Virus record (IMG/VR): IMGVR_UViG_3300021471_000001 | Coordinates: 609-64,608 of that record | DNA: 64,000 nt | Reading direction: 5' to 3' (one strand) | Origin: a virus | Lineage: Duplodnaviria; Caudoviricetes | Part shown: in pieces, positions 1 to 64,000 of the stretch | Numbering within the stretch: position 1 is the stretch's first letter | Layout of the letters: each line of letters begins with the position of its first letter | The notes under the pieces: generated by a model | Told to the model about the DNA's origin: nothing | Database searches by the model: none | The model's input: the letters and a program-made list of their open reading frames with translations, nothing else | Position numbers and translations under genes: made by a program

Positions 1-616
1 TTGACTTAAGCAAAACCTTGTAACCTTGCCCTGACATATAGATAGGATAGCAATATACCTGTTCTCTGCAAATATAGATAAATAGTCCTAGTTTTTCACT
101 TAGTTCTTTTAGTAGGTCAATAATAGTTATCGGATTATCACTACTAGCAATTATGGATAACAAAGCATTTTGAAGATATAAACTTGAATATTGCCATGAG
201 AAGGAATTTATATTTACGTTATAGTTACTTCTCAAAATGGCTGAGATTTCAAATAGTGACGACCTGATGATACCTTTTTTAATTTCTTGTGTTAAAGTAT
301 CATGAATTGATTTTGTGACTATTTCTGCGTGTTTTTCAGCGAATTCATTTATCCATGTCACTGTACCTTTGTAGATGTTAGTATTGAATGCCGTATCTTT
401 AATATTGATAGTATAATAGTTAATTGGAGTGCCTGCCATAATAGAGTTATCGTTTATTTTACCATCACTAACCCACTCATTCCTATTGTCAACTTTGAAA
501 TTAGCTTTATATTCTACATTATCACTTTCTCCAATAAGTGATTCCTTAATTAGTGGAAACTCTAACACTTTGTCAGTGATGTCATAATAGTCATTTAAAT
601 ATACTTTGTATCTCAT
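1..616 (-). CDS. Tail tip/hub-like protein, 5' part (runs off the window)
   Basis: Not in the ORF track. ATG at 616 opens a frame (MRYKVYLNDYYDITDKVLEF...DLLKELSEKLGLFIYI...) with no stop to base 1; lies downstream of tail genes. Confidence 0.6.
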   Translation of the reverse strand, partial: MRYKVYLNDYYDITDKVLEFPLIKESLIGESDNVEYKANFKVDNRNEWVSDGKINDNSIMAGTPINYYTINIKDTAFNTNIYKGTVTWINEFAEKHAEIVTKSIHDTLTQEIKKGIIRSSLFEISAILRSNYNVNINSFSWQYSSLYLQNALLSIIASSDNPITIIDLLKELSEKLGLFIYICREQVYCYPIYMSGQGYKVLLKS

Positions 617-632
617 GATTACCTTCTATAAA

Positions 633-658
633 GGGAAGTGGCTTCACAGACCACTTCC
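633..658. terminator. Intergenic stem-loop, possible terminator or processing site
   Basis: GGAAGTGG-cttcacaga-CCACTTCC inverted repeat; no clear U-tract. Confidence 0.35.
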
Positions 659-759
659 TTCGTAAAATTATTAACAGTTTTATTAGATGAAAAAAATCAT
701 TGAACTTTTTAACCCTCTCTGTGAAAGAGGTAACCAATAACCAGCAAAGCTCGTAATTA

Positions 760-927
760 TTAGTCCTTCTTGTTTCTTACCAATTTACGTAATTCACTCT
801 TTCTAATTTTTAGCTTTCGTATTATATCTTTGGTGTATACATAGCTGTCTTGATAAGATAGAAAGTTAATTGCCCAATTTAAGGCGTCAACCGCACCTTC
901 TATTCTTGTCGTACTAATTCTTTTCAT
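760..927 (-). CDS. Small basic hypothetical protein (55 aa)
   Basis: Hand-translated MKRISTTRIEGAVDALNWAINF...RNKKD*, AGGGAG RBS upstream; below the track cutoff. Confidence 0.6.
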   Translation of the reverse strand: MKRISTTRIEGAVDALNWAINFLSYQDSYVYTKDIIRKLKIRKSELRKLVRNKKD

Positions 928-954
928 AGTTTTACTCCCTTCTATAGATTAAAG

Positions 955-3900
955 TCAATCAGTTTCATGGAATTCAAGTGTTGTGACATTATATCCTAAG
1001 TAGTCATCAACCCTTTTATATCTATTATAAAACTGTTTGACTAATTCTAAGCTTGTAAATCCTAATATACAGTAAAAATACTGTATCTCATAGTCCCATG
1101 AACCAATACTGATTTCATTCTCATCATCTTGTATCCATATATTTGTACTGTCATTAAAGATTATACGTTTGTAATATGTATCGGCTCCGCTTGTAAGTTT
1201 GATGAAAAAGCCCTTAAAACAATTAATATCCCACTCTTTGTTGCTGTCAGTTAGGACAAATCGCTGTTCGTTTACATCTATGTATTGGCTGTTAAAGAAA
1301 ACACGAGCACTTGCATTTGATTTTATCGTCTGTAAAGCTATTATGCCTGTACCTGCCGAATAATCGGTGTCTTGTATTAAGTCTTGGAAGTATACCTTTA
1401 GTTTATACTTGTTTAGGTCTGCTAGTAAGGCAAGTTCATAAAGCTCTTGTTCCTTCTGCTCACTTTCTGTATCCCAATTAAGCGTTATGATTGCGTTCTG
1501 TACTGGCCTTGCTAACACTTTCTTTCGTCCTTCTAAGTCTGAAACAATATTTTCGTCACTCTTTTCTACTTTATACGTTAGTGATCGTGGAGAATAGCTT
1601 AATGTAATTTCCTTAAGGCTGTTGTAATCTGTGTCTAAGGTGCGGATGGTATTCATCACTCCGATATCTCTTGTCCAATAGAAAGACGTAAAATCCATAC
1701 TAGTAAAGGTTCCTGATACAAGAGTAAACTCTAATCTCATTTGGGAATAGCTATTTAAGGTATTAAGAAAGTATAAATTATATGTAGCATTGGCTGTGAA
1801 ATGAACACTATCTATACCAACCCATGATAATCCGTCCCATTCTTGTAATTCACATTGTACATTCGGAGACGTGCCTGTCAAATTGGATATTGTAAAATAA
1901 ACACCACCAAGAATGCCATTAGATATATCAAAAGTAGATGTTTGGTATGGCAAACTATTTATGGTACCTGAATCAATGCTTACGTAAGTAGCAGAACCTG
2001 TCATGACACAGGGCGAATCAAACTCTGCTCCAAGTATTTTCATTAGTAGGTGATAATCCTCTGTTCCACTAAGGATATTCTTTAGTAATGGAGCTTGATA
2101 AATGTTTGGATAGTTAGTTTCATTGATTTCTGTGAATGTTTCGTTTGTTCCACAGCGATAAAAACAATTAAGATAACTTTTTGTTGAGTCTTGTATTTCG
2201 CAGTAGATACCTGTATGAACAATATCAAGAAATATACAACCAAGCACTTCAAGTTTTGTAGTTTCGTCTCCCTGATTATATATCCCATACAAACAATTGT
2301 AGAACAAAGTATTCCGAATCTTTTCTACAAGATCACCTTTTAATGCTTCTTTTAACGTATTAGATATAACGCAATCGTACATTGACATTGTATATTCAGC
2401 ATTGATTAATGTAATTCCAAATTCACAATTGTCAAACAAGCAATCGTGTGTTGTGATATTTCGGTTGTTAGTGTCATCACAAAACATTATACTAGATAAA
2501 TCCTTTATTGTACACCATTTCAGGGTTAAAAAATATCCCGAAGTGTCTGTGAGCCAAAACCCCGAAAACTGTCTTCCTGATGGTTCAATTTCAAGGCCGT
2601 TTAACTCAAGGTCACCCGGTGACTTTATTGTTTCATGTAACCTAAAACAAAAGTAATCTGCGTTTCCACCGCCGACGTCTTGTACTTCCGTATACACAAA
2701 TCCGCTTAAGTCACTTGTAGATTCCAAAAACTTTATTTCATATATCTTTCTTGGTGTGTTAGTACTCATCATAGTGACTTCACTTGTTATTAAATTAATC
2801 CTAAAAATAGTGTTAACATCACTACATGTTACAAATAAGCAATCAGAAAGACTTTTCAATCGTTTACGTTCCATTCCGATAATACTATGTCCGATATTGG
2901 CGAGAAATGACCATTTATTAGCAATTGGATCGTACTCGTAGATTTTACCATCTTTGTTCCCTACGTATAGTCGGTCATATTCTGTATTTGTAGCTCTTCT
3001 TGTCACAGGGTCAAACGACTGATCATCATAATACGGTGATATGCAAGTTACAACAGGACAGTCAATTGGTGCTTTTGTAAATCTTTCCGTAAGATTGAAT
3101 TCCGTTGTTATATCTATGAGATTTTCTTCTGAATTGAAGTATAGTCCATCATCTGCTCCGATATATAGGCTGTCTCTAAAGAAATCGCATACATTTAAGT
3201 TTTCTACGTGTGAAAAATCTGATTGGCGATCTAGGTCTGGCTGCGTAGATGTTCCAGTAGCTAAAATATGTAACCTTGCCTTAGTTCTTATATCGCTTAG
3301 AATGAAGCAACCTGTATACTTATATGGTGTACCATGTAGCTGTTCGACTCTTGTCAAGGTAAAATCCCATATTCCGTCTGTAAATATGTCTATACCATAG
3401 TCTGAGAATAGTGTTACTGAGCCACCGCCTATATAATAAAGCAACCCAGACTCTTTATTCGTTCCCGCAGAAGTTCTAAGGCATACTACTACATCATGAT
3501 GCGTATCATCATCAACTTTGTTAATTAATCTTGATTTTTTTATTTGTCTAGTAGCAATTGTAGGATTTATGTGATTAAGCGTTGTTCCGTCCCAAACGTA
3601 AATTCCGTTACCTTCATCAGACAATAACACTCTGTCATCAAACGTTACAAGATGATCACGTCTATCTAAATACGTTACACCCGTGCTCCCTGCAAACTCT
3701 TGATCAAACACTTTCAACACTAGCTTTGGCTTTTCACCAAGTTCAGATTGCATACTCAAACCAACAGGTGCATTAGCAAGTAAAAACTCATAGTCAGTAT
3801 CATCATCAAGTATGTGAATGTACTTTTCAGGTTTCAACTTAAGCAAAGCATTTTCTATAGTCTTAACAGGCAATGCTTTAGTACCAGGGTTTATGTCATC

Positions 3901-4050
3901 ACCAAGCATTCCCGATACATATATCGTCGTAGCGTCTTTATCCAAAAAGGATAATCGCCTCAAAGACGTATCTGTTGTCGCTCCTATAACGTTTTTATCA
4001 GTACTTGTATATTGTTTTAACTCATCTACTGTAATCTTTAAAAATGACAT
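955..4050 (-). CDS. Large tail-associated protein (beta-helix/beta-propeller-like regions, possible distal-tail-like C-terminus)
   Basis: IYVSGMLGDDINPGTKALPVKTIENAL resembles the cap motif of parallel beta-helix proteins; Asn/Cys-rich helix-like repeats; position after the tape measure gene. Confidence 0.6.
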   Translation of the reverse strand: MSFLKITVDELKQYTSTDKNVIGATTDTSLRRLSFLDKDATTIYVSGMLGDDINPGTKALPVKTIENALLKLKPEKYIHILDDDTDYEFLLANAPVGLSMQSELGEKPKLVLKVFDQEFAGSTGVTYLDRRDHLVTFDDRVLLSDEGNGIYVWDGTTLNHINPTIATRQIKKSRLINKVDDDTHHDVVVCLRTSAGTNKESGLLYYIGGGSVTLFSDYGIDIFTDGIWDFTLTRVEQLHGTPYKYTGCFILSDIRTKARLHILATGTSTQPDLDRQSDFSHVENLNVCDFFRDSLYIGADDGLYFNSEENLIDITTEFNLTERFTKAPIDCPVVTCISPYYDDQSFDPVTRRATNTEYDRLYVGNKDGKIYEYDPIANKWSFLANIGHSIIGMERKRLKSLSDCLFVTCSDVNTIFRINLITSEVTMMSTNTPRKIYEIKFLESTSDLSGFVYTEVQDVGGGNADYFCFRLHETIKSPGDLELNGLEIEPSGRQFSGFWLTDTSGYFLTLKWCTIKDLSSIMFCDDTNNRNITTHDCLFDNCEFGITLINAEYTMSMYDCVISNTLKEALKGDLVEKIRNTLFYNCLYGIYNQGDETTKLEVLGCIFLDIVHTGIYCEIQDSTKSYLNCFYRCGTNETFTEINETNYPNIYQAPLLKNILSGTEDYHLLMKILGAEFDSPCVMTGSATYVSIDSGTINSLPYQTSTFDISNGILGGVYFTISNLTGTSPNVQCELQEWDGLSWVGIDSVHFTANATYNLYFLNTLNSYSQMRLEFTLVSGTFTSMDFTSFYWTRDIGVMNTIRTLDTDYNSLKEITLSYSPRSLTYKVEKSDENIVSDLEGRKKVLARPVQNAIITLNWDTESEQKEQELYELALLADLNKYKLKVYFQDLIQDTDYSAGTGIIALQTIKSNASARVFFNSQYIDVNEQRFVLTDSNKEWDINCFKGFFIKLTSGADTYYKRIIFNDSTNIWIQDDENEISIGSWDYEIQYFYCILGFTSLELVKQFYNRYKRVDDYLGYNVTTLEFHETD

Positions 4051-4052
4051 TA

Positions 4053-4847
4053 TTAATGTTCCTTCCTTCTAAAAATGTAATACTTGTCTTCATATTGCTT
4101 AAACATTGAACAGGCAACGTCCCAAGCATTCTTAAAATCCTCTTCACTCATTCCATCAATGCTATTACAAGTTACAGTATCTAAAATAACACGCCTAATC
4201 TTATTTTCTGCAACCTTTTGATCTATTTTCTCAATCTGGGCTTTAAAAAATGCCATTTGTCTAATCTTTTTCTTAAGCTCATTCTTAGGTTTATTCTTTG
4301 CCTTTGTCGATTGTCTTTCTAGAATATCGGTTTGAAACTCAACAACGTTTTGTCTCTGTTCTAATCCTATGTACTTTTGAAGTAAAGCTATCTGTTGTGA
4401 CTGTAACTCTATCATTTCCTGTTTTTGTTTTTCTTGTTCGGCTTTCATCTTGACATAGCTTATGGATAACTCTACTAAAGGGTCTTTCATAATGCTTTCG
4501 CTTTCCTCATAAGTTTCTTTAGCTTTAAGGAAACGTTTTTCGATGTCTATGAAGTAATTACGTATCTGCTCAGCTTTATCCGACTTAGACACCATACAAA
4601 GCTTTTTAGCAGTGCTTATTGTTAATTCATAATCTGTGATATCCTTTTCTACATTGCCAACTGTCCGTCTCGCCCTTAAAGGCGTTACGTCAACTCCCTT
4701 TTCTACATAGGGATTATCCACTATATGCTTCTTACACCATCTAGAAAAGTGAGAAGGCGATAACTCTAAAAACTTATATAGCTCACTCGCCAAGATGGTC
4801 TTCTTACTTTCATTTAAGCTTTCAAAACGAATTATATCTTTTCCCAT
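4053..4847 (-). CDS. AntA/AntB-family antirepressor
   Basis: ASELYKFLE...FSRW...DYELTISTAKKLCMVSKSDKAEQIRNYFIDIEK is an AntA-type N-terminus, followed by coiled coil. Confidence 0.8.
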   Translation of the reverse strand: MGKDIIRFESLNESKKTILASELYKFLELSPSHFSRWCKKHIVDNPYVEKGVDVTPLRARRTVGNVEKDITDYELTISTAKKLCMVSKSDKAEQIRNYFIDIEKRFLKAKETYEESESIMKDPLVELSISYVKMKAEQEKQKQEMIELQSQQIALLQKYIGLEQRQNVVEFQTDILERQSTKAKNKPKNELKKKIRQMAFFKAQIEKIDQKVAENKIRRVILDTVTCNSIDGMSEEDFKNAWDVACSMFKQYEDKYYIFRRKEH

Positions 4848-4886
4848 TTTTTTTCTCCTAATAAAAATATTTGTTATAAAAGCTTT

Positions 4887-5132
4887 TTATCTGTTTCTAT
4901 TTGTTCTTCTCGCTTCCACCCACGTATCAGGAACATCTATTATTATATTTATAGCTATGAGATGTTCATCTTGTTTTGTTCTATTGTTAAAGGCAGTTCC
5001 TATAAAGCTTAATGATGTACTTACAAGATGTTCCTTTGTAATCTTGTTTTTCTTTAGGTAATTATTGATATGCTTATCTACATTACTATTACGGTTTGTT
5101 AGGTTCCCCAAAAACGTTTTTGACAATATCAT
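4887..5132 (-). CDS. Hypothetical protein
   Basis: 81-aa ORF with AGGAG RBS, co-oriented with neighbours. Confidence 0.6.
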   Translation of the reverse strand: MILSKTFLGNLTNRNSNVDKHINNYLKKNKITKEHLVSTSLSFIGTAFNNRTKQDEHLIAINIIIDVPDTWVEARRTNRNR

Positions 5133-5169
5133 TGTATAGGCTCCTTATGTTTTTTCTGTATTCTATACA

Positions 5170-5286
5170 TTATTTTTCACGTTTTCTTTTTATGCTATAT
5201 GCATAACACCCACCACCAATCAAAGATATAAGTGTTGGGATTATCCAATACGCATTACTGCTAAACCAGTTCAAAACATCTTCCAT
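5170..5286 (-). CDS. 38-aa single-pass membrane micro-protein
   Basis: Hand-translated MEDVLNWFSSNAYWIIPTLISLIGGGCYAYSIKRKREK*, AGGGGG RBS; hydrophobic helix followed by basic tail. Confidence 0.6.
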   Translation of the reverse strand: MEDVLNWFSSNAYWIIPTLISLIGGGCYAYSIKRKREK

Positions 5287-5299
5287 CTCAAAACCCCCT

Positions 5300-5740
5300 T
5301 TAGCTATGTTTTATCCAATTCACGATACTTTCATCCTCTGGATCAATGTGTTTTCCATCAATCCAAATCTCTAAATGCAAATGTGAACCAGTAGAATGAC
5401 CTGTATTTCCCTCTACACCAAGCGGATCACCGCCCAAAACTTCGTCATCAATCGTCAAATACGCTTTCTGTAAATGGAAATACTTAATCTCAATATAATT
5501 CTTAGTATACCACAAAGACTGTAACACAAGATATAAACCAGCACCACCTTCTTGATACCCTTTCCTAATAACCTTTGACCACCCTATAGCGAACAAATCT
5601 TTCTTCTTACCGACATAATCACAACCCCTATGAAATCCTTTTCCCCTCTTACCGTACGGTGAAGAAATCCTAAACCCACTTTTATAAGGTCGATAAAAGT
5701 TTAAATGGTTTTCCTTTTCACCTTTATAGTTTTCATACAT
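5300..5740 (-). CDS. M23-family peptidoglycan endopeptidase (lysin)
   Basis: SSPYGKR..FHRGCD (HxxxD), YFHL, GNTGHSTGSHLHLE (HxH); start moved to ATG 5740, which has an AGGAG RBS. Confidence 0.9.
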   Translation of the reverse strand: MYENYKGEKENHLNFYRPYKSGFRISSPYGKRGKGFHRGCDYVGKKKDLFAIGWSKVIRKGYQEGGAGLYLVLQSLWYTKNYIEIKYFHLQKAYLTIDDEVLGGDPLGVEGNTGHSTGSHLHLEIWIDGKHIDPEDESIVNWIKHS

Positions 5741-5896
5741 GCTATTCTCCTTTTTTTCTTTCACAAGTCGTTTTACATACTTGTCTAAAAAACGCCCTGT
5801 AAAAGAGATAATCTTTTTTAGCAAAATATAAAGTATCGCAATTTTCATACCATCCTAACTTAATATAATAAAAAAGCTAAAAAAAACAATACCAAA

Positions 5897-8800
5897 TTAC
5901 AACTTTTTTTGTCCTTGCTTTAAGGCAAGTACACCACGAGGGCTTTTCAACACACTAAGTATTTTTTCACCAGCTTCTATACCATCTCTTGTAAACACTT
6001 TTATATCACCAATATTTACAACACTACTTCTACCATAGTCATACTGATTATTAACCGTTTTGGATATTTGATTTAAGCGTTCGATTCTCTTTTTCTCACT
6101 GTTATAGTAGCCTGACACCATGTCACTAAGGAAATCAGCAAGGCTCTCACGCATTTTCGGAGTTATAACATCTTCACCTTTGTGAAGTTGATAAACGCCT
6201 GTCTTTTCTACCTTTCCACCTTCTTGAAAGCCACCTATCGGAGTTAACACACCTGCACCCGTACCACCACCTGCCGTTACCACTTCTTCACCTTCTACAC
6301 CAATAATCAAATCAGTTATGGCTTGGTATGCCTCTTGTATCTGCTCTCCACCAATACCCATCTGTTGCAATATCTTTATCATTTGGTTAATTAACATTGT
6401 CTTTCGCTTCAAAGCCTCTTCTGGACTAATAGCTTTTAGCTTTAACAATCTTTGAACTTCCATATATTCACGCTTCAAGGCGTCTATACGAGCATTCTTT
6501 ATCCCTCGTAGAAACCCCAACTCATCGATTAATTCCTCATTATATTCTTTCTGCAAGTCTACTTTTCTTTGTAACAAGCTTACTATTGCTTCATCATAAC
6601 CTGATTCCTTTAGCAGAGCTTCTATCATTTCATTTTCTGTTTTAAACATATCTCTAGATAGACCATATAGCTTCAAGTAAGCGTCAATTGCGTCTTCAAT
6701 AAGCTTTTTTTCTTTTTCAAGTATTTCCGTTTGGTCTTCACCAAGCAATCCCAAACTTTTATGTATATCAAAACGTTGCAATTCCATTGCTATCATTGAT
6801 TTCATCATTTCTACATACTGTTCATAGTCTTCAAATATATCTTTGAATATTTCCCCTGCCTCTTTTATCGCTTCCATATTGAATATCTGAACTTGTGTGT
6901 TTGCCAATGATATTATCTTTACTTCGAGCTGTTCAATGTATCCTAAGTCTTCATCACTTATAAATCCTCGTGATATAAGGTAACTGATGTGTTCCTGTAC
7001 TTGAGCCCATGCGTCAAGCATATCTTTACCTTTTAGTGCACCGCTGACAACATTGTCAATGAAGTTATTAATAACTTCATCTGAGCCTTTATAAATTTGG
7101 ATAAAGTCTTTAATATCTCTTTCAGTTGCAAGCAAGCTTTCATAACGTGCTTCATCAAATTGTCCTAAAATATCAGGTATTTCCTCAAAAAGATCATAAA
7201 AATCCTCAAACCATGCCATAGGGTCGCTTGGATCAAAACTCTCTATCTTATCAAGTATACTCATTAAGTCTTGCATTCCTGGTACATTGAAGAAATCCGC
7301 TGTCAACTCTGGTATTTCAGGAATATCACCTCTACGAACAACTTTCTCATAGAAATCGTACCATTTACTAATTGCAGCATCAATTTGGGACTTAATTTGG
7401 GAAGGTAATTGCTTTAAATTATCTATAGACCTATTGATTCTTTCTTCTAAAACGTCTTGTGATTTAACTAGTAAGTCGGAAACCTCTTTGTTTAATTGTC
7501 CTAATAAATCATATATATCAAGCCTTTGTTCTAGTATGGAGTTTATATATTCCTCTGCGTCTTTTTGTGCTTCTGTAGCAGCAAGTCTCCGATTCATTTG
7601 ATAAACAATTTCCTTTTGTCGTTTTAATGAAGCTTCAAGTAGCCTTTGGTGCTCTTCTTCTTCGTCGCTAGTACCTGCAATCTTATCGTATAAGCTGCTT
7701 GCAACCATTCCTAAAGAGACAAGAGCCCCAACTGCGCCCATACTTGCACCAATGACAGCAACGGTTGTACTTTTCATTGCCATTCCTAACATCATGATAT
7801 TCTCGCCCATCTGTCTGGTAAGCTTAACACCTTCTTCTAAACTAATATTGCCATCTTCAAGTGCATCGTCCCACTCTCTTAGATTATTTTCTATGCTCCC
7901 AGTATAACCATAAAGCTTATCCATTGCCTTACTCAGTGTTTGTAGGTTCTCGTACGTATCTCTAGCTATAACATCATTAGCTTTCGAAAATTCATCTTTT
8001 ATTCTCTTTGCAAGTTCTGGATACTTCTTTTCGTACTTTTCCATAAGCCTTTCAATAAACTTCATCTGTTCTTCATCACCATTTCTACGTGCTATATTCC
8101 ACTGTTCCTGTAAGTAAATCATGTATTCAGCGTCTTCTCTCATCTTTGGTGAATACATATATTCCGTTTTAATCTGACCTCTTAGCTTATCGGCAATACC
8201 AGCATTTATTTTTACAAAGAGTTTTTCAACTTGTAATCCCTGTTTCTCAATGTCATACATTGCTCTCTCAAACTCATTCCCTGTTATACTCGCTAGTTCT
8301 GCTTGTGCATCTTTGGTTTCTTTTTTTGCCTTTCTTATCAATCTTTCGAAGTGTTCATAGTCTAGTTTTTCTATTTCCTTTAACTCTTTTTTGGCAGCGC
8401 CTATCTTTACTTTCTTTAACTTCTCTAGCATTTCACCGAAAGCTGTCTTTACAGACTCAGCTGACTTTGGGTCAACCTTTGTCAAGCTCTCAAAAATCGT
8501 TCCAGACTTCTTTTTAAAATCCTCGATCATCTTACTAAAGTCAACTTCTTTACTGAGCAACTCATCAAGTCTTTTTTTATCTTTCTCTTCAAGTTCACCA
8601 CCTTGCGCAATGGCCTTGTTATTCAAATACCTAATCTCGTTTTGTCTTTCAATAACCTTATTAAACTCTTGATTCATTTGAGACATATAAACAACAGCTT
8701 TAATTCTCTCTTTCATTGCCTGATTGCTTCTTTCAAGTGAACCAAACTCTTGTTCATAAAACTCTTCTGTTATTTTGCCTTGTTCGAGTTGTAACCTTCC

Positions 8801-11800
8801 GTACTCTAAGTTCTTTTCGTTCATTTCTATTCTTTTCTGTATTTCTTTGGCAATAGGACTTTCACCTGTGGCTTTCAGTTCCCCTCTTTCGAATAAAGCT
8901 CCTACATCAAACATTTTGCCAATTTCTTCAGCAGTGGCACCTTTTAGCTGACTTAAGGCTACAATTCCAACGTCACTAAGCTGATTGATTAGCTCTTGTT
9001 TTGTAGCTTTGGTTAAGTTTCGCATATGCTGAGACAAAACCATGAATTCGTGATGGATTTGCTTATTAAAAGCTTCTTCTGCTAACCTACTTCGAAGTTC
9101 CCAGTACTTTCTTTCTTCTTCTTCTCGTCTATCGTTTATCTCCCCCTGTAAAGCCATAACGTCTTCTTTATACTCATTCATGTAGTCTCTAAGCGATTTT
9201 GTCAAATCTCTTTGTTTTTTTATCTCTTCCACAGAGTATTTTTTACGAATATTTTTTAATCCTTCACGTAGAATCTTGTCTAAATCAACTGTCATACGAT
9301 TGATAAACTTTTCAATGTCTGTAAATTGTCTTTGAGCTTGTACTTTAATCATTTCAAGCGTCATCTGTTGTGATATAGACTTCCATAAGTTTGCTACATA
9401 AGGTCCTAGCTCTTTCCTTAAGGTATTATATTCAACGCCAATTTGCTTTGATAGTATTCTTAGATAGTTGCTCCAATCACCTTTTTCTTTGTCACCGATA
9501 CGTGTAACCTCTGCTATTTGCTTTACTAACGCTTCTATCTTTTTATTGCTATACCCTAACTTCTTAAAATAGTTTTTGATATTAGTTAGTGCGGTTTCTT
9601 GTACGTTTGAAGCCATTTTAATGTGTTGAACAAAGAGTTCAGCTAATTGTCTTGATTGTAAAGTAGCGGTTTGTACACCTGCTTGTGTTCCTTTTATCGC
9701 TACCTCAACTTGGTATCTCATCTTTTCGTTTTTGTCAATCATCATAGAAATCAATCCCACAACCTCATTCCAGTTTAACATTGTCCGATTAAACCGCTCC
9801 TTCATACCTGCAACATCTTGTGTTGTTAATCCTTCTTCTCCGGCAAGCTGTCCCTTAGCGACTGGACTTAAAGCCCTTAGCAGATTAGCGTATTTGCCTT
9901 TATTAATCGCAGCAGTTTTCATAACTTCCGTTACAGCTTTGTTAATGAAGTCTTGTAGTCTTCCGATAGTGTCTTCCAAATTCCACCTATCACGCTTAGA
10001 TATCCGCCTTGCCTTTATGAGCTCATTTGTTGCATTAACCATGTTTGCAACATAAGCCCCCATAACGTCTTCATTCTTCTTTTGTGTTTCATTTAGTCTT
10101 TTATAGCTAAAAAATAGGTCTTTAACAAGGTCATCAAGCTCTGCAACGCTATTTCCAAGATTATCTGTTTCCATAGCGAACATAGCTAGTGCTTTGTATC
10201 TTTTCGGTGACATTGCTTCAACTAACGGCTTGACACCTTTTGATCCTACCTCAGCAAACTTTTTCTGATTCTTTAAGTAATCCTCAATAGCTCTTAAACC
10301 TAAATAATGTTGTCTTATTATCTTACCTTCTTGTGTCAATAGCTTATTCTGTAACTCAATATTCTTTTCATACAGTTTAGAAAGGCTGTCAACAAGGTTA
10401 ATCTCTTCTTTTAACCTACTATTCTTTTGTGTCGCTAAGTCTATAACACGTAAACTATTATCCTTCAAAATACTAGAAGCTTCTATCAATTCAATCATTC
10501 GTTCTGTAAAGATATTAGATATCCTTTGTGCCATTCTTGAAAATGCAAGCTCTAATTCGAAAGGCGTCCTTGCCTTCTTTCTCTCTTCCGTGAATCGTTT
10601 TGTGGCTTCTTTCATCTGCATTGTCATTTTGGAAAAAACTCTATTATTAAACTTATTGCTTAAACTCTCCATCTCTTTGTAATGGCTTTCTATCATTTTT
10701 TCTTGTTCTTCTCTGTACTTCTTTTCTGCGTTATATCTATCTTCTATCTCTTTTTCTGCCATTTTCTCCATCTTTTCTTCGTGCTTCTTTTCTTCTTTGA
10801 CACGCTTTAGTTCTTCTTTAAGTTTTTGTATTTCCAGTTTATCTTTGTCTTCCGCAACCTTTTCGGCTTTCCTTTTACCTGCTCCACGCTTTTTCCCCGT
10901 TGGTAACGTAGGTTCTTCACCTGTGGTAGGAACTGTTATTTTAGGCAAAACTACTTTTTTCAACTCTTCTTGTAATTTTTCTGTTTGGTTTAATTGTGCT
11001 TCTACATTCTTAATTGCATTAGTCATGGTCTCAGGAATTGCAGCCCCTACGAGTTGTAAAACTGATACCATACTCTTAAGCGTTTGTAGGTTTTGTTGTA
11101 AGACCTTTTGGTTTTTTATAAGTTCTTCTCTTTTCTTTATATGAGCGTTTATAATTGCATATATTTGTTTCTTTTGTTCTGCTGTAAGCTTATTCCAACC
11201 ACCAGCTTGTTCAACAAGTTCTTCTACTATAGCATTAGCTTCTTCATAGCTTGCCTTTTGGTCTTCTAGTAATGCTAAAACTTCTTGTTCTACATCTGTT
11301 AACTCTGCTTCTTTCTCTCCATAGCTACTTATAGTACTATCAATTTCCTGTCTTTTTGCTATTTCTTCATCTAGTAATGCGATGCGGTCTTGTAGGTATG
11401 TGTTGGCTGTCTCATCAAGCATATATTCAGTTTCTGCCGTAATCTTTTGTACGACATCCTCTGGGGCAGTAACTTCTGGAACCTCAGGTGTTTCGATATT
11501 AAGCTTCAAATCAACTCCTATAGTCTCTAGATGTGTCTTTATCATTTCCACTATCTCAGGGACGTCTTTATACTTTTCGATTAACCCTTCTAGCTCTTCT
11601 TTTGATGATGTAAACGTTTCTTTAGTTATTTTCTGTAACTCACCTTCGTCTAATCCGAGTTCCTTAGCTTGTTTTGACAGTTGCTGATAGACAAGTCCAG
11701 TTTCACCTAATTTCTTCTTTGTCTCTGCTATAGTAAGATTTAATTCTTTTCTTTTTTCAGTTTCCTGTTTTATAATATTTTCTATGGTAAATCCACCTAA

Positions 11801-13930
11801 AGATGTCATGTACTCAGAAACCTCTGAAATACTCAAAGTCGTACTTATCAACTCTCTTAGCCTTTTTGTATCACCTTCAACCAATGCCCTCCTTGCCTCA
11901 TTGATTAATTCAGTTCTCTTGTGATACTCTGATTGTGCTTGAGCAAGCTTTTCCATATTCTCAAGTAATACATTGTTATACTGTTGTGCTGTTTCAATAG
12001 CCTTAGCTCCTAAAACTTGTTTCTGTAACTCTATTTCGTTTTTTGTTACATTTATATGCCTATTCTTTGCATTTATCAGAGTGTCAATTGAACCTTTCAT
12101 AGCATCATAAGTCAAAGCCACAGATGGATTTATCTTTTCTATTTCTTGTAATAACGCCTTCTCTTCTCTCTTAGCTTTTGCCAACTCTTCCGTTGATAGC
12201 TTTACGTTATTCATCTTAGCTCTTAAGCTTATAAACTCATTAGAAAGCTTTTCAAAAGACTGTAATTCGTCTTCTTTAACTCTAATATCTGCCATAGCCT
12301 TAGCTATTCCCTGAACACTATCTTCAAAATCCGCTGTCTTACTTTGAAATAAGTTAATTATTTGAGCCAGGCCACCAGCAACACTTTCGACTATTCCGTA
12401 TATTTCCGCTTTCAAATTGGCAATAAATGGCAATACCTTCTTGAAAGCCTTTCCCATCTCTATAGCTCGTGCGTCTAATCTGTTCTGTGCTAGCTGTGCT
12501 CTCTTTTCAGTGGTGTCCATAGCAACATTAAACTCTTTTTCCAAGCTATCAGCTATGTTATACTGAGCTACACCTGTTTCGATATTCTTTCTCAAAGCGT
12601 CTATCGAGCCACCAAGTTTTAAAACTACTTTCTGAGCCTCGTCGCCAAAGATTTGTTGTATAAATCTTTGTCTTTTTGCAACGTCTCCAATTTTGTTTAT
12701 ACTTTCTAGTATCTTTATAATCATTTGTGACGGAGCTTTTATGAAGGCCTGGTCGAAGTCTTTGGCTGTCATCTTCATAAATGAGGCAAGCTTTTCTCTT
12801 TGTTTTCCAATCTGCCTAATGATAGCATTCATCCCTGTCGCTACTACCTCAGGTTCTAGACCACCTGCTATCGCCGTTGCCGCAAAAGCCATAGCTTCAA
12901 AGGACTTTATACCGACAGCACTTGCACTAGTCATACGTTTCACAGCTTCACTTATTACGTATTCGTTTGCAGCAGTAGTATTAGCAAGTTCGTTTAACAC
13001 GGACATAGCTTTAGCAGAGAATTCACTCATGTCAGTACTTTCTTTCTTAAAACTATTTCCTATCTTAGCTATTGTTTCTGCTAATAATTCACTGTTGCCG
13101 TTGAATTTACTTAAAGCTATCGTGCCTTTTGCTATCTGTTCTAAGAAACCAGCTATTTGTTCTCTCGGAAGGCCTAACTGCCCTGCTACTTCACCAATAT
13201 TTGCTAAACCCGCAGCACTAACAGGCAATTCCTTAGATAATCTTAAGATTACTTTCTCTAACTTTATAGCTTCCTTAGTTCCTCTTTCTATACCTGTAGT
13301 CTTAAAAACGCCTGCCATAGCAGTTTCAAACTCAACTGATTCGTCAACTGCATCACTTATTTTACCTGTCAAAAAGTTAAACGCTTTTTGTAAAGCCATT
13401 ACACCAGCTGTTATTCCACCAACTGCCATTCCTAAACCACCTAATCCCATTCCACCTATCATCTCTTTAGCTTTACCTAAACCACCGCCAATTCTACCAA
13501 AGAAAGTCGGCTTTGCCGCCTTCTTTTCTGCAACTAATCGCTCTTCTCTCAGCTGTTTTAATAACTTACTTTCTCGTCTTTTTATTCTTATAAACTCTTT
13601 ACTATCTTTTTCATAAAGACTTTTTGCCTCAGCAAAGTGTTTTCGTATTTCTTGTGTTTGTTGCTTGTAGTGTTTTCTTATTTCATAAAGCTTTTTCTTA
13701 TTAGCGTCCTTAGAATATCTAACCTCAAGTTCTTTTATAGCTTCTAAAGACTGTTTAGCTTGTCTCTTAGCTTTTTTATAGCTTTCTTTAAACTGATTAG
13801 CTGTCTCTTTGCCGAATTTCTCATTTATACGTTTTATTGTTTGGTTTAAAGTAAGCTCACCTTTTTGAAACTTATCTACGATTGGCTTTAAGTTAGCGTC
13901 AACCTCGATTATAAAGTTTTGCTTTGCCAT
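5897..13930 (-). CDS. Tail tape measure protein (TP901-type core), ~2,677 aa
   Basis: FETAMAGVFKTT...LANIGEVAGQLG core, long helical body, C-terminal FQEGG..LHKGEDVI motif; start at ATG 13930 with AGGAG RBS. Confidence 0.93.
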   Translation of the reverse strand: MAKQNFIIEVDANLKPIVDKFQKGELTLNQTIKRINEKFGKETANQFKESYKKAKRQAKQSLEAIKELEVRYSKDANKKKLYEIRKHYKQQTQEIRKHFAEAKSLYEKDSKEFIRIKRRESKLLKQLREERLVAEKKAAKPTFFGRIGGGLGKAKEMIGGMGLGGLGMAVGGITAGVMALQKAFNFLTGKISDAVDESVEFETAMAGVFKTTGIERGTKEAIKLEKVILRLSKELPVSAAGLANIGEVAGQLGLPREQIAGFLEQIAKGTIALSKFNGNSELLAETIAKIGNSFKKESTDMSEFSAKAMSVLNELANTTAANEYVISEAVKRMTSASAVGIKSFEAMAFAATAIAGGLEPEVVATGMNAIIRQIGKQREKLASFMKMTAKDFDQAFIKAPSQMIIKILESINKIGDVAKRQRFIQQIFGDEAQKVVLKLGGSIDALRKNIETGVAQYNIADSLEKEFNVAMDTTEKRAQLAQNRLDARAIEMGKAFKKVLPFIANLKAEIYGIVESVAGGLAQIINLFQSKTADFEDSVQGIAKAMADIRVKEDELQSFEKLSNEFISLRAKMNNVKLSTEELAKAKREEKALLQEIEKINPSVALTYDAMKGSIDTLINAKNRHINVTKNEIELQKQVLGAKAIETAQQYNNVLLENMEKLAQAQSEYHKRTELINEARRALVEGDTKRLRELISTTLSISEVSEYMTSLGGFTIENIIKQETEKRKELNLTIAETKKKLGETGLVYQQLSKQAKELGLDEGELQKITKETFTSSKEELEGLIEKYKDVPEIVEMIKTHLETIGVDLKLNIETPEVPEVTAPEDVVQKITAETEYMLDETANTYLQDRIALLDEEIAKRQEIDSTISSYGEKEAELTDVEQEVLALLEDQKASYEEANAIVEELVEQAGGWNKLTAEQKKQIYAIINAHIKKREELIKNQKVLQQNLQTLKSMVSVLQLVGAAIPETMTNAIKNVEAQLNQTEKLQEELKKVVLPKITVPTTGEEPTLPTGKKRGAGKRKAEKVAEDKDKLEIQKLKEELKRVKEEKKHEEKMEKMAEKEIEDRYNAEKKYREEQEKMIESHYKEMESLSNKFNNRVFSKMTMQMKEATKRFTEERKKARTPFELELAFSRMAQRISNIFTERMIELIEASSILKDNSLRVIDLATQKNSRLKEEINLVDSLSKLYEKNIELQNKLLTQEGKIIRQHYLGLRAIEDYLKNQKKFAEVGSKGVKPLVEAMSPKRYKALAMFAMETDNLGNSVAELDDLVKDLFFSYKRLNETQKKNEDVMGAYVANMVNATNELIKARRISKRDRWNLEDTIGRLQDFINKAVTEVMKTAAINKGKYANLLRALSPVAKGQLAGEEGLTTQDVAGMKERFNRTMLNWNEVVGLISMMIDKNEKMRYQVEVAIKGTQAGVQTATLQSRQLAELFVQHIKMASNVQETALTNIKNYFKKLGYSNKKIEALVKQIAEVTRIGDKEKGDWSNYLRILSKQIGVEYNTLRKELGPYVANLWKSISQQMTLEMIKVQAQRQFTDIEKFINRMTVDLDKILREGLKNIRKKYSVEEIKKQRDLTKSLRDYMNEYKEDVMALQGEINDRREEEERKYWELRSRLAEEAFNKQIHHEFMVLSQHMRNLTKATKQELINQLSDVGIVALSQLKGATAEEIGKMFDVGALFERGELKATGESPIAKEIQKRIEMNEKNLEYGRLQLEQGKITEEFYEQEFGSLERSNQAMKERIKAVVYMSQMNQEFNKVIERQNEIRYLNNKAIAQGGELEEKDKKRLDELLSKEVDFSKMIEDFKKKSGTIFESLTKVDPKSAESVKTAFGEMLEKLKKVKIGAAKKELKEIEKLDYEHFERLIRKAKKETKDAQAELASITGNEFERAMYDIEKQGLQVEKLFVKINAGIADKLRGQIKTEYMYSPKMREDAEYMIYLQEQWNIARRNGDEEQMKFIERLMEKYEKKYPELAKRIKDEFSKANDVIARDTYENLQTLSKAMDKLYGYTGSIENNLREWDDALEDGNISLEEGVKLTRQMGENIMMLGMAMKSTTVAVIGASMGAVGALVSLGMVASSLYDKIAGTSDEEEEHQRLLEASLKRQKEIVYQMNRRLAATEAQKDAEEYINSILEQRLDIYDLLGQLNKEVSDLLVKSQDVLEERINRSIDNLKQLPSQIKSQIDAAISKWYDFYEKVVRRGDIPEIPELTADFFNVPGMQDLMSILDKIESFDPSDPMAWFEDFYDLFEEIPDILGQFDEARYESLLATERDIKDFIQIYKGSDEVINNFIDNVVSGALKGKDMLDAWAQVQEHISYLISRGFISDEDLGYIEQLEVKIISLANTQVQIFNMEAIKEAGEIFKDIFEDYEQYVEMMKSMIAMELQRFDIHKSLGLLGEDQTEILEKEKKLIEDAIDAYLKLYGLSRDMFKTENEMIEALLKESGYDEAIVSLLQRKVDLQKEYNEELIDELGFLRGIKNARIDALKREYMEVQRLLKLKAISPEEALKRKTMLINQMIKILQQMGIGGEQIQEAYQAITDLIIGVEGEEVVTAGGGTGAGVLTPIGGFQEGGKVEKTGVYQLHKGEDVITPKMRESLADFLSDMVSGYYNSEKKRIERLNQISKTVNNQYDYGRSSVVNIGDIKVFTRDGIEAGEKILSVLKSPRGVLALKQGQKKL

Positions 13931-14015
13931 TTTATAGCTCCTATACAATAAATCCAAAGATTTTTATTATTTTGGTGTTTTTATATCTTTTCAAAAGTCT
14001 TTTATAATTTTCCAC

Positions 14016-14205
14016 GAGAAACGCCAAAATACCCACAAATTGAAGACTTTTTCTTTTTTTGGTATAAAAGTTCAACAAAGATAATAAAACGTCCTTATTG
14101 TGAATATTTTCAATTTTCATATTTCTTTCTCTCTATCAATCCAAATATTCCCTCGAGAAACACGAAAAAAGCCACAATTTGAAGACTTTTTACAAAAATG
14201 GTATA
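14016..14205. repeat. Two copies of a dispersed ~51-bp element (GAGAAA-N12-CACAA-N22-GGTATA)
   Basis: Copies start at 14016 and 14155; a third with identical internal spacing starts at 37689. Confidence 0.6.
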
Positions 14206-14219
14206 AATAATCATATCTA

Positions 14220-15020
14220 TCATTCCTTCTTTTCTGCGTGCATTTTTTCTAGTTTTTCTCTCTCTTTTTTCTTACGTTCGTGTTCTGCCATCTTTCTTAG
14301 ACTAAACACTTCTTTTGGGTCTATTCCCTTCTCTTTTAGCTTTTCCTCATATGGCTTTGCATACTTCTTGTCGTATTCCAAAACCTTTCTGTATGGTTTT
14401 TCCAAATCACTCAAAGTTTTTGAAGCTTTCGAACGCTTGTCTGAGTTATTAATTGCAAGCATTGATACTAAGATGTTTATTAATTCAAGTGACTTCATGG
14501 CTTTATCACGCTCGATTTTACGAATATAATACTTTACCATTTGGAGATTAAGCACCTTCCAAAGCTCGTCTGGAATATCTAAATGACAGACTATATCAAA
14601 TATAATGTCATAAATAAAAGTAGCGTTATTGTGTTCTTCCTCTTCCTCACCTAAAATCTCATCATAATAACTCCGTTTTCTGCTTCCTGTCTCATCAACT
14701 CCAAGAAATCTTTGTACATAATCGTCTCTCAAAAAGTGTTTATAATCAGCTATAATACTTTCTATCAAATGCTGATAGATTATAAGCAATTCTTCACATT
14801 TATATTCCTTTATCTGTTCAAGTTGTGCTTTATATAGGATTGGTTCAAATAACTCTAGAATGTTATTTTTAATGGTTTCGCTGTTTTCTTTTTGCTCTAG
14901 TAGAATGCTTTCCGTGATGAGATAGTATTCGTATACAAAGTTAAAGGGTTTAAAGACAAGTCGCCTTGCCTTATTTTCAAAGGTGTAAGCGACTTGCCTA
15001 CGCAGAGAGGGAAAAAACAT
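14220..15020 (-). CDS. Probable tail assembly chaperone
   Basis: Positional inference only: lies between the tail tube and tape measure genes. Confidence 0.5.
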   Translation of the reverse strand: MFFPSLRRQVAYTFENKARRLVFKPFNFVYEYYLITESILLEQKENSETIKNNILELFEPILYKAQLEQIKEYKCEELLIIYQHLIESIIADYKHFLRDDYVQRFLGVDETGSRKRSYYDEILGEEEEEHNNATFIYDIIFDIVCHLDIPDELWKVLNLQMVKYYIRKIERDKAMKSLELINILVSMLAINNSDKRSKASKTLSDLEKPYRKVLEYDKKYAKPYEEKLKEKGIDPKEVFSLRKMAEHERKKKEREKLEKMHAEKKE

Positions 15021-15045
15021 AACGTTATCATCTTCTTCTATAATC

Positions 15046-15981
15046 TTACAAAGCTTCTAGCAATGCGTGCATATCTTTAAAGAAGTCTTGGAAACCTCTA
15101 CCCCAGATTACCTGCTTGTTATTGTAATCTGTAAAGGTAAATGCACATGCCGAGCCTTCTACATCAATTTCTCTTTGTGCGTCATTCGCAAAACTATACG
15201 TTTTAGCTGGGGCAAACTTCATATTCCAAAAGATTTCTGCGGTATTATGATCTTGTACTGTCTTTGCTGAGGCGGTATTATCGGTAGTATAAGTATTCCC
15301 TAACTCATCTTTAGGTAGTACTATAACGATTTTACCGTCTAAGCTTTCACCTGCACCAACTGAACCGATCTTTCTAGTGTAACTTGGATTGGTTGTATGT
15401 CCATCATTAACAATTCTATCGTTTGAAAAGAACATTCCCATACCATTAGGATGTGCTGACACATTATGTGGAGGTTTAAATCTCAACGTAACTTCTGCTG
15501 TGGAACTTGCTATTGTGTCGTATTTCTCTAAGTTATCTTGAGTCATAAAGGTATCTTGGGCCTCTTCATGTTCAATTCCTTCGTTCACTTCAATATAATC
15601 ATCATCACCCGGAAAGGTAAAGTAAGCGTAAAAATCTATGCTATCGCCATTCGAAATTGCCTGTGCAAAAGTCGAAGAGCCTTTCTCTTTCCATGATGGG
15701 TGTCTAGCTAAACCTCTAATCAATCTTACAGATGTGGATGTGCTATCAAAGGCAATTACACCTTCACCTGTTTCTCTAACGATTCCAATAAGTGCTTGTC
15801 TTGTGCTATAGTTCACGTATCCAGAAATCGGAGCATTGGAACTTATGTCTATCTCTACATCGTCAGCTGTCTTGGTTGCTGATGACGTTACAGTAGCGTA
15901 AGATGATAACAATTTTGGAGCATCTGCTGTCGCTATTAAAGCAGCACCAGCTTTGATCGTTGGATCATATGTTCTAGCCAT
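15046..15981 (-). CDS. Major tail (tube) protein
   Basis: Ala/Thr/Ser-rich beta-type sequence, strong AGGAG RBS, canonical position upstream of chaperone and tape measure genes. Confidence 0.65.
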   Translation of the reverse strand: MARTYDPTIKAGAALIATADAPKLLSSYATVTSSATKTADDVEIDISSNAPISGYVNYSTRQALIGIVRETGEGVIAFDSTSTSVRLIRGLARHPSWKEKGSSTFAQAISNGDSIDFYAYFTFPGDDDYIEVNEGIEHEEAQDTFMTQDNLEKYDTIASSTAEVTLRFKPPHNVSAHPNGMGMFFSNDRIVNDGHTTNPSYTRKIGSVGAGESLDGKIVIVLPKDELGNTYTTDNTASAKTVQDHNTAEIFWNMKFAPAKTYSFANDAQREIDVEGSACAFTFTDYNNKQVIWGRGFQDFFKDMHALLEAL

Positions 15982-16045
15982 TTTTAAACTCCTTTGTTAA
16001 AATTAATTTATTGTTCTACTCAAACAAAGAAGTTCATTAGCTATG

Positions 16046-16528
16046 CTAATTACTTAATATATCATAACGTTCGGCTTTAAGCGTAATGAAAAAGCCAAAA
16101 TACGGCATGTCATTTGCGTCCGCATAATAACCTATAGTGTCGTCTTCAATATCTAAACTTATATAATTCCTTTTATTATCAACACTTTTAAAGTCCATTT
16201 GTTTCGTAAAAGCTTTATAAATCTTACTTGTAAAGTCATATATATCCAATTCGTCTGTTAGAGTCTCGATTCTGCCCATCACAAATATACTATAAGTGTC
16301 TATGAAATTGCTTTCACCATAACTGATAGCGTCTAAATACAATCCTATTTTGTCTTCTTTACTATTCTGCAATGGTGGAAATGGGTCTTCAAAGATAATT
16401 TTAATGTTATTGAGTTCGTTACTCGTTAGTCTTACTTCCAATTCAGCTTTTAAATCTGTTAAAACTGTTGATGGAACGGTCATCCTTTCTTTATATGTTG
16501 TTCTATGTGCTTCTTTTAGCAATCCCAT
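16046..16528 (-). CDS. Probable tail terminator/completion protein
   Basis: Size and position directly upstream of the tail tube gene. Confidence 0.45.
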   Translation of the reverse strand: MGLLKEAHRTTYKERMTVPSTVLTDLKAELEVRLTSNELNNIKIIFEDPFPPLQNSKEDKIGLYLDAISYGESNFIDTYSIFVMGRIETLTDELDIYDFTSKIYKAFTKQMDFKSVDNKRNYISLDIEDDTIGYYADANDMPYFGFFITLKAERYDILSN

Positions 16529-16531
16529 AGC

Positions 16532-17971
16532 TTATTCCTTTATAGCTTCAATTTGTGTAAAGTTTTGTTTTTGCTTTTCTAGTAATCTCTCTGCTTCCTT
16601 GAAAACAGGAATCCATTGTTCCCTAACGATTTTCTCCCAAGTAAAACTTTTCTTTATCCAACTAAAAGCTATCTCGGCTTTCTCTATATATTTATCTTTG
16701 TTATAGAAGCAATCATTAAGCTTATTAACAAAATCTTTCACATCTACTGCTTTTCTTGGTGGATCATCTTTCACAAATGCGTAACCAAAGACATATTCAT
16801 TCGTATCAACTAGTGTAGCAAGCCTACCATTACGTGTTATCTCTGAATGTACTGTGTTATTTGGTACAAACACTGGTGTTTTCGTAGCATAGCATTCCGT
16901 TGTAAATAACCCCCAGCCTTCGCCTAAGGTGGTTGTGATACCTACATCTGCAATGTTATAAGCTTTATTAAGCTGTTCGACAGTGTTTCCACCTGCCTTA
17001 TCATACGAGCCCATCAAAAACACGTTATTCTTTTCGTCTCTTGGACTTCCATGATGTAAGTTATCGAAATATTCTATCATATTGATAATATTCGTACCTA
17101 TGTCGTTGTTTTTCATATGCATAAGCAGTTTTACACGTCTCTTATCCTCATCATTCTTTAATGACTTTATGAATTCGGAGAACACGTACAAAGTCCGTGT
17201 AGGGTCTTTTCTTGGCTGATTCCTGTTTAAATTAAGCAAAATAAATAAATCATCTCCGTATTTCTCTATGTAGTCCTTAAATATGCCTTTCCTCAATTCT
17301 TTAACTTGGCTTTCAGGCAATGGATAAAAGCTTTTTGTATTAATGCCATGATATATATATTGCAATGGAACGCCTAATCCATAACACCGATCTTCCTTAA
17401 GTATTTCTGGAAAGCACTCTGCTTGTTTATACCCGAACTTTGTGTATGTAATCGGCATATCAAAGTAATTAGCTATCTCAAACCTGTGTGGAAGGAAGTA
17501 TTCAGTGTCAATTGGAAAATAGTATATTGTCACAAAGCGTTTACCTGAGTATCTCATCTCTTCTAATGGTTTAGTTAAGCTTTCTACAACAAGTGGATCG
17601 TTTAAAATAAATATCACATCGACTTCATGGTGTTTAACATAATCCAAAAACTTGTCTTGGCTGTGTTGTGTGTTCAACAACCCTTTTCGCCTATCCATTT
17701 CTGTGAAAAACAACCCTGGTATTACTTGAACATCACCCGGTAGTCTCCTATGGTTGCTCTCTTCTTTGATTAACCAACTATCGTCCGTTGGTTTTAATCC
17801 CCAGCTATTAATATTCAAGTGTTCATGTATCCCAAATACCTTTATATCGTAGTATCCACTAACCTTTCTAAGCTCCATAATAATGTTATAAAGCACTTGA
17901 GCAAACCCTGTCCATAGATTAGGGCTGTCACCATAGAATAACACTTTTAATTTTTGTTTTTTCTTTTTCAT
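16532..17971 (-). CDS. Glycosyltransferase, GT4-like (GT-B fold)
   Basis: GDSP..WTGFAQV N-terminus, IYHGIN, NRNQPRKD, YNIADV..TTLGEGWGL..TE motifs. Confidence 0.88.
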   Translation of the reverse strand: MKKKKQKLKVLFYGDSPNLWTGFAQVLYNIIMELRKVSGYYDIKVFGIHEHLNINSWGLKPTDDSWLIKEESNHRRLPGDVQVIPGLFFTEMDRRKGLLNTQHSQDKFLDYVKHHEVDVIFILNDPLVVESLTKPLEEMRYSGKRFVTIYYFPIDTEYFLPHRFEIANYFDMPITYTKFGYKQAECFPEILKEDRCYGLGVPLQYIYHGINTKSFYPLPESQVKELRKGIFKDYIEKYGDDLFILLNLNRNQPRKDPTRTLYVFSEFIKSLKNDEDKRRVKLLMHMKNNDIGTNIINMIEYFDNLHHGSPRDEKNNVFLMGSYDKAGGNTVEQLNKAYNIADVGITTTLGEGWGLFTTECYATKTPVFVPNNTVHSEITRNGRLATLVDTNEYVFGYAFVKDDPPRKAVDVKDFVNKLNDCFYNKDKYIEKAEIAFSWIKKSFTWEKIVREQWIPVFKEAERLLEKQKQNFTQIEAIKE

Positions 17972-17997
17972 AACTTTAATTACCCTCTCTTAAAAAA

Positions 17998-18195
17998 CTA
18001 TTTTTTCTTTTTTGGCTTTTTAGATTTAGCTTTTTGCCTTTGTTGACTTAAAATTATAGCTGTGTGCATGGCTTGTGCTTTTTTTTTGCTATCAAAACAC
18101 TTTATTACTGTACCTTTTGGTTTATCCGTTTTACTTCCTTTCTTTTTAGGATGTCCATGTACAACACACCATTTATCGCCTTTCTTTACTACCAT
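17998..18195 (-). CDS. Small highly basic protein
   Basis: 65 aa, Lys-rich, in frame-adjacent series with neighbours. Confidence 0.7.
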   Translation of the reverse strand: MVVKKGDKWCVVHGHPKKKGSKTDKPKGTVIKCFDSKKKAQAMHTAIILSQQRQKAKSKKPKKKK

Positions 18196-18204
18196 AGCTT
18201 TTAC

Positions 18205-18360
18205 CTACTTCTTTTTTTTCTTTTTTGGTTTCTTCCAAACTACTGTTGAGGCACAAACCGCTTCAGGATTTTTTACTCCACCTTTTTTCTTTACATCTGC
18301 TACACACTTTTCAAACCTTTTCTTTGTAGCAGCGTCTTTAGGCTTTTTCTTTTTTGCCAC
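18205..18360 (-). CDS. Small highly basic protein (51 aa)
   Basis: Hand-translated from GTG with AGGAG RBS: MAKKKKPKDAATKKRFEKCVADVKKKGGVKNPEAVCASTVVWKKPKKKKKK*. Confidence 0.7.
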   Translation of the reverse strand: MAKKKKPKDAATKKRFEKCVADVKKKGGVKNPEAVCASTVVWKKPKKKKKK

Positions 18361-18395
18361 TTTATAACTCCTTAATATTTACTAATTTATTAATA

Positions 18396-19193
18396 TCAAT
18401 CATACCCACTAGGTCCGTCATAGTGGATTGGTATGATTTGAGTCATGTAATAATACTTACCAAAGTTCCATTTGTTTTTATCTGCTAACATTAATTTCTC
18501 TGCTTTGCTATTCACAGGATAATAACAACAATTAGGTTTTTTAAAAATCCATGCCAAAACTATAATTGCCGAATGCGTTGCGTGTATTCCTATACAACTG
18601 TCACTTTTCACAAGATGTACTAATTGTCTCACTGATAGCTTATCTATTAAATCCACAAGTCCACTTTCATCAGGGAAAGGATTGATTTCCTTTTTGTGAT
18701 GTATTCGATCATAGTTTGCACCGATGAGATACACCTTTAATCCTTTCTCTTTGTTAATCTCAATAATCCTTTTGATAAGGTTCTCATTCATAACGTCTCT
18801 GTCATCTTGGCCTGCCTTAGGATGAATAATCACATACCTGTTTTGATAGAGTTCTTCAAGCTGTTCCTTTTCTTGTTCTGTAAGATAAACTTCCAGCTTC
18901 TCACAATGTCCGATTGAAAGCAAGTCTTCAAGTTTTATTTCTGTATATCCTTCGAACTCATGTAAATGCGGTTCAATCGTATGTGTGTATTCTACTTGCT
19001 TAACCTCATCTATCCAATCTTGACCTGTGAATAAATCCTTTGAGTTTGGATTATGTGACACTATCAGTAGTTTTAAGTACTTATCAATATAGCTTTCCGT
19101 ATATTTCTTAACCCTTGCGAAAAAGTCATTCTGGAAAAACTCGAAATATATATCGCCTAATCCCCCTCCAGTACTGAATATAAACTTATTCAT
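18396..19193 (-). CDS. Glycosyltransferase, GT9 (heptosyltransferase)-like
   Basis: GGGLGDIY N-terminus; YVIIHPKAG, VDLIDKLSVRQLVHLVK, HSAIIVLA motifs. Confidence 0.75.
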   Translation of the reverse strand: MNKFIFSTGGGLGDIYFEFFQNDFFARVKKYTESYIDKYLKLLIVSHNPNSKDLFTGQDWIDEVKQVEYTHTIEPHLHEFEGYTEIKLEDLLSIGHCEKLEVYLTEQEKEQLEELYQNRYVIIHPKAGQDDRDVMNENLIKRIIEINKEKGLKVYLIGANYDRIHHKKEINPFPDESGLVDLIDKLSVRQLVHLVKSDSCIGIHATHSAIIVLAWIFKKPNCCYYPVNSKAEKLMLADKNKWNFGKYYYMTQIIPIHYDGPSGYD

Positions 19194-19845
19194 CTTCGTC
19201 TATCTCGTCTTCATCTTCATCAAATGGGACTATATCTATAACGTCTTTTAGTATGAAAGCCATTCCCGTCCAACTATCTGGTTGATGAATATACTTGACA
19301 GTACATTTATCGCTATTCTTTTTCTCGAAATTCTCTACCACAGCTCGAACGTCCTTATTTGCCAAATCGTCAACAATGACTCCGCCCTTCTTGCTACATC
19401 TTTTGAAAGCCCAATCTAACTGTTTCTCAACACTACTCTTAGAAATCTCATTATCAATCAAAATAAAATCATAAGTATCGGGATTATCCTTTATGAACTT
19501 TCGCCAATCCTCATCATATAACGTGAATACATAGTCTTGAAGCAAGTTTTGTTTAAGTATGTCATTCTGTCCTTTGTATTCAGAGCCATTATCGACAATC
19601 TCAATAGTTTTTACACTATCTCCAAGAGCTTCTACTATGCTTTTCGTGGAACATCCATATAAACCGCCAAGAATAAGTAAATTGAACTTTTTATTCTTTG
19701 CAAATCTGCTCTTGACGAACTTTGCAAAGCTATACATTAAGTTGTAATACTTGTCAGAGTAAATGTGACCGCTATTTTTGTAATACTCTGGAAATGTGAA
19801 ATTACTAAATAGCTTCTTTAAGTCTATTTTTTCTATACTAAACAT
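19186..19845 (-). CDS. Class I SAM-dependent methyltransferase-like protein
   Basis: LILGGLYGCST motif I, YDFILIDN, GGVIVDDL. Confidence 0.7.
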   Translation of the reverse strand: MFSIEKIDLKKLFSNFTFPEYYKNSGHIYSDKYYNLMYSFAKFVKSRFAKNKKFNLLILGGLYGCSTKSIVEALGDSVKTIEIVDNGSEYKGQNDILKQNLLQDYVFTLYDEDWRKFIKDNPDTYDFILIDNEISKSSVEKQLDWAFKRCSKKGGVIVDDLANKDVRAVVENFEKKNSDKCTVKYIHQPDSWTGMAFILKDVIDIVPFDEDEDEIDEDE

Positions 19846-19873
19846 TTTTTTTCTTCCTTTCAGGACTGTATTA

Positions 19874-20728
19874 TCACAATCCTAATATATATTTGTTTAT
19901 ATAACCATAAAAATGCTGACTATTGTACTTTGGAAATATGACCTCATAGCTCTTTTCGAAGTTTTTCTTTTTCATCCAACTACCTAACATCTTCTCTAGC
20001 TGTGGAAAATATAACATATATATAGGGACATCCATCATGTCAGCTAGTATATGCAAGCCTGATTGAAAGCCATACAAAAACCTACCGTGCTTTATAACCT
20101 CCACTATAAAGTCAAAGCTCTTTTTGAAAAAGATATAAAAGTCTTTATTAAGTTTCATTCCTTGCTGTTGAAGAAAGCTATTAGCTATATCCAAATTATC
20201 TTTATCCCATTCTGCTCCTATCAATACAGGAATTAACTCTTTCTTATACTCTAAACACACTTTAACATAATCAACAGCATTGATAAAGCCGTTATTTCCT
20301 TTGTTAGACATAAAGATAACATAGTAATCTTTGTCTAAACCCCTCTTGAACTTTTCAAATTGTTTCCTTGCTTCGTCAAATACGAGTAGTTCGTATTCTT
20401 CTACTAAGTCACTTTCTAAAAAGCACTTCTCAACTCGATGTCCAGCTTCTAACCACCCATTTACCATTATAGGATTGAGTTTATTTAACGTAATCTGTTC
20501 ATTTATGCCTTTTTTCCAATCAAACCAGTTAGGATTATTTTGTCTTACATATTCTACGGAGTTTGTAATGGGTATTAAGTCAAGATAAGGTTTGCTACGC
20601 AACGGAGCATGGTCCTGAACCTTCCAATTCACCTTCAAGCCATATTTTAAAGCATAGGGGTAAACAAATTGTACACTCCAATGTATATCACCTATACCAG
20701 GAGGCACTAAAACGTCTATAGTATTCAT
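19874..20728 (-). CDS. Glycosyltransferase, GT9-like
   Basis: VPPGIGDIHW N-terminus; VLIGAEWD; GFQSGLHILADMMDVP. Confidence 0.7.
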   Translation of the reverse strand: MNTIDVLVPPGIGDIHWSVQFVYPYALKYGLKVNWKVQDHAPLRSKPYLDLIPITNSVEYVRQNNPNWFDWKKGINEQITLNKLNPIMVNGWLEAGHRVEKCFLESDLVEEYELLVFDEARKQFEKFKRGLDKDYYVIFMSNKGNNGFINAVDYVKVCLEYKKELIPVLIGAEWDKDNLDIANSFLQQQGMKLNKDFYIFFKKSFDFIVEVIKHGRFLYGFQSGLHILADMMDVPIYMLYFPQLEKMLGSWMKKKNFEKSYEVIFPKYNSQHFYGYINKYILGL

Positions 20729-21408
20729 TTTTTAACTCCTATCATTGTTAAAATATTATTCCGAATGTACTTTCGGACAGTATCTTCATCAAAGCCCCTA
20801 TACAAAACTTTAAACCCTTTTTTATTCATAAGTCTTTCTAGCGTGCCCTCATTGAAGTAACACAAATGTTCATTCGGCTTGTAGTGTCTCCAATTTGGGT
20901 AAAAGCCAATCGACTTTGGAGCACTCGGTGTACTGATAACAATATACTTAGTGTTTAATCCAAACAAAACGTCTATCTCACTAAATGTCATGTGTTCTAT
21001 ACTGTCAAAAGCCGTTACTATATCAAACTTTAAGCTTGTTTTCTTTATATCAATCCACTTAACACCCACATCTACACCATGAACATCGTAACCATAACAC
21101 GTAAGACCATGTTTCTCAAACCTTTTTAAGAACGTGCCTAATCCAAAACCTACATCTAATAACGTTTCACATGTCTTATCGTCTTTTATGATATAGCTAT
21201 ATATCATGTCCATACGTAAAAACGTAACCAATAAACTGTCTTTCTCATACAGATTCTTATAATAATCCAAATACTTTTCATTATATTCAAACTTATCTTT
21301 AATATCATACTGCCATGTAAAGCCACAATCAGTACACTGATACAGATTCGTATCATACGTAACGTATTCGTCACAGTCGCATACATAACATATATCTCTG
21401 TTTTCCAT
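20725..21408 (-). CDS. Class I SAM-dependent methyltransferase with N-terminal Zn ribbon
   Basis: CYVC...CTDCG; LLDVGFGLGTFL; FDIVTAFDSIEH; EHLCYF. Resembles sugar/O-methyltransferases. Confidence 0.85.
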   Translation of the reverse strand: MENRDICYVCDCDEYVTYDTNLYQCTDCGFTWQYDIKDKFEYNEKYLDYYKNLYEKDSLLVTFLRMDMIYSYIIKDDKTCETLLDVGFGLGTFLKRFEKHGLTCYGYDVHGVDVGVKWIDIKKTSLKFDIVTAFDSIEHMTFSEIDVLFGLNTKYIVISTPSAPKSIGFYPNWRHYKPNEHLCYFNEGTLERLMNKKGFKVLYRGFDEDTVRKYIRNNILTMIGVKK

Positions 21409-21422
21409 TTATCAAAGTACCT

Positions 21423-21791
21423 TTAAAACGTAATATCTTGCTTGTCGTGTCTGCTAACAAGTAATTCCGCACCTGTAAAAATTGCAGGGAACGGGATTAT
21501 CTCTTCCACCTTATAATACATATCATCTTTCTTTATACGATACTCTTTCCTATTGTCAAAAGAGACACCTTTTACTATAACTTTCGCTTCTATAGATATT
21601 TCTTGTAAATGGTCACCACTAGAACCACCGCTCTTAGTGATGGAACGAGTATTTTTATTTAGCTTTATACTTTCATCCCAAAAACAATGACCAGTTTTAA
21701 TGTTTTCTGCCTTTGGCTTGTAATTATCATCATATCCTATTTCTGCTATAGTTATGGTAGCATTGCGAAAGAAGGTACTAAAATCTGCCAT
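21423..21791 (-). CDS. Probable head closure protein
   Basis: Size and position after the head-tail adaptor. Confidence 0.45.
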   Translation of the reverse strand: MADFSTFFRNATITIAEIGYDDNYKPKAENIKTGHCFWDESIKLNKNTRSITKSGGSSGDHLQEISIEAKVIVKGVSFDNRKEYRIKKDDMYYKVEEIIPFPAIFTGAELLVSRHDKQDITF

Positions 21792-22298
21792 TTAGCTTCT
21801 CTCCCACCTTTGCATATATGGTGTATTTCGCAAGTTTTGATTCTCGTCTACAAAAAGCTCAATCAAAGCTATCACATTCTCAGGTAACGTCTCACCCTTC
21901 AATTCCATAGAAAAGTCTAAAGAACCTACTGACACATCTTTTACATTTATCCGTTGTAACTTTTGTAACTCTCTGTTACCCGATTGGTCAATCCAATCAA
22001 CTATTAACTCGCACTGAGCTCGTTTTATCTCGTCTGGTATCTTATATTCATAAGCTGACATTGAGGACAAATACGGATACTTTCTTGGAAATTCGAGTGG
22101 CTGTGTATCTACAACCTTCTCACCTTTCCAAATAAGCTGATTAAGGCGACGTTGGGCTGTTATGATGTAATTTATCTTTGTTTGAGTAGAAAGACTAGCC
22201 CAATCGTCACCAATGAAAGCATTTGTGGTAACGTATTCATCTATATATGTATAATCAGCAAATGAATTAATCCCAGCTTTCACATCGCTTTCTGTCAT
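21792..22298 (-). CDS. Head-tail adaptor/connector (DnaT-like phage family)
   Basis: WKGEKVVDTQPLEFPR...IPDEIKRAQCEL motif; follows the capsid gene. Confidence 0.75.
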   Translation of the reverse strand: MTESDVKAGINSFADYTYIDEYVTTNAFIGDDWASLSTQTKINYIITAQRRLNQLIWKGEKVVDTQPLEFPRKYPYLSSMSAYEYKIPDEIKRAQCELIVDWIDQSGNRELQKLQRINVKDVSVGSLDFSMELKGETLPENVIALIELFVDENQNLRNTPYMQRWERS

Positions 22299-22309
22299 AT
22301 CTTCCTCGT

Positions 22310-22522
22310 CTAACTCCAGGGTGGATCAGTCCATGTGTAACTATCAGTTAACTCCATGTCTTTTACAACCTTAATATTGGACGTTGCATAGTCCGCTGAC
22401 ATAGAATCAAACGCCGTTTGTGGCTGATCATAATCTATAGGAGTATATCTACTCGCTCTAACCTCTTGTTTGACTTTCCAAGTACCATCTGTATCGTAAT
22501 ATATAACAAAAAAATCTGCCAT
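22310..22522 (-). CDS. Hypothetical (virion?) protein
   Basis: 70 aa with AGGAGG RBS immediately after the capsid gene. Confidence 0.6.
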   Translation of the reverse strand: MADFFVIYYDTDGTWKVKQEVRASRYTPIDYDQPQTAFDSMSADYATSNIKVVKDMELTDSYTWTDPPWS

Positions 22523-22551
22523 AGAAACCTCCTATCATTCTATAGTAGCCA

Positions 22552-23445
22552 TTAATGGAGGACTTCTATAACCCATTCACTGCGTAGTACCTTAACTCCA
22601 AAGTATAGATCAAGGTTCATCTTCCATCCAACGTTATCTAAGTCATATTGCATTGTGTATCTTATACTCAGATTAGTTTCATCATCAGTATAAATGTTAG
22701 AAACCACTCCGTTAGCTTCAATTGCGTCTAATGGTGCTGACACAATAGCTACTGCTGGTTCTATCATTGCAAAACCTCGATAACCTGAACCAGATGCAGG
22801 TATCAACTGCGATTGATGGAAATTCAAACCTAAGTACGGACTTAAAGAACCCTTTTGCATTACATTGGCATTCCCATAAGTATTTGCATTACGATACTCT
22901 GTTATATTTAGTATGTCTTTCTTCCCTTCAGGGCCTATAACTACGTGTCTAGGATACTCTTCATCTGCAAGCTCAGTGTCGAATGTCTTAACTATATTTT
23001 CTATAACGGTTGTATCGATATCTGAACCTAAACTTCCTACAGTAGTGCCAGCATTAGCAAGTATTTCATCTATGATAATGTTTTCTACTTTCTTTTTTAA
23101 AGCTCTTCCACCCTGACTTCCGTATACCTCTTGGATATTTTGCTTTGATGTAACACTCAAAGTGTCTTCCAAAAGGATAGGTACGTTTACGTGTTTATTT
23201 AAGGTAACACTTACAACGGAAGTAGAAGCACCACCAAATGTTAAAGCCGTTCCTGGTGTCTTTTCCACCGCCGTAAAGTCGCCAAAATCTGGTACTTGAA
23301 CCGTTCCGTGTTCGGGCATTTCTGATTCATATCGTCTAGTACACAGTTTAGCGATTACAAAGTTTTCTTTAAAATACTCTAAAACCTGTCTTGAAATTGT
23401 GGTACCAACTATATCAGCGTTGGTCGTTACATTAAAAGTTGCCAT
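22552..23445 (-). CDS. Major capsid protein (HK97 fold)
   Basis: GTVQVP, G..YLGLNFHQSQLIP, DLYFGVKVLRSEW C-terminus; follows the scaffold gene. Confidence 0.85.
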   Translation of the reverse strand: MATFNVTTNADIVGTTISRQVLEYFKENFVIAKLCTRRYESEMPEHGTVQVPDFGDFTAVEKTPGTALTFGGASTSVVSVTLNKHVNVPILLEDTLSVTSKQNIQEVYGSQGGRALKKKVENIIIDEILANAGTTVGSLGSDIDTTVIENIVKTFDTELADEEYPRHVVIGPEGKKDILNITEYRNANTYGNANVMQKGSLSPYLGLNFHQSQLIPASGSGYRGFAMIEPAVAIVSAPLDAIEANGVVSNIYTDDETNLSIRYTMQYDLDNVGWKMNLDLYFGVKVLRSEWVIEVLH

Positions 23446-23504
23446 CTTATTTTACCTCGCTTTGATGTTTTATTTTAAGTATATGACAACCTAGTTCTCT
23501 AATC

Positions 23505-24341
23505 TTATCTTGTTTTTCCGAAACCCTTCCTAAGCAAATGCGGTATCTGTTTTTGGAATTCTTCTTTACTCATTTGTTTTATATCATCAGCAGTGATTTC
23601 AGTACCAAACTTCTTTCGTCTATTCACAGTAGAAATGCCTGTTCCTACTTTTTCTTTTTTAAAGCAATAGCTTAACTCTTTCTCATAGAGCTCTGCCAAA
23701 AGATCGTCTGGTGTATACAAGTCTCCCTTTGCTTTGTTAATCATTACTTCACCGTCTTTATCTACTATGACAAGGTTTCCATCGTCATCAAATTCCATAA
23801 ACTGCATTAACCGATTAATTACGTGTTCCCTTGCTTCCGTATTGTGTGTTGAGTACTCAAAATCACCAATTGCTGTAATCGCAGAGTAACGCTTTCTTTC
23901 CTCAAGTCTCGCTAGTCTTTCCTCTTCCATCTTTTTCGCCAACTCTTCTTTTTCCTTCATGATAGCTTGTATCTCTTTCATCTTTTTCTCACTCAGTCTT
24001 CTACGCTCTTCTTCAAGCTTTTTCTCAAACTCAAGTTCTGGTGTCTTACCATCTTTCTGTTTTTCCAGCTCTTCAATATATTTTTGAAACTTATCATACT
24101 CTTCTACACTAAGAACACGCTGTCTTTCTGGATCGATTAATTTACCTTCTTCTTTTAACCTTTCGATTTCGGCTTTATGTTCTTTTGTCAATCTTTTAAT
24201 CGCCTCACTAGCCCCGATTCTTCTCGCCTTGTCAAACAATTCCTTTGTAGTATCCTTCTCTTGCTTTGGTTTTTCATCTGTTTCGGATTTTTCTTCAACC
24301 TGTTCTTCCTGTTCTAAGTTGTCTTTTACTTTTTCTTCCAT
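23505..24341 (-). CDS. Capsid scaffolding protein
   Basis: Charged coiled-coil protein with C-terminal ITADDIKQMSKEEF, between portal and capsid genes. Confidence 0.7.
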   Translation of the reverse strand: MEEKVKDNLEQEEQVEEKSETDEKPKQEKDTTKELFDKARRIGASEAIKRLTKEHKAEIERLKEEGKLIDPERQRVLSVEEYDKFQKYIEELEKQKDGKTPELEFEKKLEEERRRLSEKKMKEIQAIMKEKEELAKKMEEERLARLEERKRYSAITAIGDFEYSTHNTEAREHVINRLMQFMEFDDDGNLVIVDKDGEVMINKAKGDLYTPDDLLAELYEKELSYCFKKEKVGTGISTVNRRKKFGTEITADDIKQMSKEEFQKQIPHLLRKGFGKTR

Positions 24342-24417
24342 TTTTATACTCCTTTCGAGTCATGATTTTTATACTCAATCACGAGTCTTTGTATTTGTGA
24401 AAAAGCGTTTAAAGTAT

Positions 24418-25941
24418 TTACGCTTTTTCTTGTATGTTTTGTCCCTGCCCTGGTACTTGTTTTTGTCCCTCTGGTATTGTCTCTATTATTTCCTGTTCTT
24501 CTTTCTTAGGTTCTTCTGTTACCTTTTCCTGTTTCAACTCTTCTTTATAGTGCTTTTCTATTTCCTTATATACTCTCTTCTCTAAGTCTGCTGATAACGA
24601 TAATTGTTCTGATACTAGCTGCTTTACAGCCTCAGCCTTTGCTGTTGGAGAATATCCATGTATGTCAGCATGGTCTATAAACGTATATAGCTCTTCTATC
24701 TTCTTAGAAACGTCTATGATATTATAATTACGTGGATAAGTTATTTTTATTTCCTTTATGAACTCATCATAAGAAACATCAAGTGTGTTAGGATGTACTT
24801 TGTAAACATCATACCAAACCTTACATTCAAAGTTTTCCATCTGATTGGCTATTTGAATGATGGTTTCATACGTGTTGGTATAATCCATTATCATGCTTAT
24901 CCCTGATTGGTAAGAAGAAGTAGCTGAACCTTTTGCCTTAAAACCTGCTATATCTGCCATTCTATCAAGTAAGAAGTTTATCATTTCCCTTTTATCTTTC
25001 ATTGTAGATAGGTCAGGGGTTAAGAATGTCGGCTTGAAGGCGTTATCGTCCAATCCCTTCATTATTACTGCACGCTTTGTACTTAAGTCTATTGGTGTTT
25101 TTTCTCTTTCACCAGTTGTTGTGTTTATTCTAATTCCTGTATCAAGCTCTGGTAACATTAATAGATTAAACGCATTCTGAAAAACCTCTTCATCATGTAA
25201 ACTCATATAATTCATAATCTGTATATCGCATTCTAGTAAGCTTTCCGAAAAGCTATCACCGACCATATCAAAGTCAACGTCTCTTAAACACAATGGCACA
25301 AGTGGGACAAGCCCGTAACCGTGATTTGCACCTTCGCCTGAAATAATTGAACCATCGCTTTCATACCACTGAAAAGACTTCTCATCATACAATAAATACC
25401 GTTTCTCCGATTTATGCTCTGTGAAAGGCGTATACTCATCAAAAATATCATACTTTATCACTACCCAATCATAATTTCCATACTTATCCTTATACCAATC
25501 TATGACATCTTCAAATGACACTGACTTTACGAATACTTCACCTGTATCATTATCAAGGTCAATAAAGGCATAAGCTACTTTCGTTATTAGACTTAACACT
25601 CCTAGCTGCTTAAAGAAGTTATCCGCTTGTGTCCCTTTACCATCTAGATTTTCCTCATAAGGTATTAATATGTTTTTGTATTTCCCAAAGTTCCTCTCTA
25701 CATAGCCATCTGAACCGAACAATACCTTAAAATATAAGTCTATGTACATTTTGAAGAAGTTTAAATGTATAGTTCTTTTGCAACGCTCTTCAAAATCAAG
25801 TGATGTTTCTCGTTTATGCTTATACAAAGCCTTTTCGAGAAACCCTCGATTCATATAACAGCGTAATGCTAAGTCTACATAGCTAATGTTCTCTTTGTAA
25901 ATGTCATGTTGCTGAATAATAAGCTTATTTTTGCTTGCCAC
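24418..25941 (-). CDS. Portal protein
   Basis: 507 aa; RETSLDFEER, NHGYGLVPLVPL, QSGIS motifs; upstream of the scaffold gene. Confidence 0.85.
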   Translation of the reverse strand: MASKNKLIIQQHDIYKENISYVDLALRCYMNRGFLEKALYKHKRETSLDFEERCKRTIHLNFFKMYIDLYFKVLFGSDGYVERNFGKYKNILIPYEENLDGKGTQADNFFKQLGVLSLITKVAYAFIDLDNDTGEVFVKSVSFEDVIDWYKDKYGNYDWVVIKYDIFDEYTPFTEHKSEKRYLLYDEKSFQWYESDGSIISGEGANHGYGLVPLVPLCLRDVDFDMVGDSFSESLLECDIQIMNYMSLHDEEVFQNAFNLLMLPELDTGIRINTTTGEREKTPIDLSTKRAVIMKGLDDNAFKPTFLTPDLSTMKDKREMINFLLDRMADIAGFKAKGSATSSYQSGISMIMDYTNTYETIIQIANQMENFECKVWYDVYKVHPNTLDVSYDEFIKEIKITYPRNYNIIDVSKKIEELYTFIDHADIHGYSPTAKAEAVKQLVSEQLSLSADLEKRVYKEIEKHYKEELKQEKVTEEPKKEEQEIIETIPEGQKQVPGQGQNIQEKA

Positions 25942-26291
25942 TTTTCCACCAATAATATCATAATTTAATCAAATAGTTTTGTCCCTGTCATAGTGAAACA
26001 GGGACAAATATTTCTCAGGAGTAAGCTATGACAAGTATTTTTTACACTTTATCATTTATAATTCCACTCTATATATAAATAAACACTTTTTTTGTTAAAA
26101 GTCAAGGGCAATCCTAACTTTTTACTATATTTATATATATATCTATATGATATTTATATAATAAAACCTTAAGTTTTTTGTAATTTTTTTTCTACTTTTT
26201 AATAAAAAGCCAGCTGTAAATAAAAATAAAAAAAATGACACGGTTCTTACAAAAACGGTGTTAAGTGCCAAAAAATCTTAGGAGGTTCAAA

Positions 26292-26921
26292 ATGGAAAAA
26301 ATGGAAAAAATAAAAACTAATTTTAACGACTTAAAAAAAGGACTAGAAGCAAAAAAAGATGAATATTTTAACCTATGTTATGAAACTTGTAGGGTTATAG
26401 ATGAGCTAATACATCAAAACAAGGGAATATTCTTCCCAAACCTTGATGACCTTATTTTGGACCATAAGTTCAGAATAACTAAGGTTGACAGCGTCCAATT
26501 TAACGTTAGGAATATGCATTACGACCTGTTGTTTTATTTATTTCAATACCAAAAGGATAAAAGGTGCTGTTACTACTATGACAGCTATACCTACGAACTG
26601 TTGAACAATGTTTTTTCCGACAATAAGAAAAAATATTACTGCAATTTGATAAAGGAATTAGAAAAAAATGAGTTTTACATATACAAAAATTTGGATCACA
26701 TTGATTGTATAAAATGTAAATATAAAGACAAGTGGTATGTAATACAAGTTTTTTTGTCTGAAAACATCGACATATATGAAGATGAGGTCTTGTTTTCAGA
26801 CAAGAAGTATGTTTTTTCAATTTGGAAAAACGATAATGAAGTTTTTCCAATTATTAAAGAAATAATGCTATGTCACTTAGAATCTGAGGAATTCTCAGAT
26901 CACATAAAAGCATTTGGATAA
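26292..26921 (+). CDS. Hypothetical protein; only convincing plus-strand gene (moron-like)
   Basis: AGGAGG RBS before ATG 26292; preceded by an AT-rich divergent intergenic region. Confidence 0.75.
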   Translation: MEKMEKIKTNFNDLKKGLEAKKDEYFNLCYETCRVIDELIHQNKGIFFPNLDDLILDHKFRITKVDSVQFNVRNMHYDLLFYLFQYQKDKRCCYYYDSYTYELLNNVFSDNKKKYYCNLIKELEKNEFYIYKNLDHIDCIKCKYKDKWYVIQVFLSENIDIYEDEVLFSDKKYVFSIWKNDNEVFPIIKEIMLCHLESEEFSDHIKAFG

Positions 26922-27051
26922 TCCGTTTCACCACATTCACACATCTTTGTATTTTTTTTTAATAGTTTATTTCTTTTTGTTTTTTAACTATTCCTATCTT
27001 TTACCTCTATGCTTAATCCTAACGTAGGGGCTTTTCCTACCCTCACTATCT

Positions 27052-28704
27052 TTATCCACAAGTAGCACACTCCTCTTTCGATTGTATCTTACACAAATTA
27101 CCTGTTCTACAACCATCACGCCAATAGGTCATCCCCTTTATATGCTTACTTGTAACAGCATACTCAAATAATTCATACGTTTCATCCTTTGTGAAACCAT
27201 TTGGAACGTTTACCGTTTTACTCACACTCATATCTACAAAGCCTTGTATTGCCTCTTGCATATATATGTGTCGTCTCCAAGTAAGATCACTTGCCTTTGG
27301 ACGCTGTATTTCCTTTGCTACATCGAATAAATCCTTCTTTAAATATCTCTTATCTCCGTTTATGCCCTTTAGGTGTTTGATAAACTCAAGTGATGTAATT
27401 AATCTCTGTCTCATCTCCCCATCTATAGTAATATACTTATTATAATACCAATCAAACTGTGGTTCTATGCTAGTAGATAGCATACCATCGAAATCCCAGC
27501 TTGCTATAAAAGTCAAAGTTCCTGTCGGAGCGACCGATAACAATTTAAGATTATTCCTTTTATCTTTTCCTTTTTCTTTTGCAAGTTTCCATGACTCGTC
27601 ATCTGCAATCCTATAGATAAACTCAAACAATTCCCTAGCTAAAAAATAGCTGTCATCACTACCATAATCCTTACCTAACAAGTTTAAAAATGTCCCAAAC
27701 CCTGTTACACCTAGTCCTATACGCCGATCTCTTTTTGCTACTGCTTCCATTGGTTCTACTATATATTCAGACTTATCTATCACATTGTCCAAAAACCTTA
27801 TGGCAAAACGAATATCCCTTTCCATATTACGCCAACTAATCACCTTGTTTTTGCTTACATACTTCGGAAGTACGATTGAACCGAGATTACAAATTCCCCA
27901 TGCTGGTAAGCACGTTTCACCGCAAGGATTCGGGGCGATAACATCTTTATCTTCTTTCTGAGCGTTATATAAATTAAATATGCCAGGGTCTCCACACTCC
28001 CAGTTTGCATAAGCAATATCTCTCAATAACTCCCTTGCCTCTACTCTATCAATCACAGCACCATTCCACGTCAAGTCAAACTTAGTCCCTTGTTTTACTG
28101 CATCAATAAACTCTTTTGTTATTCCTACGCTGATATTAAAGTTACTCCAACCCATTTTAAGCGACTGTAAGTCTTTTTTGGCACTTATAAAATCCCTTAT
28201 ATCTGGGTGCCATATTGGGACTAAAGCTAATCCCGCTCCTCTTCTACCACCACCTTGTATAATCGTACCTATTGCTTTTCCATACAGTTCTATAAAAGAC
28301 AATAAACCACTTGACTTTCCTCTACTTCGTTTTAACTCAAATCCTTTAGGTCTTAGGTTAAACTTAAATCCAATACCACCGCCTTTTTGGAATATCTTTA
28401 TTGCCAAAGATAACTTGTCGGCAATGTCTTCAATATTATCGCTTACTTCTAACACGTAACAGTTAAACAAAACCTCGTCCGTATCTTCACCCAAAAGCCT
28501 TTTTACACCTAAGTTTGCTATTATACGACCTGCTGGTAGAAATCTCTTAGCATAAATCGGCTCTATGTCATATCCGATTCCTGCTTCCAATCGTTTACAT
28601 GTGTCGTCCCAAGTAAACTCTCTGTCCAACACAGCATAACGGTTTAAGAAAATTTTTTCACATAATTCCTTGTGTGATCGTTTTAATCGTTCTATATCAT
28701 ACAT
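27052..28704 (-). CDS. nrdJ: Class II (adenosylcobalamin-dependent) ribonucleotide reductase
   Basis: PAGRI, NCYV, GGGIG, RRGA, NPCGE, CNLGSI, APTGT, SKTVN, C-terminal CATCG; no nrdB gene nearby. Confidence 0.85.
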   Translation of the reverse strand: MYDIERLKRSHKELCEKIFLNRYAVLDREFTWDDTCKRLEAGIGYDIEPIYAKRFLPAGRIIANLGVKRLLGEDTDEVLFNCYVLEVSDNIEDIADKLSLAIKIFQKGGGIGFKFNLRPKGFELKRSRGKSSGLLSFIELYGKAIGTIIQGGGRRGAGLALVPIWHPDIRDFISAKKDLQSLKMGWSNFNISVGITKEFIDAVKQGTKFDLTWNGAVIDRVEARELLRDIAYANWECGDPGIFNLYNAQKEDKDVIAPNPCGETCLPAWGICNLGSIVLPKYVSKNKVISWRNMERDIRFAIRFLDNVIDKSEYIVEPMEAVAKRDRRIGLGVTGFGTFLNLLGKDYGSDDSYFLARELFEFIYRIADDESWKLAKEKGKDKRNNLKLLSVAPTGTLTFIASWDFDGMLSTSIEPQFDWYYNKYITIDGEMRQRLITSLEFIKHLKGINGDKRYLKKDLFDVAKEIQRPKASDLTWRRHIYMQEAIQGFVDMSVSKTVNVPNGFTKDETYELFEYAVTSKHIKGMTYWRDGCRTGNLCKIQSKEECATCG

Positions 28705-28747
28705 ACTTTCTTCCTTTCAATCCCATCTCTTCTTTAATTGTAATCCC

Positions 28748-28786
28748 AAAAAATAGTGCCTAGCCCCCAACACAAGACTAGGCACT
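28748..28786 (-). terminator. Rho-independent terminator
   Basis: Minus strand AGTGCCTAGTC-loop-GGCTAGGCACT followed by ATTTTTT, after the ThyX-like gene. Confidence 0.7.
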
Positions 28787-28835
28787 TCCCATCTTCCTAT
28801 CGTTTCGCCATACAAAAGAATTATAAAACAATGTA

Positions 28836-29417
28836 CTATACCAGTAACCACGCTTCTGGAAAAGCTTCCAACTCATCACAAAACTTTTGCCATTCTTTGA
28901 GTTTGTGATGACGTCTTTGTTTATACATCCTTCGCAGCGTTTGATAACTAACGCTCACATCTCTAATCTGTAGGAATCCTTCAGGTAAATGTTTCTTGAC
29001 ATAGTCAAATTGATTTTCATTTATGTAAAAGTTTAAAAAGCCGATTATCTCTTCATTCATACCTTCTACAAAGTCTTCTTGTGATAAATTTCTTTTCATT
29101 ATCGTATGCATTGTACTTTCACTGCCCTTTTCCACGCCTATTCTATATGTATCGAACTGTTGCCAAAAGTATCGAGGAGCTTTCATCTCAAACTGGGCTA
29201 TGATAAACCTTAAGAACTTGCTTCTTTCGTCTGAATCTTTATCCAATAAACGTTTTAACAACTTCTTGTCCCTGTTTCCCATTTCTACTGTACCATCACC
29301 ATATTCAAAACTATCCATCTTAATTATACTACCACTTCCACCAACACTCCAACTTCTACGAGCCGACTTAACAGCTCTTATCCAACCATATACTCTTAAT
29401 TCTTTTATCTGTAACAT
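28836..29417 (-). CDS. thyX: ThyX-like (flavin-dependent thymidylate synthase family, divergent)
   Basis: SKFLRFI, APRYFWQQFDTYR, SESTMH, LPEGFLQ, YQTLRRMYKQRRHHKLKEW; adjacent to RNR. Confidence 0.65.
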   Translation of the reverse strand: MLQIKELRVYGWIRAVKSARRSWSVGGSGSIIKMDSFEYGDGTVEMGNRDKKLLKRLLDKDSDERSKFLRFIIAQFEMKAPRYFWQQFDTYRIGVEKGSESTMHTIMKRNLSQEDFVEGMNEEIIGFLNFYINENQFDYVKKHLPEGFLQIRDVSVSYQTLRRMYKQRRHHKLKEWQKFCDELEAFPEAWLLV

Positions 29418-29418
29418 T

Positions 29419-30879
29419 TTAAAATACCTTTACATCTTGAAAACTTACTTTACCTTTACTTTGCATTGTAAAGCCACCGTGTAAGCTATCAGGACCGTCT
29501 AACTTACTATCAGGAAAATAGTCCAATTGTTCTATCAGCTTCTTATAAGCTTTAAACATATCCCTACGGAACTTTATACGACCATTAACTATGAATGGTT
29601 CTATCGTCTTTATCCTTGCTATCTTGTTTTCATAGTTCTTTATCTTTTTAATCGACATATAGAAACGGTTTTCTTCAAACTTTCTTTCTATCTCACTTAC
29701 AACGTATTTCTGAAACCCGTTTGACTCTATACCTAACTCGTGCCACTGCCACTCTATCCCCTTTGACACTACAAAGTCAGTTAACTTCTCTGGTCTAAGC
29801 TTTACCAGATTGCAGTCTAACACATAGAAAGTACCGTCGTCATCTTTGCCATACGTAATAAGACAAGAGTAATCACTATGTTTTTTCTCTTCTAGTGCTG
29901 GGTCTAAGTATGCCCATTTGTATAATCTATCTATATCTATAGCTTCCATGTCAAATAAATGAAACCTTTCGCTGTTGAAAACCCTTTCGTCCTCACTGTA
30001 TGGCTCATTCATCCACTCACATTGGAAACCACGAAGATTATCTTCACGTATTTTCTCTAACTCTTCAATGGTATAGCGTTCTTTCCACAGAGGAGTCCCA
30101 TCTTCCTTTATAGCTTTGTAAAAATGTATTCGATATAATGGGTTTTTCTTTCTACAAATGTTATGAAGCAAACTATCCCAGTGTAATATCGTACCTACAA
30201 GGATAATATTCGTATACTTTAAGTCCCCTAAAAACCTAATAGCACGATTGAACCAATTCATCTGTCTTTTTCTGTAAGCTTCACTTTCAACTTCTTCATC
30301 TTTTTCTAAGTCGTCAATCAGTATAAAATCAGGTCGCTTCTCTCTTTGCCTTATTCCACGCAGTGATTGACCAAACCCACGTGCTACAATCCTTACTCCA
30401 TTGCTAAGGATAATATCACTATCCGACCACTTTACAAGCCTATTGCCTTTATCCATTGCCGGCTTTAATCCGAAAACCTCTATCAGCTTATCGTTATATT
30501 CTATTTCTTCTACAATATTACGTAAGATTGATTGAGAGCTAGCACCACTAGACGATATTATCACTATGAACTTACGTTTCATATAACATGTGAGCCATAA
30601 AACCGCACCTAAAGATAATAAAACAGACTTACCATGATTTCTCGGAGCTATGAAAGTTTCTATTTCAGTTTTGACATTTAAGTTTTCGATAGTATGGATA
30701 ACGTCATCATGAAATGGACAAAAGCTATAGTTAAAGTAGGACGGCAAAAACTCCAACAAAAACCCCTTGAAGTTGTTCTCATACTTCTTTTTAATCTTTT
30801 CGTTTTTTTGCTGTACTAGTTTCCTATGCTTTTCGTACAACAAAAGTAGTTGTTGTTGTTTCAACCGCAGTAATGACAT
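29419..30879 (-). CDS. terL: Terminase large subunit
   Basis: Walker A APRNHGKS, LRG, Walker B ILIDDLE, VGT, nuclease YLDPA...SDYS, IESNGFQ, DGPDSL. Confidence 0.95.
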   Translation of the reverse strand: MSLLRLKQQQLLLLYEKHRKLVQQKNEKIKKKYENNFKGFLLEFLPSYFNYSFCPFHDDVIHTIENLNVKTEIETFIAPRNHGKSVLLSLGAVLWLTCYMKRKFIVIISSSGASSQSILRNIVEEIEYNDKLIEVFGLKPAMDKGNRLVKWSDSDIILSNGVRIVARGFGQSLRGIRQREKRPDFILIDDLEKDEEVESEAYRKRQMNWFNRAIRFLGDLKYTNIILVGTILHWDSLLHNICRKKNPLYRIHFYKAIKEDGTPLWKERYTIEELEKIREDNLRGFQCEWMNEPYSEDERVFNSERFHLFDMEAIDIDRLYKWAYLDPALEEKKHSDYSCLITYGKDDDGTFYVLDCNLVKLRPEKLTDFVVSKGIEWQWHELGIESNGFQKYVVSEIERKFEENRFYMSIKKIKNYENKIARIKTIEPFIVNGRIKFRRDMFKAYKKLIEQLDYFPDSKLDGPDSLHGGFTMQSKGKVSFQDVKVF

Positions 30880-31076
30880 ATACTAATATTCCTTTTTACT
30901 CTTTGATAGTGATTCTACAAAAACAAAATCGTCTAATTATTTTTAGCTCTTTTTTACAAACCCCATTACTCATCTAAACCAAACCCTTTGTAGAAACCAA
31001 ACTTGTTTTCACAATTTTTCATACATAAAATTAATTTACACGATTTCACTTTTGTCATTCCTTTTCAATCCTTCGT

Positions 31077-31817
31077 TTAAGCAGTTATGCTTTCTAAAAG
31101 CTTAATGTCATCTTTGATTCTATCTATTTCTTTATCTATTTGTTCTATGTTCAGATTATCAATCCTAGTAAAGTTAACCATCACATTGTTTATTGTTTCC
31201 ACTTTATCGTCTATATATAAAGCTTTTTCCATTTGTTGTACTTCTTTTGACGTCTTAATTGCTTTCATGAGCTTGCTTTCATATGCTTTTATATAAACTC
31301 TATCACGCAAAGCTAAACGCTTAGAAAGTTCAAAACCATCTGCTTTTGCTTTCCTTTTTACTTCTCGTAAAACTCTTTTTAACTCATTTCTACAAGCCGA
31401 TACATACATATTATGATACTTAACATGTATATCTATAACCTCTTTTATCAATGCTTTTTGATCAATTCCTTGAATAGCGTTGTAATTCTGCATTTGCTTA
31501 TTTGGTGCTAGTGTTTTTTGCTGTTCCTTTTTGTCTTTTTCTTGTTGTACCTTTTTTTGTTCCCTTTTTTGTACTTGTACTCCTTTTTGTACCTCTTTTT
31601 GTCTGTCGTACTTTTTCCCTTTTTCTCTGTAAAACTTTCTAAGCTTTTTCCACGTTACGCTCTCACCCGTATACCAGTTTCTTTTTGAAATTCTTTTTAC
31701 GATTGTTTCCAGCTTAATGTTAAACTTTTCCGATATCTGTTTATATGTCATTGTATAATCAGACATAAATGTATCTTGCATTTTTCTTTTTAGTTCTACT
31801 GGTATATTTGTTCTCAT
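31077..31817 (-). CDS. Probable terminase small subunit
   Basis: N-terminal HTH (TYKQISEKFNIKLETIVKR), directly upstream of terL. Confidence 0.55.
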   Translation of the reverse strand: MRTNIPVELKRKMQDTFMSDYTMTYKQISEKFNIKLETIVKRISKRNWYTGESVTWKKLRKFYREKGKKYDRQKEVQKGVQVQKREQKKVQQEKDKKEQQKTLAPNKQMQNYNAIQGIDQKALIKEVIDIHVKYHNMYVSACRNELKRVLREVKRKAKADGFELSKRLALRDRVYIKAYESKLMKAIKTSKEVQQMEKALYIDDKVETINNVMVNFTRIDNLNIEQIDKEIDRIKDDIKLLESITA

Positions 31818-31827
31818 TTGTTTTATC

Positions 31828-32163
31828 CTATTTTGTTAGTTCCTCTAGCTGATCACCTGGAACCTTTAATACACTTGTCGCAGAACCTTTTCCGTGATAG
31901 ATATATGTAAAATCATAATTGCTTTCGTATCTAGCGTACAATATCATAGTCTTGTTTGAATAGTACTTATCGTCTTTCATAGATACTAAGTCAGCATTGA
32001 GTGAGCCTATGTCTTTAGCATGATCGTCTTCTATTTCTACCGTTGAGATTGTATTATCAATAATCGAAACTGCAATTGTTTTATCATTATCACTGTCATA
32101 ATAACAATACATTACCTTGTCTGGGTCTATTGCTAATGTAGAAGCTACTTTTGTTAAAGCCAT
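31828..32163 (-). CDS. Hypothetical protein
   Basis: 111 aa, AGGAG RBS. Confidence 0.65.
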   Translation of the reverse strand: MALTKVASTLAIDPDKVMYCYYDSDNDKTIAVSIIDNTISTVEIEDDHAKDIGSLNADLVSMKDDKYYSNKTMILYARYESNYDFTYIYHGKGSATSVLKVPGDQLEELTK

Positions 32164-32184
32164 TTTTATAACTCCTTGATAAAT

Positions 32185-32559
32185 TTATAATAAAGCCATA
32201 TACTCTTCTCTTACTTTGTTATCTTTTATTTCTCTTTTGTATTTATTTATTTCCTCTATGTCATAGCCCAGTTTTAATATTTTATCTTTTGTAATTTCTT
32301 TCTTGTGTATCTTTATAGCTAGGAACCTTTGTATTTTCTCATTCTTTGTCATTTTGTACAGTTTTGTGTCATCTTTATACCTTTGGTGCACTCCATACAG
32401 ATGGTTGTTATGTGTTAAAGCTATCCAGTTCCACTTTTCGTCCTTTCCTTTTCCACGCCCTGCGATATGGTGAATGTGATCTGCACTTTTTAGTCTCCCA
32501 CAAAAGTAAAACTCATATTCGTCGAACTCATTTTCTATTATGTATTTTTGTTTGCTCAT
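32185..32559 (-). CDS. HNH-like protein
   Basis: DHIHHIAGRG...WNWIALTHNNH...H pattern; Zn-binding cysteines partly lost. Confidence 0.55.
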   Translation of the reverse strand: MSKQKYIIENEFDEYEFYFCGRLKSADHIHHIAGRGKGKDEKWNWIALTHNNHLYGVHQRYKDDTKLYKMTKNEKIQRFLAIKIHKKEITKDKILKLGYDIEEINKYKREIKDNKVREEYMALL

Positions 32560-32597
32560 ACTCTTATATTAACACCTCAAAACAGTAAAACATATAT

Positions 32598-33008
32598 TTA
32601 TATTTTATGAACTTTTCTCAGACTTGCAAAAAACTTAATGCATTTCAAACCAAGCTCTTTTATAATAATCTTTACAAGTAATCTTAAAATCTTTTTATCT
32701 CTTTTAGTCAACTTTACAAACAAGTCACCCTCATAAAACAGCTTAATTCTTATCTTTTTCTTACCGTCAAGTTTATAAACATAATATTTTACAAGACTTA
32801 AACCTTTTTTAATTTCATAATAGCCTTCAATAGCTAAAGAAACTTCATAATGTAAATCTTTTTCATCTTTAAATTTAACTTCCACGTGCTCTGGTATACG
32901 ATTTCCAGATTCATCATACATATAAAAATTTTCGCCATTCTTTAAGTACTTTATACTAAAAATATTAAAATCCTCAATTTTTACCATAGCTTTACTCCAA
33001 AAATGCAT
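32598..33008 (-). CDS. Hypothetical protein
   Basis: Co-oriented ORF; start codon uncertain. Confidence 0.5.
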   Translation of the reverse strand: MHFWSKAMVKIEDFNIFSIKYLKNGENFYMYDESGNRIPEHVEVKFKDEKDLHYEVSLAIEGYYEIKKGLSLVKYYVYKLDGKKKIRIKLFYEGDLFVKLTKRDKKILRLLVKIIIKELGLKCIKFFASLRKVHKI

Positions 33009-33035
33009 ATATTTTATGAATAGCTCTTTCTATAC

Positions 33036-34373
33036 TTACTCTTTTAAAAATTCTTTTATATCGCCAACAAAAGCTTTTATTATGTCTTCTCTGCTCATCT
33101 TGTAGGTGCTTGCCAAATCACTAATCTTATAATATTCGCTCTCAAATGGGTCTCCACCAACCAAAGATGCCATTTGCTCTTTTTCTGGTGGGATTTTCCC
33201 TTTATTTTTCTTGTATTTTTCAAGCTCAAACTTCAATGCCTCCATTTCTCTTTTTTCTGTTTGCCCAATTGCAGTACTAAAAGCACTTTTACTTTTCTTT
33301 GCAAAGTCTTCTTTTAATTTCTTATAGTTTTTTAACATTGTTTCTATTTCTAAAGCCTCTTTAGGCGTTATAATTTTCTTTTCTTTTTCCACTTTTTCCT
33401 CTTCTACCTTTTTCTTTGGCTTTTCCTCTTTTTTTATTTCTTCTTGTTTGCTTTTTGGAAGTGGCTTTAGATACTTACTACAATTCGGATGATACGGTGG
33501 ATATTTAGTTAAACGTTTATATTTCTTTGATTTCCCTGTTATACTGTATATTGCAGGTGGCTTGCTAAATGGGTCACATAGTGGATTGTCTGTTATACCA
33601 CCACCGACTTGTATAAGGTCAAAGCCAGAATCAAGCGTTGCCGATACTACGGCTTTACTATCGTTTAATGTTGACATGTCCTTTACCCAAGCGTCTGTAT
33701 AGTGCGTTAAATCCATATGCGTTGTTACCAATTTTTCTTTTCCAGTCTTCTTGTCGACAACTCGTCTAGGTATAGGGACTTTTCCAGTTGGATATACTTC
33801 TTCTAACGTCTTTGTAACTTCTTTTGATGCTTGATTATATGTCTGCTTACCTTCTCTCATCTTTTTTATTTCTTTTTTTATTTCTCTTGTAGTTTTAAGA
33901 TACGTCTTTCTTATTGCGTTTTTCTCGCTTTCAGTCCAAAACTTGCCAACTTGAAAAAGTACAACTCTTGGTGAAAAGGCAGTTCCAAGATTCGTCGCCT
34001 TTATATATTTATCAAAGTACTCTACTTTCTGCTCTAAAGACTGTTCTGAAAGCTTTGAAGCTTCTAATATACTGTCAGTCATGTCTTCCTTAAGTCCCAT
34101 AATCGCTTCTTTGTCATCATTACTGATTCTACGAATTTCTATGCTTGGATTAAGTTTTTCAGCTATATTATTGTACTTCTTCATATATTCCTTTTCCACT
34201 TCTTTGTCTTTTCTAGACCATAAATTAATTTGTTTTATTAAGTCATTTAAATACAGCCGTGCTTTTTGAATTATTTCGTTCTTTTTTCCCTTTTCTATCT
34301 TGTCAAACATGGTTTTTGTAAGCTTATTCATAAAGTAGTCATATCTTTCCACTGCTTCATCTGGCGTTTTCAT
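33036..34373 (-). CDS. Minor capsid/head morphogenesis protein (SPP1 gp7-like)
   Basis: DLIQV...LCDPF...IYSITG...PPYHPNC motif. Confidence 0.7.
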   Translation of the reverse strand: MKTPDEAVERYDYFMNKLTKTMFDKIEKGKKNEIIQKARLYLNDLIKQINLWSRKDKEVEKEYMKKYNNIAEKLNPSIEIRRISNDDKEAIMGLKEDMTDSILEASKLSEQSLEQKVEYFDKYIKATNLGTAFSPRVVLFQVGKFWTESEKNAIRKTYLKTTREIKKEIKKMREGKQTYNQASKEVTKTLEEVYPTGKVPIPRRVVDKKTGKEKLVTTHMDLTHYTDAWVKDMSTLNDSKAVVSATLDSGFDLIQVGGGITDNPLCDPFSKPPAIYSITGKSKKYKRLTKYPPYHPNCSKYLKPLPKSKQEEIKKEEKPKKKVEEEKVEKEKKIITPKEALEIETMLKNYKKLKEDFAKKSKSAFSTAIGQTEKREMEALKFELEKYKKNKGKIPPEKEQMASLVGGDPFESEYYKISDLASTYKMSREDIIKAFVGDIKEFLKE

Positions 34374-34376
34374 TGG

Positions 34377-34574
34377 TCAAAGCTCCTCTAATCCCATGAC
34401 TATAACCAACAACAAAAAAAACATCAAGCTTACGATCAAACCCCAAAAAAAAGCTTCGAAAACGTTATATCCTAAAGCACCTGCTATTCCTTGAGGAACT
34501 GTTCCTGAAATTCCTATACATACAGCTATAACTCTTTTGATAACACTTGCATGCTTTCTTAAAAAACTAAACAT
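34377..34574 (-). CDS. Small two-helix membrane protein
   Basis: Two hydrophobic segments in 65 aa. Confidence 0.55.
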   Translation of the reverse strand: MFSFLRKHASVIKRVIAVCIGISGTVPQGIAGALGYNVFEAFFWGLIVSLMFFLLLVIVMGLEEL

Positions 34575-34609
34575 TCCTCATACCTTAATTTAACAATAGA
34601 TTATTGCTT

Positions 34610-35200
34610 TTATTCTTTGACAAGCTTTTCTTGTAACAATTCCATTTTTTCTATCATTTCAGACATCTTTTCATCAACCTTTGTTTTCTCAAATGCTTTT
34701 CTTACGAAGTCTGTCTTGATTTTAACAAGATCGCCTCTTTCTTTTAGCTTTCTGTAAGCTACTTCATACTCATATTGGTGCTTACTTGTACGCATAAGTC
34801 TTTCTATGTATTGCTTTGTCTTTTCTTTTTTCTTTCCAGTCTCTTTTTCGTACCTTTTTCTTAATCTTGAAAGCTTATCTCTAAGTGTCAGCTTAAGTTC
34901 CTTCAATATCCTATGCCGTGAAATACTACCTTTAACGTCATGACTGTATTCGGGTAAATGCCTTAACACTTCTAAAGCTTGTTTTGCTGCGTATGGCGAC
35001 TTAATTACTATTGTAGAACGTATAACATCGCCTTTTTCAACCACATTCGCTGGATTAATACTTCTCATCAAAGACTTTGTATCCTTTGGCACTTCCTCAC
35101 GCAGATGTACATAAAACTCATAGTTAATCTGCTTTACCACAGGCATAAATGCTCGTTTTAGTTCTTTACCGTGTATGAATCTTAGTTGTCTTATTGCCAT
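34610..35200 (-). CDS. HK97 gp10-like neck/morphogenesis protein
   Basis: VPKDTKSLMRSI...SPYAAKQ resembles the P-x-DTG-x-L-x-x-SI...YA motif. Confidence 0.5.
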   Translation of the reverse strand: MAIRQLRFIHGKELKRAFMPVVKQINYEFYVHLREEVPKDTKSLMRSINPANVVEKGDVIRSTIVIKSPYAAKQALEVLRHLPEYSHDVKGSISRHRILKELKLTLRDKLSRLRKRYEKETGKKKEKTKQYIERLMRTSKHQYEYEVAYRKLKERGDLVKIKTDFVRKAFEKTKVDEKMSEMIEKMELLQEKLVKE

Positions 35201-35424
35201 CAGTTAAACCCTACCCATATAAAATCAAAATCAGCGTCTATTTCTATCCTATCAACGTCTACTAATGCCTTTATATACATTTCCTGATCAATGTTTCGAT
35301 ATTTCTTTTTACTGAACTTGCTTTTGATTTTGCTTTTACGAATTATACTTCTAAACGCCATTTGTGTCATACCACCTATAAAAACTTTAATCTCATAGGT
35401 TTCTTTCTTACGCTTTTTTTTCAT
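35200..35424 (-). CDS. Hypothetical protein
   Basis: TGATG coupling to the next gene. Confidence 0.55.
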   Translation of the reverse strand: MKKKRKKETYEIKVFIGGMTQMAFRSIIRKSKIKSKFSKKKYRNIDQEMYIKALVDVDRIEIDADFDFIWVGFN

Positions 35425-35435
35425 TAAATTAAGTC

Positions 35436-35930
35436 CTAATTACTAAACTTATGTCCACATTTTGGACATATTATGGTGTTTTCTTTGCTATCAAATGCAA
35501 AATTGTCCTCTTTTGTATTTATTATTTCGTCTAATTCGTTGTCTGAAAAAGGTAACTCTTCACGTATATCAACTTCATATTCTTTCTCAAGTTCAACTAA
35601 CAAGTCCTTTAACACATCATTGTCAGCATAACCCTTTGTCTCATTAAGTCTTATGCTTAAGCGTTTTGCCTCTTTGTCACTTAGAGTCCCAAGATTGTTT
35701 ATACTTATTTCCTTCATACCAAGTTCTATACAAGCCTTCCATCTATGCTCTCCGTCTATTATCTCATAGAAACCGTCTTTCTCTCTTACAACTATTGGTA
35801 CAACAAATCCATCTTCACTTATGCTTTGTTTTTCCTTCTCAAACATAAAGCTATTTTGTATGTTATAATTCCAATCATTCGGCTTTACTTTATCAATGCT
35901 TATTTTCTGTTCATTAACCTTTATTTTCAT
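35436..35930 (-). CDS. ParB-like N-terminal domain protein with C-terminal Zn ribbon
   Basis: KPNDWNYN, GFVVPIVVR, EIIDGEHRWKA, CPKCG. Confidence 0.85.
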   Translation of the reverse strand: MKIKVNEQKISIDKVKPNDWNYNIQNSFMFEKEKQSISEDGFVVPIVVREKDGFYEIIDGEHRWKACIELGMKEISINNLGTLSDKEAKRLSIRLNETKGYADNDVLKDLLVELEKEYEVDIREELPFSDNELDEIINTKEDNFAFDSKENTIICPKCGHKFSN

Positions 35931-35966
35931 ATTTCTACTCTTTTAAACATCTCGTTTATCTATATA

Positions 35967-35995
35967 AATATAACATATTTCAACAAAAAAGTCAA
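35967..35995 (-). promoter_or_regulatory. sigma70-type promoter
   Basis: TTGACT-17 bp-TATATT with TG extension upstream of the ParB-like gene; similar TTGACT sites near 26105 and 50959. Confidence 0.65.
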
Positions 35996-36240
35996 GTTTT
36001 TTCTGAAATATTTTCTTCTACCGAGCTAAATTGGGACATAAAATCTGCACAAATCAACTCTAAGCACCTCTCATCGCTTTCCTTCGGATTGTCTGTTAAC
36101 TTCCTCACCACTTTGATAGCACTAAGTATTATATTAAACTTATCTACTTCTATGAACCAATGTGGGTTTACCCAACACTTGTCCTTCCACATCTTATACT
36201 CATAACGCATTCTTACAGGTTTGCCGTTCTTTATCCTCAT
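35992..36240 (-). CDS. Hypothetical protein
   Basis: 82 aa; C-terminal RCLELICADFM helix. Confidence 0.5.
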   Translation of the reverse strand: MRIKNGKPVRMRYEYKMWKDKCWVNPHWFIEVDKFNIILSAIKVVRKLTDNPKESDERCLELICADFMSQFSSVEENISEKT

Positions 36241-36268
36241 CCTACACTCATTTTATGAGATATTAAAC

Positions 36269-36303
36269 AAAAAAAAAGACTTCCTATGTACCTATAGAAA
36301 GCC
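36269..36303 (-). terminator. Rho-independent terminator
   Basis: Minus strand GGCTTTCTAT-aggtac-ATAGGAAGTC followed by T9; G-U pairs valid on the minus strand. Confidence 0.75.
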
Positions 36304-36439
36304 TTTCCGGGTTGCCTTATGGAAAAATCTGTTACTCCATACACTAAACTCAAGCTTAAACTTTGAAGATGGGCATTTAGGAGGATTTTCTGACCACTTA
36401 ACATTTAAAAACTCTTTGTCAAAAAGCTATTAAGAAATA

Positions 36440-36733
36440 GTCCCTTCTAAAACGAAGGATCAAATAGATAAAGAATAATAATAACTAAATGGGAAAAACT
36501 GCGTATAAGAGTACACAGTTTTCCCATAATATTCCCTATTCTTTTAAAAAAACGAAAATACTGCCCCTTTGTAGCGTCAAAGAGGCAAGGTAAAGTGTCA
36601 AAATATGTTAATAAATAATTATATACAATTCCGAAAAACAGCTTGCCCCTTTAATCTTTCCTAAAGAGGCAAGTAGACTGTTGAGAATATCCAAACATCA
36701 AGTAAACCCTTCTTTCGACATCAAGAAGGGCTT
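36440..36733 (-). ncRNA. Candidate structured non-coding RNA: five tandem hairpins
   Basis: Hairpins at 36440-36460, 36489-36527, 36561-36589, 36642-36673 and 36704-36733; two share TGCCTCTTT...AAAGGGGCA stems. Confidence 0.4.
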
Positions 36734-36795
36734 AAATATAAATAATTCTTCCAATACCTATACCTAAAACACTCAAAAACCCAAATGTTCCATTT

Positions 36796-36987
36796 TTATT
36801 TTGCCACGTAGTAAGGACAATTCAGTATCACTACACTGCTATCTTGTTTACAGTCCTTTCTACAAGTCTTACAATGTGCGTTAACCTCCCTTTGAGTCTG
36901 TCTATCATCAACTTTTTTTTCTGTTTTTTCATACTTTTTTTTCATCTTTTTCACCTTTTTTTTCTCACATAAATCAAAAAAAATCAC
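36796..36987 (-). CDS. Small Cys-rich hypothetical protein
   Basis: CKTCRKDCKQ...CPYY; true start probably internal. Confidence 0.55.
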   Translation of the reverse strand: MIFFDLCEKKKVKKMKKKYEKTEKKVDDRQTQREVNAHCKTCRKDCKQDSSVVILNCPYYVAK

Positions 36988-37043
36988 GTAATAAACTCCA
37001 AAATGAACACAAAATAAAGACTTTACATTTTTTTGGGACTTTT

Positions 37044-37730
37044 TTACACCTTTGTATTTTTTTTCACCTCGTTATACGAATATTCTAAAGATTTCTCATA
37101 ATTTACTATTATACCTCTTCTTACACGTTTAAGGCGTTTTATAAAACCTTTCCTTTCTAATGCTTTAAGTATAAAGTGTGCCTGACTATCCCTCTTGAAG
37201 CCGAAATTCTCTTTTATCTCCATCAAAAGTGGAGCCTCACCGTATCTTTTCAAATATCCAACTATATAATCATAAACTCTTAGCTGATTTTTAGTCAATA
37301 CTTTTCTCATTTTACCTTCTCGAAGCACAGAATAATATTTACAACGTACCGATCTAACCGTTCTACCAAGCATTAAAGACACACCCACAATTCCATCTTT
37401 AGGAATGTGTTCTAGCATATAACTAATCTCACTTTCACCCCACTTTTTATTCTTTTTCCTTTTCCTTTTCTCAGCAATCGTTTTAATAATACTATGCTTT
37501 GCTTTTATCAAGTACTTCTTATGTTTTCCATTTGCTATCTCCCAAGCTAACCTCTTACAGGCCTCTTCAACATATATTTTGTCCTTTAATAGCTTTCTAT
37601 AGCGCCTTACATCTGACCAATCTAAAATTTTTCTTCTTTTCAAAATCACCTCCAAAAAATCTAGGTATGCCATTATTCTAATTTCGCTGAGAAATGCGAA
37701 ATTGTACACAAGATTTAATTTTATTTTCAT
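37044..37730 (-). CDS. Transcription regulator with C-terminal LexA-type winged HTH (no peptidase domain)
   Basis: LTKNQLRVYDYI...GEAPLLMEIKENFGF...LKALERKGFIKR. Confidence 0.7.
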   Translation of the reverse strand: MKIKLNLVYNFAFLSEIRIMAYLDFLEVILKRRKILDWSDVRRYRKLLKDKIYVEEACKRLAWEIANGKHKKYLIKAKHSIIKTIAEKRKRKKNKKWGESEISYMLEHIPKDGIVGVSLMLGRTVRSVRCKYYSVLREGKMRKVLTKNQLRVYDYIVGYLKRYGEAPLLMEIKENFGFKRDSQAHFILKALERKGFIKRLKRVRRGIIVNYEKSLEYSYNEVKKNTKV

Positions 37731-37925
37731 TTAGGTATATATAATCGTTTTTTCAAAAAAGCCTTCATTTTGTGCCGTTTTTCGAAATATTCTCAACTTT
37801 TCCTTTTTAACAGCGACTTTTGAAACAAATACAGCAAAAACGTTATCAAAAGCCAAAATAAAATGTATTCAATTTCTAAACACCTTATCATAAGCTTAAC
37901 TCCAAGTTTTAATTTACAAATTTAT

Positions 37926-38702
37926 TTATGACATAGTATTACATATACCTACACACTCAAACAATGGATACTCATCCTTATAGTAAAAGCCGCTCAACTC
38001 TCCTTTTTCAATCTTAATCCTAAAATCTTCTAAAGTTATATCTTTAAGAAAGTGTACATCCTTAGAAAACTTTTTCCTAAATCGCCTTTCTACTCTTTCT
38101 CTATCTGCATATACATCAGGTAGCTTATCATATAGTCTTTTCCATTGTCTTTTACCTTGCCTAACACAACCACCTGAACAATTGTTATGGCTAAATCCTA
38201 ACTTATATAATATTGGCTCTTCAATCCCAGAATGCTTTATAAAATCATCTATTTCCATAGAATTAATACCATGCTCTATAAGAGGGAATCTTATTCGACA
38301 CATTTTTTTCTTTTTAGCTGCTATTACTTGATATACAGATACAATTCTTTGTGCTCTATGCTCTTCATCTTTACTAATGCCAAAAATTATTGTATCACCA
38401 TTCTTATAAAACTTTTGAAGTCTTTCTGCTTTAAGTATACGAGAGCAAAATGGCATACGATCGCAAGCAAGAGCCTTTTGATCAAAAAAAAGCTGTTCAG
38501 GACTTCTTCCATCTGTATCCTTTGTTACTTCCTTTTTTAAAAACCTACTCAGATCATCTAAAAAACGGTATAGGTCTGGATGTTCCCACTTGGTGTCATT
38601 AAAATATAACACAATATCGTCCTTATCAAAGTTTCTCATTGCCCAATTAGCACACCATGCACTAGCTTTTCCACCACTTAAAGCTACTATAATTCTTCCC
38701 AT
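37926..38702 (-). CDS. PAPS reductase/PP-loop family protein (phage type)
   Basis: VALSGGKAS PP-loop, DTKWEHPDLYRFL, CSRILK, GFSHNNCSGGCV. Confidence 0.8.
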   Translation of the reverse strand: MGRIIVALSGGKASAWCANWAMRNFDKDDIVLYFNDTKWEHPDLYRFLDDLSRFLKKEVTKDTDGRSPEQLFFDQKALACDRMPFCSRILKAERLQKFYKNGDTIIFGISKDEEHRAQRIVSVYQVIAAKKKKMCRIRFPLIEHGINSMEIDDFIKHSGIEEPILYKLGFSHNNCSGGCVRQGKRQWKRLYDKLPDVYADRERVERRFRKKFSKDVHFLKDITLEDFRIKIEKGELSGFYYKDEYPLFECVGICNTMS

Positions 38703-38725
38703 ATAAAAAAACCTTAATACAACAA

Positions 38726-38959
38726 CTAATTTTTGTTAAACATAAATCTGCTTTGATAATCCTGAACTACCTTCCAAGCCTTCATTATACCATCAGCTAT
38801 TTCTGACCGTGCCTTTATCTGGTATTCAAGACTGTCAAGCTTTTTTCTAATTTCGTCTATATCAATATAACCCTTCCCTTTGCATTTATCACAAAGAAAA
38901 GGATAGTCCACAACGCCTATTCCTTTACATTTAGAACAGACAATCAAATTATTTTTCAT
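38726..38959 (-). CDS. Small CxxCxGxG Zn-finger protein
   Basis: CSKCKGIG...CDKCKGKG. Confidence 0.65.
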   Translation of the reverse strand: MKNNLIVCSKCKGIGVVDYPFLCDKCKGKGYIDIDEIRKKLDSLEYQIKARSEIADGIMKAWKVVQDYQSRFMFNKN

Positions 38960-39485
38960 TTTTTTCCTCCCTTCTCTTCAAAATATAGTATCTATTTTTT
39001 ATTGCATCTATGGTTCTGTTAAGCTTTTTTGCTATATAGTCATCGTCAATCTTTCTGTAGTATTTCAATATACAACAATCGTCTTCTCTAGTCCACTTAT
39101 GATAGTGTCCTTTTCCATTCTCATATCCTTCCAATTCAAGTTGACGCTTAGAACTCAAATTCCGATATTTATAATAAACTTCACTATAGCTTCTACCTGT
39201 AATATCGGCTACCTTCAACAGCGTTTCCCTAAGATTGCGCCTATCTACAGTTTTATTTAAAACACATATCTCAAGCTCAGTCCAATTTTTATACCTCTTA
39301 CCATTTTTAGTATCACTTTGAATGATATCACTAAGGTCGTAAGACGGATGTCTATTATTTGCTATTTCCCATGCCAACAATCTAGTGGCTTTTTTTAAGT
39401 AATCCGCATCTCTTAACATCTTTCTGTACATAATTATCTCTTTTTTTGTTAACTTTCTTTCTTTTTCAAAGGCATTTTCATTCAT
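38949..39485 (-). CDS. Myb/HTH-like DNA-binding protein, partial paralogue of 37044-37730
   Basis: Shares RLAWEIAN; WTELE and WTRED repeats; IAKKLNRTIDAIKNR. Confidence 0.6.
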   Translation of the reverse strand: MNENAFEKERKLTKKEIIMYRKMLRDADYLKKATRLLAWEIANNRHPSYDLSDIIQSDTKNGKRYKNWTELEICVLNKTVDRRNLRETLLKVADITGRSYSEVYYKYRNLSSKRQLELEGYENGKGHYHKWTREDDCCILKYYRKIDDDYIAKKLNRTIDAIKNRYYILKRREEKNEK

Positions 39486-39522
39486 TTTAAAGCCCCATTA
39501 TCTTTTGTTGTATTAAATTAAA

Positions 39523-39783
39523 TCAATTAAACATATCTAACTGCTTATTGTATTTAACATTACCATTTACAACTTCATACTTTTGAAAACAGAACAGGCA
39601 AATATATAAGTTATCTTTATTATCGAACTCGTACTTTTCCTGTCGTTCTTGTTTTCCACAATTTGGACACCTTATATTCGTTTCTTCAAAACAAGATGGA
39701 CAAAGATATGAATTAACCTTCTCACAAAAAATAAGCTTTTCAGATGGAATCTTCCTTTCACATTTTGGACACCTTATAATCAT
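39523..39783 (-). CDS. Double Zn-ribbon protein
   Basis: Multiple CxxC pairs. Confidence 0.6.
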   Translation of the reverse strand: MIIRCPKCERKIPSEKLIFCEKVNSYLCPSCFEETNIRCPNCGKQERQEKYEFDNKDNLYICLFCFQKYEVVNGNVKYNKQLDMFN

Positions 39784-40134
39784 TTATACCTCCTTTACAG
39801 TTATCATTAAATAGTTTTCCTTGTCTGGCAAACGCTTTACACTTATATAATCGACCTGACTATCGTCTACAAAGACAATTCCCTTCAAACCATCTATAGA
39901 AGCCTTTATAACATTATCTATATCTCTAAGCTTAACCATAAAAGACACTTCTATATTGATTCTTATGCGCTTACTTGACATCTTGGGTTTTTGTGAAAGG
40001 CATAAATATCCCAAAGCCCTCTTAAAATCCTTTACTGGACGCTTTAAATATATTCTACCATTTCTACTTATACCATAGGACTGATTTACAGACGGTATTA
40101 AACCTGTATACTCTATCTTACATATAGTTTTCAT
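39784..40134 (-). CDS. rusA: RusA-family Holliday junction resolvase
   Basis: PSVN, RDIDNVIKASIDGL, FVDDSQV catalytic aspartates. Confidence 0.88.
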   Translation of the reverse strand: MKTICKIEYTGLIPSVNQSYGISRNGRIYLKRPVKDFKRALGYLCLSQKPKMSSKRIRINIEVSFMVKLRDIDNVIKASIDGLKGIVFVDDSQVDYISVKRLPDKENYLMITVKEV

Positions 40135-40379
40135 AATATCCTCCCATCAAAATAATTTACAAGCTTTTCTGTCATTTCATCTGTCAGTCTCAAATAATGC
40201 CGATTTAACTTCTCCCAAACCCTTCTCAATCTATCTTTTGCCTCACCTTCTTTTAACCTACTGCCCAACTGCCTTACTTTTTCCATCAACCTGTACGTCT
40301 CTTCTTTGTTCCAACCACCATTTATAAATGATACGTACTCTTCATATATAGTTCTAATCTCTTTTAACATCTCGAACAT
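40131..40379 (-). CDS. Hypothetical protein
   Basis: Overlap-coupled with neighbours. Confidence 0.55.
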   Translation of the reverse strand: MFEMLKEIRTIYEEYVSFINGGWNKEETYRLMEKVRQLGSRLKEGEAKDRLRRVWEKLNRHYLRLTDEMTEKLVNYFDGRIL

Positions 40380-40680
40380 CCTTTAAAATTCCTTTCAACA
40401 AAGATAATAATTCTAATAAAGCTTTAGATTGCAATTCCAAAGCCAATTTTTTAATTTTAGGTTCCAACTTGCCATACTCTCTATGTAAAGAGCATCTGAT
40501 ATCATACGACTCATCTAGTACTTTACCCAAAACAAAAAGAAATTTATTTGATGGATTTTCTTTTCCAGATTCTATTCTTGATATATATCCTTTACTAAAA
40601 CCCATGATGGAAGATAGTTTGCCAACACTTAAATTATGTCTTTCTCTTAAAGACGCTACAGAAATAATATTTTTAACCAA
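40354..40680 (-). CDS. XRE-family HTH regulator
   Basis: LRERHNLSVGKLSSIMGFSKGYISRIESGKENPS. Confidence 0.8.
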   Translation of the reverse strand: MVKNIISVASLRERHNLSVGKLSSIMGFSKGYISRIESGKENPSNKFLFVLGKVLDESYDIRCSLHREYGKLEPKIKKLALELQSKALLELLSLLKGILKDVRDVKRD

Positions 40681-40694
40681 ATCTCCACCTCCAT

Positions 40695-41228
40695 TTACAA
40701 ATTTACCATAATTTTACCCAAACGATTTTCTCTTTGAGCTTTGTAATGGTTTTTTACAATATTGTGAAATTCATTTAATGACTTTCTAGAAACATGTTCA
40801 GACAAGTAATATATATCACTCTTTTTCCTACCACTGCCATCATCGTAAAAAACTTCAATAGTCACTTCCACACGAAATCCTACCTCCATATCTACTTTTA
40901 TAAAGTCCCTTTCAGCTTTGTATATAAAGCATGGACCAAAAGTCAAAAAGCCATAATCGTCCATAGTCCAATTAAACTTATAGGCGTGCCTTTTAATATA
41001 CTCAAAAAGCTGAACAATGTTTCCACCTTGAACACTAGGCATATAGCTAATATTATAATTGCCTTCCATAACATCTTGGTATATTTCCTCTGCCCTATTT
41101 TTATCTATACCATAAAGTTCAACCGCTGCCTCTATCATAGCCTCTTTGTCATACTTATTTTCAGGCAACGTACCACTTCTTACCGCTTCCTCATCAACCA
41201 TCTTAAAAAAAGCATCTTTATCTATCAT
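40695..41228 (-). CDS. Hypothetical protein
   Basis: 177 aa, AGGAG RBS. Confidence 0.65.
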   Translation of the reverse strand: MIDKDAFFKMVDEEAVRSGTLPENKYDKEAMIEAAVELYGIDKNRAEEIYQDVMEGNYNISYMPSVQGGNIVQLFEYIKRHAYKFNWTMDDYGFLTFGPCFIYKAERDFIKVDMEVGFRVEVTIEVFYDDGSGRKKSDIYYLSEHVSRKSLNEFHNIVKNHYKAQRENRLGKIMVNL

Positions 41229-41253
41229 ACTTTACTCCTTGAATAATAATAAT

Positions 41254-41949
41254 TTAAAAATATCTAAGTTTCCAACTTAACACATTGTCTATTTCTGGAC
41301 AACCATAAGCTAAAAACTCTGGGTCAAAAAGCGTTGTGAAACGTACTTTATCCCATCCCACGACAGGTGAATACTTGTCGTAGTAACTAATATAAGGAAT
41401 GCCGTTTTCTACTATGTAGCCCCACACATCAAGCCACGTCAAATCTCGGATAGGAAAAACTTCTTTCATTTCCGTTAAAGAACGACCTGAAGTTATTCTC
41501 AACCGTCTTTTTATGCTTTCTTCTTTTCTCAAACCGACAAAACAACAATCATATCCTTCTTTTATCAATCTAGGAATTAATCCCTTGATTAAATCCATTC
41601 CTATCACGTTTGTAGCTTTTCGTTTTAATTTATCGTACAACTCGGAAGTCTCTACACGTAAGTTTTCTACGCCTATCTTTTTTGCATTTTCCATTATTTC
41701 ATTGAAATACACTCTCGGCATATAATACTTTCCGTAATCCCAATGTAAAACCATTATGTCTTTTTGCTGTTCTATAATCATGTGTAACATAACGGTTGAG
41801 TCCTTTCCTCCAGAGAAAGCGACGTAAGACTTGTTATATTTCTTTAAGCTCTTTTTCACAATATCTTTAGCATTATCTATTCTCTCTCTATACTCTTCTG
41901 TTGTACTATGTAAAGCAAAAGTTTCTCTTATTCTTTCTTCCATAACCAT
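41254..41949 (-). CDS. cysH: CysH-like PAPS reductase family protein associated with type IV-B
   Basis: YVAFSGGKDSTV, FVGLRKEESIKRR, PIRDLTWLDVWGYI; last gene of the csf operon. Confidence 0.85.
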   Translation of the reverse strand: MVMEERIRETFALHSTTEEYRERIDNAKDIVKKSLKKYNKSYVAFSGGKDSTVMLHMIIEQQKDIMVLHWDYGKYYMPRVYFNEIMENAKKIGVENLRVETSELYDKLKRKATNVIGMDLIKGLIPRLIKEGYDCCFVGLRKEESIKRRLRITSGRSLTEMKEVFPIRDLTWLDVWGYIVENGIPYISYYDKYSPVVGWDKVRFTTLFDPEFLAYGCPEIDNVLSWKLRYF

Positions 41950-42587
41950 TAACTCACTTTAAATTTTGCACCTTCCTTATTAAGCTTACTAATAGCATGT
42001 GCTAAGCTATTTTTATTTATATCTACACCATAAAAACACTTACATTGATTATAACAAGCTAAAGCAGTTAACCCTCTTCCCATACACATGTCTACTATAG
42101 GTGATAATATTTCATATCCTATAGCATGATACGGCGTCATACTGTCATCCAAACCACTAAAATCCTTTTTACAAAGGTCATAGGCACCTCTGAGCAGATA
42201 AGCTTTTCTTTCTTTATAGTAAGTAATTTCCCAAACATCTACTATTGGAAAAAGCTTCCCCATTTCAAATTCAAAGACATCTACATATTGTTTTCCTATT
42301 TCCAAATAACAAACTTGAGCATTCGTTTCATTAATTCTTTCAAACAAAGACATATAAAAATCTGCATAATCTTTTATCTTATTTTCTTTACATGCCTTAT
42401 TAATAAAATAGTTTGTCAAAGCTTTATTCCAGGGGGGATCACAATAAACCATCTCCGCTTTTTTACAGTAAGTCGGATAATCATGTCTTATATCACATAC
42501 ACTTATCATTGAATCTCCCTTTAAGTTGCTATCATAATAGTGCCATATCTCTCCCTCCTTGATTGGGAACTGATACCAAGCACTCAT
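41949..42587 (-). CDS. DNA methyltransferase-like protein (amino-MTase type)
   Basis: VYCDPPW (motif IV) precedes VDMCMGRGLT (motif I) and FYGVDIN; start at 42587 gives an ATGA overlap with the upstream gene. Confidence 0.7.
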   Translation of the reverse strand: MSAWYQFPIKEGEIWHYYDSNLKGDSMISVCDIRHDYPTYCKKAEMVYCDPPWNKALTNYFINKACKENKIKDYADFYMSLFERINETNAQVCYLEIGKQYVDVFEFEMGKLFPIVDVWEITYYKERKAYLLRGAYDLCKKDFSGLDDSMTPYHAIGYEILSPIVDMCMGRGLTALACYNQCKCFYGVDINKNSLAHAISKLNKEGAKFKVS

Positions 42588-43237
42588 CTTTTTCTTTTTT
42601 TTCTTATTCTTTTTCTCTTCCATATCTTTACACTCCTTTCTTTTAGAAAATCTCTCTTTAATTTTTCTAAGTCAGTAACGCCAAAAGTCCTTGACTGTCT
42701 TTTAGAAGAACGTCTAGGATTGATTGAAGACCTTCCTACCCTATGATCTACCAAATTAGGTACAACAATCCAATATCTCATTTTCTTCTTACGCAAAACC
42801 CAAGCAACAAATAAATCTGTCCCCGTCGGATTCTTACCACTATCATATACTTTCCAGCTTTCATAATATTCTAACAGTTCTTTTGACAATCCCATAGGCA
42901 AATAAAAACACACGCTACACATAAAAGAACCGCCTGAACAATATCTACTGCCTATCAATATATCATCTTTCCTTCTTGAAAAGAATTGTATAACTTCATT
43001 TGGTCTTTTATCTATTTCTACACTAACTTTATCCAAAAAATTATCACACAATATAACATCGTCTTCCAAATGCAAGCATGGATATGACTTTGCAAGCTTC
43101 AACGCTTCTAAAAACGTGTCCATAGCATTCTTTGTTTTATCATAACAGTATATTGTGTCTTCTGGTAAATGATTCCGCAAATATTCTATGTACGGTTCTC
43201 TTTTCTTAACACATTTAACAATTATTTTATAATTCAA
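42584..43237 (-). CDS. Glycosyltransferase-like protein (GT-A fold)
   Basis: CLHLEDDVILC acidic metal-binding motif and VPNLVDHR late His motif. Confidence 0.6.
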   Translation of the reverse strand: MNYKIIVKCVKKREPYIEYLRNHLPEDTIYCYDKTKNAMDTFLEALKLAKSYPCLHLEDDVILCDNFLDKVSVEIDKRPNEVIQFFSRRKDDILIGSRYCSGGSFMCSVCFYLPMGLSKELLEYYESWKVYDSGKNPTGTDLFVAWVLRKKKMRYWIVVPNLVDHRVGRSSINPRRSSKRQSRTFGVTDLEKLKRDFLKERSVKIWKRKRIRKKRKR

Positions 43238-43967
43238 TTTCTATCTCCTCTTTTGGAATGCAACAAATATCCACATTTTCAGGAGACCAGTACGGTGGCT
43301 TCCAAGCTACATTCACAACTCTTTTACATTTCTTTAAATATCGTCTCGGAATAGGTCTCATCGCCTTGCCATCTTTGATTAAACTATAATCTTTATCTGT
43401 ACTCTTAATCTCAAAACCACTTACAGCACCATAACCAACACGACAATTATCTCCCAAACCCACAATCAAAGAACACAAATACTCCATCGCCTTTCTATCC
43501 GCATTAACATAAAAGCTTACTGTCCTAGTCGGTATATATATATGTCTCATCATATAATCCCTAAAGTGACCACTACCTTTACTTATTTTTCTATGTCCTT
43601 TTATCCATCTATCCTCAAACTTCTTGTACAACACTTCCATTTTTAAGCTATCAGTATCGAAAAAAGAAATCGAACTATGGTATAAATCACCATGAGAAAG
43701 CTTTATTGGACTTTCTGGTAAATCATTTTTATTTATCACTCGAAATAAATTAAACTTACGTGGAAGCAAATAATAATCTTTCCCTAAATACTTCAATAGA
43801 AGCAAATGTCCAATTAGTCCATCGAAGTTTAACCAAGCATGATTCAATGCTATTGGTGAGGACATATAAAAAATTATCTCCATAGGAGTATATTTCATAG
43901 GTTTTGCATTCCGATTAATCGCTTCTACATACTTTTTTGCAAAATATTTTATTTCATCAATTATCAT
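43227..43967 (-). CDS. csf3: Type IV CRISPR Cas5-like subunit Csf3
   Basis: MSSPIAL...LNFDGLI, GSGHFRDY, G-rich loop LGDNCRVGYGAV, MRPIP, WKPPYW. Confidence 0.85.
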   Translation of the reverse strand: MIIDEIKYFAKKYVEAINRNAKPMKYTPMEIIFYMSSPIALNHAWLNFDGLIGHLLLLKYLGKDYYLLPRKFNLFRVINKNDLPESPIKLSHGDLYHSSISFFDTDSLKMEVLYKKFEDRWIKGHRKISKGSGHFRDYMMRHIYIPTRTVSFYVNADRKAMEYLCSLIVGLGDNCRVGYGAVSGFEIKSTDKDYSLIKDGKAMRPIPRRYLKKCKRVVNVAWKPPYWSPENVDICCIPKEEIEIEL

Positions 43968-44806
43968 TTTCCCTTTCCTAACTTTGCAATTAATTCAATT
44001 AATAAATCTTTGTTACTTTCTACAAAGCTAATATACGCCTTACTATCGCTAATCTGTGGTCTATAGTCAAAAGACACTTCGCCATCACCTGTTGAACTTT
44101 TTCCACCAACAAATGGTGACTTTCTGAATAGCTCAATCACTCTTCCAAAACACGACTTTTCTAATTCCGTTGCCCACTCGAGTGAGAACCAGTGATAAAA
44201 CTTTGTTCCTATACCAAAGCACTCATAGTCAACTTTCATCTGTTGAGCCTGCTCATCCTTCTCTCTATCGGCTTTTAAGTCGTCCTTACGTGTATGAAAG
44301 CTTTCGTCAGTAAATTCTTTCACGTTTTTATTTACTCTTTCGTCTTGTTTATATTGTTCAGGTAGGTATATATAATATTCTTTGCAGATTGGAAAAGCAT
44401 GTCCGACTTTCAAAATTCCTGGTATCATTTGATTTCCTATTGCACAGCCAAAAACGGCAAGTGGTATAATCAAATCTCTTATTTCAGTACGCATTTTCAG
44501 GTCTATGGTTGCGTAATTATCCTCTGTACTCTCTAATACACCACCTGTGAAGAATGTATGATATAGCTTTACTGGAAGTTTATCAACCTCAAATCCAAGC
44601 AGTTCTAGAAAGTCTTTCATAATAAGACGTCTTAGCTTCCCCCTTATAGCATTGCCATGCAAGTATGGAAATGGTATTTCACCCATTCCATCAACGTAAA
44701 GGTAGATTGTCCTTAACACTGGTGTTGAACCAGTCTTTTCATTACCACCGTGATGTATTGGAGACTTCGCTAGAAGCCATCCTTCGTACTTTTGAATTAT
44801 TTTCAT
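43964..44806 (-). CDS. csf2: Type IV CRISPR Cas7-like backbone Csf2
   Basis: AKSPIHHG, PYLHGNAIRGKLRR, FTGGVL, LAVFGCAIGNQMIPGILKVG, VGGKSSTGDGEV. Confidence 0.92.
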   Translation of the reverse strand: MKIIQKYEGWLLAKSPIHHGGNEKTGSTPVLRTIYLYVDGMGEIPFPYLHGNAIRGKLRRLIMKDFLELLGFEVDKLPVKLYHTFFTGGVLESTEDNYATIDLKMRTEIRDLIIPLAVFGCAIGNQMIPGILKVGHAFPICKEYYIYLPEQYKQDERVNKNVKEFTDESFHTRKDDLKADREKDEQAQQMKVDYECFGIGTKFYHWFSLEWATELEKSCFGRVIELFRKSPFVGGKSSTGDGEVSFDYRPQISDSKAYISFVESNKDLLIELIAKLGKGK

Positions 44807-45213
44807 TCTTTTACCTCCTCTGTCTTTTTTTGTTCATACATATCTTGTATGTCTATATCAAATGTAGGTTTACTTTTCCTACTACTTTTAATCTCTTTTC
44901 CCTTTATGATAGCTCTTACACAAAAGGGAATGTGTTCAGAATAAAGCCTAGTAAGTACATAGACCTCATCCTTTCTTAAATCTTCGACTAATCCTATACT
45001 TTCACCTGGTAGGGTCTGCAAACCAAAGTAATTACATAACTTACTTGCAAAAGCATAGATAGTCCCTCGTCTAGAAGCCGATCTAACACGGTGATTAAAT
45101 ATATCGTGCGGATTCTTAGACGTTTTCATACTATGCCAATTTATCTTACTGTATACCACAGCGAGTAAATCGACAAGCGTATCTTCTAAAACCTTTTTCC
45201 TATTTGGAGACAT
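44803..45213 (-). CDS. cas11: Type IV-B small subunit (Cas11/Csf4-like)
   Basis: 136-aa helical protein between csf1 and csf2, the canonical IV-B position. Confidence 0.7.
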   Translation of the reverse strand: MSPNRKKVLEDTLVDLLAVVYSKINWHSMKTSKNPHDIFNHRVRSASRRGTIYAFASKLCNYFGLQTLPGESIGLVEDLRKDEVYVLTRLYSEHIPFCVRAIIKGKEIKSSRKSKPTFDIDIQDMYEQKKTEEVKE

Positions 45214-45808
45214 AAGCTAACAACTCCCATAATGGATTTCTAATAAATGGTTTGGCACTTTCTATTAAGAAATACCAACCCTTTTCCATAGCTAGCCTTG
45301 AGTTTTTCATTGTTAATTCACCTCTAATTATTTCTGACTTTGAGACTTTATTCTCACGAAGCCTACATATTAGGTTGTGATAAGTCTTCACGTCACTTTG
45401 ATTAACTAAAAAACTCCCGAGCCAGTCTGTGGAAACATAAAAATGAACGTTATCAAAGTTAATTCTTTGTAAGGAATCGAGCCACCCTTGTTTTTGGTAG
45501 CTCTTTGTAACATATAAAAAGAATGGAACAGGTTTTTCTCTCAATAAGGTCTCCAAAACCTCTTCTCTCTTTAAAAATACAACACTTTCCTCAGTAGCAA
45601 ACCACGATTTCTTACGATAGTTCTGATTCCTAAAGAAATGATAACAATATTCACAAGTTACACCGCCATTTTTCAAGTATGAGTATCCTGTAAAACTGTT
45701 TGAGAATGGCAAATCAAAACCATTATTCGTCTCTTTACCACATACACAACAATAGCCAGATTTATCTCCTATTTCTGGACTTCTAATAACCAATTCTGTA
45801 ACTATCAT
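45200..45808 (-). CDS. csf1: Type IV large subunit Csf1 (Cas8-like)
   Basis: CCVCG...FSNSFTGYSYL...VTCEYC Zn finger; PFFLYVTKSYQKQGW. Confidence 0.8.
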   Translation of the reverse strand: MIVTELVIRSPEIGDKSGYCCVCGKETNNGFDLPFSNSFTGYSYLKNGGVTCEYCYHFFRNQNYRKKSWFATEESVVFLKREEVLETLLREKPVPFFLYVTKSYQKQGWLDSLQRINFDNVHFYVSTDWLGSFLVNQSDVKTYHNLICRLRENKVSKSEIIRGELTMKNSRLAMEKGWYFLIESAKPFIRNPLWELLAYVSK

Positions 45809-46473
45809 CTTGACAACCTCTTTCTATACTGATAAAACAACTTTTCGATATTTAAGTACCTAGTTCTAACTACTTCACCTTTATAGCTTCTACTAAGCAT
45901 AATCAACTTCTTAGCAAAGTCAAGAGTCAGCTCATACTCTATCCTACGTGGAAAACCACGCCGATCATACTCGATAACATAGCGTTTATAATCCCTTCCT
46001 TCCTTTGCATACAAATTTTGTTCTATGTTTTTTCGCTTCCATTTAGCATAATTACCAACGTCAAGTCCCAAAAACCTGTATAGCTCTGAGCTCATGATGG
46101 TTTTCTTTAACTCAATTTTTTCTGTAAATCTAGGTAAGCTCGTTTTCATAAAGCTTTTTCCCTTTTCTGCGTCTTTATACTCTTTTCTAGATTCTTCTCT
46201 ATCCTTTATATATCCCACTACAATTTCGTATCCTCTTTTGGTAAATACTCTTAGACGATTGACTTGTTCTACGTTATTATATAGGTCTTTGATTTGAGAC
46301 CTGAATACTTTTACATTATCGCCTGAAAGCAAATATGTATCTTTGTTTTCCTTCAAGTTTCGTTTCAAGAGCTTATTTGCAACTTGTTGAATTCTCTTTT
46401 CTGTTACACCAAGCTCTTTTGCCATGTCTAAAACAGTAAATACTTGTTTACCATTAAAATATCTTTTTGTCAT
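45805..46473 (-). CDS. ORF6N + AntA-domain antirepressor-like protein
   Basis: N-terminal VFTVLDMAKELG...TYLLSG...VFTKRG; C-terminal SSELYRFLG...YELTLDFAKKLIM; start 46473 has a GGAGG RBS. Confidence 0.75.
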   Translation of the reverse strand: MTKRYFNGKQVFTVLDMAKELGVTEKRIQQVANKLLKRNLKENKDTYLLSGDNVKVFRSQIKDLYNNVEQVNRLRVFTKRGYEIVVGYIKDREESRKEYKDAEKGKSFMKTSLPRFTEKIELKKTIMSSELYRFLGLDVGNYAKWKRKNIEQNLYAKEGRDYKRYVIEYDRRGFPRRIEYELTLDFAKKLIMLSRSYKGEVVRTRYLNIEKLFYQYRKRLSR

Positions 46474-46489
46474 AGCTTTAAACCTCCAT

Positions 46490-47461
46490 TTATTTAAGTT
46501 CAATAAAGTTTTTACTATCATTACACTTCTCACTTATCCTTCTAAACATTGAAGTAAGAACATCACTCCATGAATTGTTTATGTCATAAATCATTTTCTG
46601 TAAATCATAGATTGATTTGTTCGATGTAATAATGAACTGAAACCGCTCTCCACGTTTATAAATCGCATCAAACACAGCCAACATCTCTTTTAAGTTAAAC
46701 TCTGTGAACTTCACTTTATCAAAGTCATCTATAAGAATATAGTAATATGATTCTGTCGGTGGAACAGTAATTTCCCATATTTTCAAATGTGTAAATGCTT
46801 TATAATCCCTTTCTAATCCATATTTTACAAACTCTTTTATCAGTTTATTACATGTGAAATTGTTAAAAGAGAATATTAAGTCTTGGTCTATGTAGTAGGA
46901 AAGTATCGCATACATGGAGTATGTTTTGCCAACGGCAGGTCTGCCATATAGATAAAAGGATTGTGGCTTTTCATAATTTTTAACCATATTAAAAAGCCTT
47001 TTCTGACAGCCATTCTTATGACTTTCAAAATTAGCATCTTTATAAATGCCAAACTTGTACTTCATCTTAGCTAACATATTTTTCCTGTAATCTTTGCTTT
47101 TCTCTTTGTATCGTCTATCTATCTCACACTGTCTGCAATAATCCCAAATCAGAACGTCGTTATCGAATTCTCTCGGCTTTCCGATTGTATCTTTTAAAGC
47201 ATCTGCACTTATTTTAAAGAATGACGAAATCCACTCAATCTTACTAGCAAAGATTTTTGAACCGCAGACCTGACATAATTTAACGCTATCTCTAAGATTA
47301 CCTTCAGTTACATATTTATTTATCGCTTCCATACGTTCTTTAACACTACTTGGAATTATATCTTTCTTTTCATTAGCTTTAATTTGTTCTAATGGTATCT
47401 CAAACTTTGTTTTGACAGCCTTTTTTATTGGTTTGTCAAATGGATTTTCTTTGCTATTCAT
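46490..47461 (-). CDS. DnaC/IstB-like ATPase (helicase loader)
   Basis: Walker A LYGRPAVGKT, Walker B LIDDF, IITSN, N-terminal CxxC pairs. Confidence 0.8.
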   Translation of the reverse strand: MNSKENPFDKPIKKAVKTKFEIPLEQIKANEKKDIIPSSVKERMEAINKYVTEGNLRDSVKLCQVCGSKIFASKIEWISSFFKISADALKDTIGKPREFDNDVLIWDYCRQCEIDRRYKEKSKDYRKNMLAKMKYKFGIYKDANFESHKNGCQKRLFNMVKNYEKPQSFYLYGRPAVGKTYSMYAILSYYIDQDLIFSFNNFTCNKLIKEFVKYGLERDYKAFTHLKIWEITVPPTESYYYILIDDFDKVKFTEFNLKEMLAVFDAIYKRGERFQFIITSNKSIYDLQKMIYDINNSWSDVLTSMFRRISEKCNDSKNFIELK

Positions 47462-47464
47462 AAC

Positions 47465-47848
47465 TTACTCCTTTTGATTTTCTTCTTTGATAATCTCATG
47501 TGGATATATGGCATGTTCTCTTGTCTCTTTGGCAATGTCTTCAACATAAGCGTTTGCTAAATTATTCCAAATGTCTACACTGTTTGTACATATAATATTA
47601 AGTCTATAACCTTCACCGTCACTCTGAAAAAACAACACATCTTTATTCTTAATTTCGCTTTCATCAAGAGTTTTGCCATTCTTTAAACTATTAACAAGTT
47701 CTCCCAATACTTTATATAGCTTAAAGAGAGCCCTCTCATTAAGTACTATAAAGGAATCTGTATGCCAATATTGTTGTGAATAAATGTGACATGCGGCTAT
47801 AGTTTTATAGTGCTTTTTAAGTATTTCTCTTACTTCCTTTTTATCCAT
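47465..47848 (-). CDS. Hypothetical protein
   Basis: Coupled ORF; FFQSDGEGY motif. Confidence 0.6.
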   Translation of the reverse strand: MDKKEVREILKKHYKTIAACHIYSQQYWHTDSFIVLNERALFKLYKVLGELVNSLKNGKTLDESEIKNKDVLFFQSDGEGYRLNIICTNSVDIWNNLANAYVEDIAKETREHAIYPHEIIKEENQKE

Positions 47849-48173
47849 CTTTTTCCCCCTCTCGGTTTTTTAAAACGTGCTCTAAGATAATATTAAACAA
47901 TTTAGATTGTAGATTTAATTCGTTCAGTAATGTGCTTCCAAAGTCATCATGAAAACGCTCATTGAGAGATAGTTTACTGGTGATCATGATGAATAGCATG
48001 GTAATAGCTCCCTCATAAAAGCTTTTGTCTTTATCAAAACTGAACTTGCTTTTTAAAATACTACATCCATCTAAGCTTAAGTCACCGCTATCAAGATCAC
48101 TACTAAAATCTTTTAAAGCTTTTGTAGGAATAATTACATCCCAAAATTTTAATTCTTTTTCTTTATTACTCAT
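47841..48173 (-). CDS. Paralogous family member
   Basis: FSFDKDKSFYEGA...HVLKNR. Confidence 0.65.
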   Translation of the reverse strand: MSNKEKELKFWDVIIPTKALKDFSSDLDSGDLSLDGCSILKSKFSFDKDKSFYEGAITMLFIMITSKLSLNERFHDDFGSTLLNELNLQSKLFNIILEHVLKNREGEKDG

Positions 48174-48528
48174 ATTTTTCCTCCTTTCTGTTCTTCAAAA
48201 CATATTCTGAGATAGATTTAAACAAATTCGTTTCTAAGTTTGATATATGTAAAAGTATACTTCCTAAATCATCTGTTTTTTCAGTATAGTACATGTGAGC
48301 CATCATAATCGTATATAAAACCGCTACTGCCCCCTCATAAAAACTATCACTTTCATCAAAGCTCAACCGCTTTTCTACAAAACTGATACTATTTGGGCCA
48401 TCACTAATATCCACATCATAAAACTTTTTTATGATTTTTGTACTAACCGAGATGCCCTCAAGTAAAAATTCCAACTCACTTTCAGTAATACATCTATCCC
48501 AAAATAATTCCTTCTCTTTATTATTCAT
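48166..48528 (-). CDS. Paralogous family member
   Basis: LSFDESDSFYEGA...YVLKNR. Confidence 0.65.
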   Translation of the reverse strand: MNNKEKELFWDRCITESELEFLLEGISVSTKIIKKFYDVDISDGPNSISFVEKRLSFDESDSFYEGAVAVLYTIMMAHMYYTEKTDDLGSILLHISNLETNLFKSISEYVLKNRKEEKYE

Positions 48529-48614
48529 ATTTTTACCTCTCTTTTTTTTCTAAAATATGCTTCAACAAAATGTTATATGGTTTATTATTTGTATGAAGCC
48601 TATATTGAAGCACT

Positions 48615-49307
48615 TTAATAATTCATCCTCATTTTCAAAACAAAGCTTGATACAATGTTAAAAATACTTGTAATAAATAAAATTAAACTTTCTAAAACTT
48701 CTTCTTTCTTCTCGTAGGCAAAATTAAAACGATTATAAGCATCAAGCACAGCCGTCAAGGACGAAACAAAGCCATCATAAAAGTTTTCACCCTTATCAAA
48801 ATTAAAAAATTTTGCTAAATCTTTTTCATACATAGAAATATTTATATTAAAATGCTTAACACTTTTTCTAAAGCTTGGTATAATTTCTGATACAGTTATC
48901 AATTCACCATTACTAATAACCTTATCTATGTAATGTTCAGAATCATCTTTATTACAACCACTTTTATCATTTCTTGTTTTTAAAACATGCTTTAATACTG
49001 CATTATATAAACCAGACATAACCTCAAAAACCTGTGCAACAACAGTTTTATAGTCTTCAAATTTATTTAAAGCATTTGTCAAACATAAAAATACATGATG
49101 AACTGATGAAATAAAACCTTCATAGAAAATATCGTCCTTTTCGAAAAGCATAAATTCCCTAGAAATATGGTCTCTATTTACACTTATATCTGGAACGTAT
49201 GGGACCTTCTCTTTTGCAAGCTTTAATTCACTATTCAGAAGCTTAAAATCAAGTTCGGATAGCATTCTATCACTATTAAAAGCTTTAATCTCTCTTCTAT
49301 TACTCAT
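48615..49307 (-). CDS. Paralogous family member with two tandem domains
   Basis: FEKDDIFYEGF...HVLKTR and FDKGENFYDGF...FVLKMR. Confidence 0.65.
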   Translation of the reverse strand: MSNRREIKAFNSDRMLSELDFKLLNSELKLAKEKVPYVPDISVNRDHISREFMLFEKDDIFYEGFISSVHHVFLCLTNALNKFEDYKTVVAQVFEVMSGLYNAVLKHVLKTRNDKSGCNKDDSEHYIDKVISNGELITVSEIIPSFRKSVKHFNINISMYEKDLAKFFNFDKGENFYDGFVSSLTAVLDAYNRFNFAYEKKEEVLESLILFITSIFNIVSSFVLKMRMNY

Positions 49308-50703
49308 TTTCTTTTACTCCTTCATCATTATACTTATGTGGATAGTAATCTCTAAGACATTTCTCTTCCCATTCTTCATCTGTCATCAGACTAGGATCGG
49401 TCTTTCTCTTTTCTATATACTCTGCCTTTAAGTTAGAATATTTCCTTAGTAGTATAGAAGGAATTAATTCGTATTTATACCAATCTTTCTTCAGTGCAAA
49501 ATTGACAATCCTACGAAACAAATCTCTATCTTTTTCTATTCTAGCAATATAACGGAATTGTCCTATTTCAGATATTGTAAGAGAGCAATAGAAACCGTGC
49601 ACTTCTTTCCACTCTTCAAAATATATTTTCCTTAAGTCTTCTGAAAGCTTTTTTTCTAAACTTTTCTTACCTTTTCCATTTCTAGAAGGTTTAAGTACTT
49701 TACTTGCTTCTTCAAAAAGATATTCTGTACTAGTATTAACATTATCTTTACTTTGACTTACTTTTTCTATACTACTAGTACTAGAATCTATGTTATGGGA
49801 ACTAGTACCTAGAGTAGAGTCTATGTTAGAAGTACAAGTTGTACTAGATTCCTTAGTACTAGAGTCTTTGCTAGAAGAACTAGATTCTTTAGGTCTAGTT
49901 GTACTAGATTCTCTAGTAGATCTAGATCTACTAGAAGTACTAGAAGATTCATCAACTTTTTCTTTAGAAAAAGTTGATGGTTTTTCTTTATTTTTTTTTC
50001 TAGATCTTTCTTTATATTCTTTATTTCTAGTTTCTTTAGGATTCTCGAAATGCTTTTCAGAAAAGCTTTTTTGCGGTGTAACTTGTGTATTTTTTACACA
50101 AGTTATTAATCCTTTGTCAATCCCGTTTTCGAAGACATCGAGTTTGTTATCACTGTCTGGTTGCTGATTCCCAACTTGTGTATTTTTTACACAAGTTTTG
50201 TGTAAACTTTCCCCAAGTTGGCTTTTATCTTTGACACTGTCTTTAGAGTAATCTTGTTCCATTTTGTTGTTCTCTGATAAAGATTTTTCAGGTTGTGTAT
50301 TTTTTACACAAGTTGTTTCCTTGCTTTCAATTTCTTTTTTCGGAGTTGCAACGTCTATTTTGTTGTTGGAGACTTTATCTTCAACTTGTGTAATATTTAC
50401 ACAAGTTTGATTTCCTCTTTTCTCACTTGTGTAATATTTACACAAGTTTATTATACGCCCCTGTCCCTGTCTTGTTTTCACTTCTATTATACCTTTTCTT
50501 TTTAATTCAGAAAGACATTTTGTAATCGTCTTATTATTCAATCCAGTTTCAGAAATGAGTTTACAATTTGTTAATTTTGTTCCTCTTCTTTGAAAGCCAT
50601 TCGTATATCGAAATATTATGAAAAGTAGTTTCGTAGCATTTCCTGAAAGGTGAATTAAATCTTTTTTATCGATCAAATCATTATCAAACATAGTAAAGCC
50701 CAT
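49300..50703 (-). CDS. Phage replication initiator (lambda O-like organisation)
   Basis: N-terminal wHTH (LSGNATKLLFIIFRYTNGF...TGLNNKTITKCLSELKRKGII), iteron-encoded linker, upstream of a DnaC-like gene. Confidence 0.8.
   Translation of the reverse strand: MGFTMFDNDLIDKKDLIHLSGNATKLLFIIFRYTNGFQRRGTKLTNCKLISETGLNNKTITKCLSELKRKGIIEVKTRQGQGRIINLCKYYTSEKRGNQTCVNITQVEDKVSNNKIDVATPKKEIESKETTCVKNTQPEKSLSENNKMEQDYSKDSVKDKSQLGESLHKTCVKNTQVGNQQPDSDNKLDVFENGIDKGLITCVKNTQVTPQKSFSEKHFENPKETRNKEYKERSRKKNKEKPSTFSKEKVDESSSTSSRSRSTRESSTTRPKESSSSSKDSSTKESSTTCTSNIDSTLGTSSHNIDSSTSSIEKVSQSKDNVNTSTEYLFEEASKVLKPSRNGKGKKSLEKKLSEDLRKIYFEEWKEVHGFYCSLTISEIGQFRYIARIEKDRDLFRRIVNFALKKDWYKYELIPSILLRKYSNLKAEYIEKRKTDPSLMTDEEWEEKCLRDYYPHKYNDEGVKENE
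50080..50448. repeat. Five 25-bp palindromic iterons; putative replication origin
   Basis: AACTTGTGTA-N5-TACACAAGTT-type copies at 50080, 50173, 50290, 50383 and 50424. Confidence 0.85.
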
Positions 50704-50705
50704 AA

Positions 50706-50888
50706 TTAGTCCTCTGGATATACATTTACATCTTTAACTTTTTCTTTTTTAACTTTGAATTCATATTTTCGTATGTAATTGTCTAAGATTCGCCTTATGA
50801 ACTCGGTTTCAGAAATTTCCAATTTCTTTGATATATCATTAACAAATGTTTTCTGTCTATCAGAAAGCCTTATAACCTTTTTGAACAT
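50706..50888 (-). CDS. Ribbon-helix-helix (CopG-like) regulator
   Basis: VIRLSDRQ...LEISETEFIRRILD; directly upstream of the initiator. Confidence 0.7.
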   Translation of the reverse strand: MFKKVIRLSDRQKTFVNDISKKLEISETEFIRRILDNYIRKYEFKVKKEKVKDVNVYPED

Positions 50889-51178
50889 AGAAAACTCCTT
50901 ATAGTAATATATATAATTTTATATCAGTTAAAAATATATAAATATATCCAAAAAGTCAAGTAAAAATTGTATATTTTTTATACAATTTACGCTTATTTTT
51001 TGTAATAACATGAGGTTAAGCATACATTTTTCTCAAAAAAAAATAAGGCTTATTATTTTTAAAAACTCTTAAAAACATTTTGCTTTTCCAGAGAACATTT
51101 GAGTAAAGTAAGCTCCCATATATAACTTGCTGCATTATATATGGGAACAGAATTAAATGGTTTACTCAAGATAACTGC

Positions 51179-51406
51179 CTAGTTCATCTCTTTTTTTAGT
51201 AAAGCTATTCGTAACTCTAGATACTCTCTTATCATACACACTTCTTTTTCGTCATCAAGAAACTGACAGTCAAGTCTACAAAAATTTTTTATTAGTGGAC
51301 AGATGCTCATATCATGTCTTCTCTTTTCCATGCTTTCTTTACTCCTTATAATTTTTTTAAATAGCGTCTCACAGCAACATAACATCGCCATGAAACGCAT
51401 AAACAA
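51179..51406 (-). CDS. Small Cys-rich hypothetical protein
   Basis: CPLIKNFC...C...C; true start probably internal. Confidence 0.45.
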   Translation of the reverse strand: MFMRFMAMLCCCETLFKKIIRSKESMEKRRHDMSICPLIKNFCRLDCQFLDDEKEVCMIREYLELRIALLKKEMN

Positions 51407-51417
51407 AGAATATATAT

Positions 51418-52230
51418 CTATTTAAAAAGTTTATTTTGATTAAAATGAAACTTGAAAAAGTCTGGAAACTCTTGATAGACTTTACCATCAATCAGATTAC
51501 CACCCTTGAAACTTCCATCACTGCATTCTCCTTTTCTACCCCACTGTTTGAAGAAAAATGGTATCTTTAAGCTTTCACAATAGTTTTTTATATTAATAAC
51601 CCAATCTTTTTTCATGGGGCGTGCACATTTGCCACCAGTTTCTCCCCCAACTATCACCCAACTGACGTATTGCAATTTACTGTATAAAGATGCATTCATT
51701 TTTTCTAGCAGAGGTTCAAAAGAAACAAAAATGTTGAATTTAAAAATATTGTAAACTGTGTATACTAAAGCTTTCAGACGATGTAACGCTCGATTATTTT
51801 CTACAGTCACGCCTATCATAACGTTTCTAGGTAAACCTTCAAAATTGATACCATGACTACGATAGAAGTCCATCTCGATAAAATGCGTGATTAATTTATC
51901 TATACGCTTTGTCAGTATCAAAAAAATATGTTGTTTAGATTTTTCGATAGTAGAAAAGACTTGTGCAATAAAATTATGACTAACTTCTTCATGAAACAAG
52001 TCTGACATTGAATTTACAAATATTAATTTAGGTTTTTTCCATTTTAACGGCGTATTTAATTCATTTTCATGACAAACAACTTTATTAAAACCATATTTAT
52101 ATTTTTTTAATCCCATAGCTTGTAGTCTTTTTGTCATTCTTTCTGCATAGCAATATCTACAACCGTCACTTACTTTAGTACACCCTGTCACAATATTCCA
52201 AGTTTCCTCTGCCCATTCAATTTTTGTCAT
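51418..52230 (-). CDS. Phage Gp37/Gp68 (DUF5131) family protein
   Basis: TKIEW..TWNIVTGCTKVSDGCRYCYA, IFVNSMSDLFH, LTKR, SFEPLL, WVIVGGETG, FFFKQWG. Confidence 0.9.
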   Translation of the reverse strand: MTKIEWAEETWNIVTGCTKVSDGCRYCYAERMTKRLQAMGLKKYKYGFNKVVCHENELNTPLKWKKPKLIFVNSMSDLFHEEVSHNFIAQVFSTIEKSKQHIFLILTKRIDKLITHFIEMDFYRSHGINFEGLPRNVMIGVTVENNRALHRLKALVYTVYNIFKFNIFVSFEPLLEKMNASLYSKLQYVSWVIVGGETGGKCARPMKKDWVINIKNYCESLKIPFFFKQWGRKGECSDGSFKGGNLIDGKVYQEFPDFFKFHFNQNKLFK

Positions 52231-52720
52231 AATATTTTACCTCCTTATGCTTACAGTAAACATTTTCCAGTAGTTGCATATCCTTAAAATACTTATCCAT
52301 ATAAGAACAATAAGAACCTTTATCCTTCTCAACAAGATTCACACAACCATTACAATTAGTTATCTTTATAATTTCATTTATTTCATCCATTTATATACCT
52401 CTTATAATATTAATTCTTTGATATAAAAGCATTTTGATGATCTATTTTTCTTCTATTAAGCTCACCAATAATTTTAATCAAGTCACTGCTTATTTGAATA
52501 AACTGATAGGACTTTTCATTATATAAATTAGTCAATTTTTCATTTGATAAACGATTTATATAAATATATTTCTTTTTTTTCCTTTTCATATTAACTCCTA
52601 TAAACCAAACATATTTTTTTCCTAAAAGGAAACCTGCAAACCACAGCTTAAGACATCGAAAAAACACTGTGGTTGCAAGTTTCTAAAGTCACAATTAGGA
52701 GGAACTTTATGTAGGGTTAT

Positions 52721-53482
52721 CTATGATACCTCATCATTCGTGTTTTTCCAATCTTGTAAGGTTTTTTGAAACCTTCCAGCTTCCAAGCTTTCCTTTAGCT
52801 TTTGTACAGCGTCCATTCCCAATTCATTTGTACTCTCTTTAATAAGACCAGCTTCAATACAATAAGATTTAAACTCTTCTTTGTCTATTCCATATTGATT
52901 TAACAAAGCATATAACATTTTTCTTGTTTTTTCATTGCCATTTTTTGTACTTGCATTTTTGTTAACGTTCTTTGGAACATTATTATTATCTACGTACTCT
53001 TCTATATCCTGTGTAAATAAACCACTAATACGTGTTGCAGAGATGACACCACTTACAAAGGCACGTTTATAGGCCATCTTAAGGATCGTATTAGACCATC
53101 TCAAAGGATTATACTTAAATCTTTCCTGTTCGGCACTCGAATAACTGCCTAGACCAAAGGATATAACTTTATCTTTCGTTTTAATGTTTAACTGAACAGT
53201 CCATTCTAATACGTTATTGTGGAAAAACCTTTCTTGTTTTACTATTTCAACCGATAATCCAAACAAAAAAGCCAATTTATCCGCACCACTTTTAAAAAGA
53301 CAAGGTTTATCTCCGAAAGGTTTTTTCCCATACTTGTCAACAACAACACCATAATCCTCATTCTCTTTTAGAAATTGCATTATGGCTTTTTTATGTTCTT
53401 CAAAACGCTTTTTTAATTCTATGGCTCCCTGTTCCGACGCATAAGGTAAGTCGGAATGTATTTTGATTAAATCATTTGACAT
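52721..53482 (-). CDS. Putative single-strand annealing recombinase (Rad52/Sak-like)
   Basis: KPCLFKSGADKL, NTILKMAYKRAFV, FTQDIEE. Confidence 0.55.
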   Translation of the reverse strand: MSNDLIKIHSDLPYASEQGAIELKKRFEEHKKAIMQFLKENEDYGVVVDKYGKKPFGDKPCLFKSGADKLAFLFGLSVEIVKQERFFHNNVLEWTVQLNIKTKDKVISFGLGSYSSAEQERFKYNPLRWSNTILKMAYKRAFVSGVISATRISGLFTQDIEEYVDNNNVPKNVNKNASTKNGNEKTRKMLYALLNQYGIDKEEFKSYCIEAGLIKESTNELGMDAVQKLKESLEAGRFQKTLQDWKNTNDEVS

Positions 53483-53493
53483 AGCTTACCTCC

Positions 53494-53880
53494 TTAATAT
53501 GGTATTTCATCTTTATTTGCAAAACTCTTAGGTTCGTCTTTACCAAATTGTTCAGTCTTTTCGTTGTTTTGACTTTCTTTTTCCTCTATCATTTCTCTTT
53601 CTGCTCTCTCTTTTACCCCATCTATAACCTTAATAAGCGTAATAGCAGAACCATTTATTAGCCTTGCACTAGTACCGTCTAATTTGGTAAAGACAAAAAA
53701 GGTAGGTGTAAAGTCGGCAACTTGTTCTGTTCCCTTAAACAAACACTCAAATCCATCGTCGGGCATATTAGGAAAGTCCTCACGCCTAAGATATATCTTA
53801 ACTTTATCACCTTCATTCAGATAGGGAACACTAGTTACAGCTTTCCTCATCTGAGCTGGATGTACACGTGCTTTACTCAC
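53494..53880 (-). CDS. Hypothetical protein with SSB-like acidic tip
   Basis: Ends in DEIPY; adjacent to the annealase-like gene. Confidence 0.45.
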   Translation of the reverse strand: MSKARVHPAQMRKAVTSVPYLNEGDKVKIYLRREDFPNMPDDGFECLFKGTEQVADFTPTFFVFTKLDGTSARLINGSAITLIKVIDGVKERAEREMIEEKESQNNEKTEQFGKDEPKSFANKDEIPY

Positions 53881-53881
53881 G

Positions 53882-54250
53882 TCAAATCACCTCCCCACGA
53901 CCTGTAATAGTATTGTATAGCTCTATTTCCTCTATCCAATGCCGTTTATCAAGTAGTTCATCTATTAGAAACCTAATGCCATCAACACGTTTCGTGTTTT
54001 TATCCACTCTTTTATTGTACTCATTCGTAAGATGGCTTTCATATGACAAGTGTAAGTAGTCCCAAGAGCTTTTTTCTGAGCTATCGTCCATAGAATCTGT
54101 TGCCCTCCCATACGGATCGACCTTTAAAATAACATCTAACAATTCTAGAAAATTATAATCACTAAGAAGAGAGGCGACTTCCTTTTTCTGCTCTTCACCA
54201 AGCTCATCAAAACCCTCGTCAAGCTGTTCTAGTACATAATCGTAAATCAT
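53882..54250 (-). CDS. Hypothetical acidic protein
   Basis: AGGAGG RBS. Confidence 0.6.
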   Translation of the reverse strand: MIYDYVLEQLDEGFDELGEEQKKEVASLLSDYNFLELLDVILKVDPYGRATDSMDDSSEKSSWDYLHLSYESHLTNEYNKRVDKNTKRVDGIRFLIDELLDKRHWIEEIELYNTITGRGEVI

Positions 54251-54260
54251 AATAAACCTC

Positions 54261-54458
54261 CTATTTGTTTATAGTTACAATTTTAAGTAGGGTATAACCC
54301 TTTAATTCAGGTATCTGTTCTCCGTTTTCGGACATTCTAACTAGTCCTTCATATATCAAGTTTTCTGCTAAAACGGAGACCTGAACACCTTTTTTCTTAG
54401 AAATCTTTTTCAAAGCTGTATGTAGCTTCTTATCTAAAACGATTCTTTTCTTTTCCAT
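54261..54458 (-). CDS. RHH-like small DNA-binding protein
   Basis: RIVLDKKLHTALKKISKKKGVQVSVLAENLI. Confidence 0.55.
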   Translation of the reverse strand: MEKKRIVLDKKLHTALKKISKKKGVQVSVLAENLIYEGLVRMSENGEQIPELKGYTLLKIVTINK

Positions 54459-54471
54459 TTATCACTCCTTT

Positions 54472-54666
54472 TTACAAAGTATAATCTGTTATGGTAAATT
54501 GTTCAGTAGCGTCATTGCTTACTATCCAAAGACCGTCATAACCTACTAAGAGGCGTCCTTCTTTCTTTGCATTCTTTAAACGGCTATGAGTAAGCTTAAC
54601 GCCGTACTTATTTTTAACAGGACCGACCTGATCCCATATTTGACGTAATTGTTTATATGTTACCAT
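54472..54666 (-). CDS. Hypothetical protein
   Basis: AGGAG RBS. Confidence 0.6.
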   Translation of the reverse strand: MVTYKQLRQIWDQVGPVKNKYGVKLTHSRLKNAKKEGRLLVGYDGLWIVSNDATEQFTITDYTL

Positions 54667-54677
54667 CTTTTACTCCT

Positions 54678-55070
54678 TTAAACTAACTTCCACCCATCTT
54701 TTGCAACGACGGATATTACTTTACCATTAGGTAGCTCTATCTTTTCACGTTTATCATTATGAAAAACTACCATTGACTTTTTAATAGAACCACCCATTTT
54801 GTCTTGTTTCTTTTCTGCTACAAGTTTCATAAGTGCTGGTACCGGCGAAACAAACACTACATAGTTTTCATAGATTTCCTCTGCCAATTTTTCCATTTCC
54901 ACAAGCTTTATACCAGTAGCAGGTATCTTTATATGTTCTATATAGCTTTCATAATCTCTAAGGCCTTTGTATTCGTCATCCAGTATATAATCAATGAATT
55001 CATAAATCTGATCTTTCTGTTCTACGGTTAATTTATGGGTTTCATTTATTATTATATATACTTTAAACAT
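54678..55070 (-). CDS. Hypothetical protein
   Basis: AGGAG RBS. Confidence 0.65.
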   Translation of the reverse strand: MFKVYIIINETHKLTVEQKDQIYEFIDYILDDEYKGLRDYESYIEHIKIPATGIKLVEMEKLAEEIYENYVVFVSPVPALMKLVAEKKQDKMGGSIKKSMVVFHNDKREKIELPNGKVISVVAKDGWKLV

Positions 55071-55127
55071 TGTTCTACTCCTTAAAAATAAATTTTATAA
55101 AAAAAAATGAATTACTTTAATTGTATT

Positions 55128-55703
55128 TTAGTCTTGTTCTTCAGCCAATGCTCTTTTTTCAGCTTCTCTTTCCTCTGCTTTTCTTACTATTTCAGCCGAG
55201 CTTAGATAAGGCGAAATAAGGTCTCTTTTCTCTTTAAGCAATTTAAAGTTTATAAATTTTTTATACAATTCGCCTGTTAAATAACTATACATACGAGAAT
55301 CAGCAACGTCTAAAAGCCAGTTTTTGCAGTCCTCTTCTTTTTCACAAAGGTGTAAAATTGTTTCTTCATTTCTACCTGAATTATCATAACCATTTGTAAT
55401 AACGACAGGCTTTTCTGGTTTGATATACAGAGACAATCTAAGATTTCTTCCACTATCTTGAGGTAACATAAAAGATATTTTTATTTTTTCTCCATTGTAC
55501 CGAACACTTAAATATTCATGGTATGTTTTAAAATCTTGTGATAGGATTATATTTGAAGGCATGCCAGCTCCTGAATCTGAAAGTACAGGAAGTATACAGT
55601 AATATAAAAAGTCTTTTTTTTCCTTCAAGTGGGCTTGATAGCCAATAGAAGAGGCGTCACATATTTCTGAGAAAGTTATTCCATCAATTCCATGATAGCT
55701 CAT
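55128..55703 (-). CDS. Hypothetical protein
   Basis: AGGAG RBS. Confidence 0.65.
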   Translation of the reverse strand: MSYHGIDGITFSEICDASSIGYQAHLKEKKDFLYYCILPVLSDSGAGMPSNIILSQDFKTYHEYLSVRYNGEKIKISFMLPQDSGRNLRLSLYIKPEKPVVITNGYDNSGRNEETILHLCEKEEDCKNWLLDVADSRMYSYLTGELYKKFINFKLLKEKRDLISPYLSSAEIVRKAEEREAEKRALAEEQD

Positions 55704-55828
55704 AGTTATCTCCTAAGTGTTTTTTGGGATTTGCATACGATCAATTAGGCACCCATAAACCTTCTTGAAAGCCACACAATTGTGGATTATTACATCATAG
55801 GCATTTTTTACAAATAGAAAAACTCTAC

Positions 55829-56149
55829 TTAGTAGTTACACCAATTCATCACAGCCATTTGGAAAAGCTTTGCCTTCCTACAACTCAGAGGACCAATTTC
55901 CACAGGAACGCCTTTCTTAAAGTAAACAGCAACAAAACATTCACTAAAACGTCCATTGAAAATGTGTTCTACATAAGACACATTCTTGATATTGAACCTG
56001 ACAGTGTTTGTTTTTCCACCACCTATGCCTATATCTACTGTCACATAACCATTACTTAAATAATAGTTAAAGTGGCGGTCACACCTTTCTTCACATGAAT
56101 AAATAGCTATAAAAAAGAATAACAGTATAAATATAAAATTTATTTTCAT
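55829..56149 (-). CDS. Putative lipoprotein
   Basis: MKINFIFILLFFFIAIYSC signal peptide ending in Cys; AGGAGG RBS. Confidence 0.55.
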   Translation of the reverse strand: MKINFIFILLFFFIAIYSCEERCDRHFNYYLSNGYVTVDIGIGGGKTNTVRFNIKNVSYVEHIFNGRFSECFVAVYFKKGVPVEIGPLSCRKAKLFQMAVMNWCNY

Positions 56150-56392
56150 TTATTTACCTCCTATTAAGTAAAATAATTGAATCTAAAATATGACTTAAGC
56201 GATTGATACGACCTTCTATATTAAGTAAGTATATGGGGGATTGATCAGAAAGATCGATCAAGCTATCGTAAAGATGTGTAAAGTATCGTAAGATATTGTC
56301 AATGCAGTTTTCGGCGTATGATATGCCGTGTAATTTGCATTGGGTAAGGTAATATGATTTTATGTAGTTCATATTATTGCTCCTATAAAGAC

Positions 56393-57130
56393 TTAATGGA
56401 ACCACAAACACATTTCATTATCAGGCGTATCTTTTTCAAAAAACTTGTGTTTATATATTTTCGCTTCCATAATCTCCCATACTCTTTTTTCACATTTAAC
56501 AGTGTCTTTGTATTTTATACATTCTTCTTTGTCACAGTTATGATTCCAATATCCATATGCTCTTCTGACCTCTGCACTTATTTTTTCAACTCCACCTTCC
56601 ATTTTCTTTTCCCCAAAAAGATGTATATAGTTCAGATTATTTTTGAGCATATATTCTTTAACCTTTTCAGGAGTTCCTTCTGGAAATTCCAATCCTTTTT
56701 CGTCTTTTTCCATTTTGCAAGTATCCATTCGCAAAAAATCCACTTCTTCATTCAACAACGCTTTTCCAATTTCTTTTTTTTGGGCTTCTTCTTTTTCTTC
56801 TTCTTCTTTTTCTTTTCTTTCTTTTTCTTCTCTTTCTCTTTCTTTTGCTTCATCCCATACTTTGAAATAACTATTATCTTCTATAGTTCCAACTAATTTT
56901 CCGTTTATATAACATTTTTTACGAAACATTTGAAAACTTTTAATTTCCAAATCCTCTTCAACTTTAATAAAACGGGAGCCCTCTTCTTGAGCGATTCTTT
57001 TTATTTCACTTCCACCTTTACCTATCCATTTCCCTGCAGTGTGTTTTTGTACGTGTAATGTGTTTTTATTTTTATTAAGTAATCCAAAATCTTCTCTCAA
57101 ATTTGTAACTACTTTTTTTAAAACTTTCAT
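56393..57130 (-). CDS. KH-domain (RNA-binding) protein
   Basis: AGKWIGKGGSEIKRIAQEEG matches the KH GxxG signature. Confidence 0.65.
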   Translation of the reverse strand: MKVLKKVVTNLREDFGLLNKNKNTLHVQKHTAGKWIGKGGSEIKRIAQEEGSRFIKVEEDLEIKSFQMFRKKCYINGKLVGTIEDNSYFKVWDEAKEREREEKERKEKEEEEKEEAQKKEIGKALLNEEVDFLRMDTCKMEKDEKGLEFPEGTPEKVKEYMLKNNLNYIHLFGEKKMEGGVEKISAEVRRAYGYWNHNCDKEECIKYKDTVKCEKRVWEIMEAKIYKHKFFEKDTPDNEMCLWFH

Positions 57131-57792
57131 TTTTTTTCTCCTAATTCTATATCCTCTTGGGCTAAGTACTTTTTACAAAGCTTTTCTAACTCAATAGTTG
57201 CATTTACAACGTGTTCCCCTGTGTCATAGTTAACTTCGGCACAATGTATAACCTCACCCATAAGGGCAGATTCAAATTCTGCATTTTCAATATCTTCGGG
57301 ACGTATACTTGAAATGGATTTTGACATAACACGTCTAGCCGCATCGTTTGCTGTAACATAGTAGGGGGGGACATCCCCTAATGATATAAATTCATCTTTA
57401 AGAATACTTTTTAGTAACGGATTTTCAATATATTTTATATAGTTTTTTCTTTCTATAATTGTTTTTGCAAACATAATTGAAGCTTGCCTTAATTCACCAT
57501 AAGTAATAGGATCAGATTTTAAGGTTGATCCCCTGTGAGTTGTGCCAATAAATATCTCCCTATTGTTATTATAGTTCCAGTATGGTGCGGAAAGGGTCCA
57601 ACAACCATCATATACATTTATAGATAAAATTTTAACATCTTTTTTGGAATTGCATTTTTGACAATATCTTTCAGTATCGTCAATATTTTTAAAGCATTTA
57701 TCATTACACATTTTAAATCTCCTGATTATAAAAATTTTTTCCACAAAGCAATAAACATAATATACCTGTGGAAACATAGCATAATATGACAT
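57127..57792 (-). CDS. Hypothetical protein
   Basis: ATGA overlap with the KH gene; start uncertain. Confidence 0.55.
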   Translation of the reverse strand: MSYYAMFPQVYYVYCFVEKIFIIRRFKMCNDKCFKNIDDTERYCQKCNSKKDVKILSINVYDGCWTLSAPYWNYNNNREIFIGTTHRGSTLKSDPITYGELRQASIMFAKTIIERKNYIKYIENPLLKSILKDEFISLGDVPPYYVTANDAARRVMSKSISSIRPEDIENAEFESALMGEVIHCAEVNYDTGEHVVNATIELEKLCKKYLAQEDIELGEKK

Positions 57793-57929
57793 TTTGATTG
57801 AACTATTGGATTGAATTTGGTAGGTGAAGCCCCCTTTCGGGGGCGTACGTACGTATTTTGGGTTGTCCTACCTTCATTCAACCCCGTACAGGTAGGATAA
57901 TGCGGGGTTTAACGAAGGAAAAGGTAAGT

Positions 57930-58322
57930 CTATTCTGGATTTGGTATTTCTGTTAAAATAGCCGGGACATGTGCTGTAAGACAATCTTCATAAGCAACTT
58001 GTTCCCCTTCTTCTTCATATGTATCATAAAAATACTGGTAGGCCGTAAGGCTGCCAGTATATTCCCCGTCCCTGTGTAGGTTTGGGGAAAGTAATATGTG
58101 ATCAACTTCAGGTTCATCTGGATCAGGCTCGGGGGACGGCTCCCCGGCCTCCTTAGCCCAGGCGAGCTTTTCAAATAAGGGAAGGATGTCCTCTATCTTG
58201 ACAATGAAAAGTGTAATTATTGTTTTTTTAACTATATATTTATCTGTAAAATAAATAAATTTTTCTCCCCTCTCCCAAAGGTCTTTTAGAAAAGGGAGTC
58301 CATATTTTCTTGTTATAATCAT
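57930..58322 (-). CDS. Small acidic protein (anti-defence candidate)
   Basis: AGGAGGG RBS; acidic C-terminal half; lies in the repeat cassette. Confidence 0.65.
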   Translation of the reverse strand: MIITRKYGLPFLKDLWERGEKFIYFTDKYIVKKTIITLFIVKIEDILPLFEKLAWAKEAGEPSPEPDPDEPEVDHILLSPNLHRDGEYTGSLTAYQYFYDTYEEEGEQVAYEDCLTAHVPAILTEIPNPE

Positions 58323-58403
58323 GTTACCCTCCTATAGGGTTTTCGGACTTAACTATGACCACAAAGGCGTCCGTAAACCTTCGTAGAAACTACCTTACGG
58401 TAG

Positions 58404-58431
58404 GTTAATCCCTCATAGGGACGATAGAAGC
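58404..58431 (-). repeat. Solitary CRISPR-repeat-like unit 1
   Basis: GCTTCTATCGTCCCTATGAGGGATTAAC; 18-nt core 58408-58425 identical in three copies. Confidence 0.75.
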
Positions 58432-58494
58432 TTGCTACACCCCGCATAGGTAGGAATGCGGTGTGCAGCAAAGGGATTGGCTATTTTCACCACT

Positions 58495-59007
58495 TTACAT
58501 ACTCGAAACATACTCGAATTCCGATTGGAATTCGAGTGTTTTTATAATTCTATCGCAGTACCAACGAATTTCTTTTTTTTCTTTTAAATCTTTTAAAATT
58601 TCTACGATTTTTTTTGCTTGTCGAGGGGAGAGATCGTGGTCGTGGTGGGTGTAATCTTTCTTAATGTAGGCGCTAGCTATGTAATTTGGGTCGAAGGAGC
58701 CATCTTCTCCCAATCGTAGTACTACTACTATATCGGTGGGGGGTGTGATGTGGGGGTGTTTTTCGTCTATAAATCTGTGTTCAGATGGGAGGGTTCCCCC
58801 TTCTCCATCTGGCGAGGGACCTGACCAGCTTTGGTCAAACTCGCTGGCAACGGTAAGCGGGGAGGGGGAGTTGGGTGTGTAAACAAAAGAATAAGAAAAA
58901 TTAATTCTGCCTTGCCCCTGATAGGCTGAATAATCTCTAACATGTACAGAAACTACTATTAGCCCCCCTTTTTTAATAAAGGTGGAAAATAGATTTTTAT
59001 TTTTCAT
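58495..59007 (-). CDS. Hypothetical protein (anti-defence candidate)
   Basis: AGGAGGG RBS; lies between repeat units 1 and 2. Confidence 0.65.
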   Translation of the reverse strand: MKNKNLFSTFIKKGGLIVVSVHVRDYSAYQGQGRINFSYSFVYTPNSPSPLTVASEFDQSWSGPSPDGEGGTLPSEHRFIDEKHPHITPPTDIVVVLRLGEDGSFDPNYIASAYIKKDYTHHDHDLSPRQAKKIVEILKDLKEKKEIRWYCDRIIKTLEFQSEFEYVSSM

Positions 59008-59086
59008 ATTACCCTCCTAGGGTTTTCACCTTTGTTTACGACTACTCGGGCAGGTGTAAACCCAAGCAGAAGCCCTCATACGAAGG

Positions 59087-59115
59087 GTTTATCCCTCATA
59101 GGGACGATGTAAAAC
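59087..59115 (-). repeat. Solitary CRISPR-repeat-like unit 2
   Basis: GTTTTACATCGTCCCTATGAGGGATAAAC, with GTTT...AAAC ends. Confidence 0.8.
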
Positions 59116-59158
59116 CCCTTTCCGCTTAGGTAGGACAGCGGGAAGAGGTTTTGGGTGA

Positions 59159-59356
59159 CTAATAAACGAGGGCGTCTTTCTTTTCCGAATAGACGCACTC
59201 ACAGGTTGGAATTTGGTGGTATGCAGTGTGGCTTTCGCCAGCATCTGCATACCACCAGTCAATTATAATGTCCTGGTCGTCTACGACAGGGTAGACGCCT
59301 AGGATAGGAAAATTTATGCTGGAAAGGGGCTTCCCCAAAAATTTTTCTAATTTCAT
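59159..59356 (-). CDS. Small acidic protein (anti-defence candidate)
   Basis: GAGGT RBS; flanked by 65-bp direct repeats. Confidence 0.65.
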   Translation of the reverse strand: MKLEKFLGKPLSSINFPILGVYPVVDDQDIIIDWWYADAGESHTAYHQIPTCECVYSEKKDALVY

Positions 59357-59407
59357 ATCTTATACCTCTTTTTTTTTAATTTTTTTGGTAGGGGCAAAGA
59401 GCCCCAA

Positions 59408-59472
59408 ATCCCTCATAGGGACGATGTAAAACCCCTTTCCGCTTAGGTAGGATAGCGGGAAGAGGTTTTGGG
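59408..59472 (-). repeat. Solitary CRISPR-repeat-like unit 3 plus upstream hairpin
   Basis: 64/65 identical to 59091-59155. Confidence 0.85.
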
Positions 59473-59484
59473 CGGTATGAAAGG

Positions 59485-59727
59485 CTATATGATTATGTCC
59501 TCTGCAAAACTGTGGGCTTTATTTAGCCAGTAATATTTTTTGTGACTTCGATTGGAAGCCCAAAAATGGTATTGATTAAACAGTTGTTGGAGTTGGTCTA
59601 GTTTATTTTTTAATTCTAATTCTTCTGGAGGCAGTTCTGGTGGCGGGGATGATGTAGCGGCAATTTTGTCTCGACCTACCCATAGGGTAGTTTGAATATA
59701 TTTTTCTTTATTTTCAATCTTTTTCAT
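59485..59727 (-). CDS. Hypothetical protein, first gene of the early cassette
   Basis: 29-bp RBS/start region (59722-59750) identical to that of 59159-59356 (59351-59379). Confidence 0.65.
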   Translation of the reverse strand: MKKIENKEKYIQTTLWVGRDKIAATSSPPPELPPEELELKNKLDQLQQLFNQYHFWASNRSHKKYYWLNKAHSFAEDIII

Positions 59728-59829
59728 ATCTTATACCTCTTTTTTTTTAAATATTTTGTGGGGACAAAGCCCCAAAGGATTGGAAACAAAAAAAACCCAG
59801 TCACCCGTTTCTTCTGTTTCGGTGCTGGG

Positions 59830-60320
59830 GTTTGGGGAAGAATTTTTTTTGTAATTTTTTTCTATCGTTTCCATGCCATATAATATTGCAATATATATAC
59901 CACCACGCCATATTTTTTACCTATTTTTTACACAAATCGTACAAACAACATAAACATAACAATTTACATAAACACAAAAAATTAAAAAGCAAAATGCAAG
60001 TATGCCAACTTTACAAAAATTTGTCTAAATATTTTACATAATTCAACCACATTTTTTACACAATTTTAATCGAAATGCATTCATATATCGTTCCAAATAG
60101 CAAAAGCACCGTGTCTAAAATCTTTACATATACACAAAAAATATGTCTATTATTTTTACATAAAAATGCACAGCAAATTGTCGTTATTATCTTTTACACA
60201 TTTTATAGAAGAATCTCCAAAATGCAATGTAGAAAAGGATAAGCAAAGTGTAAGTAATAGATACATATATGTAATCACCACTTACACTTTTGAAAAGAGT
60301 AGGAGTAGTATTATGTTTTA
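59830..60320. promoter_or_regulatory. AT-rich control region with seven co-oriented TTTACAYA motifs
   Basis: Motifs at 59927, 59963, 60033, 60055, 60123, 60155 and 60193; boundary between late and early gene blocks. Confidence 0.5.
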
Positions 60321-60323
60321 AAA

Positions 60324-60527
60324 CTATGCAGTATCTTCAATCTTTAATGAAACAACATCTCCAATCTTTTCGCCAAATGTTTTCACTTTATCTGTATCAG
60401 GTAAGGGATATTGTATAACAGAACCACTATCTAAAGCAATTTCTACATAGTTTACTGATTCTGGAATACCTTCTATCTCATATCCTACAGTCATAATTGT
60501 TCCTGTAGTTTCATATAAAATAGCCAT
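60324..60527 (-). CDS. Hypothetical (tail fibre-associated?) protein
   Basis: GAGGT RBS; follows the fibre-like gene. Confidence 0.55.
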   Translation of the reverse strand: MAILYETTGTIMTVGYEIEGIPESVNYVEIALDSGSVIQYPLPDTDKVKTFGEKIGDVVSLKIEDTA

Positions 60528-60543
60528 AGAAACACCTCATAAT

Positions 60544-61701
60544 TTAATATCTTTCAAAAAAGCCAATGTGAGTCAATTTAACATTGGCATTTGCAGAGCA
60601 ATACATAAACTTGAAAAGCAAATTGGAAGAAGCTATATACTCTGACTCGTTTCTACGTAGTGTTGATCCACCAGTAAGGGTAATCGGACATACTATTGCA
60701 GTAGTTCTAGTAGAATATAACAAGGCCTGATACATAGTAGAAGTAGGTGGCATATAACCATAAAATGGTATTGGCGTTATTCCAGCACTAAAAGGTGTAC
60801 TATTGAACTGTATTTGCCCACTATGACATATAAACGAGCTTCCATAATCTATTTGTGTGTGTGTGAAACGATAAATTGTACCAACCCCGTCTACAAAGAT
60901 AGCTCCAGACATGAGTTTATAGTAGTTGCTGTAAAGTGTCTGTCCGTCTCGTTTTGCAACCCAGGGTTTGAAATAGTCTCTTTGTACGATAACTCCACCA
61001 ACTGAGGTTAAATTTGTACCGTAGAACGATATATTGTCAAGCTTAACCATCAACTGCGTGTCTGACAATATTTCTTGTACAACACCTGTGTTGTATTGTG
61101 AACTTGAACGCCAACATAAAACCTTTGCACCTACTGTGAATAAGTATGGAAGTGGAGATGTAAGAGTAAATGTAGCAGTACCGCCCTTATTCCCACCAGA
61201 TACGGCACTGTAATTACCTTTAGGCTGTCTCATTAACCCAAAGCCAACTAGTGGTTTATTATCAATCGTTATTTCTGGTATATTTAAGCTATCTTGTTCC
61301 GTATTTCCAGCATTAGCAAAAGCCCATAAGAAGTAGTAGCTGTTATTTACTAATCCAAGCCCATCAACAATACCACAGGTTTTATTTTCGTTGTCAATCC
61401 CTTTTGTAGTAATATCAACTGTCCAGTCGTTAGGTTCTTCATACACCTTGCCATCAATCAACACACGAATTACTTTGTCATAGCTTAAATCATTTTGTTC
61501 GGTCGACACATTTTCGTTTTCACCAAAGCTCATTTCTGGTAACTTAGGCGATCTTCCCTCTACTGGTTTGGCAAAAAGCTTAAAGCTATTGCCATCTATG
61601 TACTCTAAACCGAATGTAGAGAAAACCTTCCCTTCATATACTCCACTAGAAAAGGCTTTATTGATTCTTTGATTTAAATAAACTTCCTTATTTGCCTCCA
61701 C
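60544..61701 (-). CDS. Probable tail fibre/virion structural protein
   Basis: Gly/Ser/Thr-rich beta composition; DGLGLVNNSYYFLWA segment. Confidence 0.45.
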   Translation of the reverse strand: MEANKEVYLNQRINKAFSSGVYEGKVFSTFGLEYIDGNSFKLFAKPVEGRSPKLPEMSFGENENVSTEQNDLSYDKVIRVLIDGKVYEEPNDWTVDITTKGIDNENKTCGIVDGLGLVNNSYYFLWAFANAGNTEQDSLNIPEITIDNKPLVGFGLMRQPKGNYSAVSGGNKGGTATFTLTSPLPYLFTVGAKVLCWRSSSQYNTGVVQEILSDTQLMVKLDNISFYGTNLTSVGGVIVQRDYFKPWVAKRDGQTLYSNYYKLMSGAIFVDGVGTIYRFTHTQIDYGSSFICHSGQIQFNSTPFSAGITPIPFYGYMPPTSTMYQALLYSTRTTAIVCPITLTGGSTLRRNESEYIASSNLLFKFMYCSANANVKLTHIGFFERY

Positions 61702-61960
61702 TATAATACCTCTTACGATCTAATACTTTATCTTTTATCTCTTCTACAGGTTTAAATACGTAATTAATATATTCAATTTGCTTTCCCAATTCAGTCGAAT
61801 ACATTATCAATTCTTGTATAATCTTTTGAGTTCTTAAAACATATAATCTTTGAATTTTCATATTGAACTTATGCCTGTTCAGTTCTTTCTTTACACTTGC
61901 CACTTCAAACATCATCCAAATCAGAAAAGCATAGTTAAGTAATATCAAGAATAATTTCAT
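61688..61960 (-). CDS. N-terminally anchored membrane protein
   Basis: Hydrophobic N-terminus followed by a helical region. Confidence 0.55.
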   Translation of the reverse strand: MKLFLILLNYAFLIWMMFEVASVKKELNRHKFNMKIQRLYVLRTQKIIQELIMYSTELGKQIEYINYVFKPVEEIKDKVLDRKRYYSGGK

Positions 61961-62093
61961 TTATTACATTCCTTTTTGCAATAGTTATCTGTGTAAATAC
62001 TTTATAGAATAGTAAAAAATCAACCGAGAGGAGAAAAAACCTATTCTAATAAAGCATTACACAGATAGACACCTAAGAATATCTATTGCACTT

Positions 62094-62285
62094 TTATTTG
62101 TCTTCTGCGATCTTCTTAGTCTTAGTATCATTGTAAACTAGACCGACCGCAATAAGTATGTTTCCTACCATAGTAGCTATTTGCATAAAAGATGCTTCTT
62201 CTATTGGTACATCAGTAAATGTTTTTACAACACTTATTACTGCCCAAATTACTGCTACTATTGCTAGATATCTTGTATACTTCAT
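62094..62285 (-). CDS. Holin-like two-TM protein
   Basis: Start 62285 with AGGAGG RBS; two TM helices and charged C-terminus. Confidence 0.55.
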   Translation of the reverse strand: MKYTRYLAIVAVIWAVISVVKTFTDVPIEEASFMQIATMVGNILIAVGLVYNDTKTKKIAEDK

Positions 62286-62357
62286 CTTTTTTACCTCCTG
62301 TAAAAAGAATTGATGTAATATAGGATGAAAAATGTATTTTTTTAACATATCCCCTTC

Positions 62358-63380
62358 CTATTCGTCATCATCACCCTCTTCTTCATCATCTTCATCCTCA
62401 TCATCCTCTAAGTCGTCTATTTTAGCTTTGTACTCTTTGTTTTGCTTTTTCAGTTCTTTGTTTTGTTCTTTTAAGTTTGTTAATTCGAGTTCTAGGTTAA
62501 TAAGTAATTGGTTCATGTTCTTCAAAGCATTGTTTAGCTGTTCGTTTTCGAGTTTTGCAATCTCAAAGCTTTCTTGGTCTACTTCTTTTTTTAATTCTTC
62601 TTTTTTTGCTTTTAGTCTTTCGATTTCGTCTTGTAATGCTTTGACTTCTTTTTCTGATATTTCTTTTCGGTCTTGTAATGCCTTCGTAATTTCATTGTCA
62701 GCTTTCATTATGTCATCTTTTAGTACTTCAATTACTTTCTTGAAAGCTTTTTCATCAATTGTAACATATAATTCGTCTTTCTTTTCCTTCTTTGACACAG
62801 GAATTACAGAGAATTCTTTTTTTACTTTTTTGAGTTTATCTTTTGTGATTGGTGGAAAACCATATTTGATAATGTCTTCCATTTGTTGATACGGTTCAGG
62901 TTCCCACCCACCGTGTGTTTTCCAAAGCTCATAGAGTTCGTTCTGCTCTTCATACTTTTTTAAAACTTCTACATCAGCGTTTGGAATACTATCTATGCTA
63001 CCTATAAAGCTCTCACCACCTACTTCACCCTCAATCTTAAGTATGCTGTCATCTACTTTTTTCTTATCTACCTTTATAGTTTTCTTTTTTCTTATTCGTT
63101 TTTTCTTTACTATAGGCTTTCTAGTAGCTTTTTTATTCTCTCTGTAAGGAAGAGGTTTATATTCCATCTCTTCAATCTTTTTGTTTATGTTCTCAATGTT
63201 TATTCTATTATCATTAACACTTGTTTGTAAGCCCTCAATGTCGTTTTGATTAATATCAACCCCACCTGAAAGCTTTTTTACAGTGTCATTGAGATTATTC
63301 AATTGCTCTTTTTCTTCACTGGAATTATTACAAGTGAAAATCAATAATGTTAAGAATAATGTAATTATTAGGTACTTCAT
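62358..63380 (-). CDS. Lipoprotein/membrane-anchored coiled-coil protein (spanin-like?)
   Basis: MKYLIITLFLTLLIFTC signal, long coiled coils, very acidic tail. Confidence 0.5.
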   Translation of the reverse strand: MKYLIITLFLTLLIFTCNNSSEEKEQLNNLNDTVKKLSGGVDINQNDIEGLQTSVNDNRINIENINKKIEEMEYKPLPYRENKKATRKPIVKKKRIRKKKTIKVDKKKVDDSILKIEGEVGGESFIGSIDSIPNADVEVLKKYEEQNELYELWKTHGGWEPEPYQQMEDIIKYGFPPITKDKLKKVKKEFSVIPVSKKEKKDELYVTIDEKAFKKVIEVLKDDIMKADNEITKALQDRKEISEKEVKALQDEIERLKAKKEELKKEVDQESFEIAKLENEQLNNALKNMNQLLINLELELTNLKEQNKELKKQNKEYKAKIDDLEDDEDEDDEEEGDDDE

Positions 63381-63394
63381 AAGTTACCCCCTTG

Positions 63395-63856
63395 TTATTT
63401 ACCTAAAATCTTTTCTATTAATAAATATAAGAATCCACCACTTGCTATTGCTCCGCCTAAAAGCTTAAACCATCCTGTTACCGTAAGCTTTTTTATTTCA
63501 AAGCTTTGCTTATATCTTTGTTTATCTAACTCGTTTCTTTCTTTGAGTAGCTGGTTGTGTATACTCATTTCGGCAGTTAGCTTTGTGAACTCGGCAATTA
63601 TGACATTCTCTACTTTGTCCATCTTTTCTGTAAGCTTTTCAAAGAACTTCTCTATTCTGTCTGTTAGTTTAGCAAAAGCTCCGTTCTTAAGTACATCAAT
63701 AATTTCCTTATTGGAACTACGTATTTCATCTGCAACTTTTATAGAATTCTCTTTAGAATGCTTAAGATTAAGGTTGTATTCTAGCATTTGGTTACTAAGC
63801 TTAATAAGTATTTCCCTTAACTGCGAACTTATTTCTTCCTCTTTGTATTTATCCAT
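63395..63856 (-). CDS. Coiled-coil protein with C-terminal TM helix (holin-associated type)
   Basis: C-terminal WFKLLGGAIASGGFLYLLI. Confidence 0.55.
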   Translation of the reverse strand: MDKYKEEEISSQLREILIKLSNQMLEYNLNLKHSKENSIKVADEIRSSNKEIIDVLKNGAFAKLTDRIEKFFEKLTEKMDKVENVIIAEFTKLTAEMSIHNQLLKERNELDKQRYKQSFEIKKLTVTGWFKLLGGAIASGGFLYLLIEKILGK

Positions 63857-63857
63857 G

Positions 63858-64000
63858 TTATACCTTCCTTTCTTGTTCTTTGAGATACTTTTTAAAATGT
63901 TTCTTATCTTTATTAAAGTCTTCTATAATCATTATTAATGCGTTTATATCTGTAAAAATCTCTCTGATAGTTCCTTTATGTATTTCATCATAGTTAAATA
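63858..64000 (-). CDS. 3' end of a CDS entering from outside the window
   Basis: Open frame ...FNYDEIHKGTIREIF...KEQERKV* ending just before the 63856 ATG. Confidence 0.45.
   Translation of the reverse strand, partial: FNYDEIHKGTIREIFTDINALIMIIEDFNKDKKHFKKYLKEQERKV

Follow-up and report, generated by a model that had tools for sequence, protein, structure and literature searches.

Why should a glycosyltransferase gene (GT) and a methyltransferase gene (MT) lie inside a type IV-B CRISPR-Cas operon of a phage, and does the chemistry of their products answer to the Csf proteins encoded beside them? The window, by which we mean the whole stretch of 64,000 nucleotides analyzed here, was taken from a complete phage genome of 64.6 kb with terminal repeats. 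The operon has the order csf1-cas11-csf2-csf3-GT-MT-cysH, with all genes on the minus strand, and its distal half consists of the mutually overlapping genes csf3, GT, MT, and cysH, whose product is referred to below as CasCysH.

The junctions of the distal half were described in an earlier, sequence-only reading, and most of that description was borne out. The 11-nt overlap between csf3 and GT was confirmed: csf3 (Cas5; 43227..43967) ends at position 43227, and GT (42584..43237) starts at 43237 with a TTG codon that has the motif GGAG 7 nt upstream. Its stop codon, TGA, occupies positions 42586-42584. The ATGA overlap proposed for the GT/MT junction is present, with its ATG at 42587, but the MT frame (41949..42623) extends without a stop back to an ATG at 42623, which is preceded by AAGGAG 9 nt upstream and would lengthen the overlap to 40 nt. 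Either ATG, at 42587 or at 42623, may be the MT start. MT and cysH (41254..41949) meet in the predicted TAATG, where stop and start have one base in common (position 41949). The same reading had treated csf3 to cysH as one coupled unit, but such overlaps are not confined to it: the entire leftward arm is equally packed. An AntA/ORF6N antirepressor-like gene (45805..46533, minus strand; PF08346, 3e-12; PF10543, 8e-7) overlaps a DnaC-like gene and, by 4 nt, csf1, and the packing therefore reaches past the csf unit. Further overlaps join csf1 to cas11 (14 nt), cas11 to csf2 (4 nt), and csf2 to csf3 (4 nt), and the genes 3′ of cysH abut or overlap as well. A scan of the minus strand from 37.5 to 48 kb revealed no terminator-like site. 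The 4.5-kb locus had 0 blastn matches among 50,697 phage records, and a sequencing-run search listed the stretch in two DNA runs (one perhaps its source, the other containing it in part) and in no RNA run.

The type IV proteins of the operon were robustly identified by the PADLOC type IV models, which matched csf1 (a type IV Cas8-like, CxxC zinc-ribbon protein; 45200..45808; Csf1_0_IV, 3e-34), the cas11-like small subunit (44803..45213; Cas11_0_IV, 4e-34), csf2 (Cas7; 43964..44806; Csf2_0_IV, 2e-70), and csf3 (Csf3_0_IV, 1.7e-52). The families TIGR03114/5/6 were matched by these proteins solely beneath their curated cut-offs (csf1 to TIGR03114 at 3e-5, csf3 to TIGR03116 at 6e-13). A profile of five Csf2 relatives matched "Csf2 (Cas7)" of PDB 7jhy, its closest PDB entry, at 1.6e-22; we take this entry to be the type IV-B complex published in iScience in 2021. 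In addition, csf2 matched phrog_22746 at 2e-23, and a profile of 14 cas11 relatives matched Cas11c of PDB 11fs at 5.7e-4; cas11 had no match in Pfam. The features expected of type IV-B were present, namely type IV Csf1, Csf2, and Csf3, a cas11-like gene between csf1 and csf2, and a cysH-like accessory gene in the operon, although here GT and MT split cysH from csf3. Consistent with type IV-B, searches of the whole 64.6-kb record revealed neither tandem nor short-spaced arrays of direct repeats, no csf4/DinG, and no Cas6 C-terminal domain. Just one family of short-spaced repeats exceeds two copies; it consists of five palindromic 25-mers within the replication-protein gene (50080-50448) and was rejected as a CRISPR mini-array. 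An Rfam search of the window returned no match at gathering score.

CasCysH is a PAPS-reductase-like PP-loop ATP pyrophosphatase (PF01507, 7e-18) that is 49-53% identical to the cysH products adjoining csf3 in five other loci (L002-L006) and is thus their ortholog. Its AlphaFold2 model (pLDDT 90) best matched the fold of CysH (6vpu, 3.6e-8). The SGGKDS motif is invariant; the C-terminal Cys (YGC) falls in a column occupied by C, A, G, S, or N in 18 relatives and is not conserved, so CasCysH lacks the conserved C-terminal catalytic Cys of a true assimilatory PAPS/APS reductase. This agrees with the description of CasCysH, in the accessible portion of PMC8175902, as a protein with a PP-loop that lacks a conserved C-terminal Cys. 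Nor is CasCysH IbrA-like (DUF3440 plus ParB): it is 231 aa long, carries PF01507 only, and has no adjacent ParB. The window encodes a second, phage-type PAPS-reductase-like protein of 258 aa (37926..38702, minus strand) located 2.5 kb downstream of CasCysH, which is SspD-like (PADLOC SspD, 3.7e-24) and matched phrog_424 (5e-40) and PF01507 (1.7e-11); DUF3440 was not found in it. Another 2 kb away is a gene for a ParB-like protein (35436..35930, minus strand; phrog_723, 1.4e-26; phrog_620, 6e-24), of the kind that usually accompanies PAPS-reductase-like genes in phages.

The GT product has a GT-A fold and was assigned as a GT25/GT2-like glycosyltransferase. Its AlphaFold2 model (pLDDT 94) had 49 Foldseek matches in the PDB at E≤0.001, with GT-A glycosyltransferases on top (best E value 2e-6, TM score about 0.5) and GnT-I, POMGnT1, COLGALT1, Fringe, and viral GT-A proteins among them. 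The protein has a DxD-type metal/nucleotide-sugar motif, EDD (E58-D59-D60), of which E58 and D60 are invariant in 24 relatives, and it has all 16 invariant residues of the family. At the sequence level, GT had no match in Pfam or NCBIfam at E≤0.1, and hence no significant one to a curated GT family model, and no match to PDB sequences either as a single sequence or as a profile; it did match phrog_854 (3e-8), which is annotated "glucosyltransferase". Its homologs form 103 clusters, some named "GR25 family glycosyltransferase" and one a fusion with ParB_N. All structural neighbors are protein or glycan transferases, but a GT-A fold gives no indication of the acceptor. The window GT also carries a Lys/Arg-rich C-terminal tail that is absent from its relatives.

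The MT product resembles a beta-class DPPW N6A/N4C-type DNA methyltransferase. It was matched weakly by PF01555 and DpnA, the former at 15.4 bits and thus below the curated cut-off of 26.7. The DPPW motif (motif IV, residues 62-65) precedes the GxG motif (motif I, residues 182-184) in a SAM-methyltransferase fold, as in beta-class N6_N4 enzymes; both motifs are invariant in 19 relatives, and all invariant family residues are retained. An Atlas model of MT aligned with TM scores of 0.74-0.77 to PF01555 clusters, some of which are fused to ParB_N, and 17 of the 48 clusters of MT homologs carry a precomputed PF01555 assignment. The motif order and the PF01555-like fold are shared with phage orphan beta-class N6A/N4C methyltransferases, which are often fused to ParB_N, whereas the window MT is small (about 215 aa) and stands alone.

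The normal place of both the GT and the MT families turned out to be a phage module of ParB and long PAPS-reductase/DUF3440 genes located just ahead of the terminase genes. The variable tailoring genes of the module are MT, GT, GNAT, class-I methyltransferase, and SNF2 helicase, and typical orders are ParB-MT2-GT-(U171 or GNAT or MT)-PAPS-ParB-TerS-TerL and SNF2-PAPS-ParB-MT. PAPS-reductase-like ORFs were found nearby in 76/80 GT-family loci and 76/80 MT-family loci; when such ORFs were pooled from all loci, 138/177 were 360-450 aa long, and the long proteins that were tested (4/4) had both PF01507 and DUF3440. ParB accompanied the long PAPS reductase in 133/135 csf-less and 44/47 csf-bearing loci, and on the latter count the idea that Csf substitutes for ParB as the partner of the PAPS reductase was rejected. 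No Csf2 hit lay within 8 kb in 76/80 GT-family viral loci and 67/80 MT-family loci, and an overlapping GT-MT-PAPS cassette without csf genes was present at loci L015-L019, L030, L058, L067, and L074. By tblastn, 223 of 50,697 isolated-phage records contained the long PAPS reductase, 2 the GT family, 1 Csf2, and 0 the MT family. The sequence-only reading had staked its claim in part on the two genes not occurring independently of csf genes; they do occur without them, which counts against it to that extent. Because the families and the cassette occur without csf genes, and because cysH comes right after csf3 in close relatives of the operon, the two genes are not integral parts of type IV-B and cannot depend on Csf for their chemistry.

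To estimate how often such genes accompany type IV-B, 126 other loci anchored on Csf2 were collected with three narrow Csf2 profiles, as an alignment of 13 Csf2 sequences was too diverse. This sample is biased, in that 9/13 profile seeds derive from loci that had initially been detected via MT or GT, and many contigs are truncated (just 51/126 loci have 3 kb or more of flanking sequence in each direction). The pair of GT and MT between csf3 and cysH, proposed earlier as a coupled feature, was present in 0/126 of these loci. A long PAPS reductase, MT, or GT was located inside the operon or within 3 kb of it in 43/126 loci, and inside it in 17 of those 43; the remaining 83 had none of the three families nearby. 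By sample, the 43 loci comprised 14/46, 13/45, and 9/16 viral loci and 7/19 genome-contig loci, with 4, 7, 2, and 4 insertions inside the operon, respectively. These inside insertions separate either csf3 from cysH or csf1 from cas11; the position between csf3 and cysH is a frequent one for the module, with examples in all major Csf2 clades. The module of L271 and L266 sits there within one overlapping, codirectional gene run. The proposed tie to type IV-B is thus supported in part: the counts speak against the specific pair but favor a broader link to modification-type genes, which are repeatedly interleaved with phage IV-B loci.

On a Csf2 tree of 87 nonredundant rows, 30 positive rows required at least 26 state changes, and on an MT tree of 80 rows, 18 csf-linked rows required at least 13. 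In the nine-row Csf2 clade of the window, no other locus has GT, and four lack MT, GT, and the long PAPS reductase alike. In the close relatives L003 and L004, cysH directly follows csf3, which is the canonical arrangement. Since most loci show none of the three families nearby, and close relatives as a rule have csf3 next to cysH, CasCysH works without GT and MT. Of ten long viral records that have IV-B but no long PAPS reductase in its vicinity, nine had no second PF01507 match anywhere, indicating that IV-B and the long PAPS reductase sit together when both are present. The csf3-cysH junction also holds unrelated genes, including GT2-like genes at L279 (PF13641 above the cut-off; no match to PDB sequences) and L198 (weak) and SpoU-like genes at L194 and L203, both under the cut-off, the former matching a tRNA 2′-O-methyltransferase at an E value of only 0.096. 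Both the IV-B loci and the ParB/PAPS module are located between recombination genes (RusA, HNH) and the terminase genes, and their adjacency may result in part from a shared insertion hot spot. We found no literature on IV-B together with ParB, DUF3440, MT, or GT; the supplementary maps of 10.1101/780106 and 10.1101/270033 may already show such neighbors, as "N6-MTase" is listed in the legend to Figure 4 of the latter, which also mentions an ADP-ribosyltransferase at some IV-B loci.

The explanation that we favor, and to which we give about an even chance, is that GT and MT are cargo inserted between csf3 and cysH and are tailoring partners of a PAPS-reductase-like PP-loop enzyme, which here is CasCysH. 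From the observed gene identities, folds, motifs, gene orders, and recurrence, we infer a substrate, a chemistry, and a physical contact as follows. A single early transcript running leftward likely covers the seven genes. The PP-loop enzyme would use ATP to adenylate a position on the substrate, and the methylase and the sugar transferase would then attach their groups; the target would be a nucleic acid, most likely phage DNA. In the recurrent GT-MT-PAPS-reductase order, CasCysH would fill the slot of the long PAPS reductase, and the Csf ribonucleoprotein, linked via CasCysH alone, would be dispensable for the GT and MT chemistry. A complex prediction for CasCysH and MT returned "no answer" (score 0.00), which counts neither way on binding. 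GT and MT could also act with the phrog_424 PAPS reductase and ParB encoded 2.5-6 kb away, with no relation to CasCysH.

Tight packing and an insertion hot spot might by themselves account for the arrangement if MT were an orphan anti-restriction methylase and GT acted on some other target, with no tie to CasCysH or Csf. Overlaps run throughout the leftward arm, including the unrelated AntA and DnaC-like genes, most loci with GT and MT are free of csf, GT is confined to the window within its nine-row Csf2 clade, IV-B loci share the neighborhood of RusA, HNH, and terminase genes with ParB/methylase genes, and the structural neighbors of GT act on proteins or glycans, all of which fit such independent cargo. 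A hot spot alone, however, does not explain insertion within the operon at 17/126 loci spread over all major Csf2 clades, the recruitment of nonhomologous GT and MT genes to the same junction, or the lack of any long PAPS reductase in 9/10 IV-B phages that have none adjacent, and we consider independent cargo somewhat unlikely. The sequence-only reading suggested that the Csf ribonucleoprotein serves as a scaffold or targeting device for a modification machinery. On this view, Csf would bind RNA or DNA and would bring CasCysH, MT, and GT together or direct them to a target, such that modification would be RNA-guided or RNA-scaffolded and not global. The repeated interleaving of csf genes and the module in single overlapping gene runs and an operon that contains no nuclease, helicase, or array are consistent with this proposal, as are the statement in the consulted section of PMC13676074 that type IV-B function is still unclear and the speculation in 10.1101/780106 that cysH is connected with epigenetic or restriction-modification functions. 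But the GT, MT, and ParB/PAPS module is csf-less in the great majority of phages, the constant nucleic-acid-binding partner is ParB (kept in 44/47 csf-bearing module loci) and not Csf, and the record offers no guide source, with no array in it and no Rfam hit in the window that reached the gathering score; we therefore regard Csf-targeted modification as improbable.

A further reading, which we also think unlikely if marginally less so, is that phage IV-B Csf forms a nucleic-acid-binding arm, that CasCysH, a paralog of the ParB-partnered PAPS-reductase/DUF3440 enzymes, adenylates a position on RNA or DNA that the Csf filament holds or selects, and that methyltransferases and glycosyltransferases recruited several times independently finish the hypermodification. 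If so, the window would represent the most compact form, with csf1-3, cas11, GT, MT, and CasCysH in a single unit packed at the translational level. An RNA-bound Csf filamentous ribonucleoprotein is known for the Mycobacterium complex only, according to the section of PMC7937560 available.

By itself, the window is only a curiosity, with two cargo genes in one operon. Its wider interest is that about a third of the phage-borne IV-B loci, in a biased sample, are interleaved with the module of ParB, PAPS reductase/DUF3440, and methylase (plus GT, GNAT, and SNF2), which ties CasCysH to an enzyme family resembling nucleic-acid modifiers. Whereas ParB and PAPS-reductase/DUF3440 pairs ahead of the terminase are the normal home of the two families, and the window has ParB-like and phrog_424 genes of its own, the window GT and MT adjoin the short, DUF3440-less CasCysH and the csf genes instead of that pair. 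The long PAPS-reductase gene is named "IbrA" in one phage record, and the module is presumably IbrB/IbrA-like; we found no literature that establishes its function. A preprint treats viral cysH, including the DUF3440 clade, as sulfur auxiliary metabolism (10.1101/2021.01.05.425418, in the part accessible), and we would caution against taking viral "cysH" genes as sulfur-metabolism genes. PP-loop, PAPS-reductase-like DNA modifiers are also known from phosphorothioation, and CasCysH matched BrxP (BREX type 4) at 9e-9 over about 50 residues, whereas the long PAPS reductases matched DndC at 1e-7 to 5e-9; all matches to DndC, SspD, and BrxP are partial. Unlike phosphorothioation systems, the annotated neighbors include no cysteine desulfurase or DndD/SspC-type ATPase, and CasCysH has no conserved Cys.

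The functions of type IV-B and of its cysH-like gene were still described as unclear in 2026 (PMC13676074, in the part consulted), and compact natural operons, including that of the window, are suited to gene-by-gene study. The closest known system is type IV-B with CasCysH, in which csf1, cas11, csf2, csf3, and a cysH-like gene form one operon on a mobile carrier and the array, Cas6, and DinG are absent, as in the window. The window differs in that csf3 and cysH are parted by two extra genes and in that its carrier is a complete tailed-phage genome, whereas the known carrier is an actinobacterial plasmid. A tblastn search of plasmids with a GC-rich Csf2 matched 12 actinobacterial and archaeal plasmids.

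The viral record is complete, with a length of 64,608 bp and direct repeats at its termini. The window leaves out only 608 of its bases, and the minus strand bears nearly all genes of the window. On this strand, between positions 47461 and 41254, a DnaC-like loader (phrog_50) is followed by an AntA/ORF6N antirepressor-like gene, csf1, a cas11-like gene, csf2, csf3, and three ORFs of 217 aa (GT), 224 aa (MT), and 231 aa (the PAPS-reductase-like CasCysH). PADLOC type IV models matched Csf1 (E value of 3e-34), Cas11 (4e-34), Csf2 (2e-70), and Csf3 (1.7e-52), while the TIGRFAM equivalogs for Csf proteins were matched below cut-offs only. The top match of the Csf2 profile was PDB 7jhy, "Csf2 (Cas7)" (1.6e-22), with type IV-C and IV-A Cas7 next, and the Cas11 profile matched Cas11c of 11fs (5.7e-4). 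Searches of the record for array-like repeats, csf4/DinG, a Cas6 C-terminal domain, and tRNAs found none of these, and Rfam gave no match at gathering score in the window. The locus layout is that of type IV-B.

For GT (42584-43237), sequence searches of Pfam, NCBIfam, and PDB gave no match. It matched phrog_854, "glucosyltransferase," at 3e-8 and has 103 homologous clusters of approximately 185 aa, among them several that carry the source name "GR25 family glycosyltransferase" and one with a fused ParB_N domain. Its AlphaFold2 model (pLDDT of 94) resembles GT-A glycosyltransferases (mimivirus R655, POMGnT1, GnT-I, COLGALT1, STIV A197, and Fringe; best E value of 2e-6, TM score of ∼0.5), and the protein retains the EDD motif and 16/16 invariant family residues. 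MT (41949-42623), with 48 homologous clusters of approximately 215 aa, has DPPW at residues 62 to 65 and then a C-terminal GxG, the motif order of the beta class. By sequence, it matched PF01555 and DpnA weakly; an Atlas model compared with PF01555 clusters, some of them ParB-fused, gave TM scores of 0.74 to 0.77. CasCysH (41254-41949) matched PF01507 at 7e-18, and its model has a fold like that of CysH and other PP-loop enzymes. SGGKDS is retained and the C-terminal cysteine is not conserved; PMC8175902 likewise describes the catalytic cysteine as missing from CasCysH. A second PAPS-reductase-like gene (37926-38702; phrog_424, PADLOC SspD at 3.7e-24) is separated from the window's ParB-like gene (35436-35930) by a LexA DNA-binding-domain gene (37044-37730) and small ORFs.

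The start/stop overlaps from csf3 to cysH described in the sequence-only reading were confirmed: csf3 and GT overlap by 11 nt (GT starts at TTG, with GGAG 7 nt upstream), GT and MT have ATGA in common (42587-42584), and a single base (TAATG) is common to MT and cysH. An alternative MT start, ATG at 42623, has an open frame and AAGGAG 9 nt upstream and would make the GT/MT overlap 40 nt. These overlaps do not mark out a special unit: AntA is itself overlapped by the DnaC-like gene; the overlaps of AntA/csf1, csf1/cas11, cas11/csf2, and csf2/csf3 are 4, 14, 4, and 4 nt, respectively; and the genes beyond cysH are just as densely packed. From 37.5 to 48 kb, the minus strand showed no terminator-like site. 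GT and MT overlap within an A-rich stretch (42584-42640) that includes a run of eight A and encodes a Lys/Arg tail of GT (KRKRIRKKRKR) that is absent from 23 relatives, together with a poly-Lys N terminus of MT.

For each of the GT and MT families, 80 viral loci were fetched, and six-frame ORFs were labeled by iterated profiles; the MT profile may include other beta-class methylases. Csf2 was found in 4/80 GT loci and 13/80 MT loci, and a PAPS-reductase-like ORF was present in 76/80 of each. Among 177 such ORFs pooled from all loci, 138 were long (360 to 450 aa) and 23 short (220 to 300 aa); all four long enzymes tested combine PF01507 with DUF3440. The long enzymes weakly resemble DndC and BrxP, which, with the SspD likeness, fits a role on DNA and does not establish the chemistry. 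A ParB_N protein lies beside the long PAPS reductase in 133/135 csf-less loci. Common gene orders of this module are ParB-MT2-GT-(U171|GNAT|MT)-PAPS-ParB-TerS-TerL and SNF2-PAPS-ParB-MT, and nine loci without csf (L015 to L019, L030, L058, L067, and L074) share a GT-MT-PAPS cassette of overlapping genes. GT and MT are thus, judged by gene neighborhood, parts of a widespread phage module working without Csf. The window order GT-MT-CasCysH copies the GT-MT-PAPS cassette, CasCysH standing where the long enzyme would be. Two further families, U273 (L271:6496-7299 and relatives; 18 loci) and U171 (L076:651-1154; 28 loci), are conserved, regular module members with no Pfam or PADLOC match.

Five viral relatives (L002 to L006) were found by Csf2 alone, at 55 to 63% identity. 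CysH directly follows csf3 in L003 and L004, the order is csf3-MT-cysH in L002, and MT lies 2.5 kb beyond csf3-cysH in L005 and L006; GT is absent from all five. On a larger scale, scanning by Csf2 alone gave 126 loci; viral contigs were scanned with three profile groups and genome contigs with one. The module, MT, or GT was inside or within 3 kb of the operon in 14/46, 13/45, and 9/16 viral loci (inside in 4, 7, and 2) and in 7/19 genome-contig loci (inside in 4). These counts come from short-peptide search patterns, 9/13 Csf2 profile seeds from loci first found via MT or GT, and contigs that often end early (at least 3 kb on both flanks in 51/126 loci). After deduplication of 125 viral Csf2 loci, MT- and GT-anchored ones included, at 95% Csf2 identity, 24/74 clusters were positive.

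Entire blocks (SNF2-PAPS-ParB-MT, ParB-MT-U273-PAPS, or PAPS-GNAT-ParB) lie between csf3 and CasCysH; in L271 and L266, block and csf genes form a single co-directional, overlapping run, and L286 has its MT between csf1 and cas11. In a Csf2 tree built from 87 nonredundant rows, the 30 positive rows require at least 26 state changes, a number inflated by the scoring of truncated flanks as absence. On the MT tree, the csf-linked rows (18/80) require at least 13. Five of the nine rows in the window's Csf2 clade have MT and/or the long PAPS reductase, at differing positions. The window MT groups as sister to the MTs of L168 and L271; inheritance of MT inside this clade, with a later gain of GT, is therefore probable. 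Ten long viral records with type IV-B and no long PAPS reductase nearby were searched over their whole length: CasCysH was the sole PF01507 match in nine, and in the tenth another match lies at a distance of 41 kb. A tblastn search of 50,697 isolated-phage records returned 223 with the long PAPS reductase, none with the MT family, two with the GT family, and one with Csf2. This sole Csf2-matching isolate, Skermania phage SPI1 (KR011061; L001), carries csf2-csf3-cysH-like genes at 4980-7479, annotated as hypothetical proteins Orf42-44.

Our leading reading, held at about even confidence, is that GT and MT are tailoring enzymes of a PAPS-reductase-centered nucleic acid modification module inserted into the type IV-B operon; they would be functionally tied to the PP-loop enzyme, not to Csf. 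The sequence-only reading had instead proposed a modification machinery scaffolded or targeted by Csf. Both genes do lie inside the window's operon, but their membership in a csf unit does not extend to their families at large, and the occurrence of GT and MT without csf, one part of what would count against the proposal, is what the csf-less cassettes display. Genuine Csf guidance or scaffolding seems improbable. That GT and MT are pure cargo in an accessory-gene hot spot is a possibility we regard as rather doubtful. In other loci, the csf3-cysH junction holds further genes: a GT2-like gene (L279:1520-2368, passing PF13641; L198:6963-7718, weak), a SpoU-like putative RNA methylase (L194:11577-12044 and L203:6310-6714, both weak and below the Pfam cut-off), Cas6 (L213:11664-12314, L218:11847-12479, and L284:2681-3472; Cas6e-like in L261:11184-11864), and, in L088, where the module fills the junction, a PD-(D/E)XK nuclease at its downstream end. 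Adjacency may be partly positional, because type IV-B loci and the module have the RusA/HNH-to-terminase region of the genome in common. The Cas6-bearing loci are viral and metagenome-assembled and resemble type IV-B, a class described as usually lacking Cas6.

In the portions of the literature covered, type IV-B function is termed unclear, with AMPylation of substrates or synthesis of messengers proposed for CasCysH (PMC13676074); cysH is a "nearly invariant" neighbor with a speculated tie to epigenetic or restriction-modification functions (10.1101/780106); some type IV-B loci have an ADP-ribosyltransferase, an N6-MTase being named in a figure legend (10.1101/270033); an archaeal virus has type IV-B with a cysH-like gene (PMC10848311); and viral cysH, the DUF3440 clade included, is interpreted as sulfur metabolism (10.1101/2021.01.05.425418). 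The words methyltransferase and glycosyltransferase are absent from the main text of PMC8175902. The texts searched gave no account of type IV-B loci interleaved with a ParB/DUF3440/MT/GT module, although supplements, outside the search, may show such neighbors.

Elsewhere in the window, a palindromic 25-mer (AACTTGTGTATTTTTTACACAAGTT, with variants) occurs five times at 50080-50448, with spacings of 93, 117, 93, and 41, within a 467-aa ORF (49300-50703, minus strand) whose protein repeats the peptide TCVKNTQ. The copies resemble origin iterons embedded in the initiator gene, and a CRISPR array was rejected as their identity. Upstream of the DnaC-like gene, three adjoining ORFs (110, 120, and 230 aa; 47841-49307) form a small paralogous family with a common domain, recognized by eye from the motif SFYEGA ... 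VLKNR and present in two copies in the 230-aa ORF.

Follow-up and report, generated by a model that had tools for sequence, protein, structure and literature searches.

An array-less type IV-B CRISPR module with a CasCysH gene in a complete tailed phage from a hydrothermal-vent sample

Subtype IV-B CRISPR systems are reported to be borne by mobile genetic elements (MGEs), mostly without an array, and the sequestration of crRNA has been proposed for them (Pinilla-Redondo 2020; Zhou 2021, PMC7937560). A 2026 paper states that their function is unclear, and they are reported to co-occur negatively with other CRISPR systems (Pinilla-Redondo 2020). The earlier note on this DNA, made from the sequence alone, had summarised IV-B in the same way, as MGE-borne, generally array-less, without a demonstrated function and suspected of sequestering crRNA, and what these papers report agrees with it. 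IV-B has already been published on plasmids, in prophages, in some phages and in an archaeal virus; the present locus adds one case. In the Mycobacterium system the ribonucleoprotein (RNP) assembles on heterogeneous RNA of ~55-60 nt; this RNA was obtained by heterologous expression, and the native RNA may differ (PMC7937560).

The phage module has csf1, cas11, csf2, csf3 and a cysH-like gene in common with the actinobacterial plasmid systems of Mycobacterium sp. JS623 (PDB 7JHY) and Rhodococcus, and in both settings the system is MGE-borne and lacks an array, Cas6, a helicase and adaptation genes. Plasmids of Rhodococcus and Mycobacterium make up 51 of the 74 matching PLSDB records. However, identity to the actinobacterial proteins is only ~26-31% for Csf2 and 25% (9e-9, Rhodococcus) for CysH, and the phage differs in its tailed-phage carrier and in two extra inserted genes. 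In the Rhodococcus record cysH is divergent and upstream, whereas in the phage it is found 3' of csf3 and shares its orientation. The closest PLSDB match is a 103-kb archaeal plasmid of Thermococcus nautili (NZ_OX281346.1), which shares the order csf1-cas11-csf2-csf3-cysH with identities of 43% (Csf2), 36% (Csf1), 41% (Csf3) and 39% (CysH, 6e-47). Its cysH directly follows csf3, and it carries neither the inserted methyltransferase nor the glycosyltransferase-like gene. The 'Cas6' label on the csf3 of this record is unsupported by sequence comparison with the phage genes.

Compared by description, the 'Fuxiviridae' of Bathyarchaeia (Duan et al. 2024, PMC10848311) also have a virus-borne IV-B system with a CysH-like gene beside csf3 and no adaptation module. 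Theirs is described as an atypical IV-B; it belongs to viruses of archaea and comes with a Cas4 and a mini-array of two repeats, whereas the phage has no array. Type IV-C (Pyrococcus/Thermococcus) shares the Cas7 and Cas11 backbone and provides the best solved match to our Csf2 profile (PDB 11fs 'Cas7c', 3.9e-17), but is reported to be chromosomal, with a Cas10-like HD-nuclease large subunit and crRNA directed against dsDNA (PMC13676074); in the phage, Csf1 is the large subunit and cysH is present. Solved Csf1 and Csf3 subunits of type IV-A match the phage proteins by fold and sequence. In contrast to the phage, type IV-A has DinG, Cas6/Csf5 and an array, and Cas11, found in the phage, is reported missing from it (PMC7937560).

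The record studied here is a virus of 64,608 bp from a hydrothermal-vent sample; the window, the whole stretch of DNA analysed, comprises 64,000 bases of it. The carrier of the IV-B module is a complete 64.6-kb tailed phage (Caudoviricetes). It has 127-bp direct terminal repeats and a CheckV completeness of 100, and the terminase large subunit (TerL, PHROG 5.8e-88), portal (2e-24) and HK97-type major head protein (1.4e-26) are encoded with these repeats on a single contig. Further bacterial-phage features are an O-like replication initiator, an M23 peptidase, a DnaC-like loader, RusA and a LexA DNA-binding domain.

Table 1. Genes of the type IV-B module and its surroundings (window positions)
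Feature	Position	Strand	Remarks
DnaC/IstB-like AAA+ helicase-loader gene	46490..47461	-	phrog_50 DnaC-like helicase loader 1e-11; context
AntA/ORF6N gene	45805..46533	-	Pfam AntA 3.2e-12, ORF6N 7.9e-7; context
csf1	45200..45808	-	type IV large subunit, Cas8-like, CxxC...CxxC zinc finger
cas11	44803..45213	-	type IV small subunit
csf2	43964..44806	-	Cas7 backbone subunit
csf3	43227..43967	-	Cas5 subunit
glycosyltransferase-like gene	42584..43237	-	phrog_854 'glucosyltransferase' 3.3e-8, full length; between csf3 and cysH
small beta-class amino-methyltransferase	41949..42623	-	DPPW ... DxCxGxGL; inserted before cysH
cysH-like gene (CasCysH)	41254..41949	-	Pfam PAPS_reduct 6.9e-18; IV-B hallmark accessory; PP-loop ATP pyrophosphatase fold

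AntA/ORF6N, csf1, cas11, csf2 and csf3 are five tightly packed genes on the minus strand (Table 1), with the csf1-to-csf3 block at 45808-43227. Four-nucleotide ATGA overlaps join AntA to csf1, cas11 to csf2 and csf2 to csf3, the csf1/cas11 overlap is 14 nt, and Shine-Dalgarno-like purine-rich runs precede the gene starts at these junctions. The earlier note had placed the csf genes correctly within a span of 43227-46473, and had rightly named both the AntA/ORF6N lead gene with its ATGA overlap and the DnaC-like gene directly upstream. Its upper limit, however, is an internal ATG of the AntA reading frame, and the cysH-like hallmark gene was missed; because this gene was not listed, the system extends ~2 kb past that span. 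The AntA/ORF6N gene has a homolog in none of 48 related loci and is context rather than a conserved part of the module. The DnaC-like gene also matches NCBIfam IS21_help_AAA (5.9e-6, below cut-off). The module lies in a run of same-strand genes, and no minus-strand terminator is predicted from ~51.1 to 36.7 kb; the role during infection that the earlier note drew from this placement is a reasonable expectation.

We regard the module as almost certainly a genuine and intact subtype IV-B system, csf1-cas11-csf2-csf3 plus CasCysH, inside a same-strand run with replication genes. The identification of the four overlapping genes as IV-B, as first read from the sequence, is upheld by PADLOC type IV profiles for every subunit: Csf1_0_IV (3.1e-34), Cas11_0_IV (4e-34, spanning profile positions 1-113 of 114), Csf2_0_IV (2e-70) and Csf3_0_IV (1.7e-52). 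NCBIfam matches all fall below the curated cut-offs (cas8u_csf1 3.3e-5, cas7_csf2 3.9e-12, cas5_csf3 6.3e-13), with none for Cas11; in Pfam, RAMPs is weakly matched by Csf2 (0.02), and Csf1, Cas11 and Csf3 have no match. The reported zinc finger of Csf1 also stands, with C20, C23, C52 and C55 invariant or nearly so among 14 sequences. An AlphaFold model of Csf1 (pLDDT 93.1) was matched by Foldseek only to IV-A Csf1 chains (7xg1_A, 2.3e-6, TM 0.65; 8rc3_G, 1.8e-5; 8rc2_G, 8.4e-4), the first match after these having an E-value of 0.26. The Cas7 and Cas5 assignments are likewise sustained by profile searches of the PDB. A Csf2 profile of six viral sequences matched the Cas7c chain 11fs_C and the IV-B Csf2 7jhy_e (8e-15), and a Csf3 profile of 14 sequences matched the solved IV-A Csf3 chains 7xfz_B (1.5e-7) and 8rc3_F (2.9e-7). 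The defining features of subtype IV-B that could be examined are all there: csf1, cas11, csf2 and csf3, a mobile carrier, and the lack of a helicase, Cas6, adaptation genes and an array, to which the hallmark cysH-like gene is added.

The absence of cas1, cas2, cas6, dinG and an adjacent array, which the earlier note had read from the window, holds across the whole 64,608-bp record. TRF, a repeat search and two k-mer scans of our own found no CRISPR array, repeat searches and Rfam found no solitary CRISPR repeat in this phage, and no Rfam family reached its gathering score in the record. At E<=1e-5, none of the 78 other open reading frames, nor any of six that were first left out, was assigned by PADLOC or Pfam to Cas1, Cas2, Cas3, Cas6, Cas10 or DinG. 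PADLOC found no DinG/RecD helicase and no Cas10-like HD large subunit in 78, 6 and 9 open reading frames, RecD being covered through the PADLOC and Pfam scans only and not by name. Six-frame searches of the 64,608-bp record, in which control genomes matched, gave no Cas6 (PF01881, PF10040), Cas1 (PF01867) or DinG-type helicase C-terminal domain (PF13307). An adaptation module (cas1, cas2, cas4) is absent by PADLOC, Pfam and, for PF01867, six-frame search.

The cysH-like gene, downstream of csf3 on the same strand with two inserted genes between, shows the features by which Taylor et al. 2021 (PMC8175902) define CasCysH, namely the PP-motif SGGxDS/T and a missing catalytic cysteine. Its SGGKDS PP-loop is invariant among 15 sequences, as is an R141/E144/R148 block in the alignment. 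The C-terminal catalytic cysteine of canonical PAPS/APS reductases is not conserved, a cysteine occurring in this region in 3 of the 15 sequences; because it lacks this conserved residue, CasCysH has a CysH-like fold but is no sulfonucleotide reductase. A 2024 review calls it an 'inactivated derivative' of the reductase. Our model (pLDDT 79) finds its leading fold matches in the FAD synthase PAPS domain, CysD and PAPS/APS reductases, and the profile matches CysD among solved structures (6.2e-13). True adenylyltransferases, CysD and the FAD synthase PAPS domain, are among its nearest solved relatives in profile and fold searches. The C-terminal 42 residues are conserved, yet modelled with pLDDT <50. 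CasCysH is much closer to the cysH genes linked to IV-B than to any cysH-like gene of GenBank phages, where the best match among 50,697 records has 25% identity (E 2e-4).

This association extends to the relatives. Thirty-three IMG/VR contigs belong to this clade, and at Csf2 identities of 40-63% across these viral contigs almost all relatives of sufficient length keep the five-gene set intact. Cas11 has a homolog in the equivalent place in 44 of 48 related loci. In 39 of the 41 loci with enough sequence cysH comes after csf3, and in most relatives it is immediately 3' of csf3 or overlaps it. The pairwise identities of cysH rise and fall with those of Csf2 over 39 loci (Spearman 0.75; core subunits 0.67-0.88). 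An array was found in 1 of the 54 loci and records scanned; in the relative L017, four repeats of 36 nt lie 0.8 kb past cysH.

How might such a module work? Homology to 7JHY, the one ground for expecting RNP assembly on RNA by Cas7 and Cas11, suggests that Csf2 and Cas11 would form a double filament on ~55-60 nt RNA, capped by Csf3 and Csf1, as in the Mycobacterium IV-B complex. Because the phage has neither array nor Cas6, the bound RNA would not be a phage-made crRNA. Given the intact SGGKDS PP-loop and the missing reductase cysteine, CasCysH, as the module's conserved enzyme, would most likely cleave ATP at the bond joining its alpha and beta phosphates and pass AMP on to a substrate that the RNP presents, as Taylor et al. 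2021 (PMC8175902) propose. In the phage this may take place at replication, where nucleic acid would be marked or altered in the struggle with host defence systems or rival elements. We put forward this mechanism, centred on CasCysH and combining RNP with adenylyl transfer, tentatively, and think it somewhat unlikely as it stands; on our explanation as a whole, identity and mechanism together, we are evenly divided. A bolder version, which we consider improbable, is that the IV-B filament and CasCysH constitute a guide-independent, RNA-scaffolded adenylyl-transfer machine, non-immune and used by phages at replication to protect or mark their nucleic acid in the face of host defences. Such a machine would share its functional neighbourhood with an N6-adenine methyltransferase, a glycosyltransferase-like gene and IbrA-like PAPS-reductase/ParB pairs, and its docking or lid element would be the C-terminal tail of CasCysH, which is conserved but unmodelled.

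Several other explanations have to be weighed against this one. The phage makes no guides of its own, and the solved IV-B RNP is reported to bind RNA without sequence preference (PMC7937560), as would suit an RNA sponge in which Csf proteins coat host crRNAs or small guides and starve host effectors to the phage's protection, with CasCysH dispensable or regulatory. This anti-CRISPR role has already been proposed (Pinilla-Redondo 2020; Zhou 2021, PMC7937560), and the published negative co-occurrence fits antagonism. We think it distinctly improbable: it gives no reason for CasCysH, with its invariant PP-loop, to stay beside csf3 and co-diversify with Csf2, and its own proposers judged so complex an Acr unlikely (Pinilla-Redondo 2020). 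Conservation of Csf3 (Cas5) and Csf1, both kept among the relatives in our alignments, is expected for recognition of a crRNA handle and a target, and would suit a complex that loads crRNAs of the host or a co-resident element (array plus Cas6) and silences or marks rival elements, as IV-A represses transcription. Arrays do occur in some relatives, such as L017 and, as a mini-array, the archaeal Fuxivirus IV-B (PMC10848311), and type IV-A is reported to use spacers acquired in trans. Against such guide hijacking, which we find just as improbable as the sponge, stand the phage's lack of an array, a solitary repeat or Cas6, the rarity of arrays among the loci scanned and the same negative association with other CRISPR systems (Pinilla-Redondo 2020), which here counts the other way. 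That the module is a decaying, non-functional passenger we consider extremely improbable. It has no nuclease and no array, and no function of IV-B has been demonstrated according to the 2024 review and the 2026 paper, but its reading frames are all intact and joined by short overlaps, Csf2 keeps 100 invariant columns across six viral sequences at 54-64% identity, the five-gene set persists in dozens of viral contigs that are otherwise unrelated, and the GC content of the module (0.347) is near that of the phage (0.337).

A stronger competitor, which we still hold to be somewhat unlikely in full, is that two unrelated modules lie side by side, the csf unit abutting a DNA-modification or anti-restriction island made up of the cysH-like gene, the methyltransferase and the glycosyltransferase-like gene. 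Two genes do separate csf3 from cysH in this phage, which has further methyltransferases, a ParB_N gene and a second PAPS-reductase-like gene (37926-38702, PADLOC SspD 3.7e-24); ParB-fold proteins of phages are reported to be commonly fused to DNA methyltransferases (PMC12704722). Homologs of the inserted methyltransferase are found within the IV-B cassette or close to it in only 5 of 48 related loci, at three different positions, and the glycosyltransferase-like gene has none in the 48, being unique to this phage among the loci examined. For cysH the idea fails, since the gene adjoins csf3 in most relatives, co-diversifies with Csf2 and has no close counterpart among GenBank phages. It is quite possible that the methyltransferase and the glycosyltransferase-like gene form a separate modification island.

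Under our preferred reading, in which CasCysH acts with the RNP, these two genes and the PAPS-reductase/ParB pair of relatives would form a nucleic-acid-modification neighbourhood around the cassette; it may reflect only where phage accessory genes gather. This neighbourhood is a minority trait, the PAPS-reductase/ParB pair adjoining IV-B in 10 of 48 related loci beside the counts given above for the other two genes. The inserted methyltransferase is probably an N6-adenine DNA methyltransferase, judging by its DPPW and C-terminal GxG motifs, invariant among five homologs, and by a profile that matches the DpnA-type adenine DNA methyltransferase 5hek_A (2.2e-5), then 8urk, MboIIA and CcrM; its Pfam matches are weak (Methyltransf_25 0.0019, N6_N4_Mtase 0.019). 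The glycosyltransferase-like gene matches no Pfam family at E<=0.1. In the ESM Atlas its nearest clusters are virus-only and unnamed, and the nearest named ones, to be taken as leads only, carry Glyco_transf_25 (12% of members) or Glycos_transf_2 (44%).

The overlapping csf1, cas11, csf2 and csf3 genes of this phage almost certainly form a genuine type IV-B CRISPR module. An earlier note, made from the sequence alone, had named these four genes and read them as IV-B; gene identity and interpretation both stand, but its module was incomplete, as it overlooked the cysH-like gene that lies two genes beyond csf3. PADLOC, whose type IV profiles are derived from CRISPRCasTyper, recognised all four genes, and NCBIfam returned the same families for csf1, csf2 and csf3, but with scores under the curated cut-offs; Pfam is almost blind to the type IV genes of the module. 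Comparison with solved chains supports the RAMP folds. The Csf2 profile built from relatives matched 11fs_C (IV-C Cas7c, 3.9e-17) and 7jhy_e (IV-B Csf2, 8e-15), the corresponding Csf3 profile matched 7xfz_B and 8rc3_F (~1e-7), and that of Csf1 matched 8rc3_G (0.0036). At E<=0.001, an AlphaFold model of Csf1 (pLDDT 93.1) retrieved three solved chains, each a Csf1 or large subunit of a type IV-A complex, with the next at E 0.26, and all four cysteines of the Csf1 zinc finger are conserved. The catalytic Asp42 of Mycobacterium Csf2 falls on an insert column of our Csf2 profile, so we make no claim of RNase activity for Csf2.

The genes between 47461 and 41254 follow one another without gaps, with a 4-nt ATGA overlap at three junctions and purine-rich, ribosome-binding-like runs preceding the starts. 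The AntA gene was considered as a conserved leader and rejected, with a homolog in 0 of 48 related loci (loci on other contigs with Csf2 relatives; L-numbers below).

Coordinates of the module genes and of other features discussed in the text (window positions)
Feature	Position	Strand	Match
DnaC-like loader	46490-47461	minus	
AntA/ORF6N	45805-46533	minus	
csf1	45200-45808	minus	PADLOC Csf1 3.1e-34
cas11	44803-45213	minus	PADLOC Cas11 4e-34
csf2	43964-44806	minus	PADLOC Csf2 2e-70
csf3	43227-43967	minus	PADLOC Csf3 1.7e-52
Glycosyltransferase-like gene	42584-43237	minus	
Methyltransferase	41949-42623	minus	
cysH-like, PAPS-reductase-family gene	41254-41949	minus	Pfam PAPS_reduct 6.9e-18
Second PAPS-reductase-like gene	37926-38702		PADLOC SspD 3.7e-24
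DUF5131 protein	51418-52230		Pfam 6e-78
O-like initiator ORF	49300-50703		
Five 25-nt palindromes	50080-50448		
Two-copy direct repeat, 30 nt	39654-39785		
Zinc-ribbon-like ORF	39523-39783		
ORF-free stretch	36273-36734	minus	
Hairpins with identical stems	36562-36673		
ParB_N gene	35436-35930		
Terminase large subunit (TerL)	29419-30879		
Two-copy direct repeat, 44 nt	14009-14191		

Published descriptions of IV-B comprise csf1, cas11, csf2 and csf3 with a nearly invariant cysH-like neighbour, and Taylor et al. (2021; PMC8175902), where they define this CasCysH, tell it from CysH and DndC by its PP-motif and a missing cysteine. Both features are present here: an alignment of 15 sequences shows an invariant SGGKDS PP-loop and, in the C-terminal part, no conserved cysteine. 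The protein shares 39% identity (6e-47) with the cysH product of the IV-B locus on the Thermococcus nautili plasmid and 25% (9e-9) with one from Rhodococcus, values that track the Csf2 identities (43% and 30%, respectively), and its top match in 50,697 GenBank phage records is at 25% (E 2e-4). A cysH gene follows csf3 in 39 of the 48 related loci; seven of the other nine end before or within ~650 nt past csf3, which leaves two true exceptions, L054 (at 27% the relative furthest from the window) and L021, which is rearranged. Compared pair by pair, CysH identities follow those of Csf2 (Spearman 0.75; 39 loci, 741 non-independent pairs) about as closely as the identities of the core subunits do (0.67-0.88). 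These comparisons show that the gene is the form linked to Cas, as opposed to a PAPS reductase of the ordinary phage type. The second, different PAPS-reductase-like gene of the phage keeps its cysteine motifs and offers an internal contrast to CasCysH.

The CasCysH profile is nearest the sulfate adenylyltransferase CysD (6.2e-13), and the model (pLDDT 79) is nearest the PAPS domain of FAD synthase, CysD and PAPS/APS reductases, followed by tRNA-modifying PP-loop enzymes. Its last 42 residues are conserved (R203, F208 and G216 among others) and modelled at pLDDT <50. Complex prediction for Csf3, Csf1 and CasCysH, from 14-row alignments each and with no controls, gave run scores of 0.53, 0.00 and 0.00, which count neither for nor against an association.

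In IMG/VR, the Csf2 profile found 33 viral contigs (40-63% identity in 32, and 27% in L054). A further 15 contigs came from GTDB species genomes, mostly short MAG contigs with mixed taxonomic labels; among the rest, Caldicoprobacter algeriensis is represented by a 124-kb contig and a Candidatus Kapaibacterium MAG by its chromosome. The clade is therefore frequent in uncultivated viruses. PLSDB held 74 matching plasmids, headed by the T. nautili plasmid (43%) and followed by haloarchaeal plasmids (30-34%) and the classical Rhodococcus/Mycobacterium IV-B plasmids (~26-31%). In a quick Csf2 tree, which omits the duplicates L001, L028, L038 and L039 and loci without a match of >=200 residues, the window falls inside a nine-member group of viral and MAG contigs (SH-aLRT 91). 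Outside the cassette, the related contigs have almost nothing in common with the window phage, which means that the cassette moves from one unrelated element to another. On the T. nautili plasmid (L022; NZ_OX281346.1), the gene after csf2 at 6845-7588 is labelled 'CRISPR-associated endoribonuclease Cas6' in the public record; as its product is 41% identical to the window Csf3 (1.4e-58), this label looks wrong.

No CRISPR array was found in the full 64,608 bases of the record by TRF, a repeat search, two k-mer scans or Rfam at gathering score. PADLOC and Pfam searches of the module and its neighbours, 78 further ORFs and six initially omitted ORFs (one of 2,686 aa) gave no Cas1, Cas2, Cas3, Cas4, Cas6, Cas10 or DinG, and searches in all six frames, which did give matches in control genomes, returned nothing for two Cas6 families, Cas1 or the C-terminal domain of DinG-type helicases. 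The absence of cas1, cas2, cas6, dinG and an adjacent array, as described in the earlier note, thus holds for the whole record, and no canonical array with cas6 turned up elsewhere on the contig.

Several repeats were weighed as arrays and set aside. Five copies of the 25-nt palindrome AACTTGTGTATTTTTTACACAAGTT, the only regular repeat of the record, lie within the O-like replication-initiator ORF at irregular spacing (93, 117, 93 and 41 nt); we read them as probable origin iterons that lie within the initiator gene itself. Two hairpins, identical in their stems and 84 nt apart, were ruled out as a mini-array, as their loops differ and a U-rich run follows each. This pair belongs to a set of six terminator-like hairpins in an ORF-free stretch of ~490 nt that closes the early gene run and folds far better than shuffles (z -5.7) and contains no Rfam family. 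The stretch is probably a terminator cluster or the leader of the late genes, and a structured RNA is still conceivable. There are also two-copy direct repeats of 30 nt (87% identity, 102-nt spacing, overlapping a small zinc-ribbon-like ORF) and of 44 nt (84% identity, 139-nt spacing), neither of which looks like a CRISPR array.

The gene content and conservation of the module and the intact nucleotide-binding motif of CasCysH are direct observations; the overall mechanism that we propose, a filament combined with AMP transfer by CasCysH, is possible but doubtful. By homology to the solved Mycobacterium complex (PMC7937560), Csf2 and Cas11 would assemble on ~55-60 nt of RNA into a double filament whose ends carry Csf3 and Csf1. 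As the phage itself supplies no crRNA, this RNA would be non-specific, host-derived or an unrecognised phage transcript. Two rival readings take the host's crRNAs as the ligand. The Csf proteins might coat these crRNAs as a sponge, which we consider quite unlikely, or the complex might load crRNAs from a host array and Cas6, which we judge similarly improbable. Among the loci and records scanned, the only array near a cassette is that of L017, a MAG contig with a Csf2 47% identical to that of the window, where four 36-nt repeats with a 72-nt period (4044-4306) lie ~0.8 kb after cysH.

Returning to the filament with AMP transfer, α–β cleavage of ATP with transfer of AMP is the most economical reading of CasCysH because it has a canonical SGGKDS loop and the cysteine is missing; this hypothesis has already been published by Taylor et al. 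(PMC8175902). The C-terminal 42 residues might act as a lid or docking segment. The module is part of a same-strand run of 14 kb in which no terminator is predicted, a placement that suggests co-expression with the replication genes.

A September 2026 paper (PMC13676074) still describes IV-B function as unclear, the 2025 classification likewise treats IV-B as uncharacterised, and no experimental function was found in the literature searched. In their passages on distribution, published sources assign IV-B loci to plasmids and to predicted prophages (Shmakov 2018 preprint; Pinilla-Redondo 2020), type IV systems to "some phages and prophages" (a 2024 review), and IV-B with a CysH-like gene to an archaeal virus family, the paper on which (PMC10848311) cites earlier type IV in "several lytic phages". 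As IV-B on mobile elements, including viruses, is thus already in print, the system is of a kind already known. Modest additions are the PAPS-reductase/ParB neighbours and how large the virus-borne clade is, and published supplementary tables may already contain them. Without settling what IV-B does, the locus provides an intact and complete example of small size, in a phage whose genome is fully assembled. Its genomic setting is clear: it comes after the helicase loader and shares a run of genes with replication functions. The repeated neighbours and invariant PP-loop give concrete hypotheses for CasCysH biochemistry, and the short proteins, with putative thermostability hinted at by the vent source, would suit structural work.

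The neighbours themselves vary. Homologs of the window methyltransferase, which is nearest DpnA-type N6-adenine DNA methyltransferases and has an invariant DPPW and C-terminal GxG motif, occur in just 5 of the 48 related loci, so we rejected it as an obligatory part of the cassette. They occupy three positions: L002, like the window, has the gene between csf3 and cysH; L020 has it between csf1 and cas11; and in L010, L038 and L039 it stands at the end of a string of cysH, an unknown gene, PAPS_reduct+DUF3440 and ParB_N. The Shmakov IV-B figure legend lists an N6-adenine methylase among neighbour genes. By Pfam, a ParB_N gene paired with an IbrA-like PAPS_reduct+DUF3440 gene directly adjoins the cassette in 10 of the 48 loci, and the glycosyltransferase-like gene has a homolog in none (0/48). 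These associations concern a minority of loci, and it may be an accessory region, not a function, that the genes have in common. The window phage has a ParB_N gene of its own. In L020 (8295-14764), on the Candidatus Kapaibacterium MAG chromosome, a primase-polymerase/D5_N helicase gene after cysH suggests an integrated element.

The carrier is, from its gene content, a tailed phage. CheckV rates the 64,608-bp IMG/VR virus record, of which the window covers bases 609-64608, as 100% complete with direct terminal repeats, which are exact and 127 bp long in our own scan, and PHROG identifies a terminase large subunit (5.8e-88), portal (2e-24), major head protein (1.4e-26) and O-like replication initiator. 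The minus strand bears nearly all long ORFs of the window; elsewhere in the phage, Pfam finds RusA, an M23 peptidase, a LexA DNA-binding domain, ParB_N, a ribonucleotide reductase barrel and DUF5131. The peptidoglycan peptidase, O-like initiator and DnaC-like loader favour a bacterial host over an archaeal one. GenBank phages gave no Csf2 match at 1e-5. TerL is at most 31% identical to that of any isolate or GenBank phage, with mixed hosts (Leptospira, Helicobacter, Campylobacter, Faecalibacterium), and among 5.8 billion proteins a single relative reaches 50% while all others stay at <=32%, with uninformative names; by this marker the lineage is poorly sampled. Two DNA runs labelled hydrothermal vent metagenome contain the stretch, one of which may be its source, and no RNA run containing it is listed. 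The DUF5131 protein of the phage most likely accounts for the PADLOC candidate-defence matches PDC-M41B and PDC-M30B (~5e-84), which are listed per family with no ORF named, and DUF5131 homologs also lie near the cassette in two related loci, L010 and L047.

Follow-up and report, generated by a model that had tools for sequence, protein, structure and literature searches.

The window analyzed here is a stretch of 64,000 nucleotides that covers nearly all of a virus record of 64,608 bp, which has direct terminal repeats. Its GC content is about 0.33, and its genes lie almost all on the minus strand. On this strand, four small genes (gA to gD) and three short repeat units (SRU1 to SRU3) follow one another in the order gA, SRU1, gB, SRU2, gC, SRU3, gD (Table 1). 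An AT-rich non-coding stretch upstream of gA is the presumed start of the operon. The 2-kb bin holding gA to gD has a GC content of 0.405 and a positive GC skew, and in this it is unlike all other bins.

Table 1. Positions of the genes, repeat units, hairpins and type IV-B genes in the window
Feature	Position	Strand	Evidence or remark
AT-rich non-coding stretch upstream of gA, ~440 bp	59880..60323	-	repeated promoter-/operator-like motifs
gA, 80 aa	59485..59727	-	no family
Hairpin 1 of IG1	59428..59469	-	15-bp stem, UCCUACCU in loop, then UUUU; fold z -4.24
SRU1, 18-nt core	59408..59425	-	exact match; hairpin GUCCCU/AUG/AGGGAU at 59408-59422 by fold; 22/30 vs WOR-3 repeat
Hairpin 4 nt past the predicted SRU1 cut, upstream of the gB ribosome-binding site	59391..59405	-	fold
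gB, 65 aa	59159..59356	-	no family
Hairpin 1 of IG2	59111..59152	-	fold and comparison of the IG1/IG2 module
SRU2, 18-nt core	59091..59108	-	exact match, fold; 23/30 vs WOR-3 repeat
gC, 170 aa, orphan	58495..59007	-	only itself among 5.8 billion proteins (near lengths searched)
Hairpin 1 of IG3	58432..58471	-	fold; stem sequence wholly unlike IG1/IG2 yet paired; loop kept
SRU3, 18-nt core	58408..58425	-	exact match, fold; 24/30 vs WOR-3 repeat, 20-nt exact stretch
Hairpin 5 nt past the predicted SRU3 cut	58390..58403	-	fold
gD, 130 aa, orphan	57930..58322	-	only self match among 5.8 billion proteins (near lengths searched)
Fourth hairpin, same loop, 3' of gD, without SRU	57871..57918	-	fold; exact complement AGGUAGGA comes after
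csf1	45200-45808	-	PADLOC E 3e-34
cas11	44803-45213	-	PADLOC E 4e-34
csf2	43964-44806	-	PADLOC E 2e-70
csf3	43227-43967	-	PADLOC E 2e-52
PAPS-reductase-like gene	41254-41949	-	two genes downstream of the csf set; BrxP-like match E 9e-9

Repeat units and their surroundings

Each unit contains the 18-nt core ATCGTCCCTATGAGGGAT. When the whole window was scanned, the core matched exactly three times, always on the minus strand, and a fourth copy was absent even with up to 3 mismatches allowed. Three copies compare with a chance expectation of 0.02, and none of 100 shuffles reached 3 matches. Apart from ori-like iterons, the core is the only exact repeat of at least 15 nt that has 3 copies in the window. 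The copies are spaced 683 and 317 bp apart with ORFs between them. All three are intergenic, each lying past a stop codon and ahead of the next ribosome-binding site. The earlier note had described the same core at the same three positions, the same spacings, the sequence of the second copy and the placement of each copy in the leader of a small gene. The matches and the second copy read identically here, the spacings came out the same when re-measured, and the three leaders are the intergenic regions of one four-gene minus-strand set.

The core is identical at 18 of 18 positions in every pair of copies, whereas the 45 aligned columns on each side are identical at only 9 to 25. The exception is the upstream side of IG1 compared with IG2, where 41 of 42 positions are the same; this suggests that a 65-nt module, common to the two leaders at 98% identity, was duplicated recently. 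Because the core is invariant across copies while its flanks diverge, the comparison argues for selection on the core. A degenerate look-alike hairpin (59073-59087) also lies 20 nt downstream of SRU2, with 74% identity over 19 nt.

As shown in Table 1, no family was assigned to gA and gB, and gC and gD are orphans. No credible Pfam match and no PHROG match was obtained for them or for six neighbours, except for a KH domain, and no acr or aca homologues were found nearby. The Atlas models of gC and gD were poor (pLDDT 0.38 and 0.42) and gave no usable match. No relatives of the 221-aa and 170-aa proteins were found in IMG/VR. Such a lack of relatives, seen in all four cargo genes, is common among anti-defence genes. 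A 4-kb region searched against the GenBank phage collection in distant mode gave no matches. Within the window, no Rfam family matched at its gathering score, no tRNAs were found, and there was no array-like repeat family and no 30-40-nt spacers.

The phage also has a type IV-B-like locus, 12 kb from the units. PADLOC identified csf1, cas11, csf2 and csf3 in a row. The Pfam domain PAPS_reduct occurs in 2 of 87 proteins, one of which is the product of the PAPS-reductase-like gene, judging by its BrxP-like match. No match to the Cas6 domain PF01881 was found in the phage at E<=1, and no CRISPR array in the window. These results support the earlier description of a type IV-B system lacking both cas6 and array.

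Each of the leaders IG1 to IG3 folds in three parts, with z scores of -4.2 to -4.6, and 0 of 200 shuffles folded as well. Part 1 is a long hairpin (hairpin 1) with UCCUACCU in its loop. Part 2 is a 6-bp hairpin, GUCCCU/AUG/AGGGAU, inside the core; it comes after 5-9 unpaired nucleotides that include the AUC of the core. Part 3 is a further hairpin that starts 4-5 nt past the predicted Cas6 cut, in agreement with the earlier remark that a new hairpin begins right after it. The hairpin at 59391..59405 and its ribosome-binding site form a block that is duplicated upstream of gA.

Hairpin 1 is followed directly by UUUU in IG1 and IG2. In IG3 its stem is paired despite the changed sequence, so that the hairpin-1 stems are fully compensated. 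An exact 8-nt complement of the loop, a possible pseudoknot partner, occurs only at the fourth hairpin, where the fold puts part of it in the outer stem. A metagenome scan for the hairpin-1 loop together with the SRU hairpin gave 2 matches; both were rejected as chance, since they lie within high-GC coding sequence.

The CRISPR repeat of a WOR-3 bacterium

The core, made degenerate at two positions, was scanned over one genome per prokaryotic species and matched at at least 120 loci. Among the matches listed, 90 of 120 were array-like, with matches 60-75 nt apart. The four variants behaved differently, again among the matches listed. The A..A variant stood in arrays at 40 of 56 loci (Anoxybacillus, Thermoactinomyces, Acetivibrio, a Thermotogae MAG and others), and the A..G variant at 18 of 23 (Geobacillus, Paenibacillaceae and Brevibacillus MAGs). 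The C..G variant, which is the phage's own, stood in arrays at 32 of 37 loci. The C..A variant served as an internal control and gave 4 singletons and no arrays. Among the listed C..G loci, 35 of 37 belong to one MAG of the candidate division WOR-3 and the other 2 are single and non-array; the 32 array-like loci are found in this MAG only. The earlier note had named the C. thermocellum type I-B repeat as agreeing with the core at 16 of 18 positions. Such a relative exists; it is the A..A variant, found in arrays of an Acetivibrio MAG (L032 and L062).

The repeat of the WOR-3 MAG is GTTTTTATCGTCCCTATGAGGGATTGAAAC, 30 nt long and present in this form in 451 of 458 fetched copies. The phage core is identical to it at 18 of 18 positions. 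In this 1.5-Mb MAG the core has 609 copies, compared with 0 for the reversed control, and only one other of the same-order genomes (19 including the WOR-3 MAG) carries it, in a single copy. The GC content of the MAG is 0.32-0.37 and that of its repeat loci 0.30-0.39, compared with 0.33 for the phage. Hairpin 1 has no match in this MAG. At one place on its chromosome (L103), repeats are 307 bp apart.

The MAG has a single Cas6 (G001:C1:3135-4007; PF01881, E 1e-29; TIGR01877, 108 bits against a cut-off of 58.65). The gene stands alone, adjoining rpsO and pnp, and the closest solved relatives of its product are Pyrococcus-type enzymes. One contig encodes Cas8b/Csh1, Cas7/Csh2, Cas4, Cas1b and Cas2, and a second contig starts with a Cas5b fragment and Cas3. 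By sequence, this cas set is type I-B. The Csm1 model reached only 26.9 bits in the MAG, against a cut-off of 170.

None of 417 unique spacers, taken from 37 loci of the MAG, matched the phage; the best alignment was 25 nt at 88%. BLAST of window positions 1-60000 against the MAG and its order (19 genomes; 15 candidates scored per genome) returned the SRU-repeat matches and otherwise chance-level matches only. Since there is no spacer match, the link between phage and host rests on repeat and GC. From these two, the host is most likely a WOR-3 bacterium that resembles MAG SKYB27 or is closely related to it. That the units truly mimic the host CRISPR repeat is very probable. The earlier note had likened the core to a real CRISPR repeat, and had proposed a repeat search that would also predict the host. 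The genome scan led to the arrays of one WOR-3 MAG with type I-B cas genes, and the likeness, now 18 of 18, is firmer than the first guess.

The WOR-3 repeat ends in ATTGAAAC at its 3' end. This sequence has been reported as the 8-nt 5' tag of I-B crRNAs in C. thermocellum and M. maripaludis (PMC3479195), and Cas6 is reported to cut 8 nt before the spacer (PMC5965381, PMC3479195). The ATTGAAAC end fixes the orientation of the repeat, and by it the operon RNA carries the phage units in sense, as had been claimed. By the 8-nt tag rule, Cas6 would cut between 59410 and 59409, between 59093 and 59092, and between 58410 and 58409. The phage units keep the G|AU context of the predicted cut. Their ungapped identity to the whole repeat is given in Table 1; over the first 10 repeat positions, SRU1, SRU2 and SRU3 keep 7, 7 and 8. 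After the predicted cut, the 8-nt tag is degenerate (ATTTGGGG, ATAAACCC and ATTAACCT), and therefore the handle, which would be needed by Cas5 and Cas8, is lost. The 3' handle had been called degenerate before, and this holds for all three units.

Compared with the WOR-3 repeat by BLAST, the phage units scored 40.1, 38.2 and 36.2 bits. The published screen for such units, SRUFinder, used a cut-off of 41.1 bits (PMC10651486). Since 36.2-40.1 bits is below 41.1, SRUFinder would probably discard them, and core-only units have probably been filtered out of the published screen. The published count of viral repeat mimics is possibly an underestimate for the same reason.

Units in other viruses

The exact core was found in no other contig of IMG/VR. 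The degenerate core pattern was found there at 9 loci. Three viral records (G003, G004 and G005, the last related to G003) each contain a single core-only unit, which belongs to the A..G or the A..A variant. With the two variable core positions set to their own letters, the units of G003, G005 and G004 agree with the WOR-3 repeat at 22, 22 and 19 of 30 positions. They are in sense, stand between the stop codon of a small gene and the next ribosome-binding site, and have GC-rich hairpins directly on both sides. The boundaries of the kept sequence are the same as those in the window. The variants also track the GC content of the likely hosts, 0.49-0.55 for A..G and A..A compared with 0.33 for C..G.

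Near-full-length viral repeats occur at two IMG/VR loci, one solitary (L150) and the other a decaying mini-array (L142). One locus is a 7-repeat array, and two appear to be chance matches in coding sequence. In G002 an 83-aa ORF has the core at its end. Among the comparisons, the recurrence of the core-only boundaries speaks most strongly, in our reading, for the 18-nt unit as the part that is functional and under selection.

Proposed function and relation to known systems

The operon of gA to gD and the units looks like an anti-defence operon. Host Cas6 probably binds or cuts the units; this is our prediction. The evidence at hand is the mimicry, the selection on the core, the orientation of the units in sense, their place between cistrons and the hairpins that flank them, from which we infer the action of Cas6. 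Our preferred reading, held tentatively, is that the main selected function of the units is anti-CRISPR, as Racr-type RNA decoys of host Cas6. The three units and the four small orphan genes would be transcribed in sense on one polycistronic RNA. Host Cas6 would recognise AUCG and the 6-bp hairpin and cut after GGG. With a scrambled 8-nt tag, the downstream RNA would be unable to seed a working Cascade, and the upstream cut product would end in the Cas6-bound hairpin. Early in infection, the decoys would occupy Cas6 and perhaps Cas7 as well. As a by-product, the operon RNA would be split into pieces with hairpin 1 at their 3' end and a further hairpin at their 5' end.

We favor the Racr-type decoy because the scrambled tag would disable the downstream RNA and the upstream piece would keep the Cas6-bound hairpin. 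Racrs are solitary repeat units (PMC10651486). RacrIF1 is reported to be bound and cut by Cas6f, to inhibit even with a mutated 5' handle, and to act through the product upstream of the cut (PMC10651486). According to the same report, racr units cluster with acr genes, and AcrIC5-RacrIC1 is a single transcript. Some points stand against a simple sponge. Three sites per transcript face about 600 competing host repeats, and hairpin 1 would stand in the way of a Cas7 filament such as that of RacrIF1. The P. furiosus Cas6 is reported to read the first 10 nt of its repeat (PMC5965381). Binding to the phage units may be weak, because they retain only part of the 5' third of the repeat and the host Cas6 is nearest to Pyrococcus-type enzymes. 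The missing spacer link and the lack of acr or aca homologues nearby also count against the decoy reading.

The same points (the roughly 600 host repeats, hairpin 1 and the Pyrococcus-type Cas6), together with the missing spacer link, favor another explanation, which we consider unlikely to be the main one. The phage would hijack host Cas6 as an operon-maturation nuclease, so that early RNA is turned into stable monocistronic pieces or ribosome-binding sites are freed, and any decoy effect would be secondary. In each cassette, a Cas6 site would then lie between a stabilising hairpin for the 3' end and a hairpin for the 5' end, and expression of the cargo would depend on active host CRISPR. All three window units and all three core-only viral units lie exactly between a stop codon and a ribosome-binding site with stable hairpins flanking them, and the post-cut hairpin starts 4-5 nt downstream. 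This position carries less weight if one considers that a non-coding element in an operon is intercistronic in any case. The 609 repeats in 1.5 Mb show how heavily the host invests in CRISPR, so that Cas6 should be an enzyme on which a phage can count, and as a sponge three sites would do little against it; but the phage would be relying on a dispensable host gene. In addition, 5 nt of the pyrimidine-rich loop UCCUACCU appear able to pair with the Shine-Dalgarno region downstream in each case. We know of no case of natural Cas6-dependent operon processing, and no description of it for a phage operon was found in the literature searched. Processing and decoy models are mutually compatible. A bolder version, and a still more doubtful one, is that the phage uses Cas6 for operon processing so that its counter-defence cargo is conditional on active host CRISPR, with the same cassette in unrelated thermophile phages. 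If this were true, hairpin-boxed core-only mimics would be a class of repeat mimics missed by earlier screens.

The remaining explanations are less probable. The units could be a decaying relic of a host array that was once captured, or serve as short stretches of homology for recombination with host arrays, in either case lacking a function as RNA. The WOR-3 MAG itself has the repeats 307 bp apart at L103, and repeat-like sequences can reportedly mediate integration into arrays (PMC10651486). We regard this as improbable: the core is kept at 18 of 18 in three copies against 9-25 of 45 in the flanks, which argues for selection, the hairpin-1 stems are fully compensated, the core-only boundaries recur in unrelated viruses, and 18 nt offers little length for homologous recombination. 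A further candidate is an element that works independently of Cas, for example a terminator, a nut/put-like antiterminator, an RNase III site or a DNA operator, with a chance resemblance to a CRISPR repeat. The unit is a small palindrome, UUUU follows hairpin 1 of IG1 and IG2, and multi-hairpin intercistronic sites are known from T7 early RNA. Identity at 18 of 18 to a repeat core is very unlikely by chance, the sister variants in other phages match the repeats of other hosts, and no Rfam family reached threshold, so that we give this explanation hardly any credence.

[quoted passage not shown] Its csf1, cas11, csf2 and csf3 genes come with neither Cas6 nor array, and the RNA source of type IV-B complexes is described as an open question (PMC8175902); nothing beyond this co-occurrence favors the loading. 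The post-cut tags AUUUGGGG, AUAAACCC and AUUAACCU have no common handle, and 12 kb separates the units from the csf genes. The earlier note had asked whether such repeats and IV-B loci occur together in phages. A type IV Cas7 was found in none of five other viral records with SRUs of this repeat family, four of which are fragments. Two complete viral records with a Csf2 of 55-59% identity have no multi-copy repeat-like units. In five viral contigs with Csf2 at 55-63% identity, the loosened core matched once, with 1 mismatch; this match was taken as chance, as it lies in a high-GC stretch that by eye is coding on the opposite strand.

The analysis gives an uncultivated phage a predicted host, a WOR-3 bacterium with type I-B CRISPR. 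Four viral records delimit the 18-nt unit (AUCG, hairpin and AU) that viruses keep of this I-B repeat family, which is a candidate minimal Cas6 recognition element. Mimics and a type IV-B locus in one phage also make a testable system for the RNA partner of IV-B, with no evidence of a link found so far.

At RNase III sites between T7 early genes, and at engineered Csy4/Cas6 sites between cistrons, cuts at hairpins give stable operon pieces. In contrast to these, the putative nuclease here is a host CRISPR enzyme and the phage is a natural one. Viral mini-CRISPR arrays have host-type repeats on a virus in common with our units, which differ in having no 30-40-nt spacers and no intact repeats, and ORFs between them. 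A CRISPR array or mini-array is ruled out by the spacings of 317 and 683 bp, and the window has no array-like family. The type IV-B locus belongs to the surroundings of the phage and is separate from the units, with no link found between them; like the published type IV-B systems (PMC8175902, PMC7937560), it has csf1, cas11, csf2, csf3 and PAPS-reductase-like genes and lacks array and Cas6.

Cracr arrays (bioRxiv 10.1101/2024.10.29.618823) likewise consist of several repeat-like phage units in a row, and are reported to be processed by host Cas6. Their handles are kept and their short pseudo-spacers are complementary to cas or creT promoters, as described there. In contrast, the 'spacers' of this phage are 317 and 683 bp long and contain genes, and the handles are scrambled. 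When 39 kb of host cas loci (L125, L133 and L134) was searched for Cracr-like complementarity, only A-tract matches were found. The scrambled tags and the lack of complementarity in these three loci speak against a Cracr or crRNA-like regulator.

The closest known relatives are the Racrs and viral solitary repeat units (Camara-Wilpert et al. 2023, PMC10651486). Common to both is an intergenic, apparently solitary repeat mimic on a virus, among small genes, with a repeat that appears to fit the subtype of the likely host; a handle that can be dispensed with or is missing is a further common point, and cotranscription of acr and racr has been described. A solitary unit has no partial repeat in its 100-bp flanks; our units are 317 and 683 bp apart, but SRU2 has the look-alike hairpin 20 nt downstream. 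As for host subtype, type I-B genes and Cas6 are present in the WOR-3 MAG, the presumed host by repeat and GC. Compared with the Racrs reported there, the phage units are core-only (22-24 of 30), number three in one operon and have conserved flanking hairpins. They are of type I-B, outside the four subtypes tested in that report, and their function is predicted. The view of the earlier note that the combination is undescribed was too strong, since PMC10651486 already describes solitary repeat units that cluster with acr genes, as well as a bicistron of acr and racr. Three core-only units in one operon, the flanking-hairpin cassette and co-occurrence with a phage IV-B locus were not found in the literature searched. 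The Racr-like principle is known; what seems novel is that core-only Racr-like units are triplicated in an operon, boxed by hairpins and presumably directed at type I-B of WOR-3, on a phage with a IV-B locus.

Sequence motifs and composition of the small-gene operon

The motif CCUACC, read as sense RNA, recurs in the operon of small genes gA to gD. Eight of its 12 copies in the 64-kb window fall within 57800-59500 on the minus strand, a stretch of 1.7 kb, and four of these belong to hairpin 1, the long hairpin whose fourth element follows gD. The exact complement, AGGUAGGA, comes after this fourth element in the same stretch and on the same strand. CCUACC is a candidate protein-binding or anti-Shine-Dalgarno-like motif. 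The gene directly 3′ of the operon encodes a 245-aa protein with a KH RNA-binding domain, which is a candidate partner of the conserved RNA loops.

Both gC and gD have their ribosome-binding site within a small hairpin similar to that of the SRU, the 18-nt CRISPR-repeat core unit. The terminator-like hairpin with its run of U lies within a doubtful 47-aa ORF and may be an operon-head attenuator.

Features of the small-gene operon, its flank and the WOR-3 genome
Feature	Position	Strand	Description
CCUACC, four copies	within 57800-59500	minus	Loops of the four hairpin-1 elements
CCUACC, two copies	within 57800-59500	minus	∼30 nt 5′ of start codons, in the form CCUACCAAA
CCUACC, one copy	within 57800-59500	minus	In the stem of a hairpin
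CCUACC, one copy	within 57800-59500	minus	Within gD
KH-domain protein	56393-57130	minus	PF00013, E 8e-5, 22.8 bits vs cut-off 21.5
Hairpins holding gC and gD ribosome-binding sites	58330-58345, 59012-59027	minus	ACCCU-AGG-AGGGU, ACCCU-AUAGG-AGGGU
Terminator-like hairpin	59757-59800	minus	Followed by eight U; just 5′ of gA leader
Only Cas6 of the WOR-3 MAG	C1:3135-4007		Solitary; adjoins rpsO-pnp, apart from other cas genes
Spaced repeats, WOR-3 MAG contig 9	L103:2536-2941		Full repeat; near-full repeat 307 bp on; then degenerate repeat at normal spacing

The bin 58001-60000 is the sole 2-kb bin of the window with GC above 0.4 (0.405) and the only one with positive GC skew. This composition suggests that the small-gene cassette was acquired from elsewhere, or that it was shaped by its own RNA structures.

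Repeats and csf genes in other genomes

The MAG of WOR-3, the proposed host, carries 609 repeat cores per 1.5-Mb genome. Its arrays are found at many contig ends and adjoin housekeeping genes (topA, gyrB, ftsZ). The spaced repeats of contig 9 adjoin a DNA methyltransferase gene and are a long-spacer arrangement in the chromosome of this proposed host.

Three other IMG/VR viral contigs (L146 of G005, L149 of G003 and L148 of G004) each carry one core-only unit of a sister repeat variant, intercistronic among small genes and flanked by GC hairpins. An 81-aa gene upstream of the unit is common to G003 and G005; the downstream genes differ. Csf2 at 55–63% identity to that of the phage is encoded on five IMG/VR viral contigs, two of which are complete genomes (48–51 kb, GC 0.46–0.48). 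Thus, type IV-B-like loci are present in several unrelated phages.

Palindromes near 50 kb

Half-sites of a 22–25-nt palindrome (ACTTGTGTA..TTTACACAAGT) occur in the AT-rich region 59900-60200, and a Phage_rep_O match is present at the level of the whole genome. Five copies of the palindrome itself lie at 50068-50449, within ORF 49300-50703, where they resemble origin iterons located in a replication gene.
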